From Leptospiraceae bacterium (GTDB lineage: Bacteria > Spirochaetota > Leptospiria > Leptospirales > Leptospiraceae): a DNA stretch of 64,000 nucleotides. The notes under the pieces were generated by a model. That model did no database searches. It worked only from the letters and a program-made list of their open reading frames with translations, and was not told the origin of the DNA. Location: contig JACKPA010000012.1 of assembly GCA_024233865.1 (NCBI GenBank), positions 128,001 to 192,000 of the forward strand, in the 5' to 3' direction. Positions 1 to 64,000 of this stretch are shown here, one piece after another (the stretch's first letter is position 1; each line of letters opens with the position of its first letter). The position numbers were made by a program, and so were the translations under genes.

Positions 1-2168
1 TTGCGAATGTCACTTAGTTCGTTTTCTATCTTTTTTAAAGTATTTCCGATAAGTAATCCTTCCGGTTTTTCCAAATGAACAAGTGTATTTGCTGCTACAA
101 AGTTTGTTTCCAAGTTTGGTAAAGGAACAATTCCATAGTTGTCTTTTTTGTCTTTATTTGCTTTTTGATCTATAATCAAAGAAATGAAAAATCGAAGTTT
201 GGAAATCTCAATGGCTATAGGCTGAATATCAACTCCATAAATACAGTTTTTGATTAAAAAGAGCTTTCTTCCATAGTCTTGGTAGTTGTTCTTTTCATTA
301 AAGGCTTCTTCAATTTCTTTTTTAACGTGTTTACGAATATTCACATCCGGAATTTTCTCTGCTTGATTCAATTGCAATCTTTTCCATTCTTCGTTTTTTG
401 GATCGAGTTTGTGAAGAACATAAACAAGCTTATGCAAAATTCCCATAGGAAAAGCACCGGATCCACAAGCAGGGTCTAAAATCTTAATTTTGTGTATGGC
501 TTGGATCAGATTTTGAGCTTCTTCTACTGTGAAAAAATGCTCTTCCGTTGAATGAGAAAGTAAATGACGAAGTTTGGAAACCCCACCCAAACCCTCCCCA
601 GAGGGGCAGGGGGTGAGGTATTCTTTAAAGTAAGCAATCAAACTTTCATCTACCATATAATTCACAATTTCTCGTGGAGTATAAAACGAACCAGTTTGTT
701 TGCGGGCTGTCGTTTTCGTTTCAGGGTTATAAGAAGCCAACAAATTTTCAAAAACCTTGCCTAATAATTCAGGATCAAGAGCGATCTCTTCTTCGAGTGG
801 TGTATTTTCGGTAACGGTGAATTTGTATTGTTTCAAGATACGAATGATTCCTTTCACCTTTTCTTTTTTATGCTTCGTGTCTCCGTATATTTTACTGAAA
901 TCTATTTCCCTCTCTTTACCAAAAAATAAGTCATCCGGAATATTAATTTGTTTTTGGGTTTTTGGATGATCGCTAAAACAATCTATACGAACTTCATTAG
1001 AGCCTTTTCCGGTTTCATCTTTACGTTTATCTAAACATTCAAACAAACCTCCGTTTAAAAAAGGTATTTCCCTAAAAATATTTAGTACGCTTTCGGAATC
1101 TTTGAATTCTTTCTCGTATCTGTATAGGCTATGTACCATATAATCTTTGTCTTTTACCTCAATTCCATTCGTAACACGAAACCTTCTTTCCAAATCCATT
1201 TCAGTATTTAAAGTAGCAAAAAATAGATTTTGTAAAATGGCTTTGTAATAAACAGTGGATGATCCTTCTTTTTCCATAAAATGGTTTAATGTCTTTTTCA
1301 AGAATTCTTCCCTAAACAAATCTTCCGATATAAATTCTCTACCACCTTCCAAACGCTTTTCTTTCAGAAACCAAACAAAAATAAGCCTTGTTAGCATACG
1401 AATTACGCTTAGTGAATTCCGAATGTCTCTATTTTCATGTACATCTTTTGGAAATTCTGCAATATCAATTGCCCAAAAATACCAATTCGATATGTCTTTG
1501 TAAAATCTCTTGTTTAACTCTTTGGTATCTAATACTTTCTGCCAAGCATTGTGAAAATCAACAAAGTTACTCAAACTGTATTTGGCTTTAATACAATCCA
1601 AAGATAAATCATACAGAATTTCAATGTGTCCTCTGTGTGGATTTTCAACTTGAATGTCTTTGATCAAAGTCACTTTTTCCAAAACGTCTTTGCTCACGTC
1701 TAGCTTGTTTGGTCTCCTATCAATAATTGCCAGAGTCAACACACTTCCATAACGAAAGAGTATCATAACCGGAGCCATAAAGAGTTTGTTTACGGCTCTT
1801 GTAATTTGAGATAACTTTGTTTTGGAATAAATATCTCCCTTCAATTGAATACCTATAAATATATAGGACTCATACTCATTGGGATTGTATTTTTTGTTTT
1901 CAAAAAGGGAATGACTTTCCAAAACTTCATCTTTGGTATATTGAAAGAGAATATTTGCTTCTTTCCACTCTCCAAAACAGGCTTTTTCTTCCGGAATATT
2001 CCTTTCTCTGAATAGTTCTTTAAAATCATTTTTTGTATAGTCTGATGTTTTATCGCTTTTGTAACCAAGAGTCTCAAAAAAACTCACCCCCAACCCCTCT
2101 CCAAAGGAGAGGGGAGAAGCGAGGAATTGTTTGATTTGTTCTTTTTTTTCTGTTTCAGTTGTTTTCAT
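1..2168 (-). CDS. Type IIG restriction-modification enzyme, copy 1 (N-terminal nuclease region plus N6-adenine methyltransferase domain). 5' partial-in-window: the start codon is at 2168 and the reading frame stays open to position 1, so the gene continues beyond the window
   Basis: Minus-strand translation from the ATG at 2166-2168 is uninterrupted to the window edge. It contains GSFYTPREIVNYMV (methyltransferase motif X) and ILDPACGSGAFP (motif I). It is the colinear in-frame version of the fragmented ORFs at 5225-7628. It is missing from the ORF track, probably because it has no in-window stop. Confidence 0.7.
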   Translation of the reverse strand, partial: MKTTETEKKEQIKQFLASPLSFGEGLGVSFFETLGYKSDKTSDYTKNDFKELFRERNIPEEKACFGEWKEANILFQYTKDEVLESHSLFENKKYNPNEYESYIFIGIQLKGDIYSKTKLSQITRAVNKLFMAPVMILFRYGSVLTLAIIDRRPNKLDVSKDVLEKVTLIKDIQVENPHRGHIEILYDLSLDCIKAKYSLSNFVDFHNAWQKVLDTKELNKRFYKDISNWYFWAIDIAEFPKDVHENRDIRNSLSVIRMLTRLIFVWFLKEKRLEGGREFISEDLFREEFLKKTLNHFMEKEGSSTVYYKAILQNLFFATLNTEMDLERRFRVTNGIEVKDKDYMVHSLYRYEKEFKDSESVLNIFREIPFLNGGLFECLDKRKDETGKGSNEVRIDCFSDHPKTQKQINIPDDLFFGKEREIDFSKIYGDTKHKKEKVKGIIRILKQYKFTVTENTPLEEEIALDPELLGKVFENLLASYNPETKTTARKQTGSFYTPREIVNYMVDESLIAYFKEYLTPCPSGEGLGGVSKLRHLLSHSTEEHFFTVEEAQNLIQAIHKIKILDPACGSGAFPMGILHKLVYVLHKLDPKNEEWKRLQLNQAEKIPDVNIRKHVKKEIEEAFNEKNNYQDYGRKLFLIKNCIYGVDIQPIAIEISKLRFFISLIIDQKANKDKKDNYGIVPLPNLETNFVAANTLVHLEKPEGLLIGNTLKKIENELSDIR

Positions 2169-2190
2169 ATTTATTTAAATGTCTTATTCT

Positions 2191-2511
2191 CTATGTCTCG
2201 ATAAAAATTTCTTCAGGCACCTGAGCTTGTAGAAATGGCCATATAAGTAGCCGAGCATAAGTTTTAGTGAAAGTAATGATTCTTTTCTCTTGTAACCATC
2301 TTTCATATTGCTCGTTATCCCACAAAACAGAATCCAATAAATGCCTTAATTTGTCTTTTCGGTTCAATTCCTTATTAGAGGAACCAATGATTGAATTTTC
2401 TTCAATAACCAGAATAACGTTATGGATACCTGGACGAAAAGAGAACGAATTTATTTTTAATATAACTGTTCCATCTTCTTGAATTTTAGCTGTTGTCTCT
2501 ATACTTTTCAT
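2191..2511 (-). CDS. hypothetical protein (106 aa)
   Basis: Single ORF. Its 3' end and downstream sequence (gayrtagagaataagacatttaa) are shared with the target-recognition-domain remnant at 3170-3180. Confidence 0.35.
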   Translation of the reverse strand: MKSIETTAKIQEDGTVILKINSFSFRPGIHNVILVIEENSIIGSSNKELNRKDKLRHLLDSVLWDNEQYERWLQEKRIITFTKTYARLLIWPFLQAQVPEEIFIET

Positions 2512-2567
2512 TGTTTACTCCTTAGCATTTACTCTATTTTAATTTCCCTTTTTCTATTTTGGAAATG

Positions 2568-2855
2568 TCAGCCAACAACTCCCTGAACCTGTCGAAGGAC
2601 TTTCTGCTCTTTTTTATTGAGTATTTCTTTATACAATACAACTGGATCCAAATCTACCTTATTGGGCCAACAAACAGTTCCTAATTCTTGATTTACTCTT
2701 ACTAGCTTAAAATAGTTCCATTCTTTTAATGGCTCAAAAACGCCTTCATAAGTGATCATTTTTTCTAAATTGATTACTCCAGTAATACCGTTTTCAAACT
2801 TCAAGTAAAGTAATGATTTTTTTCTTGGTTTTACATATACTATATCTACTAACAT
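2568..2855 (-). CDS. DUF2442-family protein
   Basis: The sequence ...LVDIVYVKPRKK...LKFENGITGVINL... is typical of the DUF2442 partner of DUF4160. The ATG at 2855 lies just downstream of the DUF4160 stop. The longer tracked ORF (to 2948) overlaps the upstream gene. Confidence 0.55.
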   Translation of the reverse strand: MLVDIVYVKPRKKSLLYLKFENGITGVINLEKMITYEGVFEPLKEWNYFKLVRVNQELGTVCWPNKVDLDPVVLYKEILNKKEQKVLRQVQGVVG

Positions 2856-2857
2856 TA

Positions 2858-3118
2858 TTACACCAACGGTTCTATATATTTTAACTCTTTCTTTTGTTTT
2901 GCAAATTCCCAATCTTCTTTTAACTCGTCTTGATGCAAAGATGCCCATTCAACAACAAGCCCTCTTACTCTAGAAGGTAGTTCACCTTCTAGAATTGTCA
3001 ATGTCTCAATAGATACCATAGCTTTATAATTTCCATATCTAACATGAAAATGTGGTGGGTTATGGTCGTTATGAAACATCGCGATAATTATACCTAAAAA
3101 CCTTGATATTTCTGGCAC
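2858..3118 (-). CDS. DUF4160-family protein
   Basis: MFHNDHNPPHFHVRYG is the hallmark of DUF4160. It sits in the classic gene pair with DUF2442. Confidence 0.65.
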   Translation of the reverse strand: MPEISRFLGIIIAMFHNDHNPPHFHVRYGNYKAMVSIETLTILEGELPSRVRGLVVEWASLHQDELKEDWEFAKQKKELKYIEPLV

Positions 3119-3169
3119 TATGATTTTTCTCCTTTTATTCTATCTTAAATGTCTTATTCTCTACATCTT

Positions 3170-3300
3170 GATAATAATTATGGATTGTCGTTTTTTCTAC
3201 AATGCTCATCCTTGGAAAGCTGTCCAATACTGTTAGCATCTCTTCTTCTGTAAGTACATACAGTTGGAAAACTATTGCGTCGATTTTTGGATAACAAATC
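3170..3300 (-). pseudogene. Remnant of the 3' end of a type IIG target-recognition domain
   Basis: About 120 nt match 4015-4135 closely (DAMVFHLYGLTEEEMLTVLDSFPRMSIVEKTTIHNYY...). There is no upstream ORF continuation. Confidence 0.5.
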
Positions 3301-3301
3301 A

Positions 3302-3721
3302 TCATAGGTATTTTATAAATATATTGTTTAATGCCATTCTTTTTTTAGTTCGATAAATATAATAATCAGAATCAATTGTAATGATATTCGTAATTCCATA
3401 AATTTCTGAAATTACAATTAAAGAACCATCTGCAATATCCATTGGTAAATCTTCGTATTTTTTTGCTAATTCGATTAACCTGTTATAATAGTCTTGTTTA
3501 AATTCTAGTATGTTTAGACCACCATCTAGTATAAAACTCATTAAATTAATTTGAGCCTTAGTCGATTTTCTTAATAGATGTCCAACTTCCGTAATTACAA
3601 AATTTGTAGTAAATAATTCACCACTGAAATTTTTTAGAAAATCTATGATATTTTCATGATACTTATCGCTAGCATCAAATAATGCATATAATGGTCCGGA
3701 ATCAATGAGAGTTCTTTTCAT
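3302..3721 (-). CDS. vapC: PIN-domain toxin (VapC-like)
   Basis: The MKRTLIDSGPLYALFD start, acidic PIN residues and 139-aa size fit VapC. The gene is 20-nt overlapped by an upstream small gene. Confidence 0.7.
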   Translation of the reverse strand: MKRTLIDSGPLYALFDASDKYHENIIDFLKNFSGELFTTNFVITEVGHLLRKSTKAQINLMSFILDGGLNILEFKQDYYNRLIELAKKYEDLPMDIADGSLIVISEIYGITNIITIDSDYYIYRTKKRMALNNIFIKYL

Positions 3722-3971
3722 ATAATATGTTCTCTAAGATTAGTTTTCTTTTTTGAGAAATGTCTTTTTTTCCACTTGAATAGACTCCAAAATATTTTTT
3801 TCCTATTTCATAAGGAGTTTTCTTATTCTTTTGATAGTAAGAATCAATATACCCTTTTAATACTATTTTAATAAGTTCTGATTCTGAAATATTTTCCTCT
3901 TTTGAAATTTTGAACAACCCTTCTTCAATTTCTTGAGTTAGATTTATGGTTAGTGCTTTTTGTCTGCTCAT
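3702..3971 (-). CDS. vapB: Ribbon-helix-helix antitoxin (VapB/CopG-like)
   Basis: The 89-aa protein has an N-terminal LTINLTQEIEEGL...SESELIKIVL ribbon-helix-helix pattern and lies immediately upstream of the PIN gene. Confidence 0.55.
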   Translation of the reverse strand: MSRQKALTINLTQEIEEGLFKISKEENISESELIKIVLKGYIDSYYQKNKKTPYEIGKKYFGVYSSGKKDISQKRKLILENILYEKNSH

Positions 3972-3976
3972 TTCAT

Positions 3977-6900
3977 TTATCCTACCTTAAAAGTTTTGTT
4001 TTGTATGCCTCGATAATAATTATGGATTGTCGTTTTTTCTACGATGCTCATTCTCGGAAAACTGTCCAAGACTGTTAGCATCTCTTCTTCTGTAAGTCCA
4101 TACAGATGGAACACCATTGCATCGATCTGTGCTTCCCATTTGGAGACCTCACCCCCGTCCCCTCTCCAATCTGGAGAGGGGGTTTGCTTTGCAACAAGTA
4201 TCTTGTCTACGAGTGCGATCAGGGGTTTTTGTAATCCTGGATTGTCGATTGGTGCTTTGGGAATTGGAAGTTTGTTTACATAATATTTATCAAAGTCCAT
4301 TGTTCGAATAGCACGACAAAAAACAAACCAGTAATAATACCAAGATGCAAATTTTGAATTTAAGATACCAAGGATATATTCTTCTTTAACACCTTTATTT
4401 GTAATAAATGTATTCATTACCGTATCCAATGTTAAAACTCCAATTTTTTATCTAAGCTTGCCATTATAATAATACTATCTTGTACGTGAGCAACTATTCT
4501 TTGAGAAATAATTTTAGTCTTTCTTTTTCTTAGTTCATCAACTTTGGAAATTAAGTCTGCTTTTGGTAATTTTTATCTTATCAATTTCACCATGAATATC
4601 ATATCTACCAATGTTTTTTCCTCGTAAAATATCTTCACCTTTGGTTGTTAATTTGCTTTGGTAAGGCAATCCTCTGCAAGTATTGGAGATTTCACCCAAA
4701 GGAATAAAGCAGTTTTTTAATTTTTTAATATGTTCAAAGATTTGGAATTAACGTAAATCGGTATTATATCATAAGCATTTATAAACTTATTATCTATTTG
4801 TTCATTATGAACTTTAATGGATTCATTCCAATAATCTCCAACGGTCATTTTATAAGATGCTTGTTTATCTTTGATTGTAACTATTATAACTTGTTCCAAA
4901 AGAACATTTTCAAACGCTTTGGTTGTATCAATTACAATACTGAGAACATTATCCTCTGCAATTAGATTACGAGTGTTTTTCCATCCTTCTGAAAATGCTA
5001 TAGACTTTGGAATAATATAACTCAAAATCCCTTTCCGTTTTAATGTTACCAAGCCAAATTCCATAAAAAAGGAAGCAGAATCTTTTTTTGTCTATCATAG
5101 AATTTATAAGATTTTTCGATATTTTTAAGATATTCTTTTAAATCAGCTCCATACGGCGGATTTCCTATCACAACATCAAAGCCACCTTTCCCCAGCCCCC
5201 CGTGAACGGGGGGAGTTACTTGCGTTAGTTACTCCCCAGCTCGGGGGAAGGGGGGGAAATCCCAAACATGTGTTCAGGGTCGAACCAATCCGCAGATTTG
5301 AGTCTATCATAAGGATTCCATTCGGCAATTTTGCTAGCTGAATCTTTAGAAAACTGATTTTTTAGAAGAAATTCAGAAATTTCTTTTGCGTTTCTCTTTA
5401 TCTTTCTCTCGCAGTTCTTTTTTTTCTCTTTATAAGTCCTTGCATCAAAGTGTTGTTTGCGAATGTCACTTAGTTGATTTTCCAACTTCTTTTTTAAAGT
5501 ATCACCAATTAACAAACCTTCCGGTTTTTCCAAATGAACAAGTGTATTTGCTGCTACAAAGTTTGTTTCCAAGTTTGGTAAAGGAACAATTCCATAGTTG
5601 TCTTTTTTGTCTTTATTTGCTTTTTGATCTATAATCAAAGAAATGAAAAATCGAAGTTTGGAAATCTCAATGGCTATAGGCTGAATATCAACTCCATAAA
5701 TACAGTTCTTGATTAAAAATAGCTTTCTACCATAATCTTGGTAGTTGTTCTTTTCATTAAAAGCTTCTTCAATTTCTTTTTTAACGTGTTTACGAATACT
5801 CACATCAGGAATTTTCTCTGCCTGATTCAATTGCAATCTTTTCCATTCTTCATTTTTTGGATCAAGTTTATGAAGAACATAAACAAGCTTATGCAAAATT
5901 CCCATAGGAAAAGCTCCAGATCCACAAGCAGGATCGAGTATCTTGATTTTGTGTATAGCTTGGATCAGATTTTGAACTTCTTCTACTGTGAAAAAATGCT
6001 CTTCCGCTGAATGAGAAAGTAAATGACGAAGTTTGGAAACCCCACCCAAACCCCTCCCAGAGGGGCAGGGGTGAGGTATTCTTTAAAGTAAGCAATCAAA
6101 CTTTCATCTACCATATAATTCACAATTTCTCGTGGAGTATAAAACGAACCAGTTTGTTTGCGGGCTGTCGTTTTCGTTTCAGGGTTATAAGAAGCCAACA
6201 AATTTTCAAAAACCTTGCCTAATAATTCAGGATCAAGAGCGATCTCTTCTTCGAGTGGTGTATTTTCTGTAACGGTGAATTTGTATTGTTTCAAGATACG
6301 AATGATTCCTTTCACCTTTTTTTTTTTATGCTTCGTGTCTCCGTATATTTTACTGAAATCTATTTCCCTCTCTTTACCAAAAAATAAGTCATCCGGAATA
6401 TTAATTTGTTTTTGGGTTTTGGATGATCGCTAAAACAATCTATACGAACTTCATTAGAGCCTTTTCCGGTTTCATCTTTACGTTTATCTAAACATTCAAA
6501 CAAACCTCCGTTTAAAAAAGGTATTTCCCTAAAAATATTTAGTACGCTTTCGGAATCTTTGAATTTTTCTCGTATCTGTATAGGCTATGTACCATATAAT
6601 CTTTGTCTTTTACCTCAATTCCATTCGTAACACGAAACCTTCTTTCCAAATCCATTTCAGTATTTAAAGTAGCAAAAATAGATTTTGTAAAATGGCTTTG
6701 TAATAAACAGTGGATGATCCTTCTTTTTTCCATAAAATGGTTTTAATGTCTTTTTCAAAATTCTTCCCTAAACAAATCTTCCGATATAAATTCTCTACCA
6801 CCTTCCAAACGCTTTTTTTCTTTCAGAAACCAAACAAAATAAGCCTTGTTAGCATACGAATTACGCTTAGTGAATTCTGAATGTCTCTATTTTCATGTAC

Positions 6901-7628
6901 ATCTTTTTGAAATTCTGCAATATCAATTGCCCAAAAATACCAATTCGATATGTCTTTGTAAAATCTCTTGTTTAACTCTCTTTGGTATCTAATACTTTCT
7001 GCCAAGCATTGTGAAAATCAACAAAGTTACTCAAACTGTATTTGGCTTTAATACAATCCAAAGATAAATCATACAGAATTTCAATGTGTCCTCTGTGTGG
7101 ATTTTCAACTTGAATGTCTTTGATCAAAGTCACTTTTTCCAAAACGTCTTTGCTCACGTCTAGCTTGTTTGGTCTCCTATCAATAATTGCCAGAGTCAAC
7201 ACACTTCCATAACGAAAGAGTATCATAACCGGAGCCATAAAGAGTTTGTTTACGGCTCTTGTAATTTGAGATAACTTTGTTTTGGAATAAATATCTCCCT
7301 TCAATTGAATACCTATAAATATATAGGACTCATACTCATTGGGATTGTATTTCTTGTTTTCAAAAAGGGAATGACTTTCCAAAACTTCATCTTTGGTATA
7401 TTGAAAGAGAATATTTGCTTCTTTCCACTCTCCAAAACAGGCTTTTTCTTCCGGAATATTCTTTTCTCTGAATAGTTCTTTAAAATCATTTTTTGTATAA
7501 TCGGGTGTTTTATCGCTTTTGTAACCAAGAGTCTCAAAAAACCTCACCCCCAACCCCTCTCCAAAGGAGAGGGGAGAAGCGAGGAATTGTTTGATTTGCT
7601 CTTTTTTTTCTGTTTCAGTTGTTTTCAT
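3977..7628 (-). pseudogene. Type IIG restriction-modification enzyme, copy 2, disrupted by multiple frameshifts. Fragments: 6972-7628 nuclease N-terminus; 6823-7005, 6539-6733, 5983-6315, 5225-6049 methyltransferase motifs X and I; 5100-5225 NPPY motif IV; 4717-5064; 3977-4429 TaqI_C-like target-recognition domain
   Basis: The fragments are colinear, on one strand and in shifting frames. Together they reconstruct one ~1200-aa protein: GSFYTPREI, DPACGSGAF, GNPPYGADLKEY, IIPKSIAFSEGW, GILNSKFASWYY. Frame breaks coincide with homopolymer or GC-hairpin tracts (e.g. T11 at ~6320, A8 at ~5085, G7 at ~5250). 5457-7628 is about 97% identical to 1-2168. Confidence 0.7.
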
Positions 7629-7878
7629 GTTTTTGTCTCAAAATCAATTTGCATTCTTGTGGCAAATTGTTATACAGTAAATTTAAATTATGTGTTTTGG
7701 AAAATGGGATATTTTGATAGATAAAAATTGACTTAATTGCTTTCTCGGTTGACTGTTGGCAGAGATAACATACATTTCTTGGGAATCGCTCCACCGTTTC
7801 GGAAAGTGCAATTGCACTATTCAAGTCTTCTTCGGCGTATTTAAGCCATGTTTTCCATTCCGGTATATTCTCGTTCAT
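7615..7878 (-). CDS. HEPN-domain protein (toxin-like partner of the nucleotidyltransferase)
   Basis: 87 aa with a ...STEKAIKS...KTHNLNLL... HEPN-like pattern. It overlaps the upstream nucleotidyltransferase gene by 38 nt. Confidence 0.55.
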   Translation of the reverse strand: MNENIPEWKTWLKYAEEDLNSAIALSETVERFPRNVCYLCQQSTEKAIKSIFIYQNIPFSKTHNLNLLYNNLPQECKLILRQKHENN

Positions 7879-8209
7879 ATATTAATTTACCCTCCTTTAA
7901 AGCATGATAATATATAGACCATTTCTTTTGTTTATATTTAGATTCTTCGTCTTGACTGATAACCAAAATATCAGTTGCTATAGGAAAGTTTTCTAATAAC
8001 TTCCGAATCTGAATAGCTAATTTCCTCCTATGCTCAACTTCTTTAAATTCTATTAGAATATCTAAATCACTATTTTCATTTTCCGTACCTTTGGCATAAG
8101 AGCCAAATATAAAGATTTTTTCCGGTTTGAATGTTGGAATGATTCTTTTTATTGTTTCATCCTTAAGATAACTGAATTCATATCTTGTTGTTTTGTTTTC
8201 TGCGATCAT
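7841..8209 (-). CDS. Minimal nucleotidyltransferase (MNT) domain protein
   Basis: IFIFGSYAKGTENENSDLDILIEF is the canonical GS...DxD nucleotidyltransferase motif. Confidence 0.7.
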   Translation of the reverse strand: MIAENKTTRYEFSYLKDETIKRIIPTFKPEKIFIFGSYAKGTENENSDLDILIEFKEVEHRRKLAIQIRKLLENFPIATDILVISQDEESKYKQKKWSIYYHALKEGKLIYEREYTGMENMA

Positions 8210-8249
8210 AGCATTCTCCTTTATTAATTATACCATACTTTTATCAAAA

Positions 8250-11200
8250 TCATTTTATAATCAACCAGGTTACAAGCTCAAAATCGTCTACATCTTTTAT
8301 TTGTTCCTTCTTAGATGGAAGGACAGAGTGCCTGCTTGTTGTTAGGGCTAACAGATTCTTTTTCTGAAAGACTCCTACCGTTTCTTCAATGGACTTCACA
8401 AGTAACTTATTGTAAAAATCCATATTTTTTCCGTTATCGGTTTCTTTATTAAATTGGTTACAAAGTTTTTCAATTGGAGATGTGATCCCAACACACAAAG
8501 CTCTATAGATGTCTAAAATCTGCTTGGCATGAGTAAACTTGTAACGAACATCTCCATTTTCTTGAACATAAACAAGATAAAACGGTTGTAAGGGATTCAC
8601 AGATTCAGAACTTGCAGTTCCTACTTTATGCCTTAAGCAAAATATAACTCCAGGAGATACAGTCTTATTTTGTTTATTTTCTATCTCAACTTCTTTTGGG
8701 ACAAGAGAATACAAACCAAAAGGAGTTTCCCTAAGCATTTTTTCATTGGATTGCAAATAGTTTAGTAAATCCACTCGAAAGTCATCCAAAGTAAACTCAC
8801 TAAAAGAAACGTTATCAGTCAAATCATCCAAATCCAGAATTTCTTTTTGTAGCCTCTTTAGCTGTTCATCTCTATAACTCAATTCATCACTTACCATATT
8901 TTCAATTTCTTCGACATTTAAAATATTTTCCTCATTTGTAGCAGTAATGTCTACCAATGCCATTCTAGCTTCCACTCTATGCTTTAACTTGATGTAATTG
9001 TCCAAATCTTCTGTGGGCCAGAAATTAACCAGGTGAACCGAATTATTTTTACTACCTAAACGATCAATCCTACCAAACCTTTGGATAATACGAACAGGAT
9101 TCCAATGAATATCATAATTTATCAGGTAATCACAGTCTTGGAGGTTTTGTCCTTCAGAAATACAATCTGTTGCAAATAGTACATCAATTTCTTCTATAGG
9201 CATTTTATCCAGTTTTTCACGATGTTTTGAAATGGGCGAAAAATTGATTAAAATTTCTTCATATCTAGAACTACCTAAAGTTGTTTTGTTTACACCACTC
9301 CCCAAAACCAAAGCCGTATGAACACCCAACTCTTTGTAAATATGATCTTTCAATTGCTCATAAATGTATATAGCCGTATCAGCATAAGCAGTAAATACTA
9401 AAACTTTTTTATTCGGCTTTCCATCATTATTTTTATTAGGATTTTTTATTTTTTCTGTTATCAAATCTTTCAATTTATGAAGTTTGGCATCTCTAATGGG
9501 AGTAATAGCTTCTGCCTGGTTATACAGAGAAACCAATTGCTCCCTGTCTTTTTCCAAATCTTGAAGCCATTCGTCTACTTTTAAGTCATCCAATTTATAC
9601 ACCAGTTTTTCTCCAATTTCAAATGCTTGTTTCAAATCTTCGTCTTCCATTTCTTCATTGGTTACTATTTCATCTGTTGCATAGCTTGTATTTTTATTAT
9701 CTCTAAATTTCTGATATTCTCTTATTTTATCTTCCAAGGTATCTATCTTTTTAATTGTTCTGTCCAGAGTGATTTTAAAAGAAAAAATAGAACTTTCTAT
9801 TCGTTTCATAAAGTTGGTTTTCATCATTCCTATCAAAAAATATTCCCTTTGACTTTGTGAAAAATTTTTCACCATTCTGGAAACCTTCGTCTCATAGAGC
9901 TGAATTTTCTCTTCTTTTAGATAAGCAAAAGGGTTAAACAAACTCAGTTTATACTTTGTAATTTCTTCATTTACTTTATCATAAGATACAAAGCGATTAT
10001 TCATATCAATCCTAGTTGTAACGGATATAGGTTTGGCTCTTTTTGGGAATTTACCAATTATTTCTAAACTTTCTTTATAATACCTTTCGATATGCTTTCT
10101 TGACCTTGCTATTGTTAATTGGTCTAGCATCTTAAAAAATGAGGATGGTAGTTTTTCCAAAAGTTCTAATGTTCTCCTTTCGGCATTTTTTTTGTGGTCT
10201 GCCCACATAGTAAAGACTTTTTGAGAAGTTATTAAAGTTTGGTTTATGCTTTGGATTCCAATTGTAAATAGATAAGCAGAATCATCTCCCGCAGTTATAA
10301 AGTAAATTTGATTTCTTAAATCTTGCAAGTGAACATTCACAGGAGTAGCAGACAAAAGTAATACCTTTGTTTTCCTTCCTTTTTGAATCACATCTTCCAT
10401 TAATTTTTCATAACGGCTTTTTTTGATTACATTTCCTTCTTCGTCTTTTTTTCCTTTGGTATTATTCCTAAAATTATGCGATTCGTCAATTACTACCAAA
10501 TCAAAGTTTTCCCAATTCAATGTCCTTAAATCAATATCTCCTTGCTTTCCGGAATCTCTGCCAAGATCGGTATGATTCAAAACCATATAACCAAATTTGT
10601 CTTCCAAAAAAGGATTCAATATAGAATTGTTAGCTGCCTGGTAAACTGTCCAATTGTCCCGTAGCTTTTTAGGACAAAGAACAAGAACACGATCATTTCT
10701 TAATTCGTAGTATTTTATAATTGCCAAGGCTTCAAAAGTTTTTCCCAAACCTACGCTATCGGCGATAATGCAACCGTTGTATTGTTCTATTTTATTAATG
10801 GCTGATTTTACACCATCCTTTTGGAATTCGTATAAGGATTTCCATATAAGAGAATCAAAGAAGTGGCTTTTTTCTTCTAATAACTCTAACTTACTTTTGT
10901 CTTGTAAGTATTTCTGAAAGATGTGATATAGAGTTTTGTAATAAATAAACTCAGGAGAATAATCCAAATACAGTTGCTTAAGATATTCAATTACTTCTTC
11001 TTTTACGTCCTCCACTTCCTCACTATTCCAAAGCTCATTAAACCAGCTAAGCAAATCCAATGTATCACGCTTGGAATCTATAATCAGATTAAGTTCAATA
11101 TTAGGATTAGAGCCAAATCCAATACCTCTATTTGTAAAATTGGAGCTACCCATTATAGCATGGGATAACCCACTTGGTTCATGAATATGATATAGTTTCC

Positions 11201-11582
11201 CATGCAGAAAATTACTTTTTTTAACGGATTTGATTTCTACTTTTTTAGCTATCCATTCCTCACAATCTCTTGCTATTTTACTTTGCTCTAGACGGTTGGA
11301 AAGAGATAAACCATGGTCTTCAATATCAAAAGATTTTTTATCAGTTTTGTCTGGGTCTAATGATTTGGTAAACCTGGGTTCTCCAAACAAAAATCTCAAT
11401 TCGGAAATGCTCTCAAGTCTATCTTTCAATTGATAATAGGCGTAAATTGTAAAAAAGGCGGAAACGAAAGATAATTTGGATTCTTCTACAATCGTTTTTT
11501 CTAAGAATTCCCCTACACTTCCATTTTTTCGATTATCCCTTATGTTAGAAAAACTGATATTTTGCTGGTTAAATTTTTGCAA
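8250..11582 (-). CDS. Phospholipase-D-family nuclease fused to an SNF2-family ATPase/helicase (1110 aa); putative defense protein
   Basis: The N-terminus HGKLYHIHEPSGLSHAIMGSSNFTNRG is an HxK...GSxN PLD motif. The SNF2 N-domain carries CIIADSVGLGKTFEALAII (Walker A) and DLVVIDESHNFRN (DEAH-like). Helicase_C carries LVFTAYADTA...FATDCISEGQNLQDCDYLINYDIHWNPVRIIQRFGRIDRLGS (motifs IV-VI). Confidence 0.8.
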   Translation of the reverse strand: MQKFNQQNISFSNIRDNRKNGSVGEFLEKTIVEESKLSFVSAFFTIYAYYQLKDRLESISELRFLFGEPRFTKSLDPDKTDKKSFDIEDHGLSLSNRLEQSKIARDCEEWIAKKVEIKSVKKSNFLHGKLYHIHEPSGLSHAIMGSSNFTNRGIGFGSNPNIELNLIIDSKRDTLDLLSWFNELWNSEEVEDVKEEVIEYLKQLYLDYSPEFIYYKTLYHIFQKYLQDKSKLELLEEKSHFFDSLIWKSLYEFQKDGVKSAINKIEQYNGCIIADSVGLGKTFEALAIIKYYELRNDRVLVLCPKKLRDNWTVYQAANNSILNPFLEDKFGYMVLNHTDLGRDSGKQGDIDLRTLNWENFDLVVIDESHNFRNNTKGKKDEEGNVIKKSRYEKLMEDVIQKGRKTKVLLLSATPVNVHLQDLRNQIYFITAGDDSAYLFTIGIQSINQTLITSQKVFTMWADHKKNAERRTLELLEKLPSSFFKMLDQLTIARSRKHIERYYKESLEIIGKFPKRAKPISVTTRIDMNNRFVSYDKVNEEITKYKLSLFNPFAYLKEEKIQLYETKVSRMVKNFSQSQREYFLIGMMKTNFMKRIESSIFSFKITLDRTIKKIDTLEDKIREYQKFRDNKNTSYATDEIVTNEEMEDEDLKQAFEIGEKLVYKLDDLKVDEWLQDLEKDREQLVSLYNQAEAITPIRDAKLHKLKDLITEKIKNPNKNNDGKPNKKVLVFTAYADTAIYIYEQLKDHIYKELGVHTALVLGSGVNKTTLGSSRYEEILINFSPISKHREKLDKMPIEEIDVLFATDCISEGQNLQDCDYLINYDIHWNPVRIIQRFGRIDRLGSKNNSVHLVNFWPTEDLDNYIKLKHRVEARMALVDITATNEENILNVEEIENMVSDELSYRDEQLKRLQKEILDLDDLTDNVSFSEFTLDDFRVDLLNYLQSNEKMLRETPFGLYSLVPKEVEIENKQNKTVSPGVIFCLRHKVGTASSESVNPLQPFYLVYVQENGDVRYKFTHAKQILDIYRALCVGITSPIEKLCNQFNKETDNGKNMDFYNKLLVKSIEETVGVFQKKNLLALTTSRHSVLPSKKEQIKDVDDFELVTWLIIK

Positions 11583-11669
11583 ACTAAGATCCTGTAAAAG
11601 TAGTATATATATATCTTTTTCGGGTTATTATTAAAGAAATATTAGTATTTTACACATTTCCGAAAAACA

Positions 11670-12329
11670 TCAAAATCTATACAATTCATCAGGAAATCCG
11701 GTAGAATCAAAGCATTTACTTTCCAGTAGGTTAAAAGAAACAACCGTAAAATGTGGTTTTAAGGCTTCCATATAGAAATGTAAAGGTCTTTGGTAGGCGT
11801 ACGGGTCGTTAAACCCAAGTTCTTTTTTCATGCGATCATAGTCCTTGTCGGTTGGAACTGAAAAATACAAATACTTTGTAATTCGAGAAAGTTTTTGAAA
11901 CATATTTTCTATATCTCTTCCTATGTATTGAAATACGGAATTACATATGGTGAAATCCAGTGGATTTTGTTCTATATTCAAAATAGTAAAGTCTTGGATT
12001 GAGGAGTGTATTATAGAAATATCCAAGCCACTAATCCACCTCGATTTGCTGAGTTTGTCTACCATTTCCCAGGAAGGCTCTATGGCATACACCTTATCCG
12101 GTTTTAGCAATTTCACAAAGTCTTCTAAAAGGTTTGCTTTTCCAAAACCAAAATCTGCCATAGAATACACCTCTATCTCACAAAGCGTAAATAGGGAAGC
12201 AATATAACGGGCGTGGTCTTTGGAATTATATGTTCCGTCAATGTCTATTTCATCTCGATAAACGGTTTTCCAGTATTTTTTATCAAAGGCAAGACCATTG
12301 GCAGCTGATGTAAGAACGGAATGTTTCAC
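11670..12329 (-). CDS. Class I SAM-dependent methyltransferase
   Basis: MADFGFGKANLL fits a glycine-rich SAM-binding motif I. The 4-nt overlap (ATGA) with the upstream membrane-protein gene suggests translational coupling. Confidence 0.55.
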   Translation of the reverse strand: MKHSVLTSAANGLAFDKKYWKTVYRDEIDIDGTYNSKDHARYIASLFTLCEIEVYSMADFGFGKANLLEDFVKLLKPDKVYAIEPSWEMVDKLSKSRWISGLDISIIHSSIQDFTILNIEQNPLDFTICNSVFQYIGRDIENMFQKLSRITKYLYFSVPTDKDYDRMKKELGFNDPYAYQRPLHFYMEALKPHFTVVSFNLLESKCFDSTGFPDELYRF

Positions 12330-13651
12330 ACTTCGTTTACAACAATAGATAGGGATATAATATCGGTCATAATTTTTTTCATTTTATCATAAGGTGTTGG
12401 CTGATAAAAGTCCTGAATGGATTTTAAAAGGTCTTCTTTTACAGCAGAATATTTGTCGCTATTGTAGATTCTTTGCATAAATTCTTTATTTACTAGTACG
12501 CTATTGGTATCTAATGAGATAAACAAGGTGTCTTTTGTTTTGAATCCTTTGTTGATCGAACTGGCTGTTTCTTGATTTAAGCCATTTACAATCAAAAAGT
12601 CATCTTTTTGCATTTCGGATATGTGGTTGAATTCAATCTTTTCTCCATAAAAAAAGTATACAATATCGCTAAAAGTTGCTGAGCCATAAACCTTTTGTTC
12701 AGGTTTCATAACTTTGGTTCGTAAGGAGGTGAGTAACCTGCCTTGTTGTATCATCTTTTCCGTATTCAAAGAACCTTTGTGGTTGTATGAAAAATAAACG
12801 GAAATTCCGATTAATACAATCACAACAAAAAGGGACTTGCGGTTTGTTAATTCTTTCTCCTTTTCCAGTAGAATATGCGTAAAAAGAATCAACAAAAAAA
12901 TCGGAACAAACTGAATTAAAATATTTCTTACCTTAATAAATAAAAATTGAAACGAATTGCTTCCAAAAAATTCAAAAGAACCTAGTACTACAATTAATGA
13001 GACCATAAAACCACCATAAGCCAATAAGACAGTTAAAGGAATGTTTTTCTTTTTATAAAATACTGTTATTCTGGTTTGTCTCATTTCTTTGATGCAATAT
13101 ACTGTGATGTAAACGGAAAATACGACTAAAAACATAACAAAATTCGACAAGAAGCCTAAGATGGTCAGTATACTCATTACAATCAAATCTATAAACGTTT
13201 CCAATCTGGAATAGATATAAAGAACTTGAATTATAATAAGACATAACAATTCACCGCTATATTGAAAGGGAAGGTTTACAGATAAAGGTGAAAATGCGAT
13301 TAAGTATAATAAAAAATAGTGATTTAGCTTCCAGATTTCCTTACGGAAAATTAACATACACAAATGTAAAAATACACTGTATAAAATAGAAAGATAGATT
13401 TTATAGGCTAAAAGATAATTCAAACCCGTTATATTTTTCCAATAATATGTAGTAATTGCCGGTAGAGGCTCTCCGTACCTTCGAGCTTGTCCTTCTTCCA
13501 TAATGGATTTTAAATTGGCGAGGTCAAAATACGCATTTGCGTGTCTTGGCTCTCCACGAAAATTGTATAAAGTACTCAAAACTACGCATAAAAACAATAT
13601 GGAAAGAATAATATTCAAAGGACTAACGGGTTGGCTTTTTTTATATATCAT
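12326..13651 (-). CDS. Polytopic integral membrane protein (~10 predicted TM helices), function unknown
   Basis: 441 aa dominated by hydrophobic helices, in an operon with the methyltransferase. Confidence 0.45.
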   Translation of the reverse strand: MIYKKSQPVSPLNIILSILFLCVVLSTLYNFRGEPRHANAYFDLANLKSIMEEGQARRYGEPLPAITTYYWKNITGLNYLLAYKIYLSILYSVFLHLCMLIFRKEIWKLNHYFLLYLIAFSPLSVNLPFQYSGELLCLIIIQVLYIYSRLETFIDLIVMSILTILGFLSNFVMFLVVFSVYITVYCIKEMRQTRITVFYKKKNIPLTVLLAYGGFMVSLIVVLGSFEFFGSNSFQFLFIKVRNILIQFVPIFLLILFTHILLEKEKELTNRKSLFVVIVLIGISVYFSYNHKGSLNTEKMIQQGRLLTSLRTKVMKPEQKVYGSATFSDIVYFFYGEKIEFNHISEMQKDDFLIVNGLNQETASSINKGFKTKDTLFISLDTNSVLVNKEFMQRIYNSDKYSAVKEDLLKSIQDFYQPTPYDKMKKIMTDIISLSIVVNEV

Positions 13652-13978
13652 ACTACCTATCCATAAAAACTACCTAATTTTATAGTGACATTCTTTTTGG
13701 TTATTTTTTTGTGTATAGTAAATTTATATGGATTATCAACTTATTTTAGGACTTGATGTTATCATTGAATCTTTTTTTCTAATATACCTCTTAATTCCAT
13801 GATTCTAAAGCCAATGCTTTGGAAAAAGAAAAATCCCTAAGTGTAACAACTTAGTTTTATCCTTTTTTGACTGAAGTAATCTTTTTTTCTCTACTAAAAA
13901 TAGTATCAATATGATAAATGCTTTAAACCATAAATATGTAAAAAAAAATAGGTTTATAAGGTGTTATTGGAGTATTGA

Positions 13979-15034
13979 ATGAAAAAGTGGAAAGTAGGTA
14001 TATTGGGTGCTACAGGTTCTGTTGGGCAAAGGTTTGTTCAATTGTTGGAAAACCATGAGTTTTTTGAAGTTACACATCTCGCAGCCTCAGACAAAAGCGC
14101 TGGAAATGTTTATGGTGATGTTATGGCTTCTAGATGGAAGGTTTCCAATAACATACCGGAATATGCAAAAAAAATTAAAGTTAGTAAATGCTCTCCTTCG
14201 GATACACCTGGGGTTAATCTCGTTTTTTCCGGTTTGGATAGCAGTATAGCCGGAGAAGTTGAGACGGAATACGCAAAAGCAGGGATTATGGTTATTTCCA
14301 ATTCCAAAAATCATCGAAATGATACGGATGTACCGATTCTTTCTGCGGAAGTAAATCCGGGGCATTTGGAAATTTTAAACTACCAAGCAACACCGGGTAA
14401 AATTATTACAAATTCAAACTGTACAATTATGGGAGTTACAATCACCCTTAAACCGATTTTTGAAAAATTTGGAATTGAATCCGTTGTTTTATTTTCGATG
14501 CAAGCTATTTCTGGAGCCGGTTATCCTGGGGTTCCCTCGTTAGATATTTTAGGAAATGTTGTTCCTCACATAGGCGGAGAAGAGGAAAAAGCTGAATTTG
14601 AACCTCTAAAATGCCTTGGAAAATTGGAAAACGGTCAAATTGTGCCGGCTGATTTTAAAATATCAGCTCATTGCAACAGGGTACCTGTTATAGACGGTCA
14701 TACTGTTTGTGTATCAATAAAACTAAAAAAACAAGCCACAATAGAAGAAATCAAAAAGGTGTGGAATGAGTTTGAAGGTGAACCACAAAAACTAAAGTTA
14801 CCTTCTGCTCCTGCAAAAGTGATAGATTATAGAGAAGAAATAGACAGACCACAACCAAGGCTTGATTTAATGAGTGGAAATGGAATGGCTACCACAGTTG
14901 GTAGATTACGAAAAGATACTGTATTGGATTTTAAATACGTGCTCTTAAGCCACAATACTATTCGGGGGGCGGCTGGAGCAGCAATCCTAAATGCTGAATT
15001 GATTTACAAAAAAGGATTAAATAAGGCAGGATAA
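13979..15034 (+). CDS. asd: Aspartate-semialdehyde dehydrogenase
   Basis: [14 protein letters not shown] Rossmann motif, active-site region [14 protein letters not shown], 351 aa. Confidence 0.8.
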
Positions 15035-15039
15035 AGAAA

Positions 15040-16995
15040 TTGACAGAAGCCAATAAACAAGTCGTACAGGTAACGGATTATGCACAGGCTTTACAATCAG
15101 TGCAAGGTCTAGAGTCTAGAGGGGATTTTCAATTCAGAGGTGTTCATAAATTTTTCATGACAATTCATGAATGGACGGAGAAATACTCAACAAACAAAAC
15201 TCTTCCTACGGTTGAGCAGCTCATGAAAAATGTGGGGTTAGAAAAAGAGCAAGTAGACCTTTTTGTGAATGAAATATGTATTAAAAGAAACCCACCTCTT
15301 ATCAAAAAAATATCTACCATTGAGTACGTTCCCAATTCATCAGCAAAATCCGAAATATTGTCGAATTTATTGAAACCTATAACAGTATTTGCAAGACCAA
15401 CCGTTATTGATGCAGGTTCGGCACATCGGTATGTACTGGGTTGTAATGAATCATCAGCAGAGGCAATAAAAAATTGTATAAAAAATAATCGAGTTCCTTA
15501 CAAAGGGGACAAATTTCGAGATTTAATATTTTCAAAAATTAATTCCAATAAATTAAGTGATACCTATGCTTCTGCGGATATTGGAAATTTGTTTACTTGT
15601 CCCTACAATACAACCAAAGATCTTAAGCAAGAAACGATCAATATGCATTTGAAACCAGTATTAAAAAAGCTAATCGAAGATAAAACACTTTTGTTTTTTC
15701 GGAATGAAAACGCTTCCAAATCCGGTAATAAGTCGATATTTCTATACAATAATAAAGAAGAAATCGTTGAAAGAGTTGATATATACTTGCAGTATTTGAA
15801 AAAGAATATCGTCCCTTTACTTCAAAGGATTGGAGTTATATCCCAAATTTCAGAAGAGGAATATGCCGAGTTCAATACTCTAGCGGAAACTCTTCTAACC
15901 TATATGGATGAATCGTATGCCGATCAAAGGACAATGGTTGGAGAGTTGATTGTTTTGTATAAATTCTATGAGCAATTTACTGAAGATTCTGTTAAAAAGA
16001 ACGTTCGAGAAAAGTTAAACGAAGTATTGAGTTTATTGGAAAATGCCGGAAAAATGGTTGACATATCTGCCATTCGGATCAATGGAGAGCCACTTCCTCA
16101 AGAGATTGTGCCTCTTTTGATTTCCAATGAAAATATTTTACATGCTGAGTATGATGATAACAGGAATTATTATGAATTCATTCTCCATAAAAAGTGTGTA
16201 AAACAAGCAATTGCCCAAGCCAAGAAAGTCTATAATTCTACCGGTGTTGATACGGATGTTAGAATTTTAAATAAAATGAATGTTATGAAGCTCTTGGATA
16301 AGGACGAGCAAAAAGAGTTTATCGGTGTGGAATCTGAAAGTTTGTTTAAATACCTACCTTTTTTGGTAAGGATGTGGAGACGATTATTCGGAAATATTTT
16401 TGTAACAAAAGAAGAAGCCCAAGCCATTCGCGTTCAATTGGAAATGGAGCAAAAAAAGAGGATTATCGAATCCAAGCAGAAGGTTATTGAAAAAGAAAAG
16501 TCAAAACTTGCTGAGGAAAGAATCAAACGAAAAGAAACAACGGAAAAAGTGGAAAAAGAAGAAGCTATTTCCATGAGTAGCGAAAGCGGGGAAGGTATCA
16601 ACTTTGATGATGAAAAAGAGGTCAGAAACGTTCAGCAAAAAATAGCAACTATTCTTGATTACGCTTGGGATTCTAAAATACTGCCCGATAGGGAATATCT
16701 TTTGGAAAATTTAGGGAATTTGATGACCGAAAATCAACTGATATTTTTCCTTAAAAAGTTTTCGCAAAAAGATATTTTATCTTTTCAGATTAAATCAAAA
16801 TCGAATAACGTTACAAAATACAAATGGCCTATTTTGGTTAGCAGAAGTTACCTAAAAAGAAATGGGCAAAAATTATTGGATAACGCTAAAAAGCAAACTG
16901 ACGAGCAAAGGAAATCTCTAATGCCTGACCAGGATAAGTTTGATGTTTATAATTCCATAGAGGATTTTTTGAATAAAATTATTTATAAAATATAA
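15040..16995 (+). CDS. Hypothetical protein (651 aa) with a Lys/Glu-rich coiled-coil segment
   Basis: Long ORF with normal codon usage and no recognisable catalytic motif. A KE-rich heptad region lies at ~aa 470-520. Confidence 0.45.
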   Translation: MTEANKQVVQVTDYAQALQSVQGLESRGDFQFRGVHKFFMTIHEWTEKYSTNKTLPTVEQLMKNVGLEKEQVDLFVNEICIKRNPPLIKKISTIEYVPNSSAKSEILSNLLKPITVFARPTVIDAGSAHRYVLGCNESSAEAIKNCIKNNRVPYKGDKFRDLIFSKINSNKLSDTYASADIGNLFTCPYNTTKDLKQETINMHLKPVLKKLIEDKTLLFFRNENASKSGNKSIFLYNNKEEIVERVDIYLQYLKKNIVPLLQRIGVISQISEEEYAEFNTLAETLLTYMDESYADQRTMVGELIVLYKFYEQFTEDSVKKNVREKLNEVLSLLENAGKMVDISAIRINGEPLPQEIVPLLISNENILHAEYDDNRNYYEFILHKKCVKQAIAQAKKVYNSTGVDTDVRILNKMNVMKLLDKDEQKEFIGVESESLFKYLPFLVRMWRRLFGNIFVTKEEAQAIRVQLEMEQKKRIIESKQKVIEKEKSKLAEERIKRKETTEKVEKEEAISMSSESGEGINFDDEKEVRNVQQKIATILDYAWDSKILPDREYLLENLGNLMTENQLIFFLKKFSQKDILSFQIKSKSNNVTKYKWPILVSRSYLKRNGQKLLDNAKKQTDEQRKSLMPDQDKFDVYNSIEDFLNKIIYKI

Positions 16996-17002
16996 AACCT
17001 GA

Positions 17003-18166
17003 TTATTTTTTTAGCATATATAGGGTAATTACTATTAGAGGGATATTTTTGCTTAATACTCCAAAAGGGTGAATCCAATAGCGTGGTGCTAAAAAACTAA
17101 GGATCAAAGTATATATTCCGACAAAAAGTAGCTGAAATACTAGAATAAAGCTTCGGTATTTTTTTGAGAATGTTGCAAATCCTAATACAATGTCAACAAA
17201 GCTACCTAACAAAATAAATATTACGGACGTATTATAGTTTGCACCAATCTCTTTCATTAAAGAATAGCTTTGCTCCCAAGAAATTAGAGAGCTAATACCC
17301 GACCAAACCCAAACATATATAACGGTAAGTAGTGCAAATAAGTCAAGAAATGTAGTTCCGGCTTTTAAATCATTCGGGTTTATTTTGGAGCTTGTTTTTT
17401 CAAACATAGGTTTATAATCATGAGTGGAGATAGTTTGAATCATTTTTAACATCTCTCGATTGAAAATCCCAATCGATATTTTGGGAAATATTCGAAAAAG
17501 GAAAGTGAGTAAAAAATTGGAAATGGGAATAAATAAACCCTTATGCCCTTTGATGGCAGAAAGCAAATCCTCTAAAGATTCCGGCTCTGACAAAGCAAAA
17601 ACTTGTTTTGGGTAGTTGTTGAAATTTTCTACTGTGTCTTGTAGTAGGGTTGTTAGTTGCTCTATGTGAATACTTGGAAGAGAACATTTGAGAACTGGAA
17701 TTATTGGAAGGTGTGCTAACTCGGTAAAAAACTGCGTACTTTTTCCATTTTGACCGATCACAATTCCCGGATAAATTACGATAGTTTGTTCTTGTTTCAA
17801 CAAAAAATCGTCTACAATTTTTTTGGATTTTAAAAATTCTGTGGGTGGAACATCTTTTTCAGCTCCAATGGCTGAAATATTAATAATCTTTATATGTTTT
17901 TTTACACAAGTTGAAAACAGGCTTAAGGGTGTTTTGGTTTGGATACGTTCAAAATCACCTTCAATAATTCCTATGGCATTAATTACTAAATCTATATCTT
18001 TAAGGACATATTCCCAGTCATTTTCCTTTGAGAAGTCCACGAATTTCCAATTGCCATAACTTTCCAAACGTTGCCTACTAGCAAGAGTTATATTGTGTAT
18101 GGAAACTAATTTATGAAAAACACTATTTCCGATAAATCCGGTAGCACCTAAAATAAGTATATTCAT
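17003..18166 (-). CDS. NAD(P)-binding (NmrA/SDR-like) domain fused to a C-terminal multi-TM (DoxX-like) domain
   Basis: MNILILGATGFIGNSV Rossmann start. The C-terminal ~110 aa has four hydrophobic helices. Confidence 0.55.
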   Translation of the reverse strand: MNILILGATGFIGNSVFHKLVSIHNITLASRQRLESYGNWKFVDFSKENDWEYVLKDIDLVINAIGIIEGDFERIQTKTPLSLFSTCVKKHIKIINISAIGAEKDVPPTEFLKSKKIVDDFLLKQEQTIVIYPGIVIGQNGKSTQFFTELAHLPIIPVLKCSLPSIHIEQLTTLLQDTVENFNNYPKQVFALSEPESLEDLLSAIKGHKGLFIPISNFLLTFLFRIFPKISIGIFNREMLKMIQTISTHDYKPMFEKTSSKINPNDLKAGTTFLDLFALLTVIYVWVWSGISSLISWEQSYSLMKEIGANYNTSVIFILLGSFVDIVLGFATFSKKYRSFILVFQLLFVGIYTLILSFLAPRYWIHPFGVLSKNIPLIVITLYMLKK

Positions 18167-18167
18167 C

Positions 18168-18656
18168 TTATAGAAACGCCTTATAAACCATTAAATAATA
18201 AAGGTACAAAGAAGCTGCAAAAGAAGGTATTCCTAGATAAAACCAAAAATTCATTAGTTTATGAAATTCGGGAGTAATTTCGTTTTTCTCTTCAATGATT
18301 TCACTTAATTTATTTTGAATAAAGACAGTTCTTATCCAAAGAACAAAAACAACAAAGCTGATAGAGAGTACTATCCAAAACCACCTGGTGTACTGATATC
18401 CGATCATGTAAGATAAAACAACTCCCGTTATCAATTGAATGATTACGGATGGTGTTGTAAAAATTTTATCTGCAAAAATTACCAATTTTAAAACGTGCTT
18501 TAGAGTTTCGATAGAATTAGAAGTTTTATAGGTGAAGTATAAATAGAAGGCACTTCCAAAACCGGTTCCAATCATTAATGTTGCACTTAGAATATGGATT
18601 AATTTAAAAAACGGATAGTTCATAATTTCATTTTTAAACCTTATAACCAAATACAA
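18168..18656 (-). CDS. Small integral membrane protein (DUF2269-like)
   Basis: 162 aa, four TM helices, 2-nt gap to the upstream gene. Confidence 0.4.
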   Translation of the reverse strand: MYLVIRFKNEIMNYPFFKLIHILSATLMIGTGFGSAFYLYFTYKTSNSIETLKHVLKLVIFADKIFTTPSVIIQLITGVVLSYMIGYQYTRWFWIVLSISFVVFVLWIRTVFIQNKLSEIIEEKNEITPEFHKLMNFWFYLGIPSFAASLYLYYLMVYKAFL

Positions 18657-18721
18657 AACCTATTTTGTCAATGACAATTTTTATAGTAAGAAATTTAAAG
18701 TTAAAATAGGTCTATCTAAAA

Positions 18722-19639
18722 ATGAATCAATTAACCTATCGTTTAACCTCTGCTTTCCCTTTTTTGCTAATTTTTGCGTCTCTGCTTTCTTTATTTTATC
18801 CTGGTTTGTTTACTTGGTTTCGTGGAACGTCTATTACAATTGGTTTAGGAATCATTATGCTTGGAATGGGAATTACTCTAAAACTAGAAGATTTTAAAAG
18901 AATCTATTTGTATCCATCCAATGTCCTTCTGGGAATTGGATTGCAATACACCGCAATGCCAATAAGCGGTTGGACAATTGCCCATATTTTTAATTTACCT
19001 CCGGAATTTGCTACCGGTATTATATTGGTTTCTTGTTGTCCCGGAGGAACTGCTTCCAATGTTATCACCTACATAGCCAAAGCTGATGTTGCGTTGTCCG
19101 TTACCATGACTTCTTTTTCCACAATATTTGCCGTTGTGCTTACTCCCATTCTTACCTCTTTTTTGGCTGATAGCACGATTGCGGTGAATGGGTGGGGTTT
19201 GTTCTATAGTACTCTGAATGTTGTAATTGTTCCGATAGTTTGTGGAGTTTTGCTAAATCAATTTTTTCCAAAAGTCACTACCTTTTTGATGCCTGCTTCA
19301 CCTGCTGTAGCGGTTTTTATGATAGTTCTGATTGTAGCGTCTATTATAGGAAGTTCCAGCGCTATCATATTGGAGCATGGATTGCAATTGATCGCTGCCG
19401 TTATGAGCCTCCATGTTTCCGGTTTTTTCTTGGGTTACGTGATTAGCAAAATGGTAATCAAAGACAAAATTGTATCTAGAACCATTTCTATCGAAGTAGG
19501 GATGCAAAATTCCGGTTTGGGAGTTGTCCTTGCCAAAGAGAATTTTACAAGTCCTATGGTTGCTGTTCCTTCCGCTATTTCCAGTTTGTTCCATTCTATA
19601 ATTGGTAGCATACTTTCCGGTATATGGCGAAGAAACTAA
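18722..19639 (+). CDS. Bile acid:sodium symporter (BASS) family transporter
   Basis: 305 aa, ~9 TM helices; segments around LVSCCPGGTASNVITY and SIEVGMQNSGLGVVLA match SBF-family conserved regions. Confidence 0.75.
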   Translation: MNQLTYRLTSAFPFLLIFASLLSLFYPGLFTWFRGTSITIGLGIIMLGMGITLKLEDFKRIYLYPSNVLLGIGLQYTAMPISGWTIAHIFNLPPEFATGIILVSCCPGGTASNVITYIAKADVALSVTMTSFSTIFAVVLTPILTSFLADSTIAVNGWGLFYSTLNVVIVPIVCGVLLNQFFPKVTTFLMPASPAVAVFMIVLIVASIIGSSSAIILEHGLQLIAAVMSLHVSGFFLGYVISKMVIKDKIVSRTISIEVGMQNSGLGVVLAKENFTSPMVAVPSAISSLFHSIIGSILSGIWRRN

Positions 19640-19897
19640 AATTTATGCTTTACTACTTAACGTCATATACCTTAAACCACCTCCAAGGTATACTCGCATT
19701 TTGAACAAATAATTGTAGCCTTGAGCACGCGGGAGAATCTTTATTTAAAGTGCAGTTTGTTTCTATTTCGTTTGAAATTACCGAAAGCTTTTTCGTGGGC
19801 TATTTTCGGGAGAGAACTCTAATGATATTTTTTTGCCGAGTTATTCCACAAAATATCGTTTACAATTCCATTTAATTAATTCTTCTTGTAAGTAAGT

Positions 19898-20671
19898 ATG
19901 AATAAGTCTCAAGATGTTCAAATTATGAAAGGAGCAGAATCCGAATTTAAATATTCTCAGGATCAAATTGGAATTTTGTTACTTCATGGTTTCTTGGGAA
20001 ATCCAGCAGAAATGAAATATGTTGGTGAAAAATTATTTGAGATAGGTTATACTATATCCATACCTCGATATCCAGGACATGGTACATCTCTTAAAGAAAT
20101 GATAAAAACTTCGACATCGGATTGGGTGATTTTTGCAAGAGAGTCTTTAATCGAATTACAGTCTAAATGTAAAATAGTTTATATTGTTGGGTTGTCTATG
20201 GGAGGGTTAATAACATTATTATTGGCAAAAGAATTTAATATAAAAAAAATTGTTCTAATGTCAGTTCCGACTGCAATTCCTAGCAAAATAATATATTTTG
20301 TTCCTTTTCTCAGTAGATTTATTAAGATATTACCTAAACCCAAATCGAATAAGGGGATTAACTCACCAGAAGCACGAGATAAACACGTTTGTTATGATGA
20401 TGGACTACCTGTAAGACAGACTTGGGAACTCCATTGTTTAATAAAAAAGACAATAAAAAGTTTATCAGAAGTTTATTCCGAGACTTTGATTATGCAGTCT
20501 ACTGGTGATGAGGTGATTCCGAAAAACTCAGCTGACCTACTATATTCAAATTTAGGAAGTAAAAAAAAACAGATTATTTGGTTTCAGAAAAGTAATCATG
20601 TAATATCTGTAGATTATGATAAAGACCAAGTAGCGAAAGAAATAATAGATTTTTTTGGTATGAATAGTTGA
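19898..20671 (+). CDS. Alpha/beta-hydrolase fold esterase
   Basis: LLLHGFLGNP (oxyanion region) and GLSMGG (GxSxG nucleophile elbow). Confidence 0.7.
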   Translation: MNKSQDVQIMKGAESEFKYSQDQIGILLLHGFLGNPAEMKYVGEKLFEIGYTISIPRYPGHGTSLKEMIKTSTSDWVIFARESLIELQSKCKIVYIVGLSMGGLITLLLAKEFNIKKIVLMSVPTAIPSKIIYFVPFLSRFIKILPKPKSNKGINSPEARDKHVCYDDGLPVRQTWELHCLIKKTIKSLSEVYSETLIMQSTGDEVIPKNSADLLYSNLGSKKKQIIWFQKSNHVISVDYDKDQVAKEIIDFFGMNS

Positions 20672-20854
20672 TAAAACTTATTCCAATACGGATTTATAAG
20701 TATTGAGAAATCATCATTTTTTAATTTATGGATCACTATAACATAATTACCGATTTTTTATTCTTGACACTTTTCCTACCTGATTTTTACTGACATTGTT
20801 GATAATGATTCTCAATATCAAAATTTTAGAATGATTATAAAAAGTAATACGTGT

Positions 20855-22369
20855 ATGAAAGTAAAATACTATCTTATCTATTTTCTTGCGTTATCTATTT
20901 CTTTGTATTCACAGAAAAAGGAAGAAAAGAAAAAAGATGTCTCTAAAAAATGGGACGATAAGAGCGAGGTTTTAAGATGGAAAAAAAAATATAAACTAAA
21001 TAATTATTTGATAATTGGAAGTTTTGTTCTTTTGCCTTTTTCCATACATGCTTTCCATGGATTGTTTTTACCAGCTTATGGATCAAGGCAAGCCGGTATG
21101 GGCGGAGCTTTTCAAGCGGTAGGAGGTTCTGTTATGGATTTGGAATCAAATCCGTCTCACCTCAGTACGTTATCCAATCAGATTTTCGAGTTTGGAGGAG
21201 CAATCAACAAAGCAAAGATTTCCTATGAGGATAACTTTTTGGATTTAAACAATACGGAAAGACTGTATTCGAATCAGGCAGATATAGCTCCTATAGCTCC
21301 ATTGCCATACATAGGTTTTGCCACTCCCTTATCCAAAAAGATCGGGTTCGGATTTGCATTGTATGCACAAGGGGGAGGTGGTGGGGAATTTAAAGGTTTA
21401 CTCAGAAATGTTCCGAATGGAAAGACTTTGGATGAATATTTTGGATTTCCTGTTCCTGGAGGTAAATCATACAGAATCAAAGAAGACGTAGTGTTTCGAC
21501 TTATGAATTTAAAAGCAACACCGGGAATGGGAATAGATTTTGGTCCTTGGGGAATAGGTATCGGCTTGGATTTTGTTTATAGTCAAATGGAAATTCAGCG
21601 TCATAACAAAGATTTGACTGATGCCTATATTGTTCCTGGAGGTTTTTCTTATCGAAGTGATCCGTCTTACGGTTTTGGCGGAAAGCTGGGAGTGTTTTTT
21701 AAACTTTCTACAAATTGGAAACTCGCTTACTCTTTTACAACAAGAAACACAATGAATTTCAATGGGGATATTCGTGTTGATTCTTTAGACCCAATCCGAT
21801 ACAACTTTATAGAAGTTTCTCGAACCATGCAATGGCCGGAAAGGCATAGTTTTGGAATATCCTATCATAAAAATTCATTTATCTTTGCTTTAGATATTAG
21901 ATATATACCTTGGAGCCAAACGTTTAGAAGTAATAAATTTACGTTAGAATATCCGTTTATCCAAACACCATTTGGGAATGACGTTAATACAATCTTATTT
22001 CGTATGAACTGGCGAGATCAAAACATTTTTGCTTTGGGAATTGAATACGTCTTAGGGAGGTTTATTTTAAGGACAGGCTATAATTACGGAAGAACACCCC
22101 TCACTTCTTTTGGTTCTAATCCGATGTTGGGAAGCTCTATGGAGCACCACGCATCTATAGGAATGGGCTATATCTTTCAAAAAATAGCTTTTAATTTTGC
22201 TTTGGAGAAGGGTTTTCCAAAAAAAATAATTGGTTCTAATTTGGGAGATTGGTCAATCGGTCATGCGATATTTTATAGGGATGGTATTTGGCTTTATAGC
22301 TTTAGCCACTCAAAAACAACTGAAGTGACAACATTATATTTTGGTATTTCAATAAATTGGGAGAAATAA
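20855..22369 (+). CDS. Outer-membrane transport protein of the OmpP1/FadL/TodX family
   Basis: Signal peptide, then the N-terminal hatch motif PAYGSRQAGMGGAF characteristic of FadL-like barrels; length fits a 14-strand barrel. Confidence 0.6.
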   Translation: MKVKYYLIYFLALSISLYSQKKEEKKKDVSKKWDDKSEVLRWKKKYKLNNYLIIGSFVLLPFSIHAFHGLFLPAYGSRQAGMGGAFQAVGGSVMDLESNPSHLSTLSNQIFEFGGAINKAKISYEDNFLDLNNTERLYSNQADIAPIAPLPYIGFATPLSKKIGFGFALYAQGGGGGEFKGLLRNVPNGKTLDEYFGFPVPGGKSYRIKEDVVFRLMNLKATPGMGIDFGPWGIGIGLDFVYSQMEIQRHNKDLTDAYIVPGGFSYRSDPSYGFGGKLGVFFKLSTNWKLAYSFTTRNTMNFNGDIRVDSLDPIRYNFIEVSRTMQWPERHSFGISYHKNSFIFALDIRYIPWSQTFRSNKFTLEYPFIQTPFGNDVNTILFRMNWRDQNIFALGIEYVLGRFILRTGYNYGRTPLTSFGSNPMLGSSMEHHASIGMGYIFQKIAFNFALEKGFPKKIIGSNLGDWSIGHAIFYRDGIWLYSFSHSKTTEVTTLYFGISINWEK

Positions 22370-22371
22370 AA

Positions 22372-22845
22372 ATGAAAAATAAAATTACATTAACTGTTAG
22401 CATAGTTTCTATCCTTTTGTGGATTGGTTCCATAAGCGTTTTTTTGTATTACTTTTTAAAGGGAAAAACAATTGAGTCCGATGACAAAAGAACTGCTGTT
22501 GTTTTGAATAATAGTGAAAAAGACTTAGTGCTTAGAGAAATGAGAACTTTATTGCTATCTGTAAATGGAATTGTTAAGGGTCTGGGAGAAGAGAACTATC
22601 CGCAAGCAGAAGAATGGGCAAAAAAGGCAGGTATGGGATTGGTTTACAGTATCGAAGTACAAGAAAGAACCATCATAGCTAAGCTACCTATCGAAATGAA
22701 AGAATTAGGACTATCCACTCATAGAGATTTTGATCATTTGGCAGGCACCATAGCTCAAAAACAACCTATTCCTGTAATCTTAAAAGAACTTGGTCAGCTC
22801 ACAAGTAAGTGTATTGTTTGCCATAACATGTACAAAGTGAAATGA
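22372..22845 (+). CDS. Putative c-type cytochrome-like protein (single CxxCH) with an N-terminal TM anchor
   Basis: KCIVCHNMYK near the C-terminus; RBS gggag upstream of the ATG at 22372. Confidence 0.4.
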   Translation: MKNKITLTVSIVSILLWIGSISVFLYYFLKGKTIESDDKRTAVVLNNSEKDLVLREMRTLLLSVNGIVKGLGEENYPQAEEWAKKAGMGLVYSIEVQERTIIAKLPIEMKELGLSTHRDFDHLAGTIAQKQPIPVILKELGQLTSKCIVCHNMYKVK

Positions 22846-22846
22846 A

Positions 22847-23122
22847 ATGATAAATGCTATATTGATTTTTTGTCTTGCTTTTTGTTCTCAGACATCATCA
22901 ATATATCCTTATTTAAAAGAGGAAATATTTAAAATTCAAAAAGATAGTAATCGAACTCAGGTTGATAAAAATCTAAATGATCTTTCCGAGATTGCTGCTT
23001 CTCTTTCGGATGACCAAAGAGAAGAAATTTTAAGTATATTGCAAGATAAAATATCCCTTTTTCCTTACTTGCTATTTTTTCGGGACGGAAAATTGGTAAA
23101 TAAAAGTAAGGTTAGTTATTAA
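22847..23122 (+). CDS. Small secreted hypothetical protein
   Basis: 91 aa, signal-peptide-like N-terminus, starts 2 nt after the previous stop. Confidence 0.3.
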   Translation: MINAILIFCLAFCSQTSSIYPYLKEEIFKIQKDSNRTQVDKNLNDLSEIAASLSDDQREEILSILQDKISLFPYLLFFRDGKLVNKSKVSY

Positions 23123-23270
23123 GATATTACCTAAACGGATTTATAAGTATTGAGAATTTATCATTTTTTTTAAAACAATTGACAATTTTTTTATTCAAGA
23201 AAAATCTTGAAAAGTGGGGAGTTTGATTTTCAAAGACTTTCTTTAGCATTTGATAGGCGAGGAGCAACTT

Positions 23271-23882
23271 ATGGCTTATGGTAGTTTCAAAACATTGGAA
23301 GAAGTTCTACTTAAATTCGGTATTGAGAGTAAAACTGAAAAATTCCTAAATGAAACGAGTATAGAGATCGCTCAAGCAATATTTGATTTTATTATGGAAA
23401 AATTCTCTAACCGTAGAAATTTTCTTAGCGAGAATTCTATTTGTGAGACTATGATTTCCCCTATCTTGCATGTTGTAACAGAAAAGCATGGATTGCCTCT
23501 TTGGTCTCATGTTCGTTTTGAAGTTTCCGAACAAGAAGGTTTAACCGGTATTCCGGATTTTTTAATAGCTCCGGCATCAAAAATTGAAACAATCTTTACA
23601 ACTCCTGTTGTTTGCATAACTGAAGTTAAAAAAGAGAATTTTGATGAAGGTTGGACGCAAGGCTTATGTGAAATGATAGCGGCTCAACGTTTTAATGGTG
23701 AACCTCAAAAAATTATTTATGGTATTGCAACCTCTGGTAGTATCTGGCAATTTGCTAAACTCGTTGGTAAAAAGTTCATTCTTGATCCACGGATTTATTC
23801 GGCAACTGTCAATCTGCAACAGGTTCTAAATGTGATTAACTGGCTTCTTGGAGAGGCAAAAAAAGAATTACCCGAAAATTAG
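23271..23882 (+). CDS. PD-(D/E)xK nuclease-fold protein resembling the HsdR N-terminal domain (HSDR_N-like); paralog family member
   Basis: GIPDFLIAP...VCITEVKKENFDEGWTQGLCEMIAAQ...GIATSGSIWQF matches the D-x(n)-E-x-K ... Q...Y/M ... TNG..W.F pattern of standalone HsdR-N proteins. Four paralogs lie at 36.9-40.2 kb. Confidence 0.5.
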   Translation: MAYGSFKTLEEVLLKFGIESKTEKFLNETSIEIAQAIFDFIMEKFSNRRNFLSENSICETMISPILHVVTEKHGLPLWSHVRFEVSEQEGLTGIPDFLIAPASKIETIFTTPVVCITEVKKENFDEGWTQGLCEMIAAQRFNGEPQKIIYGIATSGSIWQFAKLVGKKFILDPRIYSATVNLQQVLNVINWLLGEAKKELPEN

Positions 23883-24099
23883 ATATTATTGAAGTTATTA
23901 TGATAAGCGATAGAGCTGACCACACCGAAATTATAGAAGAATTATCAAAAAATTCCATTCCACGCTGGATGGTATGCCGAGTTTTTTCTGTTGCCAGAGT
24001 CTTTCGTCCGGAGGAAAAGGTCATTCTACAAGTTCTGTGCCTTAAACCGACAGATTCTTGTGAGATACAAATCTATCAGGGTTATGACAACTTAGTCTA

Positions 24100-25035
24100 A
24101 TGGCTACCGTATTAAAAATACAAAATTTAAAAAAAACATTCGGTGACCTTACTGCGGTTGATAGTATAAATCTTGAGATATTTTCAGGAGAACTCTTCGG
24201 ATTACTGGGACCGAACGGAGCAGGAAAAAGCACTCTCATTTCAATGATAGCCGGAAATTTGAAAAGTGATAGCGGGAAAATTTACTTTCACGGAAAAGAA
24301 GTTGCAGCGGAAGATAAAAAAACAAGGGAGCGTGTAGGAGTCTGTCCGCAGAACCTTATTTACTGGAAACTTCTTACATGCAAGGAGCAATTAGTTTTTA
24401 TAGGAAACTTATATGGACTTGATAAAAAAACAGCAGAAAAACGGTCTCTTGAACTTCTTGAAAAATTAGGACTTGATTCTAAAAAAAATGAAATAGCTTC
24501 CAATCTTTCCGGTGGGATGCTGAGGAGGCTGAATATGCTATTAGCTCTTGTTCATGACCCGGAAATATTAATTCTGGACGAACCTGAAGCGGGACTGGAT
24601 CCTCAGAGCAGGGTTTTAGTGCGGGATTTTATTAAATCCCTGGCAAGGAAAAAAACTGTTATTTTTACTACTCATAATATGGATGAGGCGGACAGGATCT
24701 GTGACCGGGTTGCAATTATTGATAGGGGAACTCTTATAGCGGAAGGAACTCCCGAACAACTGAAAACCAGATACGGAAAAGGAGAGGTTTTAGAATTGGA
24801 AGTTCAGTCAGAAATCAATGAGATAAAACTGGAAGAACAGTTTAATAGTTCTAATTTGAATATTACTATTACAAAAGGCAAAATCTATATTTCAGGAAAA
24901 AATATTAAAGAGAAATTATCGGAAATCTTAAATACAATTTCCGATGCGGGAATTCATCCTTCAGAATTGAAGATAAGGCAGGATACCCTTGAAGATATAT
25001 TTATAAGTTTAACGGGAAGGAGTCTCCGAGAATGA
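24100..25035 (+). CDS. ABC transporter ATP-binding protein
   Basis: GLLGPNGAGKST (Walker A), LSGGMLRRL (signature), ILILDEPEAGLD (Walker B). Confidence 0.85.
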   Translation: MATVLKIQNLKKTFGDLTAVDSINLEIFSGELFGLLGPNGAGKSTLISMIAGNLKSDSGKIYFHGKEVAAEDKKTRERVGVCPQNLIYWKLLTCKEQLVFIGNLYGLDKKTAEKRSLELLEKLGLDSKKNEIASNLSGGMLRRLNMLLALVHDPEILILDEPEAGLDPQSRVLVRDFIKSLARKKTVIFTTHNMDEADRICDRVAIIDRGTLIAEGTPEQLKTRYGKGEVLELEVQSEINEIKLEEQFNSSNLNITITKGKIYISGKNIKEKLSEILNTISDAGIHPSELKIRQDTLEDIFISLTGRSLRE

Positions 25036-26177
25036 AAATCTGGATACTTTTTAAAAAGAATATCATAGAACAATTCAGAGACTTCCTGCCTTTGCTGATA
25101 ACCCTAATAGCATCCCCCTTTTTTGTTTTTTTATACTGGATGATGTTTTCCGGAGGATTAAATTCCGTAAATATCGGGATTTTGAATTCAGATAAAGGAT
25201 ACGGAGATAAATCATACGGCAAAGAATGGATTCTAAATTTAAAGAGTCTTAAAAAAAATGATTTTCTCGTTTTTCATATTACTGATATAAGTGATAGGGA
25301 CGAAATGGAGGGACTTCTTAGGGAAAAGAAAATCCACGCAGGGTTTGTTCTGCCGAAAGATTTTTCCGAAATCCTTGTAAAGAGTAAAAACGGGAAGAAT
25401 GAAAAAACTATACAAGCAGAAATGACGGGGGATATGACAAATCCGCTGTACCTTGTCGGTGTGACCCTTGTAATTCTCGAATTGGAGTCTTATGCTTATA
25501 AAATCACGAATGTGAGAAAATTTATTCAATACAATGAAACATTTTCGGGAAGTTCGGGGACTAAAAATGATTTTGAAATGTCTGTTCCCGGCCTCATCGT
25601 TTTTTCGATTATTATGCTTTTATTTACTGCTACTATCGCTTTTATCAGGGAGATAGAAGATAGGACAATTTTGAGGATTCAGTTATCGTCTATATCCGTA
25701 ATCGAGTATTTTATAGGGATAGGGTTAGCTCAGTTTTTATTCGGAACCCTTTCTGTGAGTCTTGCTCTCGGAACCGCTTATCTTTTCGGCTTTAAAATGC
25801 AGATCGCAAACCTTGCTATCTTTGTTCCCATCATTTTATGTATCCTCTCCATATTAGGAACAAGTCTTATAGTAGCGAGTTTCTGCAGAACGGGAAAAGA
25901 TGTGCTTACCATAGGCAATATTCCGCTATTTATCTTGATGTGGTTTTCCGGTTCTATGTATCCCTTTCCGAGAAATGAATTATTTAGATTGGGTTCTTTT
26001 CCTATTGCTTGGAATGATTTTCTGCCTCCGACTCATGCAGTGAATGCGATGAATAAAGTATTCAACTTCGGTGCGGATTTAAACGGTATAAGATTTGAAA
26101 TTTTTGCTCTTATTTTATTAAGTATAATTTACAGTAGTATAGGTATTTTACTTTTCAAAAATAGGCAGATGAAATAA
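25032..26177 (+). CDS. ABC-2 type transporter permease
   Basis: 4-nt overlap with the ATPase gene; six TM helices in the C-terminal half. Confidence 0.7.
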   Translation: MKIWILFKKNIIEQFRDFLPLLITLIASPFFVFLYWMMFSGGLNSVNIGILNSDKGYGDKSYGKEWILNLKSLKKNDFLVFHITDISDRDEMEGLLREKKIHAGFVLPKDFSEILVKSKNGKNEKTIQAEMTGDMTNPLYLVGVTLVILELESYAYKITNVRKFIQYNETFSGSSGTKNDFEMSVPGLIVFSIIMLLFTATIAFIREIEDRTILRIQLSSISVIEYFIGIGLAQFLFGTLSVSLALGTAYLFGFKMQIANLAIFVPIILCILSILGTSLIVASFCRTGKDVLTIGNIPLFILMWFSGSMYPFPRNELFRLGSFPIAWNDFLPPTHAVNAMNKVFNFGADLNGIRFEIFALILLSIIYSSIGILLFKNRQMK

Positions 26178-26196
26178 CAAAAAAAATACATTGAGG

Positions 26197-27045
26197 TTAG
26201 TACTTGCTTACCCATACGCCTACGTTAAGGCTAGAAGCCGGAGGTCCGACAAAAGAACCGGCTACGGGTGGTACGGATTCTGGCAATCTGGCTACTGCTA
26301 CAGCAATGTGATCCGTTCCTACAATTTTTCCTATTGTAGGATCAAAACCTTTCCACCCAGCTCCGGGTAGGTAAACCTCTGCCCAAGCATGAGTTGCACC
26401 AAAATCAGTTGTCTGGGGAACATGAAGATAACCGCTTACAAATCGAGAAGCAAAACCTAAACACCTAGCTGCTTCCATAAATAACATCGCGAAGTCTCGG
26501 CAGGAACCGGTACCATAAGAAAGTGTTTGCTTTGGAGTTTGTACACCAGGTTCTTCTCGTATCTGATACGACAGTGTTTGATGGATATAGGTGGCAATAC
26601 GCTGCAATAAGGAATAAGTCTGAATTTGCTCTCCCGGTTGCCATATATTTGCGATCCATCCGGTCAGTAAATTTCTGGTACTATGCTCCATTATCGCCAT
26701 ATAGGGTGAAAGCATAATCTTGTCATCAGGTAGGTAGGCAAACGGATAATTGATTGCGTAGTCGGCTAACAAAAAATCAAGTGGTTGCTCATTAAATTGC
26801 TGAATAACAGTTTCACTCTCTATTATAAGCTGATTAACCTGTAAATCAAAGGTTGCAGTGGCAACAGAGTTTCCCTCAACGTCTCGATGCCATAACAATG
26901 TAGCTGGTGGAGTGATATTTAAGGTTGAAAATTCGATACGCAGTTCATGGTCTTCTCTTGGACGAAGACGTAGGCTGTGTGGACCGAGGCTCACAAGACC
27001 GGTAAAATTATAATATGTACGATGAAGAATTTTGTAGCGTTGCAT
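26197..27045 (-). CDS. Transglutaminase-like superfamily protein
   Basis: GSCRDFAMLFMEAARCLGFASRFVSGY is the transglutaminase-core Cys region; the N-terminal domain is bact-TGase-N-like. Local GC is clearly higher than the surroundings. Confidence 0.65.
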   Translation of the reverse strand: MQRYKILHRTYYNFTGLVSLGPHSLRLRPREDHELRIEFSTLNITPPATLLWHRDVEGNSVATATFDLQVNQLIIESETVIQQFNEQPLDFLLADYAINYPFAYLPDDKIMLSPYMAIMEHSTRNLLTGWIANIWQPGEQIQTYSLLQRIATYIHQTLSYQIREEPGVQTPKQTLSYGTGSCRDFAMLFMEAARCLGFASRFVSGYLHVPQTTDFGATHAWAEVYLPGAGWKGFDPTIGKIVGTDHIAVAVARLPESVPPVAGSFVGPPASSLNVGVWVSKY

Positions 27046-27154
27046 AATTAATCCTGTTATAAATTTTATTGCTAGAATAGAAAGTTCAAGTCTTTTTTAT
27101 TCATTTTTTAAATAAAAGATAGACAGAGATAAACCTTTATCATATATAAAAACC

Positions 27155-28462
27155 ATGGTAGATAATTTACAGCAGCTTACAACTTCAGCTTTTTCCAGAT
27201 TTATGAAAATGGGGTCTATGGTCGGTCGAGTTGGTTTTTCTATGTTTGCGGAAAGAACTGCCAACCTATTTTTGAGCAAAGATTCAAGGGAAAGACGAAA
27301 TTTGGAATTTTGGATGAAAAATGGTGAGCGAATCTTGGATACACTTGGAAATCTCAAGGGTGGTGCCATGAAGATCGGGCAAATGTTATCTTTGCAAGAA
27401 GGGATTCTCCCACCTGAATTGCTAGAAATCATAAGACTTTTGCAAAAAAAGGCTCCTTCCCTCTCTTTTGGTTTGATGAAGGGTGTTATCGAAGCAGATT
27501 TACCTGGTTACAAAAACATATTTCATACGATAGAAGAAATACCCTACGCGTCTGCCTCTATCGGACAAGTGCATAAAGGTACTTTAAAAGACGGTAGGGT
27601 CGTTGCCATCAAAATCCAATATCCTGAAATAGACAGAATTATTCAGAGTGATCTAAAAAACCTAAAGGTGCTTTTTAAAATACTCCTTTCCAATTTTTTA
27701 AAAATGGATTTGGAAAAGATTTGGGAAGAAGTCAGTCATCAACTTGTTGATGAACTGGACTATCAAAAAGAACTGAAAAATCAAAAAGAATTTATTGATT
27801 ATTTTCAAAAGTATGATATTATAAAAATTCCCCAACCGATTGAATACGCTTCGAGCAAGCGAGTTTTTACCTCAGAGTTTCTGACAGGTTTGGATGTTCA
27901 TGATATCAAGGAACAAAAAATTACCCAAGAACTAAAAAATCTTTGGGGTGAAAATTTGTTTCGTCTGTTTTTGATTCAGTTGCTTGATTTCAAAATGATT
28001 CATTCCGATCCGAATATGGGAAACTATTCTTTTTTAGACGATGGAAAAGTGATTTTGTACGATTTTGGAAGTGTGAAGCGGATTCCGGTAGATTTAGGAA
28101 ATTCGCTTAGAAAATTGCTTCTTTCTATAAAGAAAAAGGATTTTAATTCCATTCCGACTCATCTAAAGGAAATAGGTATCTATCGTTCCAACGGGAATAA
28201 AATTAGCATGGAAACGGTATCATACGTACTAGACGTTTTCAGACCTATTTTTGCGAATGATAATTATCGTTTTGAACAAGGAAAAAACATAATCCAAAAA
28301 ATTGCAGATTTAAAAAGAGCGAACATTACCGAATCAATGGATTTGATGTTTCCGGCTGATATTATTTTTATAGATCGAACTGCAATTGGTTTGTTTGGAA
28401 ACTTAAACCAATTAAAGGCAACTGGAAATTGGGGAGAAATTGCGAAGGAGTATATACTTTGA
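27155..28462 (+). CDS. ABC1/UbiB-family atypical protein kinase
   Basis: ASASIGQVHKGTLKDGRVVAIKIQYP and IHSDPNMGNY (catalytic loop) fit the ABC1 family. Confidence 0.7.
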   Translation: MVDNLQQLTTSAFSRFMKMGSMVGRVGFSMFAERTANLFLSKDSRERRNLEFWMKNGERILDTLGNLKGGAMKIGQMLSLQEGILPPELLEIIRLLQKKAPSLSFGLMKGVIEADLPGYKNIFHTIEEIPYASASIGQVHKGTLKDGRVVAIKIQYPEIDRIIQSDLKNLKVLFKILLSNFLKMDLEKIWEEVSHQLVDELDYQKELKNQKEFIDYFQKYDIIKIPQPIEYASSKRVFTSEFLTGLDVHDIKEQKITQELKNLWGENLFRLFLIQLLDFKMIHSDPNMGNYSFLDDGKVILYDFGSVKRIPVDLGNSLRKLLLSIKKKDFNSIPTHLKEIGIYRSNGNKISMETVSYVLDVFRPIFANDNYRFEQGKNIIQKIADLKRANITESMDLMFPADIIFIDRTAIGLFGNLNQLKATGNWGEIAKEYIL

Positions 28463-28472
28463 TTAGGTTTCT

Positions 28473-28754
28473 TTATTGCAAAACTGAAAACCCCTCTTTT
28501 TCCGTATAACATCCATGTTCTCGGTAAACTCCGTCTTCATAAAAATAGATTTTCTGGGCATACCTTTTTTCCATACGGAGGCATTTCCAGCATACATCCA
28601 TCCGAATTGCCCATTCACATTCCTGAATCTGCAAAACCGGAAAAATTCTAAGCAAAGGCTTGGAAATCTGGACTTGATTTTTTCTCTCTTGCGAAAACAA
28701 AAGAGTAGAAAATAACTGTATTATTAATAGGATAAGTATACATTTTTGTTTCAT
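28473..28754 (-). CDS. Small secreted Cys-containing hypothetical protein
   Basis: 93 aa with a signal peptide; weak support. Confidence 0.25.
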   Translation of the reverse strand: MKQKCILILLIIQLFSTLLFSQERKNQVQISKPLLRIFPVLQIQECEWAIRMDVCWKCLRMEKRYAQKIYFYEDGVYREHGCYTEKEGFSVLQ

Positions 28755-28859
28755 TTGTTCATTTGGAGAATTTTTCTTACCAAAGGAAATTAGTCAAACG
28801 TAATGTAACTTTTTTATACTTTTTACGAATATCATTCCATGAGAACAGGAGAGAGTTAT

Positions 28860-29195
28860 ATGGAAAAATCATACTATAATCCAGAAGATTTAAAAAAATT
28901 TCCAAAAATTGCTGATTTTCAACCCCAACTGGCAAAAAAATTTTTTGATTATTATGGAGATGTTTTTCAAGATGGTGCTTTATCTGCAAAAGAAAAATCT
29001 TTAATTGCACTTGCGGTTGCTCATGCAATTCAATGTCCTTATTGTATTGATGCCTATACAACCGATTCTTTGGAAAAAGGAGTTAGCGAGGAAGAAATGA
29101 TGGAAGCAGTCCATGTAACGGCAGCCATTCGAGGCGGTGCAAGTCTTGTACATAGTGTCCAGATGATGAACAAAGTTAAAGAATTATCCATGTAA
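28860..29195 (+). CDS. AhpD-like (carboxymuconolactone decarboxylase family) peroxidase-like protein, of the kind paired with ArsS
   Basis: LIALAVAHAIQCPYCIDAYT is the AhpD-core Cx2C...H region. RBS aggagag upstream. 10 nt upstream of the radical-SAM gene. Confidence 0.55.
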   Translation: MEKSYYNPEDLKKFPKIADFQPQLAKKFFDYYGDVFQDGALSAKEKSLIALAVAHAIQCPYCIDAYTTDSLEKGVSEEEMMEAVHVTAAIRGGASLVHSVQMMNKVKELSM

Positions 29196-29205
29196 AGGGA
29201 GCAGT

Positions 29206-30252
29206 ATGAAAACACTAAAAACCAGAGGGCATATATTCTCAGATTCCAATCAACAATTGGAAGACTATAGGTTCATTTTTAAAAAAAATGACTTGCCCGC
29301 TTTCCAAGAGAAAATGAAAGAGATTGGACTTTATCCTTTCAAACCTACCCAAATTGAAATTCTTCAAATCAATTTAGGGAAAATGTGTAACCAAACTTGT
29401 AAACATTGTCATGTTGATGCCGGACCTGAAAGAAAAGAAATTATGACTCACAAAACAATGGAAGTTTGCTTAGAAATTTTAAAAAATCATGACATTGGAA
29501 TTGTTGACCTTACCGGTGGTGCTCCGGAGTTAAATCCAGATTTTAGATGGTTTGTGGAAGAAATCAAAAAGCTAAACCGCCATATAATTGTTAGGTGCAA
29601 TTTAACAATTCTGCTTGCCGGAGAAAAATTCCAAAGTTTACCGGAGTTTTATGCTCTACACAAAGTTGAAATTGTTTCCTCCCTGCCATTTTACACCACA
29701 TTAAAAACCGATAGCCAAAGGGGTGAAGGGGTTTTTGATAAGTCCATAATCGCTCTCAAAAAGCTCAACCAAATTGGATATGGAATAGAAGGTTCAGGCT
29801 TGACATTAAACTTGGTTTATAATCCTTCTGGAGCTTTTTTACCAGGTAACCAACAGTCCTTAGAAGCAGATTTTAAAAGAAATCTACAAAACAAATATGG
29901 GATCGTTTTTAATAACCTGTTCACTATAACCAATATGCCAATTAGTAGGTTTTTGGACTATTTGCATACAAGTGGGAATTATGAAGACTATATGGAAAAG
30001 TTAGTTACTTCTTTTAATCCTAGTGCTGCCCAGAACGTAATGTGTAGGAACATGATTTCCGTTAGTTGGGATGGATTTTTATACGACTGCGATTTCAACC
30101 AGATGCTAGATTTAAAAATTGCTTCCGAGTCCAACCATATTATTGATTTTAATATGGAAATCCTTAAAAACCGAGAAATCGTTTTAAACCAACATTGTTA
30201 CGGATGTACGGCTGGTGGAGGTTCCAGCTGCGGAGGTGCCATTACAAAATAG
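29206..30252 (+). CDS. arsS: Radical SAM / Cys-rich-domain protein (arsenosugar-biosynthesis ArsS-type)
   Basis: CNQTCKHCHV (Cx3Cx2C-type cluster with inserted residues) and C-terminal CYGCTAGGGSSCGGA Cys-rich tail; paired with an AhpD-like gene. Confidence 0.65.
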   Translation: MKTLKTRGHIFSDSNQQLEDYRFIFKKNDLPAFQEKMKEIGLYPFKPTQIEILQINLGKMCNQTCKHCHVDAGPERKEIMTHKTMEVCLEILKNHDIGIVDLTGGAPELNPDFRWFVEEIKKLNRHIIVRCNLTILLAGEKFQSLPEFYALHKVEIVSSLPFYTTLKTDSQRGEGVFDKSIIALKKLNQIGYGIEGSGLTLNLVYNPSGAFLPGNQQSLEADFKRNLQNKYGIVFNNLFTITNMPISRFLDYLHTSGNYEDYMEKLVTSFNPSAAQNVMCRNMISVSWDGFLYDCDFNQMLDLKIASESNHIIDFNMEILKNREIVLNQHCYGCTAGGGSSCGGAITK

Positions 30253-30262
30253 TGCGGGGAAA

Positions 30263-31384
30263 TTAGCTTTTTTTCAAAGTAAAGTAGAATGTACTACCCA
30301 TTTCGTTTTCGCTTTCTACCCAAATATGACCACCGTTTTTCTCTACAAACTCTTTACATAAAATAAGCCCAAGTCCCGTTCCTCTCTCATCATCTGTTCC
30401 TCTTGTTGAAAAGCCCTCTTCAATTTTGAAAAGCTTGCCTAAATTTTCTTGTGTTATTCCTATGCCCGTGTCTCTAACATAAAATAGGATTTCATCTTTT
30501 TCATAGGATTTACAACCTATGGCTATGGAACCGCCCTTTGGCGTAAATTTTATAGCATTAGACAGAAGGTTTCTAAATACGGTTTGAATCATTTCCCTAT
30601 CTGCTATTGCTTGGTGATTATCCGGGCATAGTATTTCATTTTGAATTGTAATCTGTTTTGCATCTGCTAAAGTGAATTTATGAAAAGTTGTAACATCATT
30701 GATGAGAGCTTTTATATCAAACGATGTTGGATTGAATGGAATTTTGTTTGTTTGTGATCTAGACCACGTTAAAAGGTTTTGTAACAAATTCAAGGTATGC
30801 TTGGAGCTATCGTAGATCATTCCAATAAATCGTTTATTTTCTTCCAGACTAAAAGTTTCCCCACTGTTTAGGAGCAATTCGGAAACACTAATCAGGGCAT
30901 TAAAAGGATTTTTGAGATCATGGGCAATAATGGAAAAAAATTTATCCTTTGTTGCATTGAGTGACTCGAGTTGTTCCATTTGGTTTTGAATAATTTCTTG
31001 AGAGCGTTTGAACTTTAGATGCGTATTCACTCGTTGAAGCAGTTCTATAGGATTGAAAGGCTTCACAACATAGTCAACACCTCCATATTCAAATCCTTTG
31101 ATTACGTCTTCGGTTTGGGAACGAGCTGTCAAAAAAATAATTGGTACATTTAGTGTTTTCGGGTTTTCTTTTAATTTTTTACATACTTCGTACCCGTCCA
31201 TTCCAGGCATGGAAATGTCCAATAAAATCAGGTCTATTTTTGCTTCGGATACGATTTTTAGAGCTTGTTTGCCATTGAGAGCAGCATAAGACTCAATGTT
31301 ATTTTCATTCAGAATATTTCCAACTATTTGTAGGTTTTCGGGAATATCATCAACAATAAGTACTGTAAAACTATCTTGCTCCAT
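30263..31384 (-). CDS. Hybrid sensor: N-terminal response-regulator receiver + HisKA + HATPase histidine kinase
   Basis: LIVDDIPEN...DLILLDISMPGMDGYE (REC), SIIAHDLKNP (H-box), GTGLGLILCKEFVEKNGG (G2 box). Confidence 0.8.
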   Translation of the reverse strand: MEQDSFTVLIVDDIPENLQIVGNILNENNIESYAALNGKQALKIVSEAKIDLILLDISMPGMDGYEVCKKLKENPKTLNVPIIFLTARSQTEDVIKGFEYGGVDYVVKPFNPIELLQRVNTHLKFKRSQEIIQNQMEQLESLNATKDKFFSIIAHDLKNPFNALISVSELLLNSGETFSLEENKRFIGMIYDSSKHTLNLLQNLLTWSRSQTNKIPFNPTSFDIKALINDVTTFHKFTLADAKQITIQNEILCPDNHQAIADREMIQTVFRNLLSNAIKFTPKGGSIAIGCKSYEKDEILFYVRDTGIGITQENLGKLFKIEEGFSTRGTDDERGTGLGLILCKEFVEKNGGHIWVESENEMGSTFYFTLKKS

Positions 31385-31396
31385 TTGCTTACCTTT

Positions 31397-33733
31397 TTAT
31401 TCGGATAATACTTCAATAATAACAGGAAATTCTTTTAATAGATTCACAATTTTTCGAATATCATAATTTTTGGAAGCAGTCTTTAATTGCTGTGAATAAT
31501 CAGTCAGTGGCGCGATTTTATATTTTCGTGCAATATCTCCTACCTCACTGGCAAATCCTCTAATTTCCGGCATGGAGATAAACGTTTCAACTTGTTTATG
31601 AGCAGGGAGTAAGGTTTTCAGCCTTTCTACGGATTCCCAAAGAATTTCTTTTGAAATGTTTGTTTTGAATTGATTCAAATTATTCAAAAGACTATTATGT
31701 TCCGCTTTATTTTGTGATTTTAAGCTATAAGGCAGATGCTTCATCAAAATATTTATCAAGTCTTTTTTGGAAACCGGTTTTTGCATAATTGTATCAAAGC
31801 ATTGGGGCATTATTTCTATTTTGGAAGACACCGTCTGAGCTATAATTGGTATGGATTTATATTTTGGATTTTCTTTTAATTTTTTTGCTGCTTCGTCTCC
31901 ATTCATTTGGGGCATATAGATGTCCATAATGATTAAATCAAGTTGATGCTGTTCAAACATTTCCAAAGCTTCGATTCCATTTGATGCCTCTAAGATTTCC
32001 AAATTGTATTTATGCAGATAAGCTTTGAATATGTTACGATTGCTTTGAATATCATCAACTATGAGAATTGTAGCATTTTCAAATTCGATTTCATTATAAG
32101 AAAGTGATATATCTTCTTTTGTCTCTGTCTGTTGTACGGAAATGTTTTTAAAGTGGACCGTAAATTCAGAACCGTTCCCCAAAGTGCTTTTCACCTCAAT
32201 ACTACCATTCAAGGCTTCAGCCAATCTTTTGCTAATGGATAAACCAAGACCTGTTCCACCATATTTTTTGATATTTTGACTTTCTCTCTGGCGAAACGGC
32301 TCGAATATAAGTGCAATTTCTTTGTCTTCTATGCCGATTCCACTATCCTTTACACAAACATCAAAGTTAATTCTACCTGATTCCGGTTCCAATTGCCAAT
32401 GTTCTATGGATACTTTGACATAACCTCTATCCGTAAATTTAATGGCATTGCCAATTAGGTTAAACAAAATTTGGCGTAACCTGGCTTCATCAATCAAAAC
32501 ACATTCGGGAAAATCGTGAGGTATTTCAATAGGGAATTCAATACTTTTTTGATTGGCATTCATAAAGAAAACTTGTTTGATTTCTGTGAGTAGAGACTTG
32601 ATATTTGTTGCAGACTCTCTTATTTGTAAACGCCCTGCTTCTATTTTGGAAAGATCAAGAATATCGTTTATCAAATTTAGTAAATTTTTTCCGCTATTGA
32701 GTATTCCTTCGAAATAGTCAGTATATTCAGGTTTATGAGATAGTTTATCTTTTAGAATTTCAGAAAAACCAAGAATAACGTTCATGGGAGTTCGGATTTC
32801 GTGGGATATATTGGCAATAAATTCCGACTTAACCAAGTTGGCTCTTTCTGCTTCTTCTTTGGCTGTAACGAGCTCTTGTTCTATTTGCTTGCGACCACTA
32901 ATATTACGATTGAATATGGCAATCCCGTCATCCATTGGTACGACTTGATGATAATACCAACCAACTGTTTGATTGGTAATAGCTGCCTGGAATTCTCCTT
33001 CTAATGGCATGCCGGTTTCACAAACTATTTTGTACTGTTCAAAAAAGCCTTGATTGTTTTCCATTGGGAATATTTCTAAGATGCTTTTTCCAATAGCTTC
33101 TTTTTGTGAGGACATTCCAATTTCTAAAACAGCATTGCCATTTAACTCCTCGATGATAAAGTCAATGATTTCATTGTTATCATTTTGCAGGTACTTTAAA
33201 AGGTAGATTGCATCCAAGTTGGACTCAATGGCTGTTTTAAATCGTTTTTCACTCTCTTTTAGAGCTTGTTGTACTTTTTTTTGCTCGGTTATATTTATTT
33301 TAACCGCCAGAAAATGAGCGATTTCTCCGTTATTACTTATGATTGGTGATATGGTCGCACTTTCCCAAAATGTTGTACCATCCTCGCGTTTGTTTAGAAA
33401 TTCACCCTGCCACGTTTTCCCTGATAAAATTGTTTCCCAAAGTTCTTTGTAGGTTTCTTTGGGAGTATGATTTGTTTTTAAGATTCGGTGATTTTTTCCT
33501 ACTACTTCTTCCAATTGATATCCGGTTAATTTTGTGAATTGAGGATTTACATATTCTATATTTCCGTATTTATCAGTTATCGATATACTGACTGGACTTT
33601 GTACAACCAAAGTAGAAAATTTTTGTAATTCTCGCTCCAGAAATGCTTGAGAACGCTTTAATTCTTTATTTTCAGCTTCGAGCTCTTCAATTTTATTGTG
33701 CAGCAATTCTTCTATATTTTCTGAACTTGACAT
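31397..33733 (-). CDS. PAS/PAC hybrid sensor histidine kinase with C-terminal receiver domain
   Basis: Coiled-coil, two PAS regions, [10 protein letters not shown] (H-box), [12 protein letters not shown] (G2), [11 protein letters not shown]...[16 protein letters not shown] (REC). Confidence 0.8.
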
Positions 33734-33800
33734 AAACGCTATAAACCAGTGTCATGGTGAGCTTGTCGAACCATGAATTTTTTAGTTAAACTTATAGTTA

Positions 33801-34961
33801 CTATTTTTTTGATTTCTTTAAAGTAAAGTAGAATTTGCTACCTTTACCGATAGTACTTTTTACACGAATTTTTCCTTTGTTTTTTGCCACAAATTCTTTA
33901 CATAGTATCAGTCCGAGTCCAGTACCTTTTTCATTTTCTGTTCCCAGTGTGGAATGGGTTTTTTCTATCTTGAACAGATTGCTTTGCCTTTCCGGTGAAA
34001 TGCCAACACCCGTATCACTGACGCTAAGGAGGATTTTGTCATTTTCTTTCTGTTTGCAAAAGATGGTAACCACTCCACCTTTGGGCGTAAATTTAATCGC
34101 ATTGGAAATTAAATTTCTAAGTACTGTTTGGATCATATCTTTGTCCGCAAACACTTTTAAGTCTTCTGATTTGATCCTTATTTTAAGCTCAATTTGTTTG
34201 GAAATTGCAGAGGTGGTTTGATAAAGCATGGTAACATCTTTGATTAGCCACTGTATATCAAAATCAATAGGAGTGTATGCAATCTTTTTAGATTGCAGCT
34301 TGGACCAAAGTAAAAGGTTTTCCAATAATACGTATGTTTGTTTACTGCTATTGTATAGAATATTTGCCCAATATTTTATTTTTTCCGGACTAAGTTCAGA
34401 ATGGTTGTCTATTAAAAAACTCGAAATATTTACCAAAGAAGTGAACGGGCTTTTGAGATCATGAGAGATAATGGAAAAAAATTTATCCTTGGTTGCATTT
34501 AATTTTTTTAAACGCTTTGCCAAAGCTCTATATTTTTCTTTGCTTTCCTTTAATAATTTTTCTGTTTGATAACGATCTTCTATATCATGAATTATGGAAC
34601 ATAAAACTTCTTTTTTACCTACAACCATTTTGGCGCTATATACTTCTACATGGCGAATATTTCCATTGGAAAGTCGATGCCTAAAAAAGAAATGGTTTCG
34701 TTTTTCATTTTTTGCATTTTGCATTTCTGCGAGTATTTCATTAGGTGTTAAAATATTGATTTGATTTATATTCAATTTTGTTATTTGATCTATGGAATAA
34801 CCATAGTATTTGCAAGCTGCTTGGTTGGCATCAACAATGAATCCGCTTTCCGGATCAATCAAAAGCATAACTGAAAAATTATCATAAAAAAGTGTTTTGT
34901 ACCTTTGTTCGCTTTCATCAAGTTGTTGAGCAATTTTTAGTTCGTTGTTTTGGATTTTCAT
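33801..34961 (-). CDS. PAS sensor histidine kinase
   Basis: PAS segment, SIISHDLKSP (H-box), GTGLGLILCKEFVAKNKG (G2). Confidence 0.8.
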   Translation of the reverse strand: MKIQNNELKIAQQLDESEQRYKTLFYDNFSVMLLIDPESGFIVDANQAACKYYGYSIDQITKLNINQINILTPNEILAEMQNAKNEKRNHFFFRHRLSNGNIRHVEVYSAKMVVGKKEVLCSIIHDIEDRYQTEKLLKESKEKYRALAKRLKKLNATKDKFFSIISHDLKSPFTSLVNISSFLIDNHSELSPEKIKYWANILYNSSKQTYVLLENLLLWSKLQSKKIAYTPIDFDIQWLIKDVTMLYQTTSAISKQIELKIRIKSEDLKVFADKDMIQTVLRNLISNAIKFTPKGGVVTIFCKQKENDKILLSVSDTGVGISPERQSNLFKIEKTHSTLGTENEKGTGLGLILCKEFVAKNKGKIRVKSTIGKGSKFYFTLKKSKK

Positions 34962-34999
34962 TTGGATCGCAAAAGAAAATTATTTAGATTTATTAGATA

Positions 35000-36046
35000 T
35001 TAAACAACAACTTCACTAAATAGTTGAATCGTTTCTTGTTTACCATTTTCTTTGGCTAAGATAAGAGCATTTTTTTCATCTTTATTTTTTAGGTAAGTTG
35101 TGGCACCTCTTGTTAAAAACAAGTTGGCAGCTTTTGTTTTGCCGTGTTTGGCAGCTAGCATCAATACAGTATTTCCATCTTTATCCCTTGAATTTATGTC
35201 AAACCCGAAGTCTAACAATTTTTCCAATTTGGAAATGTTGTCTTCTAGGATTGCCTGAAAAAATTGAGTAAATAGACCGGCAGATAAAACGCTAAGGGTG
35301 TGTCGAAACTGGTATTTATCTGCTTCATCAAAAACACTATTTCCTTGGTTATTTCTAAGGGTGATGTCAGCACCTAAGGATAGCAAAATTTCAACCGATT
35401 CGGTGCTGTCATTGGAAACAGCAAATAGTAAAGCCGTATATCCATCCTGGTCTTTTTCGTTTATTGAACTGCCTTTTTTTACAAGAAGCCGAAGAGATTC
35501 AAAACAATTATTTTCAGCCGCCAGCATAAGAGGAGTTTTGCCTTCTACGTCTTTTGTGTCTAGCTTGGCACCATGTTCCAACAGTAATTCAATGGTTTCA
35601 ATATCTTTTGATTCTATGGCAGCATGAATAGGGTAGTTTCCATCACCACTTCTCGTATTTACATCAACTTTTTGCTTTAAAATGTGCTCTATAATACAGA
35701 TATCATTGGACAAAATAGCACGATGCAAAACCGTAAAGTTATCTTTATCCCTTTGGGTTAAGTCTACATTTTTTTGAGTTAATAAATAAACAATTTCTTT
35801 GTCTTTTTTTAGAATAGCTCCAAAAATAGGTGTATTTCCACTATTGTTGGGAAAATTAGGGTCAGAACCGTTTTCTATAAGCTTTCCCACTATTTCAATA
35901 CTTGACTCTTTGCAAGCCCAATAGAGGGGAGTTATACCATACCTGTCTCGGTAATTTAAATCTACATCTTCTCTTGAAAGAATAGCTATAACTTTATCAA
36001 TGTCATTTGCACGAATGGATTGTATAAGTACCTCTTCTTCTTTCAT
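35000..36046 (-). CDS. Ankyrin-repeat protein (~9 repeats)
   Basis: Repeated G.TPLH.A......V..LL..GAD motifs throughout. Confidence 0.8.
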   Translation of the reverse strand: MKEEEVLIQSIRANDIDKVIAILSREDVDLNYRDRYGITPLYWACKESSIEIVGKLIENGSDPNFPNNSGNTPIFGAILKKDKEIVYLLTQKNVDLTQRDKDNFTVLHRAILSNDICIIEHILKQKVDVNTRSGDGNYPIHAAIESKDIETIELLLEHGAKLDTKDVEGKTPLMLAAENNCFESLRLLVKKGSSINEKDQDGYTALLFAVSNDSTESVEILLSLGADITLRNNQGNSVFDEADKYQFRHTLSVLSAGLFTQFFQAILEDNISKLEKLLDFGFDINSRDKDGNTVLMLAAKHGKTKAANLFLTRGATTYLKNKDEKNALILAKENGKQETIQLFSEVVV

Positions 36047-36055
36047 AAAGCGACC

Positions 36056-36727
36056 CTAGAGTTCTTTGAATTCGTTGTAATATTGATTTACTTTTTTTAC
36101 ATAATTTTGGGTTTCTTCATAAGGGGGTATTCCGTTATGCTTGCGAACTGCTCCCGGACCAGCATTGTAGGCAGCTAAAGCGTGATCCCGATTTTTGAAA
36201 ATACGCATCATATCTTTTAGAAAATTTGTGCCACCTTTGATGTTTTGAGCCGGATCATAAGGATTGGAAACACCAAGTAGCTTAGCTGTTTGGGGCATTA
36301 GCTGCATCAAGCCCATTGCTCCGGCTTTTGACAAAGCTTTGGTTTTAAAGTTTGATTCTGCCTTAATTACTGCTTTTACAAGGTCTGGGTCTAAGCCTTT
36401 TGCCTTTGCTTCCGTATCAATTAATTTATTGATGGAATCCCAATTGTTCTTTTTTGATTTGGGTTGATTATGGTTTTTTTCTGACTTGGTTGTTTCTTCC
36501 ACAACCGGTTTCTGAATTTCATTCACTTTGTTTGCTTCATTTACCGGATGTGACTGATTGGTTTGACCCGTCTTAAGAGCGTTTTCCAATTCTTTCGAAA
36601 AGGACGGATTTGGTTCTTTGTTTTGAATCAGAGCAGAAGGATTTTGCTCCAATAAATTAACTTTAGAAGAGATTTCTCTAATTCTCTCCATGGTGTTGAT
36701 AAATGATTCCAGATTTTCTATCTTCAT
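36056..36727 (-). CDS. Lytic transglycosylase (SLT domain) protein
   Basis: [26 protein letters not shown] is the SLT catalytic region. Confidence 0.7.
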
Positions 36728-36923
36728 AGTTTATAATTCGGTAGTTTTTATTATGTACATCAGAAATTTTTTGCGTAAAAAAGCCAAGGAAATTCTTGCA
36801 TTTTTTTTGGGGTTTATGATCAAAAAAAATAAACGAGCTTTTTGGGGATTTCTTTTCTTGACATAGGGTAAAATTCTTTTATACCATTTGTATATGCTAA
36901 CCACTGAACAATGGAGGTTCGTA

Positions 36924-37564
36924 TGGCTTTTAGTAATTATAAAACCGTAGATGCTGTGCTTAAAGAGTTTCAAATTACCTATACCGAATCAAATTTTGTT
37001 ATAGAAACAGACTTTTCTATTTCGGACTATTTTCGAGAAGATTTGGAATTTATCAGAGAAGAAGGAGCACCCGAATGTTCGGAATATGCTATTTGTGAAA
37101 ACTTGATTTACCCACTATTAAAAGAAGTTTGGAAAAAATACTATAGTAAGTTTATGTTATGGAGCCACAAGTCACTCAATTATGATGAAAAATTATCAGG
37201 TTTTCCGGAGTATATTCTATCTAAACGTTCTCTGCTAGGAAAAATAGTCTTTGATCAGCCTTATTTTATGTTGGTAGAAGCAAAGCAAGATAATTTTGAA
37301 GTAGGGTGGGCACAATGTTTAGTTGAAATGTTTGCTGCCCAGAAATTAAATGAAAATCCGGATCAGGAGATATTTGGGATTACTTCCAATGGCTCTGTTT
37401 GGCAATTTGGAAAGTTAAAAGGTAGTCTTTTTACTAAAAATAAGAAATATTACTTACTAGATGATCTGAACAAGCTTTTGGGAGCGATTAATTATATATT
37501 TTTTCAGTGTGAAGTATTACTAGGTGGGGAAGAGAGGAGTGAACCTGAAAATGCTATGTGCTAG
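36924..37564 (+). CDS. HsdR-N-like PD-(D/E)xK protein, paralog 2
   Basis: GFPEYILSK...FMLVEAKQDNFEVGWAQCLVEMFAAQ...GITSNGSVWQF. Confidence 0.5.
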
Positions 37565-37580
37565 AATATTTAGGAGAATA

Positions 37581-38084
37581 ATGAAATTTATATTGATACC
37601 TGTATTATTGTTTTTATCATGTATAGGCATAGGATTTAAGGAGACCACGCCAGAACAACAACTTTTTCAAGCTACATCAGATGGTAATATAAAAAAAGCG
37701 AAACAACTTATATCAGAAGGAGCAAATATAAATGAGAGTCGAGCATTAATAGTTGCTTCATACAGAGGAAGAACAGAACTTGTCAACTTATTAATCAGTT
37801 ATGGAGCAGATGTAAATGTTAAATCTGATGTTTATGAGACTACGCCACTGTTTGCTGCGTCAGAACATGGTGGTAGAACAGATATTATGAAAATATTAAT
37901 CCAAGCTGGAGCTGACCCAAATTTCAAAGATCAATATGGACGAACACCTCTGTATTTTGCTTATAGGAGGAAAAATGCTGAAGAAATTAGAATATTAAAA
38001 CAAGCAGGTGCTAAAGAGCTTAATCTGAAGCAAACAAGAGATCAATGTAAATATTGTATTGGTTGCATGTGTCCTGTTGAATAA
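37581..38084 (+). CDS. Ankyrin-repeat lipoprotein
   Basis: LLFLSCIGI lipobox-like signal; three or four ankyrin repeats; RBS aggag upstream. Confidence 0.65.
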   Translation: MKFILIPVLLFLSCIGIGFKETTPEQQLFQATSDGNIKKAKQLISEGANINESRALIVASYRGRTELVNLLISYGADVNVKSDVYETTPLFAASEHGGRTDIMKILIQAGADPNFKDQYGRTPLYFAYRRKNAEEIRILKQAGAKELNLKQTRDQCKYCIGCMCPVE

Positions 38085-38191
38085 TTATCTCCGAACATAG
38101 TCGAATTGAATTTTAATGTTAAAAATCAATTGTGTTATGATGTATTGAAAAGGAGTAACAAGAAAATGCTTAATCTAGCAATCAAAAAATC

Positions 38192-38488
38192 ATGTATAAG
38201 TATACAACTGTTAGGGGTAATGAAAGTCAAATTAATATTATGAGAAATGATAGAATATACCAATCCATATTAAACCATTTAAGCCTAGTTCCGATTGATT
38301 ATTTACAAGAAGTAGATATTTATTTACGAAATCTTATTAAAATTCTTAAGAGGAAAGAACATAATAGGAAGATGATTTTGGAATTGGCAGGTTCTTGGAA
38401 TGATATGCAAGAAAAGGATTTTAATGAATTTTTATTTATTACTAAAAAAATAGGTAATGAGATGTTTAATCGAGATATAGAACTATGA
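38192..38488 (+). CDS. Putative antitoxin partner of the downstream PIN toxin
   Basis: Small ORF whose stop overlaps the PIN gene start (ATGA); no diagnostic motif. Confidence 0.35.
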   Translation: MYKYTTVRGNESQINIMRNDRIYQSILNHLSLVPIDYLQEVDIYLRNLIKILKRKEHNRKMILELAGSWNDMQEKDFNEFLFITKKIGNEMFNRDIEL

Positions 38489-38886
38489 AACAAGCTCTTA
38501 TAGATACAGACACACTTTCTTACTTTTTCCATAAGAACTCGGCAGTTGTCGAAAAACTAGATAAGTACTTAAAAGAATATGGTTTTATCAATATCAGTGT
38601 TGTTACATACTATGAGGTATTGAACGGTTTATATTTCAAAGATGCTAAAAATCAGTTAGTTAAATTTGAGCAGTTTGTTGAATTAAACGAGATTCTACCT
38701 TTGACGGACGAAATAGCTAAAAAATCAGCAGAAATTTATGCAGATTTGCGTAAGAAAGGGCAGACGATTGGACATAATGATACATTAATTGCAGGAACAG
38801 CCATTGTGAATGATATGACTTTAGTAACAAATAATACTAATCATTTTGGTAGAATAGAAGGCTTAGAAATTGATAATTGGGCATAA
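38485..38886 (+). CDS. vapC: PIN-domain toxin (VapC-like)
   Basis: LIDTDTLSYFF start and the conserved acidic-residue spacing of PIN domains; 133 aa. Confidence 0.7.
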   Translation: MKQALIDTDTLSYFFHKNSAVVEKLDKYLKEYGFINISVVTYYEVLNGLYFKDAKNQLVKFEQFVELNEILPLTDEIAKKSAEIYADLRKKGQTIGHNDTLIAGTAIVNDMTLVTNNTNHFGRIEGLEIDNWA

Positions 38887-38944
38887 CATTCTATTATCAA
38901 TTAGCATTGGTGTATGATTAGAATCAAAACTTTTTGAGAATAGT

Positions 38945-39592
38945 ATGAAAAACCAAAAATATAAAAAGCCAAAATCGTATTCGGATTTTACCATCCAAGA
39001 CTTACAAGATATGTTTGGTATCAAAGACAAAATAGATGCTCTAAACTTATGTAGAAAAGAAGTCGAACCAAGCGAATGGTTGTTGGCTACTTTTGCCAAA
39101 CACAAAGGCTTACCTATAGCTTCCGAAAAAGCCAAATCCGAAATGCTGATAACGCCGATACTTTTGGATATGCACGAAAGGCAACCAAGTGCATTTAGCT
39201 TTTTTTCGGGCTATACTTTTGAAGTTGATAAGAATCTGGCACTTACGGGAAGGTGTGATTATTTGATAACAAAGGAAATTCAAAGCACAAATATAGAAGC
39301 TCCCATAATAGGTATTTTTGAAGCAAAAGATGATAGCCTGGATAAGTGGTACGGACAGTGCGGAGCAGAAATGTACGCCGCAAGGCTTTTTAATGAAAGA
39401 CAAAAGGAAGATTATCCCGTCATTTTTGGAGCTGTTACAAACGGTTTTATATGGCAGTTTTTGAAATTGGAAAGAAATATCTTGCAGATAGACAGTGAAA
39501 CATTCGCCATCCAAAATCTACCCAAACTTTTGGGGGCATTGCAAAGTTTGATTGATTTTTATGGTAACAAAAACCAATTATCGGAAGGATAA
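38945..39592 (+). CDS. HsdR-N-like PD-(D/E)xK protein, paralog 3
   Basis: GRCDYLITK...IGIFEAKDDSLDKWYGQCGAEMYAAR...GAVTNGFIWQF. Confidence 0.5.
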   Translation: MKNQKYKKPKSYSDFTIQDLQDMFGIKDKIDALNLCRKEVEPSEWLLATFAKHKGLPIASEKAKSEMLITPILLDMHERQPSAFSFFSGYTFEVDKNLALTGRCDYLITKEIQSTNIEAPIIGIFEAKDDSLDKWYGQCGAEMYAARLFNERQKEDYPVIFGAVTNGFIWQFLKLERNILQIDSETFAIQNLPKLLGALQSLIDFYGNKNQLSEG

Positions 39593-39594
39593 AA

Positions 39595-40200
39595 ATGGCA
39601 TACGGAGATTTTACGGCAGTAGATTTAATAAAGAAGTTTGGAATAAAGTTTCGAGCGGAAAATTTATTCCAAGATGTGAAACCAATAGAGCCAACAGAAT
39701 GGTTAACTTCCGCTTTACGAAGAGCTACGGAACTGGGTTTTGGTAGTGAAAAATCACGCTCCGAAAGATTGGTGACACCTATTTTATTGGAGCTTAGTGA
39801 CTTTAACAACCATTCTTTTTCTGTTTACTCTGGTGTAAACTTAGACGTTGATGAGAATTTGGGGTTAAAAGGTGAATGTGATTTTATTTTCTCTTTTAGT
39901 AGAATACAAGATTTTGTAATGTCACCTATATTTTGTATCACAGAAGCCAAAAAGCAAGATTTGGAACAAGGTACAATACAAGCGTCAGCTCAACTGATAG
40001 GTGCAAAAAAATTAAATGAAATAGAAAATAATCCCATAGATATATTGTATGGCTGCTCTACAACCGGTATAGAATGGCGGTTTATTAAATATATTAATAA
40101 CGAGATGATTATAGACGAAACGCGATATTTGATAAGAGACTTAAGTAGTCTGTTAGGTGTTTTACAATATATCATTAATAGTGCAAAAAAATGGAATTAA
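39595..40200 (+). CDS. HsdR-N-like PD-(D/E)xK protein, paralog 4
   Basis: GECDFIFSF...FCITEAKKQDLEQG...GCSTTGIEWRF; starts 2 nt after paralog 3. Confidence 0.5.
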   Translation: MAYGDFTAVDLIKKFGIKFRAENLFQDVKPIEPTEWLTSALRRATELGFGSEKSRSERLVTPILLELSDFNNHSFSVYSGVNLDVDENLGLKGECDFIFSFSRIQDFVMSPIFCITEAKKQDLEQGTIQASAQLIGAKKLNEIENNPIDILYGCSTTGIEWRFIKYINNEMIIDETRYLIRDLSSLLGVLQYIINSAKKWN

Positions 40201-40204
40201 TGTG

Positions 40205-41260
40205 ATGGCTGATTTTATTCAAAAGAAAATGGAAACAAATGGTATTGTTGGTCTTGTCTGTGGAATTGTAAAAGACGGTGAGCTTGCTTGGAAAAAGGCG
40301 TATGGATATGCAGACTTGGAAAATGAAATAGAAGTGAAAACTGATACGATTTTTTTATTGGCTTCTGTTTCCAAAACGGTCACAGCAACCGCCGCTATGA
40401 TTCTCTATGAAAGGGGCGAAATCGATCTGGAAACGGATATTAACGAATATTTGCCATTTCAGGTTATTCATCCCAAGTATTCCGATATTCCGATTACTGC
40501 AAAAATGTTATTAACTCATACATCAAGTATAAGTGATTCTTCTTACAATGAATTAGAAGATTCGGTTTTGTATGTTCGGGAAGATGAAGAAATGGAATAT
40601 GATTTGGCATCCTTATTAGAAGAATATTTTACGGAAGATGGAGAATTTTACGATCCGGAACTTTGCTTTTCTGACAAAAAACCCGGAATCAAATACGATT
40701 ATTCCAATGTCGGAACCTCTCTTTTGGGTTATCTGGTAGAAGTTATTTCTGAGCAGTCGCTAGAAGACTTTTGTAAAGAGAATATTTTCAAGCCCTTAGG
40801 GATGAAAAATACTTCTTGGTTTTTGAAAAATTTGGATTTGGAAAAGGTCACCCTACCGTATTATGATTCGGAAAATACAAACGGACACTATGAAAGTCCT
40901 GATTATCCGGACGGAATGTTACGTTCCACAGTTGAAGATATGGCAAGGTTTTTAATTATGTTTATCCAAAATGGTGAATACAAAGGCAAACGTATTTTGC
41001 AGGAAAAAACTGCTGAACTCATGAAAGACACTCATTTTGAATACAAAGAAGAAGGGGAAACAAACAGAATCGGCTTGACTTGGTATTACTTGGATTATGG
41101 AGATGATGAAAGCTATCTAGGTCATGCTGGTAGCGAAGAAGGTGTAACAACTAGCATGTTTTATGAAGTAAATTCGGAAGTTGGAGTATTGGTATTTTGT
41201 AACACATCGAACGCAGAAATATCGGAAATCGAAGATTATCTTTTTCAGCTTGAGTTATAG
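40205..41260 (+). CDS. Serine hydrolase of the beta-lactamase / penicillin-binding-protein family
   Basis: LLASVSKTVTA (SxxK) and later Y..N region; ~350 aa. Confidence 0.7.
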   Translation: MADFIQKKMETNGIVGLVCGIVKDGELAWKKAYGYADLENEIEVKTDTIFLLASVSKTVTATAAMILYERGEIDLETDINEYLPFQVIHPKYSDIPITAKMLLTHTSSISDSSYNELEDSVLYVREDEEMEYDLASLLEEYFTEDGEFYDPELCFSDKKPGIKYDYSNVGTSLLGYLVEVISEQSLEDFCKENIFKPLGMKNTSWFLKNLDLEKVTLPYYDSENTNGHYESPDYPDGMLRSTVEDMARFLIMFIQNGEYKGKRILQEKTAELMKDTHFEYKEEGETNRIGLTWYYLDYGDDESYLGHAGSEEGVTTSMFYEVNSEVGVLVFCNTSNAEISEIEDYLFQLEL

Positions 41261-41543
41261 TTTAACTGGCTTGCTTCGCAGAACTTGTTTTCTTTGATTG
41301 TAGTTCGTAGCCATAAAAATTCCATATCTTGGCATTTTCTATCTTCTTCACCATATTTTTTTCCAAGAATCTTTTGGATATAATAAGCATCATCTTTGTC
41401 ATCCTCTAATTCACCTCTCAACAATGGGATTAGTTCTATGAAATATTGAATCAAGGAATCTTTATGTTCATCAATATATTTAACTCTTTCCTATTTTTGC
41501 CGATCAATAGGGAGCTTTTCGGCTAACCAAATGTTTTCATCTT

Positions 41544-41954
41544 TCATCGAAAGTTCTCTTTCTTAAGCCTTTCTAATTCTGATTTAAGTGGAAGTTTGAC
41601 TCCATAGTCATTCATTGCATATTTGATAAGACCTTCTTTAAGCATTATCGAAACTCTTTGTTTGGATACTCCTAAAACATCTGCTATCTCGTTAGAAGGA
41701 ACTAAATCCGAAAGTGTAACTGTAGACGACAGGTATTTAGCTTTATGGTAAGCCATTTCAGCTCGTATTTTGTTCATGGATATTTGTGTGAAAAATCCAT
41801 CTTTGCAATTATTACAGAAATATCCTTTTAGCCCAGCAACTTCAAAAGGTTTGATGTTTTTTGATTTGTAAGTACGTGAAATATCCTTATGGAAAACCAT
41901 ACTTCCTTTTGTTCCACATAGTGGACAGTCTATCCATTTTTTATCTTTTGCCAT
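41544..41954 (-). CDS. mqsA: MqsA-family antitoxin (zinc ribbon + HTH)
   Basis: CPLCG...CNNC zinc ribbon, then an XRE-type HTH (IADVLGVSKQRVSIML). Immediately downstream of the toxin gene, as in mqsRA. Confidence 0.65.
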   Translation of the reverse strand: MAKDKKWIDCPLCGTKGSMVFHKDISRTYKSKNIKPFEVAGLKGYFCNNCKDGFFTQISMNKIRAEMAYHKAKYLSSTVTLSDLVPSNEIADVLGVSKQRVSIMLKEGLIKYAMNDYGVKLPLKSELERLKKENFR

Positions 41955-41955
41955 T

Positions 41956-42264
41956 TTAAAACCTCCTTTTAAAACTTATAACAATCAATAATTTCCCTTC
42001 GTAAATTGTGATTTTTATGTAAGCTTCTACTCCTTTAACTAATTTTCTATACACATCCTGCCAGCCAGATTGCTGTTGCGATTTCATACTCTTATAAAAA
42101 TTGTTTTCTTTCAAAGTCTCGACTTCTTTCATTATCTCGTATTCTTCTAGTTCAAAATCGTCAAAAGCACTTTCTATGGCTGTATCTGTAATATTATAAT
42201 TCCCCTCCGATAAGAGTTTTCTAACTTTTTCTAATTTGTATTTTGGAGTATCCTTTTCTAGCAT
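41956..42264 (-). CDS. mqsR: MqsR-family toxin (putative mRNA interferase)
   Basis: 102 aa; toxin-first gene order with a 1-nt gap to the MqsA-like gene; KLEKVRKLL...YKSM... resembles MqsR. Confidence 0.55.
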   Translation of the reverse strand: MLEKDTPKYKLEKVRKLLSEGNYNITDTAIESAFDDFELEEYEIMKEVETLKENNFYKSMKSQQQSGWQDVYRKLVKGVEAYIKITIYEGKLLIVISFKRRF

Positions 42265-42516
42265 TTATATAGAATTAATTATTATATTGATTAAGTCAAT
42301 ATAATAAACTATCTTTACTAAAAATTTTCTCTTCTATATGCTCAGGAAGAAAAATTGTATTTTGTTACCCGTTTTTGAGAAAAAAAGAGTCCTTAAACAA
42401 GTAGAAAATGATCCAAATTGAGCAAATCTATAAATTGAATATTTCTATAAACGAGTATGATATATCTTGTTATGAAGATTTAGCAAATCATCTATTTGTA
42501 GAAGAGGAATATTAAA

Positions 42517-43182
42517 TCATCCCAAAGAACCTGTAATCATTTCTTGTAACCATCTACGTAAATTTCTCTCGGCTTCCATTTCGTCTATACCACAGGCTTC
42601 TATAAATTCATAAAGCTTATTTTTTTTTACCCAGATAGGAAAAGTGGGACTATTTTCTACTTCAATATATTTTCCATTACGCAACTGATAAATTCGTAGG
42701 ATTTCACCATTATAACGCCACAATTCAGGGACACCCATTGCTGAGTATATGCGGGGTTTGTCCATGTTAGTATGAGTAATATCTACTTCTACAACTATAT
42801 CAGGTGGAGGATCTGTTTTTAAGCTTACTTTCTTTCTGGCAACCTTGGGTTGATTTTGAATGTAATAGCACTTATCAGGTTCGGCACTTTTTTCCAGTTC
42901 GGAATAGCTGAGAGTTGTAGAACCCATTGTTTTGATTTTTAGCCCTAACTCAAATATTAAATTGCGGATAAAAATACCTATTAATTCTGCGTATCTTTCA
43001 TGTTCTTCTGGAGGCATAGTAATTTCTAAAGTACCGCTGTCATAGGTTATTCTGGTAGCACGATTGTCTCCCAAATCCAATACTATTTTTTCATACCTTT
43101 TCCAAGTAATATTGTATAATATTTTACGTTCTTCAGCAGGTATGATGGCAATTTTTGGTTCAAGGGTTGTTGCTACTGTCAA
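42517..43182 (-). CDS. Uma2-family (DUF820) endonuclease
   Basis: PPDIVVEVDIT...K... and GVPELWRY are Uma2 PD-(D/E)xK hallmarks. Confidence 0.65.
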   Translation of the reverse strand: MTVATTLEPKIAIIPAEERKILYNITWKRYEKIVLDLGDNRATRITYDSGTLEITMPPEEHERYAELIGIFIRNLIFELGLKIKTMGSTTLSYSELEKSAEPDKCYYIQNQPKVARKKVSLKTDPPPDIVVEVDITHTNMDKPRIYSAMGVPELWRYNGEILRIYQLRNGKYIEVENSPTFPIWVKKNKLYEFIEACGIDEMEAERNLRRWLQEMITGSLG

Positions 43183-43387
43183 GTTATTTTCTCCGGAAAC
43201 CAGCGTTGCTTTAATTATAGAGATTTCCGAATGAGATATGTCAACAAAATTAAAAAGTTCATGGAATAATCAACCGAATTTGGTTCTTAAACAAGCAGAA
43301 AATTTTTATTGCTACCATTTTATACCAGAATTAGTATGTTTTCAAGAGTTACCTAAAATAATTTGGTTAGGTTAAAATTAAATTTAT

Positions 43388-43597
43388 GTGCTAAAAAATA
43401 TAAGGAAAGTTATGGCATACAATACGTTTACTAATGAAAAAATAATCGAGCAATTCGGATTAACAGTTGTTACTACCGGTTTGGAGTGGAGATTTCTGCA
43501 ACTCGCTGGTAATATTTTATATATACAGCACAAATCTTATGAATTGGAGAACCTCGAAACCATTCTTGGGGTTCTTTATAAAATGGTTACGGAGTAA
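43388..43597 (+). pseudogene. Internally deleted derivative of the HsdR-N-like paralog family (N-terminal MAYNTFT + C-terminal GLEWRF...LETILGVL only)
   Basis: The 69-aa ORF retains only the conserved N- and C-terminal blocks of the paralogs; the catalytic core is absent. Confidence 0.4.
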
Positions 43598-43601
43598 TAG
43601 A

Positions 43602-46600
43602 ATGAAACACATAGTAAAATTTTTTGTCGAAAGACCCATGTTGGCAAATTTGATTATCATTTTTGTATTTGGTGCCGGAATTTTATCTATCTCTAAGATG
43701 AGAAAGGAAGCATTTCCGGAAGTCAATTTGGGGAAAATTGTTATAACCTCCATATACCCAGGTGCTTCGGCAGCTGATGTGGAAATCAACGTTACGGTTC
43801 CTGTTGAAGATGCCGTTAAAGAGTTGGAAGGAATTAAGGAATTAACTTCTTTTTCAAGGGAAGGAATTTCTATTGTAACCGTAACGGCGGACGAAGACCT
43901 TAATGCCTACGGATTGCAAAAATTGTATCGAGACGTTGATAATGCAGTTTCCAATATTTCCGATTTTCCTGCCGGGTTAAAGGGTAAACCGGAAATAGAT
44001 GAAATTTCCTCCGGGGATATGCCCATTTTAGAGCTTGCTTTCTCCGGACCTTACGAAGAGCTAAAAGACTTTTTGCCTAACTTAAAAGATGAGATGACTT
44101 TGTTGGAAGGAGTTTCCAAAGTCAAGGTGGTTGGTTTGGGAGATGAGGAATTGCACATTCTTGTTGATCCCAAAAAGGCAAAAAAAGAATACCTTGATTT
44201 ACTGACCATTGCTCAAGCAATCCGAAAAAGGAATTTAGACGGGAGTGGGGGAACGTTAAAATCTTTCTTAAGTGAGAAAAAAATCGTATCTTATGAAAAA
44301 TTTGACAAACCGGAAGAGATTTTAGAAACAATTGTTAGAATGTCACCTGACGGATACGGTGTGAAACTTCGAGACGTTGCCACTGTGGAATACCACCCGG
44401 AGGACTTGAAACTGAAAGTCCGAAACAACGGAGAATATGGTGCATCTCTTCTCGTTATGAAAAAAACGAATGCGGATATTGTTCGCACTTTAGATGGTAT
44501 TTCCGGATATTTGGATAAAACGCATTTCCCCAAAAATGTAAAGTATAAAAAGCTAAACGATGGTTCCAAACTTACAAGAAACAGAATTAGCTTGGTAATG
44601 GGAAATGCTATTATAGGATTTATTTTGGTTGTTATAGTATTATTTTTAACCTTTGATATAAAAACGGCTATTTGGACTGCTTTTGGTATTCCCTTTTCTT
44701 TGATGGGTTGTATATTTATTTTATATTTGTATGGTATGGCTTTTAATATGTTTCTTTTGGGTGGATTTATCCTTGTGGTAGGGATGCTTGTGGATGATGC
44801 CATTGTTATATCGGAAACAATCAACTCAATGGTGGAAAAAGGGCACAGTTCTGTTGAGGCTGCTTCTCTGGCAGTGGAATCCATGTGGACTCCGGTGCTT
44901 GCTTCTTCCGCAACTACTATGGCAGCATTTTTACCTTTGGTTAGTTTAGGAGGGCTTCCAGGAAAATTTATTTATATCATTCCTTTGATTGTGGTATTGT
45001 CTCTTGCGGTATCTTTGTTTGAGAGCTATTTTATATTGCCAGTTCATTTGGCTCATGCTAAATACAAGAAAAAGGAAAAAAAAGCTTTTATTGAAAAGCT
45101 GGAAAATTCTTATGAGTTTGTACTACAAAAAGTCTTTATCCATAAAAAGAAATTTTTTGTCTTAATCATTTTATTGTTTGTATTGACTGTGTTTGTTGCC
45201 AAAAACTTTCTTAAAAAAGAGCCATTTCCCCAAGAAGGTTCGGAAGGATTTATTATCAATGTGCTTCTTGAAAAAGGCTCTAGCTTAGAAAAAACCGAAT
45301 CCGTAGTTGCAAAAATTGATGAATTTATAAAAAAGCTCCCCTCTGACGAGTTAGACGGGTTTAGCTCTAGAATTGGTACGAATAGCGAATCTGCCCTCAT
45401 GGAAAGAGGAAGCCTTCCTAATACGGCAGTGATTTTTGTATACCTTCATTCATTTGAAAACAGGAAAAGAACAGCCGAACAAATTAGAGAATCTTTGGTT
45501 GCCGAACTGGAAAAAAGTGACGTAAAAAAAGAAGTAAAAAACTTATCCTCTCACATTATAAGGTTTGGACCACCTTTGGGCAGACCATTTGAAATACGTG
45601 TTGTCCATAATAATTCTGCAATTAGAAAAAAGAAAACACAAGAAATCAAAAAGTATCTGTCCGGAATAGAAGGTGTTTATGACATTGATGACGATGATAT
45701 AGAAGGAAAGGATGAGCTGAATTTGCAAATCAATCATAAGTTGCTTGCAAGTACCGGTTTAACTGTAGAAGACGTTTTAAATACTATCGGATTTGCGTTT
45801 GAAGGAAGGTTGATCACAGATTTGGTAACGGTTGATAAAAAACTGGATTTTCGTTTGCGAATGAATGAAAAATCAAGAGCAGATATAAATTTTTTACATA
45901 ATATTCCCATACTAAATCGCACAGGTCAAGAAATTAATTTGAGTCCCATTATTTCCATTAAAGAATCTAAGTCATCCGATGAATTTATGCACCTAAATGG
46001 AAAACGGTATACGGCAGTTTATGGCAACCTGAATAAAGACATCATTTCTCCCAGTCAGATATTGGAGAAAGTTCGCGCTCACTATAAAGACGAAAGAGAA
46101 GTGAAATTAGAATATTCCGGTGAGCCGGTGGAAAACGCCAAAATATTCAGCAATCTTATAGTGGCTTCGATTTTGGCTTTTGTTGCTGTGTACCTGATAA
46201 TAGCGTTAATTTTTAATTCTTACTTGAAGCCATTAATTGTAATTCTTGCGATTCCGTTGGGGATTATTGGAGTAATCTTATCCGTATTTGTCCATGGTAT
46301 GGCTTTGTCTATGTTTGTGGGGGTTGCTCTGATTGGTCTTATGGGAGTTATTGTAAATAATTCCATTGTTATGATCTACACCTCTTCCCAAAATGCCGAA
46401 GATGGAGATTTAACAGATGAGCACATAATCGAAGGAGCAAAAAGTAGGCTCAGACCAATTCTTTTGACAACAACTACAACCATTCTAGGACTTTTACCAA
46501 CGGCTTATGGTTTTGGCGGTTATGATCCTGTCCTTTCTCCCATGAGTTTGGCATTGTCTTATGGTTTACTGTTTGGTACAATTATTGTATTGCTGTTTAT

Positions 46601-46640
46601 TCCGGCAATTTACTCGGTAGGGAAAAAGTATTTAACGTGA
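43602..46640 (+). CDS. RND-superfamily efflux permease (AcrB/AcrD/AcrF family)
   Basis: MKHIVKFFVERPMLANLIII start, two large periplasmic loops, 12 TM helices, ~1010 aa. No adjacent membrane-fusion or outer-membrane partner genes. Confidence 0.85.
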   Translation: MKHIVKFFVERPMLANLIIIFVFGAGILSISKMRKEAFPEVNLGKIVITSIYPGASAADVEINVTVPVEDAVKELEGIKELTSFSREGISIVTVTADEDLNAYGLQKLYRDVDNAVSNISDFPAGLKGKPEIDEISSGDMPILELAFSGPYEELKDFLPNLKDEMTLLEGVSKVKVVGLGDEELHILVDPKKAKKEYLDLLTIAQAIRKRNLDGSGGTLKSFLSEKKIVSYEKFDKPEEILETIVRMSPDGYGVKLRDVATVEYHPEDLKLKVRNNGEYGASLLVMKKTNADIVRTLDGISGYLDKTHFPKNVKYKKLNDGSKLTRNRISLVMGNAIIGFILVVIVLFLTFDIKTAIWTAFGIPFSLMGCIFILYLYGMAFNMFLLGGFILVVGMLVDDAIVISETINSMVEKGHSSVEAASLAVESMWTPVLASSATTMAAFLPLVSLGGLPGKFIYIIPLIVVLSLAVSLFESYFILPVHLAHAKYKKKEKKAFIEKLENSYEFVLQKVFIHKKKFFVLIILLFVLTVFVAKNFLKKEPFPQEGSEGFIINVLLEKGSSLEKTESVVAKIDEFIKKLPSDELDGFSSRIGTNSESALMERGSLPNTAVIFVYLHSFENRKRTAEQIRESLVAELEKSDVKKEVKNLSSHIIRFGPPLGRPFEIRVVHNNSAIRKKKTQEIKKYLSGIEGVYDIDDDDIEGKDELNLQINHKLLASTGLTVEDVLNTIGFAFEGRLITDLVTVDKKLDFRLRMNEKSRADINFLHNIPILNRTGQEINLSPIISIKESKSSDEFMHLNGKRYTAVYGNLNKDIISPSQILEKVRAHYKDEREVKLEYSGEPVENAKIFSNLIVASILAFVAVYLIIALIFNSYLKPLIVILAIPLGIIGVILSVFVHGMALSMFVGVALIGLMGVIVNNSIVMIYTSSQNAEDGDLTDEHIIEGAKSRLRPILLTTTTTILGLLPTAYGFGGYDPVLSPMSLALSYGLLFGTIIVLLFIPAIYSVGKKYLT

Positions 46641-47085
46641 GGTTTGATTTTAATGCTATAGGCAAAATTTGATGAAAGTTATCCGATATTAAGCTACAGA
46701 AGACCTCGTTATCGCTCAATCCCTAATTTTTTATAGACTTGTTAGGCAGGAATTGGTTTTCTACCTTCGAGTCTCTTTTTTTGTATTTCTAAAAGATTTT
46801 GTTTAATTAAATTCTTCTTTTAATTCCAATCCTTCGTCAAGGTCAGATAGAAACTCTTCTAATGTTTCCGCTACTGTTTTTAAAAGCTATTCTGAAAGTA
46901 ATTTATAAAAACAAATTCAACAAATTATTATTTCCTTTTTAGGTAACTTTCTACATATTTTGATTAATTGTATTTAAAATAAATTATTTAACAATAAAAT
47001 TCCTTTATGAATATTTAATTAAATCTTGTATTTTTTTATTTTCCTTGCAAGATGGTAATTAGTAAGGTAAATTAGGAGAACTATA

Positions 47086-48015
47086 ATGAAAAAGCTAGGA
47101 CTATTATTTTCAGTTTTAGCGCTGACATTAACGATGTCAGCCACAGGAATTTCGGCAGGAGCATTAAGCGGTCAATGCTACGTTTTGGTCCATGGAATAT
47201 TGGGCTTTGATGATACAAACGGACTTGCAAATGGTCTTGTTAAATATTGGGGTGGATTAGACGGATACCTCAGAGGTCAAGGAGCTAAAGTTGCTACACC
47301 AGGAAGTTCGGCTGCCAATGACTTGGCTACAAGAGCAGGTCAGATTAAGAGCTTTTTGGAAGGAACTTCAAGCAATCCAGGCTGGAGAATTACCAATGGT
47401 TGTGCTAAAGTGCATCTAATTGGTCACTCTCAAGGTGGTCTAGTTTCCCGATATTTGGTAAAAAACCTAAGTTATTCAAGCAAAGTTGCTTCCGTAACTT
47501 CGGTAAATACTCCTCATAAAGGAAGCCCTGTTGCTGATGTTGTTTTGGCTGTGATTCCTAGTTGGTTGCAACCGTTTGTGAATGTTGTTCTTAGCACATT
47601 TGCAACAATAATGTATCGTGATGGTCGTCCGCAAGACGTAGTTGCAATGGGAAAATCGTTAACGGTTTCGTATTGTAACACTTTTAATTCCAGTACACCA
47701 AACGTGTCTGGAATTAGCTATTACTCTTATGGATCAACAATGGCTTGGGCTGACCTAATCCAACATCCACTTATGGGTATTACCTACCCTGCAACATGGG
47801 CAGGTGGATTGGCTTATGGACAAGGTTCTGCAAATGATGGTATTGTTCCTGAATCTTCCCAAAAGTGGGGAACATGGAAAGGTGGACCAAGCACATATTG
47901 GTATGCCACAGGGATAGATCATTTAGAAGCAACCAATTTTGAGTGGTGGGGACAAAACTACTACGATGTTAATGGCTATTACTTAAAAATAGCTAAAAAC
48001 GCTGCAGGTCTGTAG
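47086..48015 (+). CDS. Secreted triacylglycerol lipase (alpha/beta hydrolase, bacterial lipase family I-like), copy A
   Basis: Signal peptide, YVLVHGILGF (oxyanion), IGHSQGG (GxSxG), 309 aa. Confidence 0.7.
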   Translation: MKKLGLLFSVLALTLTMSATGISAGALSGQCYVLVHGILGFDDTNGLANGLVKYWGGLDGYLRGQGAKVATPGSSAANDLATRAGQIKSFLEGTSSNPGWRITNGCAKVHLIGHSQGGLVSRYLVKNLSYSSKVASVTSVNTPHKGSPVADVVLAVIPSWLQPFVNVVLSTFATIMYRDGRPQDVVAMGKSLTVSYCNTFNSSTPNVSGISYYSYGSTMAWADLIQHPLMGITYPATWAGGLAYGQGSANDGIVPESSQKWGTWKGGPSTYWYATGIDHLEATNFEWWGQNYYDVNGYYLKIAKNAAGL

Positions 48016-48037
48016 TAAGGAGTACCCTCCAATTTAT

Positions 48038-48068
48038 TTAACCGGGAGCGAAAACTCCCGGTTTTGAA
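48038..48068 (+). terminator. Rho-independent terminator
   Basis: ccgggag-cgaaaa-ctcccgg hairpin followed by TTTT. Confidence 0.6.
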
Positions 48069-48331
48069 TCTAATTTTGCAAAAGTACGTCTTATGTCCCA
48101 TGGTTTTTTTTAAAAACTTTTAGTTCGAAATTTTAGGATACAAAAAAAGAAAGAAAACAAATTCAACAAATTCTTATTTCCATTTTAGGAAACTTTCGAC
48201 CTATCTTGATTAAGTGTTTTGGAAATAAATTACTTAACAAAAACTTTCCTTATAAATATTTAATTAATTCTTGTATTTTTTTTATTTTTTTAGTCCTATG
48301 GTAATTAGTAAGGTAAATTAGGAGAACTATA

Positions 48332-49261
48332 ATGAAAAAGCTAGGACTATTATTTTCAGTTTTAGCGCTGACATTAACGATGTCAGCCACAGGAATTTCG
48401 GCAGGAGCATTAAGCGGTCAATGCTACGTTTTGGTCCATGGAATATTGGGCTTTGATGATACACACGGACTCGCAGGTGGTCTTGTTAAATATTGGGGCG
48501 GATTAGACGGATACCTCAGAGGTCAAGGAGCTAAAGTTGCTACACCAGGAAGTTCGGCTGCCAATGACTTGGCTACTAGAGCAGGTCAGATTAAGAGCTT
48601 TTTGGAAGGAACTTCAAGCAATCCAGGCTGGAGAATTACCAATGGTTGTGCTAAAGTGCATCTAATTGGTCACTCTCAAGGTGGTCTTGTTTCCCGATAT
48701 TTGGTAAAAAACCTAAGTTATTCAAGCAAAGTTGCTTCCGTAACTTCGGTGAATACGCCTCATGTAGGAAGTCCTGTTGCTGATGTTGTTTTGGGTGTTA
48801 TTCCTAGTTGGTTGCAACCATTTGTGAATGTTGTTCTTAGCACATTTGCAACAATAATGTATCGTGATGGTCGTCCGCAAGACGTAGTTGCAATGGGAAA
48901 ATCGTTAACGGTTTCCTATTGTAAAGCTTTTAATAAGAGTGCACCAAATGTATCCGGACTTAAATACTACTCTTACGGATCAAATATGGCTTGGGCTGAC
49001 CTAATCCAACATCCACTTATGGGTCTTACCTACCCTGCAACATGGGCAGGTGGATTGTTTTACGGACAAGGTTCGGCAAATGATGGTATCGTTCCATTGT
49101 CTTCCCAAAAATGGGGAACATGGAAAGGTGGACCAAGCACATATTGGTATGCCACAGGGATAGATCATTTAGAAGCAACCAATTTTGAGTGGTGGGGACA
49201 AAACTACTACGATGTTAATGGCTATTACTTAAAAATAGCTAAAAACGCTGCAGGTCTGTAG
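48332..49261 (+). CDS. Secreted triacylglycerol lipase, copy B (tandem duplicate)
   Basis: 309 aa, >90% identical to copy A, including ~190 bp of upstream sequence. Confidence 0.7.
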   Translation: MKKLGLLFSVLALTLTMSATGISAGALSGQCYVLVHGILGFDDTHGLAGGLVKYWGGLDGYLRGQGAKVATPGSSAANDLATRAGQIKSFLEGTSSNPGWRITNGCAKVHLIGHSQGGLVSRYLVKNLSYSSKVASVTSVNTPHVGSPVADVVLGVIPSWLQPFVNVVLSTFATIMYRDGRPQDVVAMGKSLTVSYCKAFNKSAPNVSGLKYYSYGSNMAWADLIQHPLMGLTYPATWAGGLFYGQGSANDGIVPLSSQKWGTWKGGPSTYWYATGIDHLEATNFEWWGQNYYDVNGYYLKIAKNAAGL

Positions 49262-49282
49262 TAGGAGAGTATCCTCCAATTT

Positions 49283-49314
49283 AATTAGCCGGGAGTTAAT
49301 TCTCCCGGTTTTAA
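49283..49314 (+). terminator. Rho-independent terminator
   Basis: ccgggag-ttaatt-ctcccgg hairpin followed by TTTT. Confidence 0.6.
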
Positions 49315-49338
49315 AAAATTTTAATTTTGTAAAAATAT

Positions 49339-50385
49339 ATGAATAAAAAAATAATTATTATATTTACTTTGTCTTTTTTATTGATACTGCTTTTTTTGCT
49401 TTATAAGGGTGGAACAGATTCTTCCAAAAAAGTTGTAAAAGCAAATATTACCGAGGATGGAAAACCGGTTAGCAATTTTAGGGAAAATGAGTTTCCTTTT
49501 ATGCCAATGGCACTTTATCCGCACCAGGAGTATGAATCTATGCTCAACAGTACTGATTTTATTAATTATGATGAGTTTATGGAAGGGATAAAGACGGGAA
49601 AACGTAACTTCGTTTGGGAAATCTGGGCTTTACGAGAAAAATGTCCTGCAGATTATACGTTGGATCATTGCAACCACCATATACTAGGGATTATTGAACA
49701 AAACTACTCTTCCCCTATAAAAGAGGAATTAAAAAGGATTTTTACAGCATATTTCAAGTATGAGCTAAATATAAGAGAAACCGGTATTGGTAAATCGCAA
49801 GGTGAATTTACCGAAAGGTATCAAGACCTTAAGAAAATAAGGCGAGAGTTTTTTAGTGACGAAGATGCCAATTTGGTTTTTGGAATGGAAGAAGCCCAAA
49901 TTGAATTTATGGAAGCAGCTGCCAATTTTGCAAAAGAATCGGAAAAGCTAACGGGAGCGGAGAAGGTTAAAAAATACGAAACTCTAAAAAAGCAAATCTA
50001 TGGTGCTTATTATGACGCTATGGTAGAAAGAGAAGACAAATACCAAAACTACCAAACAGAGTTGAATTTTAAGGAAGAAGATTTCAAAAACCTTTCTGAA
50101 ACCGAAAAGACACAAGCATTGCGATCCATCCAAGAAAAGCACTTTGGAAAAGAGGAAGTAGAGAGGATGCTGGCGGAAGCCAAAAAAGAAGAAGACCTTC
50201 GGTTGGAGCAGGAAAACAAGATTAAAGAATACGAATCCAAAGAAAAAGAATTTTTATCCGATAACGAGAACCTTTCTCCGGAAGAAAGGGATAAAAAGCT
50301 TTCAGAACTTAGAGAAAGTATATTGGGAAAAGAAGAAGCTGAAAGCTATATTAATCGGAAAAATATAGAAAATATTTCCAAATAA
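49339..50385 (+). CDS. Putative lipase-specific foldase (Lif-like), membrane-anchored
   Basis: N-terminal TM anchor then an all-helical charged domain, sited directly downstream of the lipase genes as in lipA-lif operons. Sequence similarity to Lif could not be verified by eye. Confidence 0.4.
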   Translation: MNKKIIIIFTLSFLLILLFLLYKGGTDSSKKVVKANITEDGKPVSNFRENEFPFMPMALYPHQEYESMLNSTDFINYDEFMEGIKTGKRNFVWEIWALREKCPADYTLDHCNHHILGIIEQNYSSPIKEELKRIFTAYFKYELNIRETGIGKSQGEFTERYQDLKKIRREFFSDEDANLVFGMEEAQIEFMEAAANFAKESEKLTGAEKVKKYETLKKQIYGAYYDAMVEREDKYQNYQTELNFKEEDFKNLSETEKTQALRSIQEKHFGKEEVERMLAEAKKEEDLRLEQENKIKEYESKEKEFLSDNENLSPEERDKKLSELRESILGKEEAESYINRKNIENISK

Positions 50386-50414
50386 TGCATTATGGGTGGT
50401 GAGGTGTAGGACAT

Positions 50415-50846
50415 TTAAGCGTTATGTCCTATTTGAATTCTATTATTTCCAATGTACAATTCATCCCCTAGTTTTAATTCATATTTTTCTTTGTCCGGAA
50501 TCTTTATGTAAACTCCATTTGCATTCTCTAGGGGTTTTACATAAAGTTTGCCATTTTCAAAAATAAAATCACAATGGTGCAAAGCAACATTTTCATCTTT
50601 TATTTGCACATCAGCATTTCCTTTTTCATTTCCAAGCTTTATATCAGATAATATAACAACTTCTTGGGGTTTCTTTTCCCCTTTGGAGTGGATTAGTAGC
50701 TTTAAGCCTTCTTTGTCGCTTTTTGCTTCTTTGTTTAGAGATTCACCACATTCCATACAAAATCTGGATTCTGCTGGATTAACTGTTTTGCACTTTGGAC
50801 AAAAAAACATTGTTTGAAATCTTGTAAGCTTATTTGTATCTGCCAT
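50415..50846 (-). CDS. Zinc-ribbon + FHA-domain protein
   Basis: CPKCK...CMEC zinc ribbon, then an FHA-like GNEKGNADVQI...HHCDFIFENGKLYV region. Confidence 0.55.
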   Translation of the reverse strand: MADTNKLTRFQTMFFCPKCKTVNPAESRFCMECGESLNKEAKSDKEGLKLLIHSKGEKKPQEVVILSDIKLGNEKGNADVQIKDENVALHHCDFIFENGKLYVKPLENANGVYIKIPDKEKYELKLGDELYIGNNRIQIGHNA

Positions 50847-50947
50847 ATTATTGAAGTAATTTTACAGTAGAAAACTTTCAATAGTTTTTTGATTAATGTG
50901 GTTTTGTTTTACTCTTTTCATTCGGCATTAATCTTACAGCAAAAAAC

Positions 50948-52576
50948 TTGCTTTATTTTGTATTGTTTAACATGATGAAAAATATGGGAGGGGAGTTCAA
51001 AATTAATGGTTTGGGCTCAAATTGGTCACTCACTTTTAAAAATTATATGAAATTTATTCGTTCTGTAGTTTACATTTTATTATCTATAATTGTTTTGGAT
51101 CAGTTTTTTTTTAATTATCTGATATGGAAATTACCTAACGAATCTGCTTGGAATACAAACCACTTTTTTAATTTCATATACGAGTACAGACGAATCAAAC
51201 AAACTCCCAAATCAAAACCGAGAATTTTGTTCATTGGTTCGAGTATATCTTATTATTCTACAGACAAAGAATTGTTAGAGAACTATTTGAAAGAAAAAAC
51301 CGGAAACCAATACGACGTGGAATATTTTTCGTATGCCGGAATGACACCTTTGGATGCCTACCTGACTTTTGATAAAATTGTTGATTTAAAGCCAGACCTA
51401 ATCGTTTTTCCGATTAACTTTATTGACCTTCGACTCCACCGAGCATATGTTTTAGATCCCAAGAACCAAAATAGTAGTATTGATGAAAAAATATTACTAG
51501 TGGACGCTTTGGACTTTTTGGAAGCTCAGCAGTCAAAATACGCTTTTTCTTGGGAAGCACTAACTGCTTTTTATCCTTATTTGAATTTGAATCAAAATGC
51601 AAAGTATTTGGCATCTACACTGTTTTTCTTTTATCGTTATAGAGAGATTTATTTAAAAAATCTTCAACATTTGTACAACCATAGATTTGGTCGAAATACG
51701 AGTTATCACGGATACGCTGGAGTGCAGATTCCCGAAAGAATCAATTCGCTTGGCTGGACTGGAGAAAAGTTTTCTTTTTACCCTTTGAGTTATATGCAAA
51801 AACAGGGTTTTTATATACAAATTGTCCCGGAAATTCTTCTAAAAGGAAAATTAGTTGTTACCATAACCAATAAAAACGGGTTCAAACAAGTAGAAAAATT
51901 CGCAAGTTCCGGTTGGAAACGGATTCAATTAAAAAGTGAATTCATCCAGCAAAAGTCTCTTGTTACCGCGTCTTTGTCTAATACATGGATACCTTATGAG
52001 GCAAAAGAAGATCGTTTTGACCACAGCAAGGATATGTTGGGGGTAAGGTTGCAACAAACTTTTGGTTTGGAAAAGCCAGAGAACGGACAGCAATACACAC
52101 GCGTAGAAAGATTGGAAGACCTTCGCTATATTGGAATGAATGATTCTGATTATGAAAACTATTTCTATTTTAGGCTTTTGGACGATCTTGAGCATAGACC
52201 CGGAATTGCCTATTTACACGCTTTAAAAGATGCCAAAATAAGAGTTGCCAGGGAGCCTTTTGTTCCAACTCTGCACTTAAAATATTTAAAAATGTTTTCT
52301 GAGCTTTCTAACAAAAATAAAATCAAACTATTGGTTATCAATAACCCCGAAAATCCGATTTCTCTTTCCTGGTATGAGCAGTCTAATTGGTATGAAGATC
52401 ACATAAATTATTTAAGAGGTTTGGACTCCAGGTATTGCAAATTTGTAGACTTAAGAAACCATTTAAAAATGCAGGATTTTAGTGATTATCACCATTTTAC
52501 GTACCCTGGTATGGTCAAAATGACTCCGATTTATGGAAATTTGATTGCGGATTTTAGTCAAAATGATAAAAATTAA
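50948..52576 (+). CDS. Hypothetical membrane-anchored protein, possibly SGNH/DUF1574-like
   Basis: 542 aa, an N-terminal TM helix, an ILFIGSSISYYS block reminiscent of GDSL. Weak support. Confidence 0.3.
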   Translation: MLYFVLFNMMKNMGGEFKINGLGSNWSLTFKNYMKFIRSVVYILLSIIVLDQFFFNYLIWKLPNESAWNTNHFFNFIYEYRRIKQTPKSKPRILFIGSSISYYSTDKELLENYLKEKTGNQYDVEYFSYAGMTPLDAYLTFDKIVDLKPDLIVFPINFIDLRLHRAYVLDPKNQNSSIDEKILLVDALDFLEAQQSKYAFSWEALTAFYPYLNLNQNAKYLASTLFFFYRYREIYLKNLQHLYNHRFGRNTSYHGYAGVQIPERINSLGWTGEKFSFYPLSYMQKQGFYIQIVPEILLKGKLVVTITNKNGFKQVEKFASSGWKRIQLKSEFIQQKSLVTASLSNTWIPYEAKEDRFDHSKDMLGVRLQQTFGLEKPENGQQYTRVERLEDLRYIGMNDSDYENYFYFRLLDDLEHRPGIAYLHALKDAKIRVAREPFVPTLHLKYLKMFSELSNKNKIKLLVINNPENPISLSWYEQSNWYEDHINYLRGLDSRYCKFVDLRNHLKMQDFSDYHHFTYPGMVKMTPIYGNLIADFSQNDKN

Positions 52577-54422
52577 TAAAAGATATTTTATACTACCACT
52601 TGACATATTTTTTATGTTTGTATCTTATTTTTTAGCTCACTTGATACGATACGAAAATTATTCTTTTTTAGTGGATTTGAAAAGTTTTATAGTTTCTGCC
52701 TTGATTGTAGTTGGTTTTAGAACGTTGATATTTGTGTTTTCAAGTATTTACAAATCACTATGGGCTTATGCTTCTATTCATGACCTTTTGGAAATAATTA
52801 AAACTACATTGTTGTCGTCTCTTGTTTCAACAACTGCTTTGCTTTTTTATAACCGTTTTTCGCAACAATCTCGCATGGTTCCGATTTTGGATACCTTGAT
52901 ACTACTTAGTATTTTGTGCTTTAGGAGTTTTTCTTGGCGAATTTTTCGGGATCAGTATTTGAATCAAAAAACAAAAGTGGGAAAGCCTACAATTTTGATA
53001 GGAGCTGGTAAATTAGGAGCAATGCTTCTTTCTGAAATCAGGCGGCAACCGGAACTTAATCTGAATCCGGTTGGTTTCTTGGATGATGACAATAACAAAA
53101 TAGGTGCTTATATCTACGGAATTCCAGTAATTGGAAAAATTGACGACTTGATTCGCATACTACACCTTTATTCTATTCAAGAAACGATTATAACGATGTC
53201 CAATGTTTCCGGGAAAGTGATTAGCGATATTTTGAAAGTATGTGGTGAAAATCATGTAAACGTTAGGATTTTACCTTCTATTACCGAGATTTTCTATGGA
53301 AAAAATTTTAACCTCAACCAACTGCGGGAAATTCGAGTAGAAGACTTGCTTGGGAGGGAAGCCGTTGATTTGGAAATCGAGTCTATTCGATTGTATTTGC
53401 AAAACAAAGACATTTTGATAACCGGAGCGGGTGGGTCTATTGGTAGTGAAATTGCACGTCAAGTTTCTATGTTCAATCCGAATAGCGTTGTTTTGTTGGA
53501 TAATGCAGAAACTCCTTTGTATGAAATTGATTATGAATTGGGAAAAAAACATCCGAATATTAAATTTAAAACGGTAATTGCAGACGTAAAAAACCTATCT
53601 CGTTTGAATTCTATTTTTGAAAAATACCATCCGATGGTAGTGTTTCATTGTGCTGCCTATAAACACGTTCCTTTGATGGAGATAAACCCTTCGGAAGCCG
53701 TTATCAATAACGTGATGGGTACTAAAAATATTTGTGATGTTTCCAGGCTTTTTGGCATTGAGAAATTTGTCATGATTTCTACCGACAAAGCGGTTCGACC
53801 TGTGAATATAATGGGTGCCTCCAAAAGAGCTGCGGAGTTGTATATACAATATATCGCTCCGACTTCCAAAACGGAATTTGTCACCGTTCGCTTTGGGAAT
53901 GTTTTGGGTTCAAACGGGAGTGTAATTCCAAGATTCAGGGAGCAGATAGAGAAGGGCGGACCTGTCACAGTAACACATCCGGACATTATTCGATATTTTA
54001 TGACAATTCCGGAAGCATCTCAACTTGTTTTGCAAGCCGGAAGCATGGGGGAAAGAGGTGAGATATTTATTTTGGATATGGGAGAACCTGTCAAGATTTT
54101 GGATATGGCAGAGGAAATGATTCGACTGTCCGGCTACCAACCGTATAGAGATATTGATATTGTTTTTACGGGACTAAGACCAGGAGAAAAATTGTATGAA
54201 GAGCTGCTTTTGGATTTGGAAGGAATCAAAGAAACTCATCATCCCAAAATTAGAATTGCCACTCACATTGAAAATCCGGATCGATTAACCTTTATCAATA
54301 AGTTAAATTTACTTTTTTCCTATGCAAAGCAAAACAAAGATAAGGAATTATATGATTTGTTCAAGGATATTATTCCAGAATATCAAAAACACCAAGACTA
54401 TTACATGACCATATCCAAATAG
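52545..54422 (+). CDS. Polysaccharide biosynthesis protein CapD/PglF/WbpM family (membrane-bound NDP-sugar 4,6-dehydratase/epimerase)
   Basis: N-terminal four TM helices, LIGAGKLGAML and ILITGAGGSIGSEI Rossmann motifs, MISTDKAV...YxxxK. Confidence 0.8.
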   Translation: MRILVKMIKINKRYFILPLDIFFMFVSYFLAHLIRYENYSFLVDLKSFIVSALIVVGFRTLIFVFSSIYKSLWAYASIHDLLEIIKTTLLSSLVSTTALLFYNRFSQQSRMVPILDTLILLSILCFRSFSWRIFRDQYLNQKTKVGKPTILIGAGKLGAMLLSEIRRQPELNLNPVGFLDDDNNKIGAYIYGIPVIGKIDDLIRILHLYSIQETIITMSNVSGKVISDILKVCGENHVNVRILPSITEIFYGKNFNLNQLREIRVEDLLGREAVDLEIESIRLYLQNKDILITGAGGSIGSEIARQVSMFNPNSVVLLDNAETPLYEIDYELGKKHPNIKFKTVIADVKNLSRLNSIFEKYHPMVVFHCAAYKHVPLMEINPSEAVINNVMGTKNICDVSRLFGIEKFVMISTDKAVRPVNIMGASKRAAELYIQYIAPTSKTEFVTVRFGNVLGSNGSVIPRFREQIEKGGPVTVTHPDIIRYFMTIPEASQLVLQAGSMGERGEIFILDMGEPVKILDMAEEMIRLSGYQPYRDIDIVFTGLRPGEKLYEELLLDLEGIKETHHPKIRIATHIENPDRLTFINKLNLLFSYAKQNKDKELYDLFKDIIPEYQKHQDYYMTISK

Positions 54423-54454
54423 TAAAAGAATATCTAACCCAGGGTCAATTTATA

Positions 54455-54560
54455 GAATTGACTATTTTTTTGATAGAATTGACTATTTTTTTGATAGAAT
54501 TGACTATTTTTTTGATAGAATTGACTATTTTTTTGATAGAATTGACTATTTTCTAGTTGA
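54455..54560. repeat. Direct tandem repeat with a 21-bp unit (gaattgactatttttttgata), about 4.7 copies
   Basis: Perfect copies at 54455, 54476, 54497 and 54518, plus a partial copy. It sits in the intergenic region upstream of a histidine-kinase gene. Confidence 0.8.
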
Positions 54561-54604
54561 TAATTATTCTCATTAAAAAAATAATAGCATTCAGGGTGAA
54601 TTTT

Positions 54605-55780
54605 ATGAATCCTCGCTGCCATGAGCTTGAGAATAGAATCAAAGATTTGGAACTCGAATTGAGTAACCTCAAATCAAACAAATATGCGGAAACTTTGTTT
54701 TGGCAAGGTATTGAAAAATCTATTCCAAGTGGTATTTCCGTGATTGACGATACGGGAAAACAAGTATATGTAAACCAGTCGTTCTGCAATTTGGTAGGCT
54801 GGGAAGAGCAGGAACTATTAGAAAAATATCCGCCTTATCTGTATTGGTCCGAAGCAGAAATTGAAAATATTAAAACTACCTTTCAAAAAACTCTCAAAGG
54901 TAAAGTTCCAAAAGAAGGTTTTGAACTACTTTTTTGTAATAAATCGGAGAAATTGATTCCTGTTCGGGTAATTATCTCTTCGTTTACTATAGATAATAAT
55001 AGAACATTTTGGTTAGCAAACGTAATTGATATAACCGGGGAGAGACAAGCAGAACTGGTCATTCAACAACAAAATTCAAAATTAATAGAACTCAATGCCA
55101 CAAAAGATAAGCTTTTTTCTATCATTGCCCATGATTTAAAATCTCCTCTCAGTGGATTTCTCTTATTAATGGAATTGATGTTAACGAATATTGAGAAATA
55201 TAGTTTAAATGAAATTAAAGGGCATAATAAAGCCCTACATGAATCCGCAAGAAATGTCTACGAGTTGTTAGAAAGTCTATTGGATTGGTCTAGAATGCAA
55301 AGAGGTCTGATAGAGTTTCATCCGGATGTGATTGTTTTATCTTTTCTCATAAAAAGAAATATAAAAGTTTTGAGTGTTTTTGCCAGGGTGAAAGATATTG
55401 AAATTGTCAATCTTGTTTCGGATAGCTTGCAAATTAGAGCAGATGCTTCTATGGTGAATACTATTATTAGAAATTTGATTTCCAATGCAATAAAGTTCAC
55501 TCCCAAAGGAGGGAAGGTTGTAGTATCCGCAGAAGAAAAAGATGATAAACTACTGCTGTCCGTTAGGGATTCTGGAATAGGTATGGATAAAAATATAGTT
55601 GATAATTTATTTGGTGCGAATCCAGCTGAACCTCGTATTGGCACGAATTTTGAAATTAGTACAGGTTTGGGATTAATTATTTGCAAAGAGTTTATTATTA
55701 AACATTCCGGTGAGATTTGGGTGGAAAGCGAGGTGGGCAGGGGCAGTACTTTTTATTTTACATTGCCAAAAGTGAATTAA
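54605..55780 (+). CDS. PAS sensor histidine kinase
   Basis: Coiled-coil, PAS, SIIAHDLKSP (H-box), STGLGLIICKEFIIKHSG (G2). Confidence 0.8.
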   Translation: MNPRCHELENRIKDLELELSNLKSNKYAETLFWQGIEKSIPSGISVIDDTGKQVYVNQSFCNLVGWEEQELLEKYPPYLYWSEAEIENIKTTFQKTLKGKVPKEGFELLFCNKSEKLIPVRVIISSFTIDNNRTFWLANVIDITGERQAELVIQQQNSKLIELNATKDKLFSIIAHDLKSPLSGFLLLMELMLTNIEKYSLNEIKGHNKALHESARNVYELLESLLDWSRMQRGLIEFHPDVIVLSFLIKRNIKVLSVFARVKDIEIVNLVSDSLQIRADASMVNTIIRNLISNAIKFTPKGGKVVVSAEEKDDKLLLSVRDSGIGMDKNIVDNLFGANPAEPRIGTNFEISTGLGLIICKEFIIKHSGEIWVESEVGRGSTFYFTLPKVN

Positions 55781-55794
55781 AATAGGAAAAAAAT

Positions 55795-57066
55795 ATGAAC
55801 ACTACCAAAGAGAAAGAGAGAAGAAGGCTAGCCCAAACGCAATTCCTTAAGGAGAATACAAATTTTGATGAATTGCCTTTGAAAGATATAAAAACATTAT
55901 TCTACGAACTGCAAATACACCAGATTGAACTGGAAATGCAGAATGAAGAGCTACGAAATACTCAGCTTGAACTGGAAACGACTCGCGAAAAGTTTTTTGA
56001 TCTCTACAATCAGGTTCCGGTTGGTTATCTCACCCTATCAGAAAACGGATTGATAACCGAAGCAAATTTAACTTCGGCTAATCGTTTGGGTGTCACAAGA
56101 AACCTACTACTAAATCAACCGATCACTCGTTTTATTCTGAAAGAAGATCAAGATGTCTACTATCTTAAAACGAGACTTCTTATTAAAACCCAAAAAAAGC
56201 AGCAGTTTGAAATAAGAATGACTGGAAGGGAAGGTAATACATTTTGGGTAGATTTTGCTTGTGTCCCGGTAAAAACAAATGATGATGGTTCTTATTATAG
56301 AGCAATTTTTGAAGATATAACAGATCGTAAAAATGCAGAATTCACCATTCAGCAGAAAAATATAGAACTACAAGAACTCAACGTTACAAAGGATAAGTTT
56401 TTTTCCATTCTTTCCCACGATCTAAAAGGACCGATGGGCAGTATTGTATCCTTATTGGAAATGTTGCAAAACGATTGTGAAGACAGACAGGAAAAAATGT
56501 TATCTCTCGCTTACCAAAGTGCCAAAAGGACATATACGTTATTGGAAGAACTTCTGCTTTGGGGGAGATTACAAATAAATAAAGTCCAATTCAATTCACA
56601 AATGATTGATCTAAAATGGCTAATAAACGATGTTGTTTTATTTCAAAAATATGTTGCTGCGGATAAAAAGGAAATCAAAATCCAAACAAACTTAACTGAA
56701 ACGGTAGTTGTTTTTTGTGATATTGCAATGGTTAAAGTTGTGATACAAAATTTATTGTCCAATGCCATCAAATTTTCTAATCCCGGTGGAGTGGTGACAG
56801 TCGGCTGCAAACCACAGGAAGGCAATAAGATGCTGTTTTATGTCTCGGACACCGGTATCGGGATTCCTCCTCAAGAAGGAGAAAAATTATTTCTAATAGA
56901 TCAATTTTTTTCCACTAAAGGAACGGGTGGTGAACAAGGAACAGGTCTCGGACTAATTCTTTGCAAAGAATTGATCGAAAAACATGGTGGAGCTATTTGG
57001 ATAGAAAGTGAAACGGACAAAGGCAGTAGCTTTTATTTTACATTACCGACAAAGGAATTTACATAA
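55795..57066 (+). CDS. PAS sensor histidine kinase
   Basis: Coiled-coil, PAS/PAC, SILSHDLKGP (H-box), GTGLGLILCKELIEKHGG (G2). Confidence 0.8.
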   Translation: MNTTKEKERRRLAQTQFLKENTNFDELPLKDIKTLFYELQIHQIELEMQNEELRNTQLELETTREKFFDLYNQVPVGYLTLSENGLITEANLTSANRLGVTRNLLLNQPITRFILKEDQDVYYLKTRLLIKTQKKQQFEIRMTGREGNTFWVDFACVPVKTNDDGSYYRAIFEDITDRKNAEFTIQQKNIELQELNVTKDKFFSILSHDLKGPMGSIVSLLEMLQNDCEDRQEKMLSLAYQSAKRTYTLLEELLLWGRLQINKVQFNSQMIDLKWLINDVVLFQKYVAADKKEIKIQTNLTETVVVFCDIAMVKVVIQNLLSNAIKFSNPGGVVTVGCKPQEGNKMLFYVSDTGIGIPPQEGEKLFLIDQFFSTKGTGGEQGTGLGLILCKELIEKHGGAIWIESETDKGSSFYFTLPTKEFT

Positions 57067-57338
57067 ATAACGTGAGTTCGACGTAAGGAATAATGTTATA
57101 AAAATAATAAGGGTGAACACAGGGGTTCACCCCTACGCCCAAAAATACCATAGGCTTTGTAGGGGCAATCCCCCGGTGGTTGCCCTTTAGGTGAAAATAA
57201 AAATGTTATATCGAACTGACGTTAAATAACTAATATAACGTGAGTTTTTGTAAATTACCGTAGCTAAGCAGTAAAGCAAAAATAGTTGTGAAAATGAATT
57301 TCAGACAGGATTTCAGGATTTACATGATTTGTAGTACT

Positions 57339-59879
57339 TTATTTCGATATTTCCACAAATGTTAGAACTACACCTTCTATCACATTTTCGATGGTACGAT
57401 AGGGCTGTATTCGCATCGAATATTTTTGTCCGTCCAAATTCCAGACCTCGGCTTCTTTGGGGATTAATGTATCCAAAACCTTTTGTATATCTTGGATGAG
57501 TGTCTGGTAATTCATTAATCGTGAAACTATATCGCTAACAGGTCTGCCAATGTCGCTCTGAATCAAATTGATAATCTTTGTAGCTGCGGGCGTAAAACGT
57601 TTAATGTCCAATTTATGATTCAAAAAGATGGTACCTATACCGGTAGATGCAAGCAAATTATTCATATCGTTGTTTACTTGTGAGAGTTCTTCTATCTTTT
57701 TTTGAAGTTCCGTATTTACTGTAGTTAATTCTTCGTTTACGGATTGAATTTCCTCTTTCGAGGTTTCTAGCTCTTCGTTTGCAGACTGTAGTTCTTCATT
57801 TGCGGATTGCAATTCCTCGTTGATTGACTTAAGTTCTTCGTTTGATGTTTCAAGTTCTTCTATGGTTGTATTTAGATATTCATCTTTGGTTTGAATGGTT
57901 CTTTCCAGTTCTATTATCCACTGATCCTTATCGCTAATAGGCGAAATTTCTATATTTTGCGATTCTTTTTTGTCAGAACATTCTTCAAACGCCACCAAAA
58001 TGAAAATATCGGAAGAGTCCGACTTCTTAAGAGGGTGAACAAGCAAATTGATTAAATAAGATTGTCTGTCTTCTCCCTTAACCCGTAAATTATCGTAGCG
58101 TACAAAAACGCCAAGAGAAATCACCTTACTTACGGCAGAGATTAATTCCATTTTCAATCCTTCACGTGCCATTTGAGTAATATTTAGGTTCGCCTCTCCC
58201 AGAGCTGGCTCAAGGTATTTACCCGTTCGTCCATGGATATACAAGACTTCAAAATTGGAATTGATTAGGACGGAAGGAGGTGCATAATGGTTTAATAAAA
58301 AGCGTTCTAATAATTCTTTTGTATTTGATTTTTTTTCTAAATAAACAGTATTCTTCTTTTGTTTGATTGCCAATTCGTCTATAAACGGTTGTTTAATCAT
58401 TCTTATTATGCCCCCAGAATTTGGAGTTTCTATTTTTTGGTATAATTTCGACTTTTTTTCAATTGCCCTAAAAATATCATCCAATTCTCTGATAGATTCA
58501 GAGTTTCCCAAAACAAGGAAACCGTTTGAATTTAATGCGTAATGAAAGAGCAGAATTACCTTTTTCTGTAATTCGGTGGTAAAATAAATAAGCAGATTCC
58601 GGCAACTGATTAAGTCTATTTTTGTAAAAGGCGGGTCTTTGATTATATCGTGTTTTGCAAATACGATCATGTCGCGGATAACTTTATGTATCCGATAGGT
58701 ATGGTTTTCAAGGATAAAATACTTTGACAAACGTTGGGGCAATACATCAACAGCAATACTGTCCAAAAAAATTCCGGTTCGAGCTTTTTCGATGGAAATT
58801 TCATCAATGTCTGTCGCAAATATTTGTACAAAGTAGTTTTGCTTTTTGTTCTCCATGTATTCTTGTAGCAAAATGGCAAAAGAATATGCTTCCTCACCGG
58901 TTGAACAGGCTGGAATCCATATACGTATGGTAGAGCTTGGCGGTTTGTCAAATAATTTTGGAATCAAACCTTCTTTAAAGAAATCAAAAACATCTGAATT
59001 GCGAAAAAAACTCGTAACTCCTATCAACAATTCTCTAAATAGAATTTGTACTTCTGTCTGATTGGTTTGTAAATAGAGGATGTAGTTTTTTATATTTTCG
59101 AACTTATTTATTACCATTCTTCTTTGAACGCGACGAGCTATGGTATTTAATTTATAGCTAGAAAAATCGTGCCCAGTTTGATTTCTTATAATTAAATAAA
59201 TCTTTCTCATTAAATTTTCTGGAAAATACTTAGGATTTGCTAATAGGTAAGTTTTCTTTTGGAATGTACTTTGAACATAATTTAGTAATTGTTCAAACAT
59301 TTGTTCGGGAGGTAAAACGGAATCAACCAAACCTGTACTTAGGGCACTTCGGGGCATTCCGTCAAATTTTGCTGATTCGGGTGACTGAACCATAACCAAT
59401 CCTCCTTCTCCTTTAATGGCTTTTAATCCTAAGGTTCCGTCAGTCCCTGTTCCCGACATGATTATACATATAGACTTTTCGTACAAACTTTCTGCCAAGG
59501 AACGAAAGAAGAAATCAATAGGTAAATACAATCTTTTTTCAGGCATAAGTTTCAATAGTTGAAGACTACCATTAAAAAAAGCCATATTACAATTGGGAGG
59601 AATAATATAAACGCAATTCGGTCGAACCTTCATTCCGTCTTCGATCAAAAATACATTCATTTGGGTATACAGCTTTACAAGGTCGCTTAGTATGTTCTTG
59701 TAGTCGGGAGACAAATGTTGAACTACAACAAAAGCCATTTCACATTCTTTTTCGGTAGGTATTGATTTAAAAAATAATTCAATAGCCTCTAATCCGCCCG
59801 CAGAGGCACCTATTCCAATAATAGGAAAGTCTATTGTATCCGGATTGATTGTTTTGAACTCTTTTGATTCTATTTGCAT
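57339..59879 (-). CDS. Chemotaxis CheB methylesterase + CheR methyltransferase fusion with coiled-coil and C-terminal PAS domain
   Basis: IIGIGASAGGLEAIELFF (CheB), WIPACSTGEEAYSFAILL (CheR SAM site), an EELxSxNEEL repeat coiled-coil, then a PAS domain. Confidence 0.8.
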   Translation of the reverse strand: MQIESKEFKTINPDTIDFPIIGIGASAGGLEAIELFFKSIPTEKECEMAFVVVQHLSPDYKNILSDLVKLYTQMNVFLIEDGMKVRPNCVYIIPPNCNMAFFNGSLQLLKLMPEKRLYLPIDFFFRSLAESLYEKSICIIMSGTGTDGTLGLKAIKGEGGLVMVQSPESAKFDGMPRSALSTGLVDSVLPPEQMFEQLLNYVQSTFQKKTYLLANPKYFPENLMRKIYLIIRNQTGHDFSSYKLNTIARRVQRRMVINKFENIKNYILYLQTNQTEVQILFRELLIGVTSFFRNSDVFDFFKEGLIPKLFDKPPSSTIRIWIPACSTGEEAYSFAILLQEYMENKKQNYFVQIFATDIDEISIEKARTGIFLDSIAVDVLPQRLSKYFILENHTYRIHKVIRDMIVFAKHDIIKDPPFTKIDLISCRNLLIYFTTELQKKVILLFHYALNSNGFLVLGNSESIRELDDIFRAIEKKSKLYQKIETPNSGGIIRMIKQPFIDELAIKQKKNTVYLEKKSNTKELLERFLLNHYAPPSVLINSNFEVLYIHGRTGKYLEPALGEANLNITQMAREGLKMELISAVSKVISLGVFVRYDNLRVKGEDRQSYLINLLVHPLKKSDSSDIFILVAFEECSDKKESQNIEISPISDKDQWIIELERTIQTKDEYLNTTIEELETSNEELKSINEELQSANEELQSANEELETSKEEIQSVNEELTTVNTELQKKIEELSQVNNDMNNLLASTGIGTIFLNHKLDIKRFTPAATKIINLIQSDIGRPVSDIVSRLMNYQTLIQDIQKVLDTLIPKEAEVWNLDGQKYSMRIQPYRTIENVIEGVVLTFVEISK

Positions 59880-59976
59880 ATAAGTATACTCTTCATCTTA
59901 TTTAGGTAATTTTTTTGATATTTAAAGGCTTTATTGAAAATTGTGTTAGAGTCACTGCCATTATCTATCGTAGAGA

Positions 59977-60339
59977 TTAATTTGTCGGATTGACCTGTCC
60001 TGCCCTTCCAAATTGCTTAATTTCCTCTTTGACAAAAAGCAAATTTTTATATATTCCTTTTAAATCTTCTTCTTTATAAATTTTTATTAAATCTTTTTCA
60101 TTATTTAATAAATTTTCTAAAACCCTTAAATCGCCTTCTAGTATTTTTATACTATTTTGAAACCAACTATCAAATCTGCTTTTTTCCAAAAAAATTCTTT
60201 TTACGGTAAAAAGTTTGTTTAAATCAGAATCTCTGATTTTAGAGAATAGATAGGTCTTTTTGTTTTGTTGTTTTTTTAACCTCTTTAAATCTTCGATTTC
60301 TTCAAGTGTTAGGTTGTCTAAAAATTCTTCTAAGGACAT
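59977..60339 (-). CDS. Hypothetical protein (120 aa)
   Basis: ORF only. Confidence 0.3.
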   Translation of the reverse strand: MSLEEFLDNLTLEEIEDLKRLKKQQNKKTYLFSKIRDSDLNKLFTVKRIFLEKSRFDSWFQNSIKILEGDLRVLENLLNNEKDLIKIYKEEDLKGIYKNLLFVKEEIKQFGRAGQVNPTN

Positions 60340-60367
60340 GTTTGCTCCTGTTTTATTTAGCTTTTAT

Positions 60368-61660
60368 TTAAAACAAAATATTATAAACTAAAATATTATA
60401 GATACTCAATCCAAGTAAAAACAAAAATCCATAAATTCCCACTCGGTTACGAGCAAAGCCAAGAGTATACAAACCTTTCAAAAAATTATTGGAAGCAGTC
60501 GCTAGTGTAATTGCCAATACGGATGTATTAATGACTATTTCCTGATTCGATTGTATGATACTCAGAATAAAGGGGTCAACATCCATAAATCCCATTGCCA
60601 CTGCTAAAGTATAGATGCCTGAACTTCCCAAAAAAGCAGTTGCATAGTGGTTGGCAGTTGTTACCAAAACAAACAAAAAGGCAAAAATAACTGCTGAGAC
60701 GAGGTCAAGTGGGTTTGTATTATTTTCTTGTGTCTCATCTTTTTGTGATTGAGTTGGGCTTTCTTGAAAGTTGCTTTTGTATCCAAAATATCGGTATACA
60801 AATAGGGAAACAAAAATTCCCGTAAAAGAGGTGGTTAAAAAAGTCCAAAACATCTCCCAAAAAATTGCTTGGTTAAACAAATAAACCAAAATCAATACCC
60901 TCAAATACATAACGGAAGACGCAACTAAAATAGAAGAAGCGTATTGATACGTTTTATTTTTTTCTTGCGAAATCGACTGTTTGGCAAGCACAACTGTAGT
61001 AACGGTGCTAGAATAAGTTCCACCCAAAATTGCCGTAAAAAACAATCCGCCTCTTCCTTTCAAAAAAATTTGTAGCAGATAACTCACATAAGAAATGCCG
61101 TTTACAACCACGATGATCAACCAAATTCTAAACGGGTTGAGATTAAAAGGTGTGAATTCTTTATTTGGTACTACTGGTAGTATAACCAAAGAAAGCAGCA
61201 GAAATTTCACAAAGGTCATAACTTCATTGGAGGGAATTTTTAAAACGAGGTTTTGCAAATAAGATTTGCTATGCAGAAGCAAGGTCATTATAATTGTTAT
61301 TGCCAAAGGTAACCAATAGTCTCCCTTAGCGGTAAATCCTGCGATTAAATAGGTAATGAGTGCGGACAATTCGGTTTTTAGGTCTGTTTTTCCTTCTAAT
61401 TTTAAGTTGTAATTGTAATATAAAACCAGTAGTGAGCTGATACTCAAGAGTCCGAAAATATAGGGAAGTAGGCTTGCTCCGTCTACCAATGCCAAGGAGT
61501 AACCAAGCAAACCGATCAAGGGGTAAGTTCGGACTCCCCCGAATTTTAAAGTGGAATTTTGAGTGCTACTTTCTCTTTCGATACCTATTAAAAAGCATAA
61601 GAGTAGGGTATAAAATAAGCCCAAAGCTTCTACCGGGATAATTGTTAAGTAATAATCCAT
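60368..61660 (-). CDS. MgtC/SapB-family N-terminal domain + DUF4010 membrane protein
   Basis: LLLCFLIGIERE matches the MgtC signature; multi-TM throughout. Confidence 0.6.
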   Translation of the reverse strand: MDYYLTIIPVEALGLFYTLLLCFLIGIERESSTQNSTLKFGGVRTYPLIGLLGYSLALVDGASLLPYIFGLLSISSLLVLYYNYNLKLEGKTDLKTELSALITYLIAGFTAKGDYWLPLAITIIMTLLLHSKSYLQNLVLKIPSNEVMTFVKFLLLSLVILPVVPNKEFTPFNLNPFRIWLIIVVVNGISYVSYLLQIFLKGRGGLFFTAILGGTYSSTVTTVVLAKQSISQEKNKTYQYASSILVASSVMYLRVLILVYLFNQAIFWEMFWTFLTTSFTGIFVSLFVYRYFGYKSNFQESPTQSQKDETQENNTNPLDLVSAVIFAFLFVLVTTANHYATAFLGSSGIYTLAVAMGFMDVDPFILSIIQSNQEIVINTSVLAITLATASNNFLKGLYTLGFARNRVGIYGFLFLLGLSIYNILVYNILF

Positions 61661-61697
61661 TAAATTCGTTTTTCCTAAAATTCTAAAAAGTTTTTAT

Positions 61698-63134
61698 TTA
61701 CCGAATAACCAAAGGTATCCAAAAATAAGATAGAATGGTGATGAGTATGGAAAACAGAATACTTAACCAAATGCCACCTTTTACCATTTGGGGAATGGAT
61801 ACATAACCGGTTGCATAAACTATGGCATTGGGTGGAGTTCCTACCGGAAGCATAAATGCACAACTGGCTCCCAGAGTTGCCGGAATAGCAAGCACAATAG
61901 GACTATAACCCATACCTTCGGAAATAGATGCTACAATAGGTAAAAATGCTGCCGCCGTTGCTGTATTACTGGTTACTTGTGACAATAGCATGATCATTAC
62001 GGTAATTAAAAATATAACAATTGATATATGCAAGTCCAAAAAAGCATTTGCGTAGCTTCCTATCCACTGAGCGAGTTTTGTTTTTTCTATAAAGTTTGCC
62101 AAGCTTAAACCCCCTCCAAACAGCAAAAGTACTTCCCAAGGAATTTTGGTAGCCATTTTCCAATCCATTAAAAATTCACCTTTTTTGAAATCCGTAGGAA
62201 TCAAAAACAGAATTATTCCTCCGAAAATGGCGATGGTAGAATCTGAAATAAAGGGGAAGAATCTAGCAATCACCGGTTGAATAATCCACAATATGGCAGT
62301 TGAACAAAAAACGACTCCAACAATAATTTCTTCTTTGGAAATTTTACCCAGTTTATCAAGCTCCTCTCTGATTAAATCTTTTCCCTTGGCAATTTCTTTT
62401 ATACGCAAAGGAAAAGCTATTTTTGTCAGGATATAAATGGAAATAGGAGTAGAAAATATAACAAGGGGTAATCCGATTAGCATCCATTGCCCGAATCCGA
62501 TTTCCATTTTGTAAGATTGAGTTAAAAAAGCAGCCAAAAGAGCATTTGGTGGGGTTCCAATCAATGTTCCCAATCCCCCTATGCTTCCACCAAAAGCAAT
62601 GCTTAGCATAAGTGATGTAGAGAAGTTTTGAAATTCATTAGGATGCTGTGCTTGAGAATTTACGAGTTTGATGATAGAAATGCCAATGGGGACCATCATA
62701 AGTGTGGTAGCTGTGTTGCTCGCCCATAAACTAATAAAAGCCGTAGTCACGAAAAATCCGGTAATAATCATTACAGGCTTGGTGGCTAGCTTTATAGAAT
62801 GGAGAGCAATTCGAATGTGTAACCTCCACTTTTCCATTGCAAGAGCCAGTAAAAATCCGCCTAAAAATAAAAATATCAACGGATTGGAATAAGGAGCAGA
62901 AGATTCCCGAATGTTACCTACACCGGTTAAAGGGAAAAGAACCAAAGGAAGTAGAGATGTGACCGGAATCGGAATTGCTTCGGTCAGCCATAAAACCGCC
63001 ATGCACAAGCCTATAATAGCGGTTTTCCAACCTTCCGGCGATAAACCGCTTGGTGGAGTAAAAACAAGAAAGGATAATAAGATAGGAGTTATCAAAAACC
63101 CAGAAATTTGTCTCAAATTCAATTTGGAAACCAA
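61698..63134 (-). CDS. DASS/SLC13-family anion (sulfate/dicarboxylate):Na+ symporter
   Basis: 478 aa, ~14 TM helices, two SxNTA/TPPN-like re-entrant motifs (SNTATT...GTPPNA twice). Confidence 0.65.
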   Translation of the reverse strand: MVSKLNLRQISGFLITPILLSFLVFTPPSGLSPEGWKTAIIGLCMAVLWLTEAIPIPVTSLLPLVLFPLTGVGNIRESSAPYSNPLIFLFLGGFLLALAMEKWRLHIRIALHSIKLATKPVMIITGFFVTTAFISLWASNTATTLMMVPIGISIIKLVNSQAQHPNEFQNFSTSLMLSIAFGGSIGGLGTLIGTPPNALLAAFLTQSYKMEIGFGQWMLIGLPLVIFSTPISIYILTKIAFPLRIKEIAKGKDLIREELDKLGKISKEEIIVGVVFCSTAILWIIQPVIARFFPFISDSTIAIFGGIILFLIPTDFKKGEFLMDWKMATKIPWEVLLLFGGGLSLANFIEKTKLAQWIGSYANAFLDLHISIVIFLITVMIMLLSQVTSNTATAAAFLPIVASISEGMGYSPIVLAIPATLGASCAFMLPVGTPPNAIVYATGYVSIPQMVKGGIWLSILFSILITILSYFWIPLVIR

Positions 63135-63203
63135 TTTTTCTCCATTTACGATTCCAACCGCAATTTTGTCAACTGCTAATCTATAGGAGCGGTTACTATA
63201 TTT

Positions 63204-64000
63204 CTATTCTACTACAATTCGTGGAATGTTCGGATTAATCCTGGTGACAACATCATAATTGATTGTTCCGATCATAGAAGCCATATCATCAGCAGAAATA
63301 ATTTCATTGCCGGATTTGCCAATTAGTACAACCTCTTCACCGATTTTTGGATTCTGTATGTGCGTAACGTCTATAATGGTCATATTCATACAAACTCTTC
63401 CGAGGATTGGAGCTCGCTCACCTCTCACCAAAACATAGCCTTGGTTGGAAAGTCTTCTGTCCAATCCTTCGTAATAACCAACCGGAATTACCGCAGTTTT
63501 GGTAGGATAGTTGGTTTTGTAGGTAGAGCCATAACCTATATATGAACCGGTATTGAGGTCTTGGATATGAACAATTCCTGTTTTCCATGTTAAAACGGGT
63601 TGTAGATGAAATGTTGTATTTCCCATCAAAGATAAAGAAAGCCTTGTTTGGATACTGGGCCAAAGCCCGTACAAGGAAATTCCGACTCTGACCATATCTA
63701 ACTTCGCTTCCGGAAACAGCATGGTTGAAGCAGAAGAAGCTGCGTGAAGCTTCAAATTGTTGTAGCCAATTTTTTTTGCGTATTCATTGTATTGCTGAAA
63801 AGTTGTCAGCTGCTGCATGGAGTAAGAATGTTCCGTGAAATCTTCTGTACTGGCGAAGTGTGTCATAAGCCAATTTATAGGAAGATTATCGGATTTTAAT
63901 TCATCTAGCATCTTGTACAAAGTTTTTCCAGAATACCCTAGTCTACCCATTCCGGAATCGACTTTAAGGTGTATCTGGGGACGTTGAGAAAACCGGTTTA
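63204..64000 (-). CDS. alr: Alanine racemase (3' part in window; gene continues past 64000)
   Basis: The frame stays open upstream of the tracked Met through KVDSGMGRLGY (Alr barrel region) to the window end. The C-terminal beta domain has VCMNMTIIDVT. Confidence 0.7.
   Translation of the reverse strand, partial: NRFSQRPQIHLKVDSGMGRLGYSGKTLYKMLDELKSDNLPINWLMTHFASTEDFTEHSYSMQQLTTFQQYNEYAKKIGYNNLKLHAASSASTMLFPEAKLDMVRVGISLYGLWPSIQTRLSLSLMGNTTFHLQPVLTWKTGIVHIQDLNTGSYIGYGSTYKTNYPTKTAVIPVGYYEGLDRRLSNQGYVLVRGERAPILGRVCMNMTIIDVTHIQNPKIGEEVVLIGKSGNEIISADDMASMIGTINYDVVTRINPNIPRIVVE

Follow-up and report, generated by a model that had tools for sequence, protein, structure and literature searches.

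Candidate triplex-motif repeats translated within an Eco57I-type methylase gene of a Leptospiraceae bacterium

Why does a GC-rich perfect hairpin lie in frame within a coding sequence of an AT-rich genome? The window, that is, the whole stretch of 64,000 nucleotides of Leptospiraceae DNA analysed here, has a GC content of 0.342. At 2094-2114 it carries a perfect 9-bp inverted repeat, CCCCTCTCC-aaa-GGAGAGGGG, within the minus-strand ORF of a methylase that begins with the ATG at 2168, and the hairpin is read in frame as ..FLASPLSFGEGLGVSFFETLGY.. in the protein. The initial annotation had reported this GC-rich hairpin and its counterpart at 7554-7574 in ORF 6972-7628, and our analysis confirmed both. 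The 9-mer of the hairpin was counted six times in the window (2094/2106, 4159/4173 and 7554/7566), compared with 0.2 expected from shuffled sequences, and none of 100 shuffles reached this count. The hairpin is genuine and well beyond chance expectation.

The three-block unit and its copies in the window

The hairpin constitutes two thirds of a 33-base unit with three blocks. On the minus strand, the unit runs 12 nt past the hairpin, to 2082, and thereby takes in a 3-nt spacer followed by a third block, GGGGTGAGT; the complete form of unit A is CCCCTCTCC-N3-GGAGAGGGG-N3-GGGGTGAGG. The third block, GGGGTGAG(G), lies 3 bases beyond the purine arm and is its mirror image. What had been described as a simple hairpin or palindrome is thus a pyrimidine/purine/mirror-purine unit. 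In gene copy 1, all nine stem positions of unit A are Watson-Crick complementary and 8 of the 9 triads fit the G.GC / A,T.AT rule; the probability that a 9-nt block meets this rule by chance in this genome is about 2e-6. The computed energy of the DNA hairpin, for the hairpin part alone, is -9.9 kcal/mol (z -3.4). [quoted passage not shown]

The window contains five such units, all within a single Eco57I-type methylase gene that is present twice (Table 1), and the remaining 56 kb of the window yielded no triplex unit. Stems were defined as 6-15 nt with at most one mismatch, a loop of 3-6 nt and the pyrimidine block 5'. All five units fit the pyrimidine/purine/mirror rule with at most one mismatch per block, have loops of 3-5 nt and carry the hairpin on the sense strand. 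The stem pairs completely in units A and A' (9/9) and in unit B (10/10, a 10-bp stem at 4159-4181) and at 7 of 8 positions in units C and C'. In A, A' and B, 8-9 of the 9 third-block positions fit the triad rule, and the spacers are 3 nt long (TTG, ACG).

Table 1. Features of the window, with candidate triplex motifs and their host gene copies
Feature	Position	Strand	Description
Host gene copy 1, Eco57I/MmeI-type N6-adenine methylase	2..2168	-	open for at least 722 codons, passes window start
Host gene copy 2	3977..7628	-	shares 97.9% identity with copy 1 (2.17 kb compared) and has 10 or more frameshifting indels
Triplex motif A, gene copy 1	2082..2114	-	encodes PLSFGEGLGVS, residues 19-29
Unit A, pyrimidine arm	2114-2106	-	CCCCTCTCC
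Unit A, loop	2105-2103	-	TTT
Unit A, purine arm	2102-2094	-	GGAGAGGGG
Unit A, spacer	2093-2091	-	TTG
Unit A, third (reverse-Hoogsteen) block	2090-2082	-	GGGGTGAGT
Single-strand sequence of the unit, candidate triplex former			5'-CCCCTCTCCTTTGGAGAGGGGTTGGGGGTGAGG-3'
Triplex motif A, gene copy 2 (A')	7542..7574	-	as copy 1, with complete third block GGGGTGAGG, 9/9 triads
Triplex motif B, 3' part of gene copy 2	4147..4181	-	CCCCTCTCC(A)-gat-(T)GGAGAGGGG-acg-GGGGTGAGG
Triplex motif C, copy 1	581..617	-	CCCTGCCC-ctct-GGGGAGGG-ttt-GGGTGGGG
Triplex motif C, copy 2 (C')	6041..6071	-	relative to copy 1, 1-nt deletion in adjacent C-run and GA-to-AG change
Element D	5184..5257	-	74-nt GC-rich composite palindrome between MFGI and GFDVVIGNPPY

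Unit B is read as PSPDWRGDGGE, in a frame different from that of unit A. The recurrence of the stem at this position had been noticed before and holds, but it had been placed inside the target-recognition domain; the unit lies in the linker just after the TaqI_C-like specificity domain, before the C-terminal helix. Since identical DNA is read as PLSFGEGLGV at unit A and as another peptide at unit B, it is the DNA, and not the peptide, that is conserved. Unit C of copy 1 encodes TPCPSGEGLGGV in a hypervariable linker ahead of the AdoMet-binding motif DPACGSGAF. Ahead of it stands CTCACCCCC (617-609), which is complementary to a third block, so that a degenerate palindromic pair results.

Gene copy 2 is probably a pseudogene. 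Its reading frame shifts at unit C, and nine other indels lie in A/T runs. The units, about 3% of the sequence, hold 4 of the 57 differences between the gene copies, a number too small to indicate any concentration there. Element D contains stop codons and shifts the frame at a site where homologues have 2-3 codons. We considered D as a canonical triplex motif and rejected this assignment: relaxed triplex parsing recovered 6-nt triplex-like ends only, and a search for D in viral contigs gave no match. The hairpin sequences occur in three independent assemblies from other samples (L204-L206), with unit B in L204 and L205, so the hairpin is not an assembly artefact. In a look-up of the PIN gene, the contigs returned were all short and broke within the repeated methylase copies.

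The initial annotation had assigned the hairpin to a nuclease region. This label was not supported, since Pfam found no nuclease domain in methylase residues 1-460; a recognisable nuclease (PLD) domain is present in the product of the neighbouring SNF2-helicase gene (8250-11582). In the AF2 model of the methylase, residues 18-25 and 516-526 are helix-connecting coil, and the pLDDT falls below 50 at 521-527. A Foldseek comparison of this model with the PDB gave no significant match (best, BREX PglX, E 0.25), and exact-protein look-ups of two window ORFs gave none.

A dispersed repeat family and its known relatives

The exact 27-base pattern was found in more than 120 unrelated viral-contig stretches among the matches listed (GC 38-69%), so the earlier expectation that the motif is not confined to this locus was borne out. 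The matches listed have unrelated flanks and free loops, and some stretches hold 2-4 copies each. The listed viral loci gave 492 strand-wise pyrimidine/purine hairpin records, corresponding to about 246 hairpins because each palindromic hairpin is counted on both strands. Among the matches listed, a mirror tail follows in 222 of the 492 records, 205 of them with a 3-nt spacer. When only stems outside the search pattern were counted (more than 20 different stem sequences), the third block mirrored the stem in 35 cases and copied it directly in 2 among the matches listed (p about 1e-8). A tail-shuffling control on the non-core elements had little discriminating power: owing to the similarity among many stems, 30% still passed. 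Triplex units are also present in named genomes of several phyla.

Translation of such units is not peculiar to the methylase. Intragenic, translated BoxC-like copies exist in this gene and, in frame and with Pfam confirmation, in TerL, Phage_portal, Portal_Mu and ThiF genes. The unit has no stop codon in five of its six reading frames. In the viral contigs, the units inside ORFs among the matches listed lie in several frames, 13 in the same and 14 in the opposite orientation; 24% of the listed units are in long open frames, versus 55% for random sites.

The closest known system is the BoxC/PIT/TM_ECO group of intrastrand triplex motifs (Hoyne et al. 2000, cited in Holder et al. 2015, NAR 43:10126, PMC4666352). 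The TM_ECO pattern is CCCTCNCCC-N3-6-GGGNGAGGG-N3-GGGNGAGGG; its triplex was demonstrated in vitro by CD and NMR, with a Tm of 70-82 C, and DMS footprinting detected no TM_ECO triplex in vivo (PMC4666352). TM_ECO is abundant in enterobacteria and cyanobacteria, is reported to be invariably intergenic in E. coli, and has locally elevated variability nearby (PMC4666352). The structural definition itself does not require an intergenic position.

Our units share with TM_ECO the order of pyrimidine block, N3-6 loop, complementary purine block, N3 spacer and mirror G-rich block, as well as the 9-nt, G/C-rich stems. The spacers at the listed viral loci, TTA, CCG and YYG, are those of TM_ECO types A and B. 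Both are dispersed in multiple copies with unrelated flanks, occasional inverted pairs and local indels. However, the stems differ (CCCCTCTCC / GGAGAGGGG / GGGGTGAGG in the window, CCCTCNCCC / GGGNGAGGG / GGGNGAGGG in TM_ECO), and the window units do not match the TM_ECO pattern. Unlike the intergenic copies of E. coli, all window units are inside ORFs and translated. The TM_ECO triplex has been measured, that of the window variant is predicted. The host here has a 34% GC Leptospiraceae genome. Judged by block design, the window units are a sibling variant of TM_ECO.

Other repeat families are more distant. Rickettsia palindromic elements (RPEs) are confined to Rickettsia and are long imperfect palindromes of about 100-150 bp with no mirror third block. 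The initial annotation had likened the hairpin to an RPE insertion; the in-frame, dispersed DNA repeat stands, and the family was wrong. Both are in-frame repeats in coding genes, translated into tolerated surface peptides, but the window unit of 33-36 nt is set apart by its size and three-block design. REPs are extragenic, carry a GTAG/CGTC tag, lack a mirror block and are associated with RAYT transposases. Like REP/BIME elements, our units are short (20-40 bp), GC-rich, hairpin-forming and dispersed; an identity with REP/RAYT elements was rejected, as the units are intragenic and no GTAG/CGTC tag adjoins A or B. Neither a RAYT nor any transposase-like ORF turned up in the window proteins that were scanned. 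With the mirror repeats of H-DNA, the units would share a purine-motif triplex built from G.GC and A/T.AT triads; in contrast to H-DNA, a duplex homopurine-homopyrimidine mirror repeat that uses both strands, all three blocks are on one strand. A literature search on the encoded peptides or on in-frame GC-rich palindromic elements found nothing relevant.

Unit sites in methylase homologues

The peptide of site A was absent from the N-terminal site of all 120 homologues compared, indicating that the element is lineage-specific, as had been proposed. In contrast, the proposed insertion brings no net length at this site: 36 residues separate the start from the conserved LGY motif, versus 35-37 in homologues. 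The element substitutes for about 11 codons, with a net length change of 0 to +1 residue. At site B, the 12-codon element lengthens the gene by about 6 codons net, and site C shows a clear gain in length. The unit sites are hypervariable in length across the 120 homologues.

Homologues bear different triplex motifs at the matching inter-domain linkers, so that units of different sequence subfamilies occupy one shared site. In all six unit-bearing genes examined, a unit was located at the linker before motif I, and three of the six had a second unit at the linker after the specificity domain. In the other five unit-bearing homologue loci, no units were found in flanks of up to 10 kb. The unit of homologue L178, at the same linker, fits the TM_ECO pattern exactly. 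In homologue L123, the gain at site B is about 10 codons, close to the unit length. The proteins of L122 and L125 are 92% identical, and a pair of units in one corresponds to only a remnant in the other; their unit sites differ by indels of 13, 25, 3 and 6 nt.

We also considered an enrichment of triplex motifs across the methylase family and rejected it. Among unbiased homologue loci, 2 of 80 had a unit inside the gene, and the density there (about 0.011 per kb) was similar to that outside (0.008 per kb). The initial impression of enrichment had arisen from three loci selected for their peptides.

Origin and likely effect of the units

Taken together, the window units are probably BoxC/PIT/TM_ECO-type triplex repeats that are tolerated in the inter-domain loops of the methylase. 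On this reading, the unit is part of a cross-phylum dispersed repeat family, whose copies landed in, or were patched into, inter-domain and helix-connecting loops of the enzyme. They may persist because they are free of stop codons in most frames and because the protein tolerates the resulting Pro/Ser/Leu-Gly/Glu/Arg loop peptides. Their likeliest effect on the gene would be nil at the protein level; the literature and the gain and loss of units seen here point to a local rise in the rate of indels and rearrangements.

Several observations count against this explanation. DMS footprinting failed to reveal even the TM_ECO triplex in vivo. The equal-length replacement at the N-terminal site is not explained by simple insertion. 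The perfect state of unit A, given a genome of 34% GC, points to a recent arrival or to selection. Finally, the clustering of 3-4 sites in one 3.7-kb gene, with none in the other 56 kb, exceeds a random passenger model. If the motifs are not passengers, they could be cross-phylum, ORF-compatible mini-elements of about 33 nt that drive the turnover of defence genes. Such elements would actively enter genes or be copied in by templated repair, and would mark the inter-domain junctions of restriction-modification methylases, where non-B DNA would drive indels, pseudogenisation and domain exchange. We consider this unlikely.

A role in the gene itself is quite unlikely. Here the units would be functional cis-elements of the restriction-modification gene, structure-prone hotspots at the junctions of N-terminal domain, methylase core, specificity domain and C-terminal helix, acting by recombination between copies or homologues (domain shuffling) or by frameshift-based ON/OFF switching. 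Their recurrent position before motif I and after the specificity domain, the unit-free flanks and the published association of such motifs with local genome variability (PMC4666352) agree with this idea. In one of the two nearly identical gene copies, a frameshift also falls exactly on unit C and element D interrupts the gene; however, the nine other A/T-run indels of copy 2 indicate that the frameshift at unit C is not special. The low number of unit-bearing unbiased loci shows that the methylase family overall can do without the units, and both the mixture of subfamilies at a shared site and the in-frame units in unrelated phage structural genes argue against a gene-specific element.

A genuine miniature transposable element with in-frame insertion, like RPEs or MITEs, is improbable, even though the units are in frame and dispersed, vary in presence between close homologues and, in L123, coincide with a gain of nearly unit length. 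The unit has 33 nt, compared with 100-150 nt for RPEs, and adds no net length at the reported site. Terminal inverted repeats other than the hairpin were not found, units A and B showed no target-site duplication, and the scanned window proteins included no transposase. Moreover, TM_ECO is not associated with mobile elements (Holder et al., PMC4666352).

An RNA hairpin affecting mRNA translation or stability, or a protein linker selected for Pro/Gly, is close to refuted: the sense-strand hairpins of the window and the loop-like peptides favour it, but the orientation of the listed intra-ORF units is unbiased, a single DNA sequence is translated in more than one frame, the third block obeys a purine-motif rule that does not form in RNA (PMC4666352), an Rfam scan of 1-8300 (E up to 10) gave chance miRNA-type matches only, so that no known RNA family fits, and identity to more than 120 unrelated loci among the matches listed excludes convergent linker selection.

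The preferred reading, triplex repeats tolerated in loops, has several implications. The units recur at shared permissive linkers of distant homologues, and their gain or loss between 92% identical proteins provides natural filled-versus-empty sites. To our knowledge, BoxC, PIT and triplex motifs, known for about 25 years, have no established function or mechanism of spread. Filled and empty sites could reveal the insertion boundaries, polarity and mutational consequences of these repeats. The repeat accounts for the odd 'PLSxGEGxGV / PSPxGRGxGGE / LTPxPSPxGRG' peptides in predicted proteins, and flags a spot where short-read assemblies can break.

Hairpins and their host genes

Our analysis recovered the perfect 9-bp inverted repeat CCCCTCTCC-aaa-GGAGAGGGG reported at 2094-2114 by the initial annotation, as well as the recurrences of its stem claimed at 4159-4181 and at the counterpart 7554-7574. 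The first hairpin is in frame within a minus-strand ORF and lies on its coding strand; this ORF begins at ATG 2168 and runs without a stop for at least 722 codons to the window edge. The three hairpins contain all six occurrences of the 9-mer in the window, where GC is 0.34 and 0.2 occurrences are expected from dinucleotide-preserving shuffles. Since identical sequences were found in independent assemblies of three other samples, the feature is real.

Pfam assigns N6_Mtase, Eco57I and MmeI_Mtase domains to the host ORF, whose product is an N6-adenine methylase of the Eco57I/MmeI type; the label "nuclease region" once given to its N-terminal part is backed by neither Pfam nor fold search. Its closest relatives, approximately 56% identical, are spread over many phyla (search of 5.8 billion proteins). 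Two tandem copies share 97.9% identity over 2.17 kb, and copy 2 has an additional TaqI_C specificity domain (Pfam). Copy 2 looks like a pseudogene, because it carries at least 10 frameshifting indels, mostly in A/T runs; homopolymer sequencing error may be the source of these indels.

Features of the window
Feature	Position	Strand	Remark
Site C unit, copy 1	581-611	minus	unit finder
Site C unit, copy 2	6041-6071	minus	unit finder
Site A unit, copy 1	2082-2114	minus	unit finder
Site A unit, copy 2	7542-7574	minus	unit finder
Site B unit, copy 2	4146-4181	minus	unit finder
Element D	5184-5257		74-nt GC-rich composite palindrome with stop codons, interrupting copy 2 just before NPPY motif
G/C-rich hairpin	5196-5213		within element D
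G/C-rich hairpin	48041-48062		25-30 nt 3' of one of two paralogous genes; probably terminator
G/C-rich hairpin	49289-49308		25-30 nt 3' of second paralogous gene; probably terminator
Methylase copy 1	2168 to beyond position 1	minus	
Small ORF	2511-2191	minus	
DUF4160/DUF2442 pair	3118-2568	minus	toxin-antitoxin-like
RHH/PIN pair	3971-3302	minus	toxin-antitoxin-like
Methylase copy 2	7628-3977	minus	
Nucleotidyltransferase/HEPN pair	8209-7615	minus	toxin-antitoxin-like
PLD-nuclease/SNF2 helicase	11582-8250	minus	

Three-block architecture and the triplex-motif family

Three bases past the hairpin, the coding strand carries a third block, GGGGTGAG(G), a tail common to the units at sites A (2082-2114) and B. 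The motif is not confined to this stretch: its architecture recurs across phyla, and at least 120 viral-contig stretches, from contigs of 38-69% GC, matched the pattern CCCCTCTCC-N3-6-GGAGAGGGG-NN-GGGGGTGAG. Among the matches listed, flanks are unrelated, loops vary freely, and some contigs hold several copies. The same loci also hold many pyrimidine-loop-purine hairpins with other stems, in which the tail co-varies with the stem and is invariably its mirror image, a stem A being matched by A or T: the purine arms AGGAGGGGA, GGGGGAAG, GGGGGAGGGG and GGGAGAGAGG are accompanied by the tails AGGGG(A/T)GG, GAAGGGGG, GGGG(T)GGGGG and GGGAGAGAGGG, respectively. For stems outside the search pattern, the tail was a mirror copy in 35 cases and a direct copy in 2 (p ~1e-8, the cases being partly non-independent), and the spacer measured 3 nt in 205 of 222 units at viral-contig loci. 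This mirror rule, with its G.GC, A.AT and T.AT triads, is exactly that of an antiparallel purine-motif triple helix; in this genome, the third block of unit A would obey it by chance with a probability of ~2e-6.

Intrastrand triplex motifs were first seen as E. coli BoxC repeats, later re-described as PIT elements, and are abundant in enterobacteria and cyanobacteria (PMC4666352). Their consensus, TM_ECO, is CCCTCNCCC-N3-6-GGGNGAGGG-N3-GGGNGAGGG with a TTA or CCG spacer (Holder et al. 2015, PMC4666352). In vitro, TM_ECO oligonucleotides adopt a purine-motif triplex of class II (CD, NMR, Tm 70-82 C); in vivo, the triplex was not detected, and the motifs have no known function, as promoter, terminator or otherwise (PMC4666352). 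Between-strain variability is higher at motif-bearing loci (PMC4666352). The window units have the same order of blocks as TM_ECO, the same lengths of stem and spacer and the same types of spacer, but differ in stem sequence; furthermore, the E. coli motifs are always intergenic (PMC4666352), whereas the window units are intragenic. Because the architecture is common to both and the unit of a Geobacteraceae homologue (L178) fits the TM_ECO pattern exactly, the window units can be placed, on sequence grounds, as a new, intragenic member of this known but poorly understood family. By analogy, the window variant may fold into a triplex as TM_ECO does. The earlier comparison with a miniature Rickettsia palindromic element (RPE) held in that a dispersed DNA repeat is translated in frame; the kind of element was wrong, the hairpin being part of a triplex-motif unit instead.

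Requiring stems of 7 nt or longer and allowing up to one mismatch per block, the unit finder returned five units; each lies on the minus strand within one of the two methylase copies, and the remaining 56 kb of the window has none. The sequence ahead of site C, CTCACCCCC, is complementary to a third block and hints at a degenerate inverted pair like those known from E. coli (PMC4666352).

In nine viral contigs of GC 0.39-0.47 (L002, L028, L032, L045, L065, L069, L089, L107 and L116), a subfamily of units has a conserved upstream flank, ..GAGTGTAGCTnCT, which includes GTAG as in REP tags, and GAC downstream; in L116 a longer repeat enclosing the unit is present in four copies. Element D, with a central core GAGTAAC..GTAACTC, was rejected as a canonical triplex unit on relaxed triplex parsing and had no match in the viral contigs; at its place, homologue P0002 carries the peptide RSSPLVGESKGEG in frame.

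Coding context, gain and loss

The same DNA is read in two frames, giving PLSFGEGLGV from unit A and PSPDWRGDGGE from unit B; conservation lies at the DNA level, not the peptide level. Five of the six frames of the unit are stop-free, the closed one being the sense frame reading TGA. An AF2 model (mean pLDDT 67) places the two encoded peptides in coil, each between helices. Tolerance of the unit may stem from its stop-free frames and from the loop-like nature of the peptides that it encodes. Among the matches listed, 24% of viral-contig units lie in long open frames, compared with 55% of random positions; units are therefore depleted from coding sequence, yet not excluded from it. Pfam confirmed some of the unit-bearing viral ORFs as true genes, for the terminase large subunit, portal proteins of two families and ThiF. 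In viral contig L040, a portal-MuF-like ORF of 729 codons has three triplex-unit-derived peptides (SPPAPLRNGEG, SPPAPSPKRRG and LTPDPSPKRRG) in an acidic linker region after the portal domain.

At site A, the residues were present in none of 120 aligned homologues; however, the gene gained no length there. From its start to the conserved LGY motif, the query has 36 residues and the homologues have 35-37, indicating that the element replaces approximately 11 codons and adds none. At site B, homologues have AAKKKDPNADTSALERQID and the query AKQTPSPDWRGDGGEVSKWEAQID, a net gain of approximately 6 codons. At site C, the linker is very variable in length, and about one-tenth of homologues have PSPLAGEGxGEG-like peptides; triplex motifs, some as inverted pairs, were confirmed in the DNA of four of these, two of which also have a site B unit. 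The homologue stems include a AAGGGGGA type, a GGGAGAGGG type and the window's own type, and these differences indicate that units were acquired independently at shared permissive linkers, with partial retention inside sub-clades. Gain and loss are rapid between close homologues: of two genes whose proteins are 92% identical, one has a unit pair and the other a remnant only (indels of 13, 25, 3 and 6 nt). Homologue P0030 has, in the same N-terminal loop as site A, a 21-residue insertion, PVGAHGVRSAGTEIVGATGQSPL, which resembles the translation product of a GC-rich repeat of a different type.

Enrichment in the methylase family as a whole is not supported: when homologue loci from named genomes were sampled without bias, units occurred in only 2 of 80 genes, at a density similar to the flanks. 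A passenger model based purely on chance, however, leaves unexplained both the clustering in the six unit-bearing genes, with 2-4 sites each and flanks without units, and the fact that unit A is perfect although the genome is AT-rich. Possible explanations are import of the units along with the gene and a local process of some kind. Neither a transposase nor a terminal repeat was seen in the window, nor a target duplication at units A and B. We infer that the unit raises the local indel rate; a frameshift at unit C of copy 2 is consistent with this but not specific, because nine further indels lie elsewhere. A role at the mRNA level is argued against by the absence of orientation bias (13 and 14 intra-ORF viral-contig units in the two orientations, in several frames) and by a DNA-specific pairing rule, as RNA does not form purine-motif triplexes (PMC4666352).

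Neighbouring genes and other hairpins

The homology between the copies begins 4 nt 5' of the ATG, and three toxin-antitoxin-like pairs surround them. The decayed copy is the one adjoining the helicase. The helicase-methylase pairing is kept in homologue loci, and the PLD-nuclease/SNF2-helicase gene directly upstream of an Eco57I-type methylase is conserved across phyla (window, L121-L123). An ORF6N/Rha-like gene lies between the two in L122 and L123, and in L121 reverse transcriptase (RVT_1) and DUF8370/8371 genes lie directly downstream. Three short contigs covering the region all break within the duplicated methylase copies, and the end of a short-read contig (L206, GCA_020440835.1 contig JAGRNI010000276.1) falls inside the hairpin (..CCCCTCTCCTTTGGAGAGG).

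A scan of the window for G/C-rich perfect hairpins found three beyond those with the 9-mer. The two outside element D, ACCGGGAG..CTCCCGGT and CCGGGAG..CTCCCGG, are each followed by T-rich sequence. Each comes shortly after one of two paralogous ORFs of 309 residues (47086-48015 and 48332-49261), and the pair probably serve as intrinsic terminators for a duplicated gene.

Follow-up and report, generated by a model that had tools for sequence, protein, structure and literature searches.

How does a fragment of a restriction-modification (RM) gene come to lie on its own between two copies of that gene? The question arises in a Leptospiraceae bacterium MAG, of which a 64-kb stretch of DNA (the window, 34% G+C) was analyzed; exact protein look-ups agree with the organism name. 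All genes relevant to the answer lie on the minus strand, in the order RM copy 2 (RM2), tail C, a VapB-like/VapC pair, tail B, the DUF4160, DUF2442 and ORF106 genes, tail A, and RM copy 1 (RM1). "Tail" denotes the 3' end of the RM gene and its repeats. The features are as follows.

11582..8250, minus strand: PLD-SNF2 helicase, with Pfam matches to PLDc_2, SNF2 and Helicase_C and a PADLOC match to 'HKD+Snf2' (1.6e-121).
8209..7615, minus strand: nucleotidyltransferase/HEPN pair, between the helicase and RM copy 2.
7615..7878, minus strand: HEPN ORF, matching only positions 2-68 of a 117-position profile.
7628..3977, minus strand: RM copy 2, containing body, variable region, linker and tail C.
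5151..7628, minus strand: conserved part (body) of RM copy 2; identity to copy 1 is 96-100%, and ~11 indels, most of them in homopolymers, shift the frame.
4283..5150, minus strand: variable region of RM copy 2, which follows the NPPY motif and includes TRD-2; frameshift-broken and unalignable with the copy-1-type target-recognition domain (TRD) in scaffold L019.
4132..4282, minus strand: linker from the TRD to tail C (LPIPKAP...LVDKILVAKQ), ~85% shared with the copy-1 gene.
3976..4131, minus strand: tail C, the intact 3' end of RM copy 2, with the last helix and a lineage-specific extension; reference copy of the repeat.
3702..3971, minus strand: putative antitoxin in the VapB position, without a Pfam match; its start is 6 nt after the tail C stop.
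3302..3721, minus strand: VapC toxin with a PIN domain; its stop is ~10 nt before the start of the tail B homology.
3134..3289, minus strand: tail B, an orphan copy of the last 50 codons and stop of the RM gene.
3135-3305, minus strand: 56-codon ORF holding tail B; its start (ATGATG) and the stop codon of VapC overlap (ATGA).
2858..3118, minus strand: DUF4160 gene (Pfam), first gene of the second cassette.
2568..2855, minus strand: DUF2442 gene, 95 aa as called on metagenome contigs.
2191..2511, minus strand: ORF106.
2175..2209, minus strand: tail A, a 35-nt third copy corresponding to the last 12 codons and stop in the tail frame.
1..2168, minus strand: first 722 codons of RM copy 1, uninterrupted; the remainder lies beyond the window start.

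The 3' end of copy 1 lies outside the window and is known only from a scaffold of a second Leptospiraceae MAG (L019), which contains a 100-N gap and is possibly partly chimeric.

Judged from its domains and motifs, the parent gene is a predicted helicase-linked Type IIG-like N6-adenine methyltransferase of the Eco57I/TaqI_C family, ~1,200 aa in length. Copy 1 matches N6_Mtase, Eco57I and MmeI_Mtase in Pfam and REase_MTase_IIG in PADLOC (4.5e-46), the GNPPY motif is present in both RM copy 2 and L019, and the TaqI_C TRD, the LVDKILAAKQ linker and the EIDxxVYxLYGLTxEEI helix are all found in the gene. The protein family is very large, with its closest database members only 57% identical, and its members are normally encoded right after a PLD-SNF2 helicase, a pairing that recurs in the relatives. 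A single scan of genome contigs returned relatives at only 46-54% identity and no close Leptospiraceae locus. Independent support for the copy 2 frameshifts was not obtained from look-ups of a 115-aa fragment and of the HEPN ORF, which gave nothing. The N-terminal part of L019, which switches from copy-2-type to copy-1-type SNPs, is uninformative on these frameshifts.

The original prediction took the orphan fragment for a piece of a TRD. This assignment has to be revised, since, in the C-terminal ORF of 150 residues, the Pfam TaqI_C match spans residues 5-56 and the fragment corresponds to residues 101-150. After the TaqI_C TRD come a linker, interrupted in RM copy 2 by a GC-rich hairpin insertion at 4146-4185, a helix (QIDAMVFHLYGLTEEE) and the lineage-specific extension. 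An alignment of 40 family members has the constant end LVDKILAAKQ-loop-EIDxxVYxLYGLTxEEIxIVE. From this alignment, the tail B fragment is identified as the predicted conserved C-terminal helix (the tail) that follows a TaqI_C-type TRD and linker. Tail B comprises helix and extension only, and neither B nor A contains TRD sequence; tail B is therefore unable to serve as a silent specificity cassette. A search of solved structures by sequence gave weak BseCI and CamA matches for the end of the TRD and nothing for the tail.

A repeat search aligned 3134-3289 with 3976-4131 over 156 nt, of which 133 are identical (85%), on the same strand and 842 nt apart. The repeat of the copy 2 3' end, first proposed for 3170-3290, is thus real and slightly longer than described. 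In minus-strand translation, the tail B ORF (3135-3305) ends in KIDAIVFQLYVLTEEEMLTVLDSFPRMSIVEKTTIHNYYQDVENKTFKIE before its stop codon, and the C-terminal end of RM copy 2 reads QIDAMVFHLYGLTEEEMLTVLDSFPRMSIVEKTTIHNYYRGIQNKTFKVG. The same string had also been placed at the end of the ORF at 2191-2511, and indeed tail A (2175-2209) is identical to tail B at 31/35 positions and to tail C at 28/35. Read in the tail frame, tail A encodes NFYRDIENKTFK followed by a stop, a sequence that falls between those of B and C; the RM copy 1 ATG follows 2 nt after the end of tail A. ORF106 reads tail A out of frame, which together with its readability in the tail frame indicates a copy of the tail end at the DNA level. 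Because the homologues of ORF106 are 80-86 aa long, its last ~25 codons appear to be read-through into junction DNA and tail A.

The similarity between tails B and C has the structure of a coding sequence. Their 23 nucleotide differences over 153 nt fall on codon positions 1, 2 and 3 in the ratio 4/4/15, and at least 15 third-position differences would arise by chance with p=0.0017. Across the central 28 codons (12-39), five changes are synonymous and none is non-synonymous. This points to homology at the coding level and not to AT-rich low complexity, the alternative against which the original prediction was to be checked; a 30-nt degenerate motif of the tail likewise matches only the tail sites in the 64-kb window, with 0 matches expected by chance from shuffled sequences. 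The synonymous bias further suggests that tail B derives from a once-functional allele that diverged under protein-coding selection, as opposed to a fresh copy that drifted. The databases searched yielded no donor gene whose tail is of the B or A type: among 5.8 billion proteins, the query for a B-type tail returned only the orphan ORF itself, and an exact search of JGI metagenomes with a tail 23-mer gave 0 matches. The tail B ORF (P0121) is called identically in five independent contigs.

The three tails are right-aligned on the stop codon, with lengths of >300, 156 and 35 nt. The farther a copy lies from RM copy 2, the shorter it is, and divergence is greater in the outer copies. Tails C and B (156 nt) flank 686 nt that hold the VapB-like/VapC pair; tails B and A (35 nt) flank ~935 nt. 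This arrangement leaves little of the dedicated junction motif that had been suggested, as the shared 35 nt are the plain overlap of three right-aligned remnants. The site also lacks the attributes of a special junction: structure, an excess of promoters or terminators, another copy in the window, and a nearby recombinase. Single-stranded DNA folds of the three motifs were no better than those of shuffled sequences (z of -0.40, +0.98 and +1.15), and promoter and terminator signals at the tail motif occurred at chance level only. Rfam gave no matches in the window or in contigs L001 and L005. Domain searches detected no transposase or integrase between the tail repeats and no integron integrase among the ORFs, and no recombinase gene was found within ~10 kb on either side, a search that covered the window ORFs from 1 to 18,656 and the 6 kb of L019 downstream of the copy-1-type gene. 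Sites of the dif/Xer or attC kind were also considered and set aside, as neither inspection by eye nor folding gave a convincing palindrome.

The arrangement recurs elsewhere in the species. The region between the RM copies is found at 99-100% identity in the second Leptospiraceae MAG and in short contigs of at least eight other samples, and the two longest contigs, L001 and L002, each extend from tail C as far as the RM copy 1 start. Contigs that independently cover the whole arrangement rule out misassembly, while short contigs could still include assembly-graph chimeras at the repeats. In L019, the helicase, the nucleotidyltransferase (MNT), HEPN and RM genes are followed by the 100-N gap and then by an RM part whose identity is 97.2% with copy 1 and 93.9% with copy 2. 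Its TRD has no similarity to the copy 2 TRD of the window, and its tail (C') differs from tail C at 4/153 nt. Downstream of C' lie VapB codons 1-18. A GTTG microhomology connects them to what is left of a DUF4160 gene, its last three codons, and to a DUF2442 copy with 82.6% identity. This decayed series implies that the copy-1 unit once had the same cassette order downstream. It supports a scenario in which the whole 5.46-kb unit (RM gene, tail and cassettes) would have been tandemly duplicated, after which one cassette set decayed. An inverted 20-mer of the ORF106 3' region is also found downstream of the copy-1-type gene in L019.

Comparison of related strains, which had been suggested as a way to look for alternative TRD or cargo arrangements, delivered the decayed cassettes of L019 and the mosaic tails described below; the 14 species contigs contain no cassette-less or cassette-swapped variant, except for 23 nt at the start of L009. 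An empty-site allele with a single tail and no cassette was not found in the 14 species contigs, the second MAG and two metagenome scans.

The tail itself is a place where RM alleles recombine. The two RM genes join unalignable TRDs (TRD-1 and TRD-2) to tails that are 97% identical. The RM copies lie 5,456-5,460 nt apart, and their bodies are a mosaic of segments with 100% and 94-96% identity. Contig L004 has copy-2-type SNPs at the copy-1 position, and together with the mosaic bodies this points to gene conversion between the copies. In L001 and L002, contigs from two samples, the change from copy-1-type to copy-2-type sequence occurs at different places in the linker and tail. The L001 switch lies in the interval from column 152 to column 163 of the alignment, and the shared stretch there (~10 nt) is not long enough to yield a de Bruijn-graph chimera. 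In addition, L009 carries a hybrid C/B tail with C-type codons 23-29 and B-type sequence from codon 40, its crossover lying inside a 31-nt identical run. Different TRDs on near-identical tails, together with these mosaic contigs, identify the tail as a recombination zone and the TRD as the exchanged unit, in line with the proposal that a conserved 3' sequence is used to exchange specificity. Allelic substitution of TRDs has already been described for Type IIG genes (PMC2853133).

A total of 53 distant loci were surveyed, 45 retrieved via the tail peptide and eight via the N-terminal body. At least two strict tail motifs occur in 13 of the 53, a preliminary figure from a survey biased toward multi-tail loci, and in 12 of these the motifs are in direct orientation with orphans (<100 open codons upstream). 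With reversed sequences as a control, the number of motif matches was 0, against 63 in the real sequences. The strict scan missed L032, in which the orphan tail is direct but frameshifted. Of the eight loci retrieved via the N-terminal body, L073 has a direct orphan, and L014 has a silent cassette in inverted orientation together with a resolvase. The metagenome scan with the tail peptide found no close relative, only relatives at 37-57% identity. The genes lying between tails are defense or toxin-antitoxin (TA) genes: AbiJ-like, DUF5131 with a partner, XRE/ImmA, DarT-DarG, a YoeB pair, HipA-like, AAA_13, a HicB pair, ABC-3C components, a YhcG/DUF1016 nuclease and a ParE pair. Loci L024 and L033 share their downstream cassettes and differ in the first one (AbiJ-like versus DarTG). 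A unit of orphan tail, ParDE and the 5' part of a tail is 84% conserved between L027/L030 and L073. Tail copies therefore bracket cassettes both here and in distant relatives, as the idea of cargo insertion between copies would have it.

The edges of the orphans are regular as well. Their left boundaries fall into two clusters, one before the ILAAKQ block and one within ~5 nt of the helix I-D codons; tail B of the window belongs to the second group, and in 5/7 junctions examined the boundary is at most 10 nt from the preceding cargo stop codon. That orphans in unrelated lineages share two tail positions, often at most 10 nt from a cargo stop, speaks against random illegitimate joins. On sequence grounds, these regularities appear to fit compact tail-plus-cargo cassettes better than such joins, and the clustering could be a pointer to a site-specific process.

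Taken together, tails B and A are probably non-functional scars of cargo that recombined into the conserved 3' tail of the methyltransferase gene, an explanation that upholds the recombination scar envisaged by the original prediction. The order of events and the route of recombination that we infer would be as follows. The DUF4160/DUF2442/ORF106 cargo would have recombined into the 3' end of the gene first, and the VapB-like/VapC pair second. In each event, the gene would have kept or received a complete tail, and the other tail copy would have been left downstream of the cargo. The outcome would be cassettes bracketed by direct tail repeats in the series C, VapBC, B, DUF4160-DUF2442-ORF106, A, that is, an insertion with long target duplication. 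The crossover would presumably proceed through the sequence homology of the tail itself, because the tail is conserved while the upstream TRD varies. This could happen along two routes: a circular tail-plus-cargo molecule might integrate by a single crossover, with excision between tails able to regenerate the circle, or one-ended, homology-anchored recombination might replace the 3' end and displace the old tail downstream. The whole 5.46-kb unit would later have been duplicated in tandem, with the RM bodies kept alike by gene conversion and the TRDs differing. Weighing against this explanation are the searches for an empty-site allele and for a donor of a B-type or A-type tail, which found neither, the intact and identical tail B ORF, and the clustering of orphan boundaries at two tail positions. 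Once in place, TA cargo between 85%-identical direct repeats may resist loss, as cells that delete it would be poisoned; the same resistance has been proposed, and is unconfirmed, for the tvr locus (PMC6265443).

Several other explanations were weighed against cargo recombined into the tail. One holds that tails B and A are deletion remnants of extra tandem RM genes, three or four paralogues each with its own TA pair, of which the last 50 and 12 codons were left. The gene is prone to tandem duplication (two copies 5,456-5,460 nt apart), tail A lies 2 nt before the RM start as if RM genes once abutted, tail B diverged under coding constraint, and an internal deletion at a microhomology is seen downstream of the copy-1-type gene. 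Nevertheless, we consider this origin unlikely, since it needs two independent deletions that each run almost exactly from the end of a cargo gene to within the tail, and fails to explain why orphans share their starts at two tail positions after cargo stops. Moreover, recombination between the near-identical RM bodies would be expected to remove the cassettes too. A programmed, recombinase-driven cassette system of the tvr or integron type, in which the tails are sites for tail-plus-cargo circles and the recombinase is encoded elsewhere, appears quite unlikely. Recombinase genes are absent within ~10 kb on either side in both the window and L019, the repeats are only 85% identical and unequal (156 versus 35 nt) with a shared core that is ordinary coding homology, an attC-type hairpin is absent, and so is the motif in the remainder of the 64-kb window. 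Cassette-less or swapped variants are also missing from the 14 species contigs, bar the 23 nt of L009. These points outweigh the resemblance to tvr, where a TA pair sits between direct repeats at the 3' end of a specificity gene (PMC6265443), the orphan boundaries at two positions across several phyla with tight cargo junctions, and the 84% conservation between genomes of the unit formed by an orphan tail, ParDE and the 5' part of a tail. The hybrid C/B tail of L009 is what C-by-B recombination would produce, and the relative L014 combines a serine recombinase with an inverted silent TRD-plus-tail cassette, so recombinases do act on the family tail.

It is improbable that tail B is functional, whether as a vapC-coupled 56-codon ORF that supplies a free C-terminal helix modulating the RM enzyme or as DNA carrying expression signals for the cassette. 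The reading frame is uninterrupted and its start overlaps the vapC stop in an ATGA, five contigs carry an identical ORF, its divergence from C is biased toward synonymous changes, and orphan tails of other lineages are often still open reading frames. However, with 99-100% identity throughout the species contigs, conservation is uninformative on selection, and the synonymous bias is equally expected from divergence within a full gene. Frameshifts or interruptions occur in some orphans of other loci (L032 and orphan 2 of L024), tail A is just 12 codons long and read out of frame, and promoter- and terminator-like sites occur at chance level. An artifact, either a chance AT-rich similarity or a misassembled repeat region, is so improbable that we reject it. 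The window has 34% G+C and the homopolymer indels of RM copy 2 resemble long-read consensus errors, but the 133/156 match has a codon-position structure, the motif gave 0 matches in shuffled sequences, and short-read assemblies made independently in several studies include single contigs (L001 and L002) that reach from tail C to RM1.

Among known systems, the closest parallel to cargo recombined into the tail is insertion with long target duplication, which is documented for RM loci in many phyla, its mechanism being unknown (Nobusato/Furuta/Kobayashi; PMC2853133). There, as here, a gene block without a mobility gene lies between direct repeats of >30 bp that copy the target and overlap the 3' end of a resident gene; our locus combines direct repeats of >30 bp with a short insert (<20 kb) and no mobility genes. 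In contrast to the published cases, in which the RM genes are the insert, the RM 3' end is the target here and the TA pairs are the insert. The repeats are also 85-89% identical here and near-identical there, and no uninserted allele is available here for comparison. A second parallel is offered by the orphan arrays of Rhs, CDI and T6SS effector-immunity loci, which have been attributed to homology-facilitated illegitimate recombination (PMC5361080). These share with our locus a constant 5' body, a variable 3' part, and serial 3' remnants and small genes pushed downstream, and in them the newest element adjoins the gene. The corresponding features here are bodies with 96-100% identity, unalignable TRDs, and tails C, B and A in series. 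Those orphans keep the variable toxin tip and its cognate immunity gene. In B and A, by contrast, nothing but the constant tail is left, and the genes beside them are autonomous TA pairs instead of partners of the RM gene.

The pneumococcal tvr (SpnIV) Type I locus also has direct repeats at hsdS 3' ends that bracket a TA-like pair, and its circles excised through the repeats can reintegrate (PMC6265443). However, tvr encodes the recombinase tvrR and the window has no recombinase. Moreover, the downstream repeat of tvr carries alternative TRDs that shuffle specificity, whereas tail B lacks a TRD: its homology starts at the last helix, ~10 nt after the vapC stop, which is not the composition of a silent TRD cassette. 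Unrelated TRDs between conserved flanks are likewise known from allelic TRD substitution and domain movement in Type IIG and Type I systems (PMC2853133; PMC3077401); the exchange described there involves neither leftover 3' fragments nor trapped cargo. Shufflons and invertons resemble our locus in having extra partial 3' copies of a specificity gene downstream of the expressed gene, and the family relative L014 has such a system. They differ in needing inverted repeats, a silent TRD and an invertase, whereas the copies in the window are direct and come without TRD or recombinase. Integron attC sites are not matched either, as the motif does not fold and no integrase was seen.

The boundary and cassette regularities of the distant loci lead us to a broader, tentative idea that goes beyond the scars in this window. 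The family tail (LVDKILAAKQ...EIDxxVYxLYGLTxEEI) might be a general landing pad, through which tail-plus-cargo cassettes with defense or TA genes integrate and excise without a recombinase of their own, restore the host gene and leave the old tail downstream, so that arrays would grow defense islands outward from an RM gene. A likeness is offered by tRNA-targeting islands, in that they restore the host gene and leave the old copy downstream. If this idea is true, the series C-VapBC-B-DUF4160/DUF2442-A would be one such array. The tail-cargo-tail pattern is found in at least six other lineages, and a single mechanism behind all of them would make the protein-constrained 3' end of a defense gene a portable homology for capturing and exchanging defense genes. 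Variation of RM systems by TRD exchange and the clustering of defense genes are well known. To our knowledge, the arrival of small defense or TA modules without recombinases beside RM genes is mostly unexplained. As a single locus, the result is a modest one, and the recurrence of the tail-cargo-tail architecture raises its interest. The locus can be read as a record in which three nested tails would date successive events, with different TRDs on near-identical tails in the two RM copies and crossovers inside the tail in population contigs. Should it hold only accumulated scars, it would still be a clean example of RM-locus turnover, without further consequence.

At the opposite edge of the RM unit, the HEPN ORF ends at the start codon of RM copy 2, a position that appears to mark another rearrangement junction.

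A short contig of the same species from another sample, L009, carries a hybrid version of the 3' tail of the restriction-modification (RM) gene. The evidence comes from its positions 1-23, equivalent to window positions 3223-3201: the tail is of the tail C type (the 3' end of RM copy 2) at codons 23-29 and of the tail B type (the orphan copy) from codon 40. A crossover between tails C and B that deleted VapBC would be expected to leave such a hybrid. With just 23 nt at a contig end to go by, the hybrid tail may instead be an assembly-graph artifact. A second short contig, L005 (one sample), departs from the window within vapC (window position 3450), and its positions 1-98 are GC-richer; neither the window nor Rfam contains a match to these 98 nt, which could represent a chimera or sequence inserted into vapC.

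Among distant loci with relatives of the RM gene, contigs of one population (L027, 681-727 versus 2329-2375; L026; L028) show a block consisting of an orphan tail, ParDE, and a tail placed both ahead of and behind the same flanking sequence. The two placements imply either a putative direct duplication of approximately 1.65 kb or a circular or tandem form.

A different arrangement is found in a Planctomycetaceae metagenome-assembled genome (MAG; L014, JAISLW010000246.1), where a silent cassette and a recombinase gene lie downstream of an RM gene relative with 46% identity:

10440-13221, inverted, silent TaqI_C target-recognition domain (TRD) plus tail cassette, with a serine recombinase

The recombinase contains a Resolvase domain (1.7e-34), and inverted repeats are present at 10440-11261 and 11553-12458. 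The helicase-linked methyltransferase family thus seems to include an arrangement resembling a specificity switch that works by inversion.

At the opposite end of the RM unit, the HEPN ORF of an MNT/HEPN pair (window 7615-7878) covers only profile positions 2 to 68 of 117 and ends at the start codon of RM copy 2. The likeness of the two RM units likewise starts no more than a few nucleotides from the ATG. Together, these observations define a sharp left edge of the RM unit, adjoining a truncated gene. The junction between the helicase and RM genes also takes inserts: in the distant locus L073 (6565-8004), a SLFN_AlbA_2/HATPase_c_4 gene, and in the window (7615-8209), the MNT/HEPN pair.

Within the window, GC-rich hairpin-forming elements of 35 to 85 nt (G+C content of 70% or more, versus 34% for the window) are confined to the two RM copies, which are encoded on the minus strand:

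580-621, RM copy 1
2085-2125, RM copy 1
4146-4185, RM copy 2
5180-5264, RM copy 2
6039-6076, RM copy 2
7545-7585, RM copy 2

They are in-frame insertions relative to homologues, adding, for example, 24 residues immediately ahead of GNPPY. At one of these loops, homologues belonging to other phyla have similar PSP..GEG.GG inserts. The element at 4146-4185 lies approximately 15 nt from the point where the homology between tails B and C stops. In the high-GC relatives L033 (5616-6194 and 10243-10760) and L024, the RM tail is separated from the first cassette by REP-like repeats, translating as ...SVLECGRPLPL.RRAAAASK.PEDWRSPKAPAPS..., and by very short tail-end pieces (GLTAAEIKIVEEG..*). These repeats and pieces recall the GC-rich element adjoining the tail in the window.

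RM copy 2 (3977-7628) shows approximately 11 frameshifting indels compared to copy 1, almost all at homopolymers or short repeats and concentrated at 6420-6981, where substitutions are nearly lacking. More disruptions are present in the TRD-2 region unique to this copy (4430-5225). In the 9.6 kb upstream, no indel was found by comparison with an independent assembly. These disruptions either make RM copy 2 a true pseudogene or reflect repeat-associated consensus errors.

In the copy 1-type unit of the second Leptospiraceae MAG (L019), 20 nt of the ORF106 3' region recur in inverted orientation downstream of a decayed DUF2442 copy (13730-13749 versus window 2218-2237; 19/20 identical).

Follow-up and report, generated by a model that had tools for sequence, protein, structure and literature searches.

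Gene content of the locus

The window analysed here (the whole 64-kb stretch of DNA) carries on its minus strand a gene for a large helicase-nuclease, two copies of a DNA methylase gene and several small genes. The features referred to below are as follows.

1..2168, minus strand: methylase copy B, first 722 codons, a single open frame that runs off the left window edge
2191..3971, minus strand: small toxin-antitoxin-like cassettes between the methylase copies (Pfam PIN, DUF4160, DUF2442; ORF listing)
2191-2511, minus strand: 106-aa ORF (ORF listing)
2568-3118, minus strand: DUF4160/DUF2442 pair (Pfam)
3134..3289, minus strand: relic of the methylase 3' end, 85% identical to 3976-4131 (repeat search)
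3302-3971, minus strand: 89-aa ORF and PIN gene, the PIN gene itself at 3302-3721 (Pfam)
3977..7628, minus strand: methylase copy A, DUF4391 - Eco57I/MmeI-like N6-adenine MTase (NPPY) - TaqI_C (fragmented ORFs, Pfam, own HMM, tblastn)
7615..7878, minus strand: HEPN gene, 87 aa (Pfam HEPN over profile positions 2-68 of 117)
7841..8209, minus strand: MNT (minimal nucleotidyltransferase) gene inserted between helicase and methylase (Pfam Polbeta 3.1e-14, NTP_transf_2 1.2e-13; PADLOC PDC-S09)
8250..11582, minus strand: HKD(PLD)-SNF2 helicase-nuclease, 1110 aa, intact, the proposed restriction subunit (ORF, Pfam, PADLOC)
8253..9002, minus strand: C-terminal ~250 aa of the helicase, conserved
9003..10847, minus strand: SNF2 ATPase core, aa 246-860, with a long insertion separating the lobes (Pfam and motifs)
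11013..11582, minus strand: N-terminal PLD-family nuclease domain, aa 1-190 (Pfam PLDc_2, RE_NgoFVII; single HxK...GSSN with H127, K129 and N148)

The small ORFs of 2191-3971 matched PIN, DUF4160, DUF2442 or nothing in Pfam, and a shorter relic of the methylase 3' end was found at 2175-2209 in the repeat search. The MNT and HEPN genes sit between the helicase gene and methylase copy A. By Pfam the MNT is complete while the HEPN domain is incomplete; its translation ends right after KTHNL, and the gene is probably truncated at its C terminus. The preliminary description of this DNA had placed the helicase in a hotspot of toxin-antitoxin and HEPN/MNT genes, and the MNT, HEPN, PIN and DUF4160/DUF2442 matches bear this out, except that the HEPN gene is only 87 aa long. 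A further gene, encoding a generic SAM methyltransferase (Methyltransf_25 in Pfam), lies at 11670-12329, directly upstream of the helicase gene, and is not conserved beside it in other loci. Contrary to the preliminary description, the type IIG-like methylase is thus not the sole methyltransferase nearby. No tRNA genes were found in the 64-kb window, and a promoter and terminator scan of 7400-14000 returned a number of sites at chance level.

The helicase-nuclease gene

In the ORF listing of the window, 8250-11582 is an unbroken frame of 1110 codons with the start codon TTG, and NCBI lists the identical protein from a Leptospiraceae MAG. Pfam placed PLDc_2 at aa 96-185 (E 1.1e-9), SNF2-rel_dom/ResIII at aa 249-415 and Helicase_C at aa 708-843 (E 1e-13), while the match of RE_NgoFVII to the PLD domain was weak (E 1.2e-4) and under the cut-off of that family. 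The predicted PLD nuclease holds only one HxK...GSSN motif (H127-G-K129 ... G145-S-S-N148), of which HxK and GSxN are kept in at least 80% of 76 homologs. The SNF2 part comprises two RecA-like lobes with motif I (Walker A, GLGKT at 278), motif II (DESH at 366) and motif VI (QRFGRIDR at 834). The catalytic motifs of both parts are conserved across the 76 homologs, and the fusion of an N-terminal PLD nuclease to a complete SNF2 core, first noticed in the preliminary description, is thus confirmed.

The best PADLOC model for the helicase was PDLC01075, 'HKD+Snf2' (E 1.6e-121, 405 bits), with a near full-length match (protein positions 95-1108 against profile positions 82-946 of 948). A sequence search of the PDB matched only distant SNF2/RapA proteins. 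The PADLOC label 'C3a139' was tentatively taken to denote a class-3 UG/Abi reverse-transcriptase accessory cluster; this was a guess and was dropped, as the paper contains no Snf2, HKD or cluster 139.

The fusion itself is no novelty: HKD-SNF2 fusions in restriction-modification (R-M) contexts have been on record in comparative genomics since 2006-2008. They have been assigned to R-M systems (PMC3417536), and Type-2 BREX-related (BR) systems are proposed to use an HKD-SNF2 helicase as their effector (PMC12839542). Likewise, PLD-SNF coding sequences adjoin Cj0031-like methylases whose variation arises by programmed inversion (PMC9881135).

Methylase copies and state of the locus

The neighbour of the helicase encodes a gamma-class N6-adenine methylase with an NPPY motif and a specificity domain. 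Fragments of copy A matched Eco57I, MmeI_Mtase and TaqI_C in Pfam, the translation holds NPPYG, and a SAM-binding motif is present in the window's own methylase. The copy A ORF at 6972-7628 matched our own DUF4391 HMM with an E value of 5.4e-62, and the supposed type IIG gene belongs to the DUF4391-methylase family. The PADLOC type IIG models align to it only from profile position ~497 onward, and no match to an MmeI-type nuclease domain was found in this methylase by Pfam. The gene had been described as a nuclease-methyltransferase fusion adjacent to the helicase. However, its N terminus is DUF4391 with no recognisable nuclease domain detected, 3977-7628 is split into many ORFs, and the MNT and HEPN genes intervene. 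A tblastn frame map indicated that at least seven frame changes are needed to follow an intact homolog through copy A.

Copy B, which the preliminary description had overlooked, is 98% like copy A; its frame begins at 2168 and stays open up to the window edge. It forms a direct repeat with 5457-7630, 5.46 kb apart, and tblastn aligned query aa 1-697 to it without a change of frame. If complete, copy B is likely the working partner of the helicase.

In this Leptospiraceae MAG the system looks partly decayed or reshuffled, which lowers the value of this particular window. It may be non-functional here, because the adjacent methylase is broken and the end of copy B lies beyond the window. The locus could thus be an inactive relic, in which the helicase ORF remains open and the system has been dead since its methylase partner was lost. 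We regard this as a possibility to be taken seriously, without expecting it to be so. It is consistent with the nine frameshifting indels that separate copy A from copy B within 2.1 kb, with the frame changes against the intact homolog and with the apparent truncation of the HEPN gene. Moreover, among the database proteins listed, a 218-aa fragment of copy A is present and a full-length copy B product is absent. However, the helicase ORF contains 43 homopolymer runs of at least 5 nt with zero frameshifts and intact motifs, and copy B is open over all 722 visible codons. In addition, mononucleotide runs hold 7 of the 10 indel events of copy A, so that some of these indels may be assembly errors.

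A DUF4391 partner in related loci

Among 72 related loci, 69 have a DUF4391-bearing ORF downstream of the helicase gene in the same orientation. The usual partner is a fusion of DUF4391 to an Eco57I/PglX-like N6-adenine methylase whose specificity domain is of the TaqI_C type (Pfam Eco57I, N6_Mtase and TaqI_C). The gap between the helicase and methylase genes is 100 bp or less in 28 of the 43 loci with a full-length fused methylase, and a 4-bp overlap of stop and start codons is frequent. This linkage supports the earlier suggestion of a two-component restriction-like pair and speaks against its alternative of a solitary anti-phage helicase-nuclease, as the DUF4391 partner is nearly obligate.

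In 15 of these 43 loci, helicase and methylase are separated by inserted genes, for example YhcG/DUF1016, a DUF4062-HATPase_c_4-Fic_C protein and Bro-N. Such inserts are presumably of the kinds common as hitch-hikers in type I R-M operons. In this window the inserts are MNT and HEPN.

DUF4391 also accompanies the helicase in other gene arrangements. In a distant clade, DUF4391 is free and is followed by type III Mod and Res, and elsewhere it is fused to sigma-70; in Microcoleus and Gastranaerophilales the third element is a complete sigma-70 factor, without a methylase. An SMC_N/AAA_23 ATPase of ~550 aa is a recurrent third gene, found in about a third of loci (13 of 36), so that the smallest complete system may comprise three parts.

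These genes are annotated by PGAP as 'helicase-related protein' and 'DUF4391 domain-containing protein' and by PADLOC as PDLC01075. A full-text literature search for DUF4391 returned only a table entry and an apparent slip for DUF7941, and no experimental study of the helicase family or of the DUF4391 pairing was found in the literature search.

Proposed role as a restriction subunit

As a DUF4391 methylase almost always adjoins it, the helicase is probably the cutting half of a restriction-like anti-phage system that occurs widely. We consider it reasonably probable that it serves a two-part ATP-dependent R-M-like system as its restriction (R-like) subunit, with an obligate partner that bears DUF4391. 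The gamma-class N6-adenine methylase would read a short DNA motif through its TaqI_C-type domain and methylate the host copies. On unmethylated, foreign DNA, the N-terminal DUF4391 domain of the methylase may recruit or license the helicase, and the SNF2 motor would then move along double-stranded DNA, powered by ATP. PLD domains with a single HKD motif, such as those of Nuc and BfiI, must dimerise to build an active site, and the PLD domain here may therefore cleave when two enzymes meet or dimerise. Such cutting on meeting would be in line with how type I, type ISP and type III enzymes work. Physical contact through DUF4391, translocation-coupled cleavage and anti-phage activity are what we would predict from this gene arrangement.

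In type III and type ISP/type I enzymes (EcoP15I, LlaGI), self DNA is marked by a methylase that has a specificity domain, and an SF2 ATPase-nuclease loads at unmodified sites and spends ATP on reaching the position where it cuts. The present family likewise pairs a methylase with an SF2 ATPase-nuclease, and the distant-clade cassette itself holds type III Mod and Res. It differs in having a motor of the SNF2 subfamily, a PLD nuclease instead of PD-(D/E)xK and a gamma-class Eco57I-like methylase, with the coupling presumed to run via DUF4391. CglI and NgoAVII, in which a PLD-family R protein and an SF2 helicase-like N protein carry out ATP-dependent restriction, resemble the present family in combining a PLD-family nuclease with an ATP-hydrolysing helicase-like protein; RE_NgoFVII gave the weak match to the PLD domain noted above. 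In those systems, unlike in the present family, nuclease and helicase are separate proteins, specificity comes from a B3-like DNA-binding domain and the methylase is a C5 methylase.

More tentatively, the HKD-SNF2 helicase and DUF4391 might form a portable restriction engine, with DUF4391 as a docking domain for interchangeable DNA-recognition modules. These modules would be the fused gamma-methylase (here), type III Mod/Res, the DrmA/DrmB proteins of DISARM and sigma-70 without a methylase. If so, the sigma-70 form would imply a methylation-independent choice of target, such as promoter recognition or association with RNA polymerase.

A further reading treats the helicase-DUF4391 pair as a portable add-on effector for varied modules that sense DNA or invaders, a second-line or back-up nuclease that may be methylation-independent and is not the R subunit of the methylase. 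In its favour, helicase and DUF4391 stay constant while the remaining component changes (fused gamma-methylase, type III Mod and Res, sigma-70 fusion, DrmA/DrmB neighbours), and loci with a type III Res already own a restriction subunit. As that Res is complete, the HKD-SNF2 protein of the distant clade may be an add-on and not the sole candidate for the restriction subunit. In the clade of this window, however, the conserved core contains no other helicase or nuclease, and DUF4391 is covalently fused to the methylase, which is the simplest sign of one enzyme complex. We therefore think an add-on role unlikely.

Comparison with DISARM and BREX-related systems

The locus had been put forward as a compact DISARM-like module, in which DrmC (PLD) and DrmD (SNF2) would be fused and accompanied by a DrmMI-like methylase, without DrmA and DrmB. 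Class 1 DISARM (DrmD SNF2, DrmMI N6-adenine methylase, DrmA, DrmB and the PLD protein DrmC) indeed brings together a helicase of the SNF2 type, a PLD nuclease and an Eco57I/PglX-like methylase. A DrmC-type PLD nuclease is present here as the fused N-terminal domain, DrmD models gave partial matches over the C-terminal half of the helicase (PADLOC E 4.5e-43, NCBIfam E 8.3e-52), and the methylase matched DrmMI weakly. Furthermore, Bacillus cereus plasmids carry a homologous cassette directly after, and co-directional with, DrmA and a DUF1998 gene. However, the locus is not DISARM, and the compact DISARM-like reading is improbable. With B. cereus queries, tblastn found no match to DrmA (YprA-family helicase) or DrmB (DUF1998), the defining core, in the 64-kb window or in 84 related loci, in agreement with their absence as first reported. 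DUF1998 is also absent from four Pfam-annotated related loci and a DrmA-type gene from the gene maps, and both genes are missing from the plasmid cassettes of E. coli, Listeria, Providencia and Acinetobacter. The DrmD equivalog NF038317 reached 176.6 bits against a cut-off of 610, and NF038318 reached 95.7 bits against 950, whereas the top-scoring model, PDLC01075, is a separate family. For the methylase, type IIG/Eco57I models gave much higher scores than DrmMI did. Two further differences from Class 1 DISARM are that helicase and PLD nuclease form one polypeptide here and that DUF4391 is part of the methylase.

Descent from a Type-2 BR system (HKD-SNF2 helicase, N6-methylase, DUF499 ATPase, DUF3780), of which the locus would be a remnant, is very improbable. 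The effector of those systems has the same architecture, with an HKD endonuclease N-terminal to a Swi2/Snf2 core, and is partnered by a PglX/Eco57I-type N6-methylase in an arrangement read as R-M-like (PMC12839542). However, Type-2 BR systems are built on the DUF499 AAA+ ATPase and DUF3780, neither of which was found among the window ORFs scanned, in the four Pfam-annotated loci or in the recurrent neighbour clusters of 80 loci. Distant plasmid homologs from Nostoc and Planktothrix (26-28% identity) also had no BR-type neighbours. The recurrent third gene is the SMC_N/AAA_23 ATPase instead. DUF4391 has not been described for BR systems and is peculiar to the present family.

In Hma/Type-1 BR and ARMADA, an SNF2 or BrxHII-like helicase and a PglX-like methylase are joined by further ATPases; the pairing of an SNF2-family helicase with a PglX/Eco57I-like methylase is common to them and the present family. 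Phage protection has been shown experimentally for Hma and ARMADA (PMC11232893, PMC12458937). The nuclease of HmaA differs from that of the present protein in being C-terminal and of the PD-(D/E)xK type, and ARMADA depends on a YprA-family helicase. The PADLOC HmaA model gave only a partial match to the helicase (E 1.4e-25).

Distribution and mobility

The helicase family is very large, with homologs in at least 8000 clusters at 90% identity (homology search) and relatives in at least 596 matched stretches of a one-genome-per-species collection, and it is annotated just as 'helicase-related protein'. In keeping with the preliminary description, homologs occur in mobile or defence contexts. They were found on 128 plasmids, including those of E. 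coli, Listeria, Enterococcus and Acinetobacter, some are Tn7-like cargo, and their neighbours include TIR-TPR, OLD-like ATPases and YhcG.

That the protein is a housekeeping SNF2 factor (a RapA-like transcription or repair protein) near defence genes by chance deserves hardly any credence: RapA and chromatin remodellers are among the nearest solved structures by sequence and the NCBIfam RapA model matches weakly, but the structure matches reach only E ~1e-7 to 1e-8 over the helicase motifs alone, and the protein bears a nuclease domain, is patchily distributed across phyla with 44-59% identity between them, occurs on plasmids and is tightly linked to a DNA methylase.

If the family is a working restriction system, it would represent a common barrier to phages and plasmids that defence censuses overlook or wrongly record as 'type IIG' or 'type III' R-M. 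The combination of a PLD nuclease with an SNF2 motor would then join the known mechanisms of ATP-dependent restriction, and DUF4391 would gain a function. Among 50,697 phage genome records, only five contained a homolog, and the helicase is therefore not a typical phage gene.

Helicase-nuclease gene and its family

The HKD-SNF2 helicase is encoded by a single uninterrupted reading frame of 1110 codons with a TTG start, and its product is identical to an annotated NCBI protein of a Leptospiraceae bacterium MAG (P0001). The gene and its Pfam domains are located as follows.

8250-11582, minus strand: HKD-SNF2 helicase
helicase amino acids 96-185: PLDc_2
helicase amino acids 249-415: SNF2-rel_dom/ResIII
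helicase amino acids 708-843: Helicase_C

The protein contains a single HxK...GSSN motif (H127, K129 and N148) as well as the SNF2 motifs GLGKT (Walker A, at 278), DESH (at 366) and QRFGRIDR (at 834). Across 76 aligned full-length homologs, conservation was 95% or more for the helicase motifs and 80% or more for the HxK/GSSN residues. The fusion of PLD nuclease and SNF2 ATPase proposed in the preliminary description is thus present and, as the frame is open and both the Pfam domains and the conserved motifs are intact, it looks catalytically competent.

Among the PADLOC models, PDLC01075 ("C3a139, HKD+Snf2") matched best and over nearly the full length (E = 1.6e-121), while matches to the DrmD, BrxH, HmaA, DpdE and ZorD models were limited to parts of the helicase core. 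No NCBIfam model reached its cut-off (DrmD, 176.6 versus 610; "phospholipD_antiphage," 147.5 versus 1100), and a sequence search of the PDB retrieved only distant SNF2/RapA relatives. The family is very large, with at least 8000 clusters in the homology search. Full-length homologs at 57 to 59% identity were found, among the matches listed, in Cyanobacteria, Gemmatimonadota, Chloroflexota, Desulfobacterota and others, and at least 596 of the 600 matched stretches listed from a one-genome-per-species collection encode a relative.

Upstream of the helicase (11670-13651, minus strand), a 441-aa ORF overlaps a 219-aa Methyltransf_25 gene by 4 bp, the pair ending 88 bp from the helicase gene. The 441-aa ORF had no match in Pfam, PADLOC or NCBIfam, and the pair is not conserved beside the helicase in other loci.

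DUF4391 as the constant partner

ORFs were called and clustered in 84 related loci, and an HMM was built for DUF4391. Of the 72 loci that extend 1.5 kb or more downstream, 69 have a codirectional ORF with DUF4391 after the helicase gene, which supports the earlier suggestion of a two-component, restriction-like system. In the main clade, to which the window belongs, DUF4391 forms the N terminus of a 1150- to 1350-aa protein with Eco57I/N6_Mtase and TaqI_C domains; intact helicase-methylase pairs of this clade occur, for example, in Longilinea arvoryzae KOME-1 (L015) and Achromobacter insolitus LMG 6003 (L011). The gap between helicase and methylase is at most 100 bp in 28 of 43 main-clade loci, often with a 4-bp overlap; genes are inserted between the two in 15 of the 43 and include YhcG/DUF1016, a DUF4062-HATPase_c_4-Fic_C protein and Bro-N. 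In a distant clade (44 to 48% identity; Firmicutes, Methanobrevibacter and many plasmids), DUF4391 stands alone as a ~250-aa protein, and type III Mod and type III Res come next. As the companion varies among loci (fused methylase, type III Mod/Res or sigma-70 factor), the invariant unit is the helicase plus DUF4391. The DUF4391-region profile matched 2475 cluster representatives at 50% identity, 1726 of them with E ≤ 1e-10. In nearly all of the 150 matches listed the domain is N-terminal, and most of these proteins are 1150 to 1370 aa long.

The partner had been described as a nuclease-methyltransferase fusion of type IIG. This description is not supported. PADLOC type IIG alignments begin at about profile position 497 and cover the methylase and specificity parts only. 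For the partner's first 330 residues, AF2 gave a usable model (pLDDT 80, pTM 0.76). Y36 and R152 are the polar positions conserved at 90% or more in both clades, and a motif RR-x4-D-x2-K-x3-E recurs in the alignment rows inspected by eye. A canonical PD-(D/E)xK signature is absent. From linkage alone, we infer that DUF4391 has a coupling role.

Directly 3' of the DUF4391-methylase, 13 of 36 main-clade loci carry an SMC_N/AAA_23 ATPase of ~550 aa (e.g., L008:17369-18997), a possible third part of the system. This ATPase matches mad3 and LmuB weakly in PADLOC. Two DUF4391-methylases (L053:13630-18339 and L027:14468-19069) have extra domains, one each: a C-terminal DUF3800 and an IS200-like Y1 transposase domain inside the methylase.

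Variant loci

Two loci encode DUF4391-sigma-70 fusions directly after the helicase.

L004:13309-20670: DUF4391-sigma-70 fusion, Microcoleus vaginatus
L049:3735-6194: DUF4391-sigma-70 fusion, Gastranaerophilales MAG

In both, a complete sigma-70 factor (regions 1.2 to 4) takes the place of the methylase, and no methylase domain was detected in either fusion. NCBIfam scores were 472 bits for RpoD and 325 and 249 bits for the anti-phage sigma factor MzaA, the latter below cut-off. The Microcoleus protein is 2453 aa long and also has an AAA_22 region.

On Bacillus cereus plasmids, genes for DrmA and a DUF1998 protein immediately precede the helicase-DUF4391-type III Mod/Res cassette; 15 Bacillus (B. 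cereus) plasmid records gave matches to the helicase, and the DrmAB neighborhood was read from one. On that plasmid (pMRY14-0057_1, 1-17864; L085), genes for an AAA ATPase, DrmA, DUF1998 (DrmB), the HKD-SNF2 helicase, DUF4391, a DNA methylase and a type III Res-like helicase are contiguous and codirectional. This arrangement is possibly a DISARM hybrid. Apart from B. cereus, the window and the 84 related loci gave no DrmA or DrmB homolog, and DrmAB is not present in the plasmid cassettes of E. coli, Listeria, Providencia and Acinetobacter. Given this distribution and the DrmD score below cut-off, the DISARM label first attached to the locus is not supported.

In an Acinetobacter gerneri plasmid (L088, 1268-13071), the genes for TnsA, a Mu-type transposase, TniB and TniQ immediately precede those for helicase, DUF4391 and methylase, and the cassette seems to be carried as cargo by a Tn7-like transposon.

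Proposed mechanism and relation to known systems

The protein pair combines a PLD domain with one HKD motif, an SNF2 motor with intact motifs, a near-obligate DUF4391 partner and, in the main clade, a gamma-class adenine methylase and specificity domain fused to DUF4391. In the proposed mechanism, the methylase module would read a short motif and mark host DNA; at unmarked sites, DUF4391 would recruit or license the helicase, which would translocate on double-stranded DNA. Single-HKD nucleases such as Nuc and BfiI work as dimers, so cutting would require two PLD domains to be brought together. By analogy, this requirement favors cleavage on collision or dimerization, as in type I, ISP and type III enzymes.

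The strongest alternative is that helicase and DUF4391 form an add-on effector docking to various sensors. The type III, DrmAB and sigma-70 variants point to this alternative, which we consider rather unlikely. The restriction-modification-like reading fits the small genes inserted in helicase-methylase loci, which are of kinds that we take to be hitchhikers in type I operons. It also fits a report (PMC9881135) of PLD-SNF CDSs adjacent to Cj0031-like methylases subject to variation by programmed inversion.

Iyer and colleagues, cited in PMC3417536, pointed out fusions of HKD domains with SWI2/SNF2 ATPases among bacterial restriction-modification systems. The HKD-SNF2 fusion in this context is already known. 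Type-2 BREX-related systems, defined by a DUF499 ATPase and DUF3780, likewise have an HKD-Swi2/Snf2 effector and an N6-methylase (PMC12839542); the DUF499 ATPase and DUF3780 were not found here. Class 1 DISARM, ARMADA, BREX type 3 and Hma combine an SNF2-type helicase and a PglX-like methylase with further core genes (PMC12458937; PMC11232893). Here the nuclease is fused to the motor and DUF4391 to the methylase, and the dyad looks like a minimal version of the same theme. No experimental work on the dyad was found in the literature, where full-text matches to DUF4391 were all irrelevant.

State of the locus in this genome

The window holds two methylase copies, a disrupted copy A beside the helicase and a copy B at the left edge.

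7841-8209, minus strand: MNT, between helicase and copy A
7615-7878, minus strand: short HEPN (87 aa; Pfam profile positions 2-68 of 117), between helicase and copy A
6972-7628, minus strand: DUF4391 piece of copy A (purpose-built HMM, E = 5.4e-62)
5225-6049, minus strand: Eco57I/MmeI_Mtase piece of copy A with NPPYG (Pfam and translation)
3977-4429, minus strand: TaqI_C piece of copy A (Pfam)
from 2168, minus strand: copy B, an open frame of 722 codons that runs off the window's left edge

Copy A (3977-7628), initially read as a type IIG gene, is split and has no single ORF, and at least seven frame changes are needed relative to an intact homolog. The initial inventory of neighbors holds in part, having overlooked copy B. 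The two copies form a direct repeat (1-2170 versus 5457-7630; spacing, 5.46 kb) of the 5' two-thirds of the methylase. In their homologous part, ~42 substitutions separate them, together with 10 indel events; nine of these events shift the frame, and seven fall in mononucleotide runs. As the helicase gene contains 43 homopolymer runs of at least 5 nt and no frameshift, the damage to copy A is local. The substitutions cluster at 5700-6055, often spaced in multiples of three, and we therefore lean toward true decay of copy A, an unpolished assembly error being the less favored explanation. The locus in this genome is partly decayed or rearranged.

The HEPN ORF ends within ~15 nt of ~7630, where the homology between the copies begins, which suggests that a recombination junction there truncated it. 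The interval between the copies holds small toxin-antitoxin-like cassettes (PIN; DUF4160/DUF2442) flanked by methylase 3'-end relics at 3134-3289 and 2175-2209. The cassettes seem to have been inserted successively at the methylase 3' end, which each of them would have supplied or restored. With 3976-4131, three related copies of the 3' end flank the cassettes, which also include an 89-aa ORF (with PIN) and a 106-aa ORF.

Follow-up and report, generated by a model that had tools for sequence, protein, structure and literature searches.

The 64,000-nucleotide stretch of a Leptospiraceae contig analysed here (hereafter the window) carries two adjacent genes which, we consider it likely, constitute a two-gene operon coding for a genuine enzyme of the ArsS family and for the small CxxC protein, of the AhpD/CMD fold, that usually accompanies it, with an adenosylation step as the predicted activity. 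The function would most likely be the 5'-deoxyadenosylation of dimethylarsenite to DDMAA, with the partner serving as a CxxC redox helper. This finding repeats what automatic annotation had already assigned, for a family that is large, known and common in hosts of this type. The exact ArsS protein is already present in NCBI as MCP5496811.1 ('arsenosugar biosynthesis radical SAM protein ArsS [Leptospiraceae bacterium]') and the exact partner protein as MCP5496810.1 and MCB1190608.1 ('arsenosugar biosynthesis-associated peroxidase-like protein'), from two Leptospiraceae MAGs. Moreover, a second MAG (GCA_020440835.1) contains the same locus with 99.6% DNA identity and identical gene order. The host is a Leptospiraceae MAG, of the heterotrophic type that an earlier, sequence-only reading of this DNA had supposed, and the spirochaete-type families encoded in the window (a BB0259-like flagellar lytic transglycosylase, a Leptospira-type VapC and LvrA-like kinases) agree with the taxonomy. 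The novelty that this reading implied for a non-phototrophic host is weak however, since the exact proteins already bear these names and since ArsS is very common in non-phototrophic Bacteroidota.

The ArsS-family protein and its AhpD-like partner

The radical SAM protein scores 458.5 bits (E = 9.5e-138; cutoff 300) on the NCBIfam model TIGR04167 ('arsenosugar biosynthesis radical SAM (seleno)protein ArsS'), an equivalog model, and covers positions 3-303 of its 303 positions, and Pfam detects the Radical_SAM and DUF3641 domains (2e-58). The best radical SAM model other than ArsS, WgkB, reaches 42.5 bits where 650 would be required, and all others reach at most 36 bits; the runners-up as a group (WgkB, MoaA, YydG, the TIGR04053 SPASM family and the mycofactocin maturase) lie at 29-43 bits with cutoffs in the hundreds. 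The sequence-only reading had kept another radical SAM subfamily in view as the competing assignment, yet an identity as a SPASM/twitch peptide maturase or sulfatase maturase was rejected because no such model exceeds 43 bits.

The two cysteine-rich elements that had been noticed by eye are both present, the cluster CNQTCKHCHV at residues 61-70 and the Cys/Gly-rich C-terminal tail at residues 331-348 (CYGCTAGGGSSCGGAITK). In an alignment of the window protein with 80 relatives (81 sequences), C61, C65, C68, C280, C295, C331, C334 and C342 are conserved in 100% and C88 in 98% of the sequences, and each of the 112 residues conserved in at least 97% of them is found in the window protein. All nine family-conserved cysteines of ArsS and both cysteines of the partner are thus retained at this locus. 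DUF3641 is combined with the Cys(Sec)-rich tail (CxGC...GSSC/U) that marks the family. GSSC, which holds C342, takes the place of the family GxxU motif, in which the selenoprotein members have Sec, and C342 is therefore likely to be a functional thiol. No solved structure was found for the ArsS family. An AlphaFold2 model of the protein (pLDDT 85.9, pTM 0.88) has its closest PDB folds in SkfB, BlsE, EpeE, DesII, SuiB, anSME and MoaA, a likeness at fold level only (TM ~0.5), and residues 341-348, which include C342, are modelled with pLDDT below 50, consistent with a flexible tail.

The partner matches NCBIfam model TIGR04169 ('arsenosugar biosynthesis-associated peroxidase-like protein') with 186.2 bits against a cutoff of 120 (E = 1.3e-55) over positions 1-109 of 109, and the Pfam family CMD with 73 bits (1.6e-20). 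Both proteins hence lie above the curated cutoffs of the two family models by which the sequence-only reading had proposed to check its assignment, and to this extent its view of the pair as the two-gene signature of arsenosugar biosynthesis stands. The pair that has been described experimentally is however arsM-arsS, in Synechocystis; TIGR04169 is a model of the type 'hypoth_equivalog', and the pairing of ArsS with the peroxidase-like protein is an association from comparative genomics. In the PDB the relatives of the partner include 3bey and 5dik, both small proteins of the CMD/AhpD type. Its CPYC motif aligns to the CxxC of 3bey, and the histidine located four residues past the second cysteine of 3bey (CxxCxxxH) corresponds to an invariant tyrosine in the partner family. 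Against TIGR00777, the model of canonical AhpD, the partner scores 17.4 bits with a cutoff of 191.95. This low score, together with the tyrosine in place of histidine, marks it as an AhpD-fold CxxC protein that is not demonstrably a peroxidase, and a role as a genuine AhpD peroxidase is improbable.

Both genes lie at the stated coordinates on the forward strand, with the partner gene immediately upstream of the co-oriented TIGR04167 gene, as had been read from the sequence, and with 10 bp between the stop codon of the first and the start codon of the second, which looks like a two-gene operon (Table 1). An alternative upstream ATG of the partner gene at 28839 would yield a protein of 118 aa, but the start that gives the 111-aa form is the one chosen by NCBI and has an AGGAG-type ribosome-binding site 5' of it; as GGGAG precedes the ArsS start, a purine-rich ribosome-binding site is present for each of the two genes. 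Since promoter-like sites are not in excess around the pair (6 found, 7.5 expected from shuffled sequence), the sigma-70-like site in Table 1 is a candidate only. The promoter and terminator scan detected no terminator around the pair, the upstream intergenic region contains only weak inverted repeats from which no regulator site could be proposed, and no RNA genes were found in the whole window by Rfam at gathering thresholds and tRNA scans. Between the gene of a UbiB-family kinase and the pair lies a small divergent ORF (28473-28754, reverse strand; 93-105 aa) with a signal-peptide-like N-terminus and no Pfam match; in the sister MAG, too, this ORF is annotated as a gene.

Table 1. Features of the gene pair, in window coordinates.
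Feature	Position	Strand	Remarks
Candidate sigma-70-like promoter, TAGTCA-18-TATACT	28791-28820	+	Weak; 9/12 positions match
AhpD/CMD-fold partner gene	28860-29195	+	111 aa; TIGR04169 and Pfam CMD
CPYC (CxxC) redox motif of the partner	29034-29045	+	Both Cys (C59 and C62, 111-aa numbering) 100% conserved in 73 partner sequences
ArsS gene; predicted radical SAM 5'-deoxyadenosyl transferase to trivalent dimethylarsenic	29206-30252	+	348 aa; TIGR04167, Radical_SAM and DUF3641
CX3CX2C motif (C61/C65/C68) for the radical SAM [4Fe-4S] cluster	29386-29409	+	100% conserved in 81 sequences
DUF3641 C-terminal domain with invariant C280 and C295	29839-30240	+	PF12345, 196.6 bits, residues 212-345
C-terminal Cys/Gly-rich tail CYGCTAGGGSSC with C331/C334/C342	30196-30231	+	All three Cys 100% conserved

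Surroundings of the pair in the window and in related genomes

The window offers the pair no arsenic-related company. A tblastn search of the 64 kb with arsenosugar-type ArsM returned nothing below E = 1.8, and searches with representatives of ArsM, TIGR04282, TIGR04283 and purine nucleoside phosphorylase (PNP) gave no meaningful match, so that a complete arsenosugar cluster is not encoded here. Likewise, NCBIfam, Pfam and PADLOC scans of the window ORFs of at least 110 aa revealed neither arsM nor an ars resistance gene, in agreement with the absence of arsM stated from the sequence. Taken together, no arsM, ars resistance, arsenosugar glycosyltransferase or PNP gene was found within 29 kb 5' or 34 kb 3' of the pair, and a genomic partnership of arsS with arsM like that of the Synechocystis operon does not exist within the 64 kb. 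Two candidates were considered and rejected: a 219-aa methyltransferase (11670-12329) is no hidden ArsM, as it has no NCBIfam ArsM match and a BLASTP E-value of 0.67 to ArsM, and a BASS-family transporter (18722-19639), examined as a possible ACR3, hits only the models for bile acid:sodium symporters and PanS, with none for ACR3 among them. The genes 5' of the pair code for an ABC transporter, a transglutaminase-like protein and the UbiB-family kinase, those 3' of it for three convergent PAS histidine kinases.

Elsewhere in the window several regions deserve mention in their own right. On the reverse strand, 3977-6315 holds four short ORFs (150, 115, 274 and 110 aa), three of which were scanned and match separate segments of type IIG restriction-methyltransferase models of ~1100-1250 aa, one of them being PglX-like as well; this looks like a fragmented, pseudogenised restriction-modification gene. 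Beside it, also on the reverse strand, 7841-11582 encodes a 1110-aa HKD and Snf2 protein that hits C3a139, a candidate defence family of PADLOC (405 bits), and has DrmD-like matches; a small PDC-S09 candidate protein adjoins it, and the region may represent an anti-phage island next to the decayed gene. A segment of ~1.4 kb (37524-38944) bears an ORF of ankyrin type and one for a VapC toxin like that of Leptospira. Contig JAGRNI010000022.1 of the sister MAG, with 99.6% identity in both flanks, lacks this segment, which is a strain-variable toxin-antitoxin insertion. Histidine kinases of the PAS and hybrid types are unusually dense in the window: five are encoded, in the regions 30263-34961 and 54557-59879, along with an 846-aa protein that resembles a CheB-CheR fusion and ends in a coiled coil, and two ankyrin-repeat proteins are encoded at 35000-36046 and 37524-38084. 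Finally, two 309-aa alpha/beta-hydrolase paralogues in tandem (47086-48015 and 48332-49261) precede a protein of 348 aa that faintly matches a lipase chaperone, possibly a lipase plus foldase set.

Relatives of the pair were sought in one genome per GTDB species. At least 574 species genomes contain ArsS relatives, of which the best 80 were examined; these best 80 are 57-65% identical to the window ArsS by tblastn and come almost entirely from heterotrophic Bacteroidota, with the addition of Melioribacteraceae, Rhodohalobacter and one Verrucomicrobiota MAG, so that a non-phototrophic host is normal for the ArsS family. In 72 of these 80 loci the partner gene lies directly 5' of the ArsS gene on the same strand. 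Two of the other eight end at a contig edge, which leaves 72 of 78 judgeable loci and six that truly lack the partner; tblastn found no hidden, Sec-interrupted copy of it in the partnerless loci. A general absence of the AhpD-like gene from syntenic loci, which had been named as a reason to abandon the assignment, is thus not what is found among the best 80 of at least 574 relatives.

Clustering of the neighbouring ORFs and NCBIfam scans identified recurrent companions of the pair, namely the 'arsenosugar biosynthesis glycosyltransferases' TIGR04282 and TIGR04283, the arsenosugar-type ArsM family NF038099 (570 bits), PNP, a dedicated rhodanese (NF045521) and a DUF547-like protein. Among the 46 loci whose flanks extend at least 7 kb to either side (fully flanked loci), TIGR04282 occurs in 32, NF038099 in 18, PNP in 16, TIGR04283 in 15 and the rhodanese in 13. 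At least one of ArsM, TIGR04282, TIGR04283 and PNP is present in 36 of the 46; the remaining 10 have none and are pair-only, a layout that recurs across several phyla. Further pair-only species include Arcicella rosea DSM 21163 and Muriicola sp. E247. The occurrence of ArsM, TIGR04282, PNP and TIGR04283 at related loci ties the pair to arsenic chemistry.

For the immediate kin of the window pair the picture is plainer. The closest database relatives of the window ArsS (66-67% identity) are pair-only, with no glycosyltransferase, PNP or NF038099-type ArsM beside them; one of these relatives (L083) does encode an unassigned UbiE-type methyltransferase ~4.7 kb 3' of the pair. In a neighbour-joining tree, which carries no bootstrap support, the window ArsS groups with pair-only loci of Melioribacteraceae, whose surroundings include sulfide:quinone reductase, DsrC and DsrE2 genes, and of Rhodohalobacter, whose surroundings include leuD/leuB. 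As these nearest relatives are pair-only in contexts unrelated to arsenic, local context provides no independent link to arsenic for this sub-group. The window ArsS is 61% identical to its relatives in the median and these are 62% identical among themselves, and the GC content of the pair (0.35-0.36) resembles that of the host (0.34), which together suggest that any horizontal acquisition was not recent. We therefore rejected recent transfer of the pair: the composition bears no sign of it, and the distance of the window ArsS to Bacteroidota sequences equals the distance among those sequences.

Two peculiarities of the related loci may be added. In Melioribacteraceae, locus L035 (4153-6920) encodes a type III sulfide:quinone reductase of selenoprotein subtype (677 bits), DsrC/TusE and a DsrE2-like protein 5' of a pair-only AhpD-ArsS, within ~6 kb and with two other genes in between; a MarR-type regulator lies 3'. 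In the Bacteroidota loci L043 (8612-9823) and L072 (8734-9939) the AhpD-like domain forms the C-terminus of an ORF of ~400 aa, the N-terminal ~285 aa of which appear metallophosphoesterase-like as judged by eye, and L074 and L063 have a separate gene for such a protein near ArsS. The metallophosphoesterase-like protein is possibly an extra cluster component or the product of a gene fusion.

Proposed chemistry and competing readings

In Synechocystis ArsS works together with ArsM, and arsM and arsS are co-transcribed, as later literature cites from Xue et al. (2019). The literature further describes that ArsS adds a 5'-deoxyadenosyl radical to dimethylarsenic to give DDMAA, from which adenine is removed later, and that on DMAs(III) this reaction is redox-neutral, the arsenic-centred radical re-reducing the cluster while As(III) becomes As(V). 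In the literature the conversion of DMAs(III) to DDMAA is known for the Synechocystis enzyme only. Homology to this characterised ArsS at the equivalog level allows its chemistry to be assigned to the window enzyme. By this homology, the [4Fe-4S] cluster bound by CX3CX2C would cleave SAM reductively, the resulting 5'-deoxyadenosyl radical would add to the arsenic of trivalent dimethylarsenite, and the arsenic-centred radical would give an electron back to the cluster. The flexible Cys-rich tail (C331, C334 and C342) is the probable site at which the thiophilic As(III) substrate is bound and presented. The partner is probably a dithiol/disulfide oxidoreductase, which may keep the tail thiols reduced or convert pentavalent dimethylarsenate to the trivalent substrate. 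Indirect support for such a role comes from two sides. The selenoproteins of family NF041537 are fusions of ArsM and AhpD and link AhpD-type CxxC/CxxU domains to arsenic methylation, and the dithiol DTT is reported to be able to reduce As(V) substrates of ArsL, a related C-As enzyme. Since ArsM, glycosyltransferases and nucleoside phosphorylase are missing from the window, the locus encodes the adenosylation step only and would by itself lead as far as DDMAA, stopping short of any arsenosugar or arsenolipid. The methylated arsenic would have to be supplied by an arsM elsewhere in the genome or by the environment.

But could the pair act without any arsM at all? An organism devoid of this gene might use it for stand-alone scavenging or detoxification, turning highly toxic trivalent methylarsenicals of microbial neighbours into the far less reactive pentavalent DDMAA, which housekeeping nucleosidases for 5'-substituted adenosines might then process. 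The ArsS reaction, redox-neutral and leading from As(III) to As(V) as the literature describes it, would suit this role; the pair-only layout of the window is shared by 10 of the 46 fully flanked relatives, and the occurrence of the pair in unrelated neighbourhoods across lineages is the behaviour of a self-contained unit. We nevertheless regard this reading as unlikely. An arsM outside the 64 kb window is equally possible, most relatives have ArsM and downstream sugar-processing genes beside the pair, and Synechocystis arsS mutants are reported not to be sensitive to arsenite. More far-reaching and in our view distinctly doubtful is the proposal that the AhpD-like protein and ArsS form a self-contained, horizontally mobile module of arsM-less bacteria (the Leptospiraceae lineage, Melioribacteraceae and Rhodohalobacter) which neutralises the trivalent methylarsenicals of competitors by adenosylation, with the CxxC partner as a dedicated As(V)/disulfide reductase. 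If true, it would constitute a new mechanism of organoarsenical resistance instead of arsenosugar biosynthesis.

A third proposal departs from arsenic altogether: in pair-only lineages the ArsS-family enzyme might adenosylate another soft nucleophile, such as a selenium, antimony or sulfur species, and the arsenosugar name would then reflect an over-extended equivalog model. Neither the window pair nor its nearest relatives have an arsenic gene nearby, the Melioribacteraceae loci adjoin sulfur-relay genes (type III SQR, DsrC/TusE and DsrE2), the rhodanese NF045521 accompanies 13 of the 46 fully flanked loci, and some family members use Sec. However, the window ArsS exceeds the equivalog cutoff of 300 with 458 bits, shares every invariant residue with the ArsM-adjacent relatives and is no more divergent from these than they are from one another (median 61% and 62%, respectively), which makes this proposal quite improbable. 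Finally, that the pair is the non-functional remnant of a formerly larger arsenosugar cluster, as the absence of the other cluster genes from the 64 kb might suggest, is hardly credible, given that both ORFs are intact with all invariant residues kept, that the locus is 99.6% identical and syntenic in the second MAG, that its GC content is close to that of the host and that the pair-only layout recurs in several phyla.

With this locus the Leptospiraceae, a spirochaete lineage, join the many heterotrophs that carry ArsS, and our analysis otherwise mainly confirms the annotation. In the literature searched, we found no paper that connects arsenosugars with Leptospira and no report of arsenosugar production by heterotrophs with these genes. 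As about one fifth of the fully flanked loci are pair-only, the organisms concerned may stop at DDMAA or use methylarsenic made elsewhere. The source of the methylarsenic and the role of the partner are matters of the whole family and bear on who makes organoarsenicals in soils and waters.

Relation to known systems

The partner shares the CMD/AhpD fold family and the CxxC with canonical AhpD (TIGR00777) and with small CMD-family CxxC proteins (5dik, 3bey), yet it differs from them in its score on the canonical model (17 bits, cutoff 192), in the tyrosine that replaces the histidine of 3bey and in having no AhpC nearby. ArsL, the non-canonical radical SAM enzyme of arsinothricin biosynthesis, makes a C-As bond with trivalent arsenic as its substrate, as is predicted for the window ArsS. 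However, ArsL transfers a 3-amino-3-carboxypropyl group instead of 5'-deoxyadenosyl and belongs to a different family, and the window ArsS does not match an ArsL model.

With the arsenosugar clusters of Bacteroidota (TIGR04169, ArsS, TIGR04282, NF038099, PNP, TIGR04283 and NF045521) the window pair agrees in core order and strand and in an ArsS identity of 57-66%, while it lacks all accessory genes, at least one of which is present in 36 of the 46 fully flanked relatives. The ArsS of Synechocystis sp. PCC 6803 comes from a cyanobacterium and not from a Leptospiraceae spirochaete, and its gene is reported to be co-transcribed with arsM, whereas the window has no arsM in its 64 kb and an AhpD-like gene upstream of arsS. 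Even so, the two proteins have in common the TIGR04167 equivalog family, the CX3CX2C motif, DUF3641, the CxxC...GSSC tail and presumably the chemistry by which a 5'-deoxyadenosyl radical and DMAs(III) give DDMAA.
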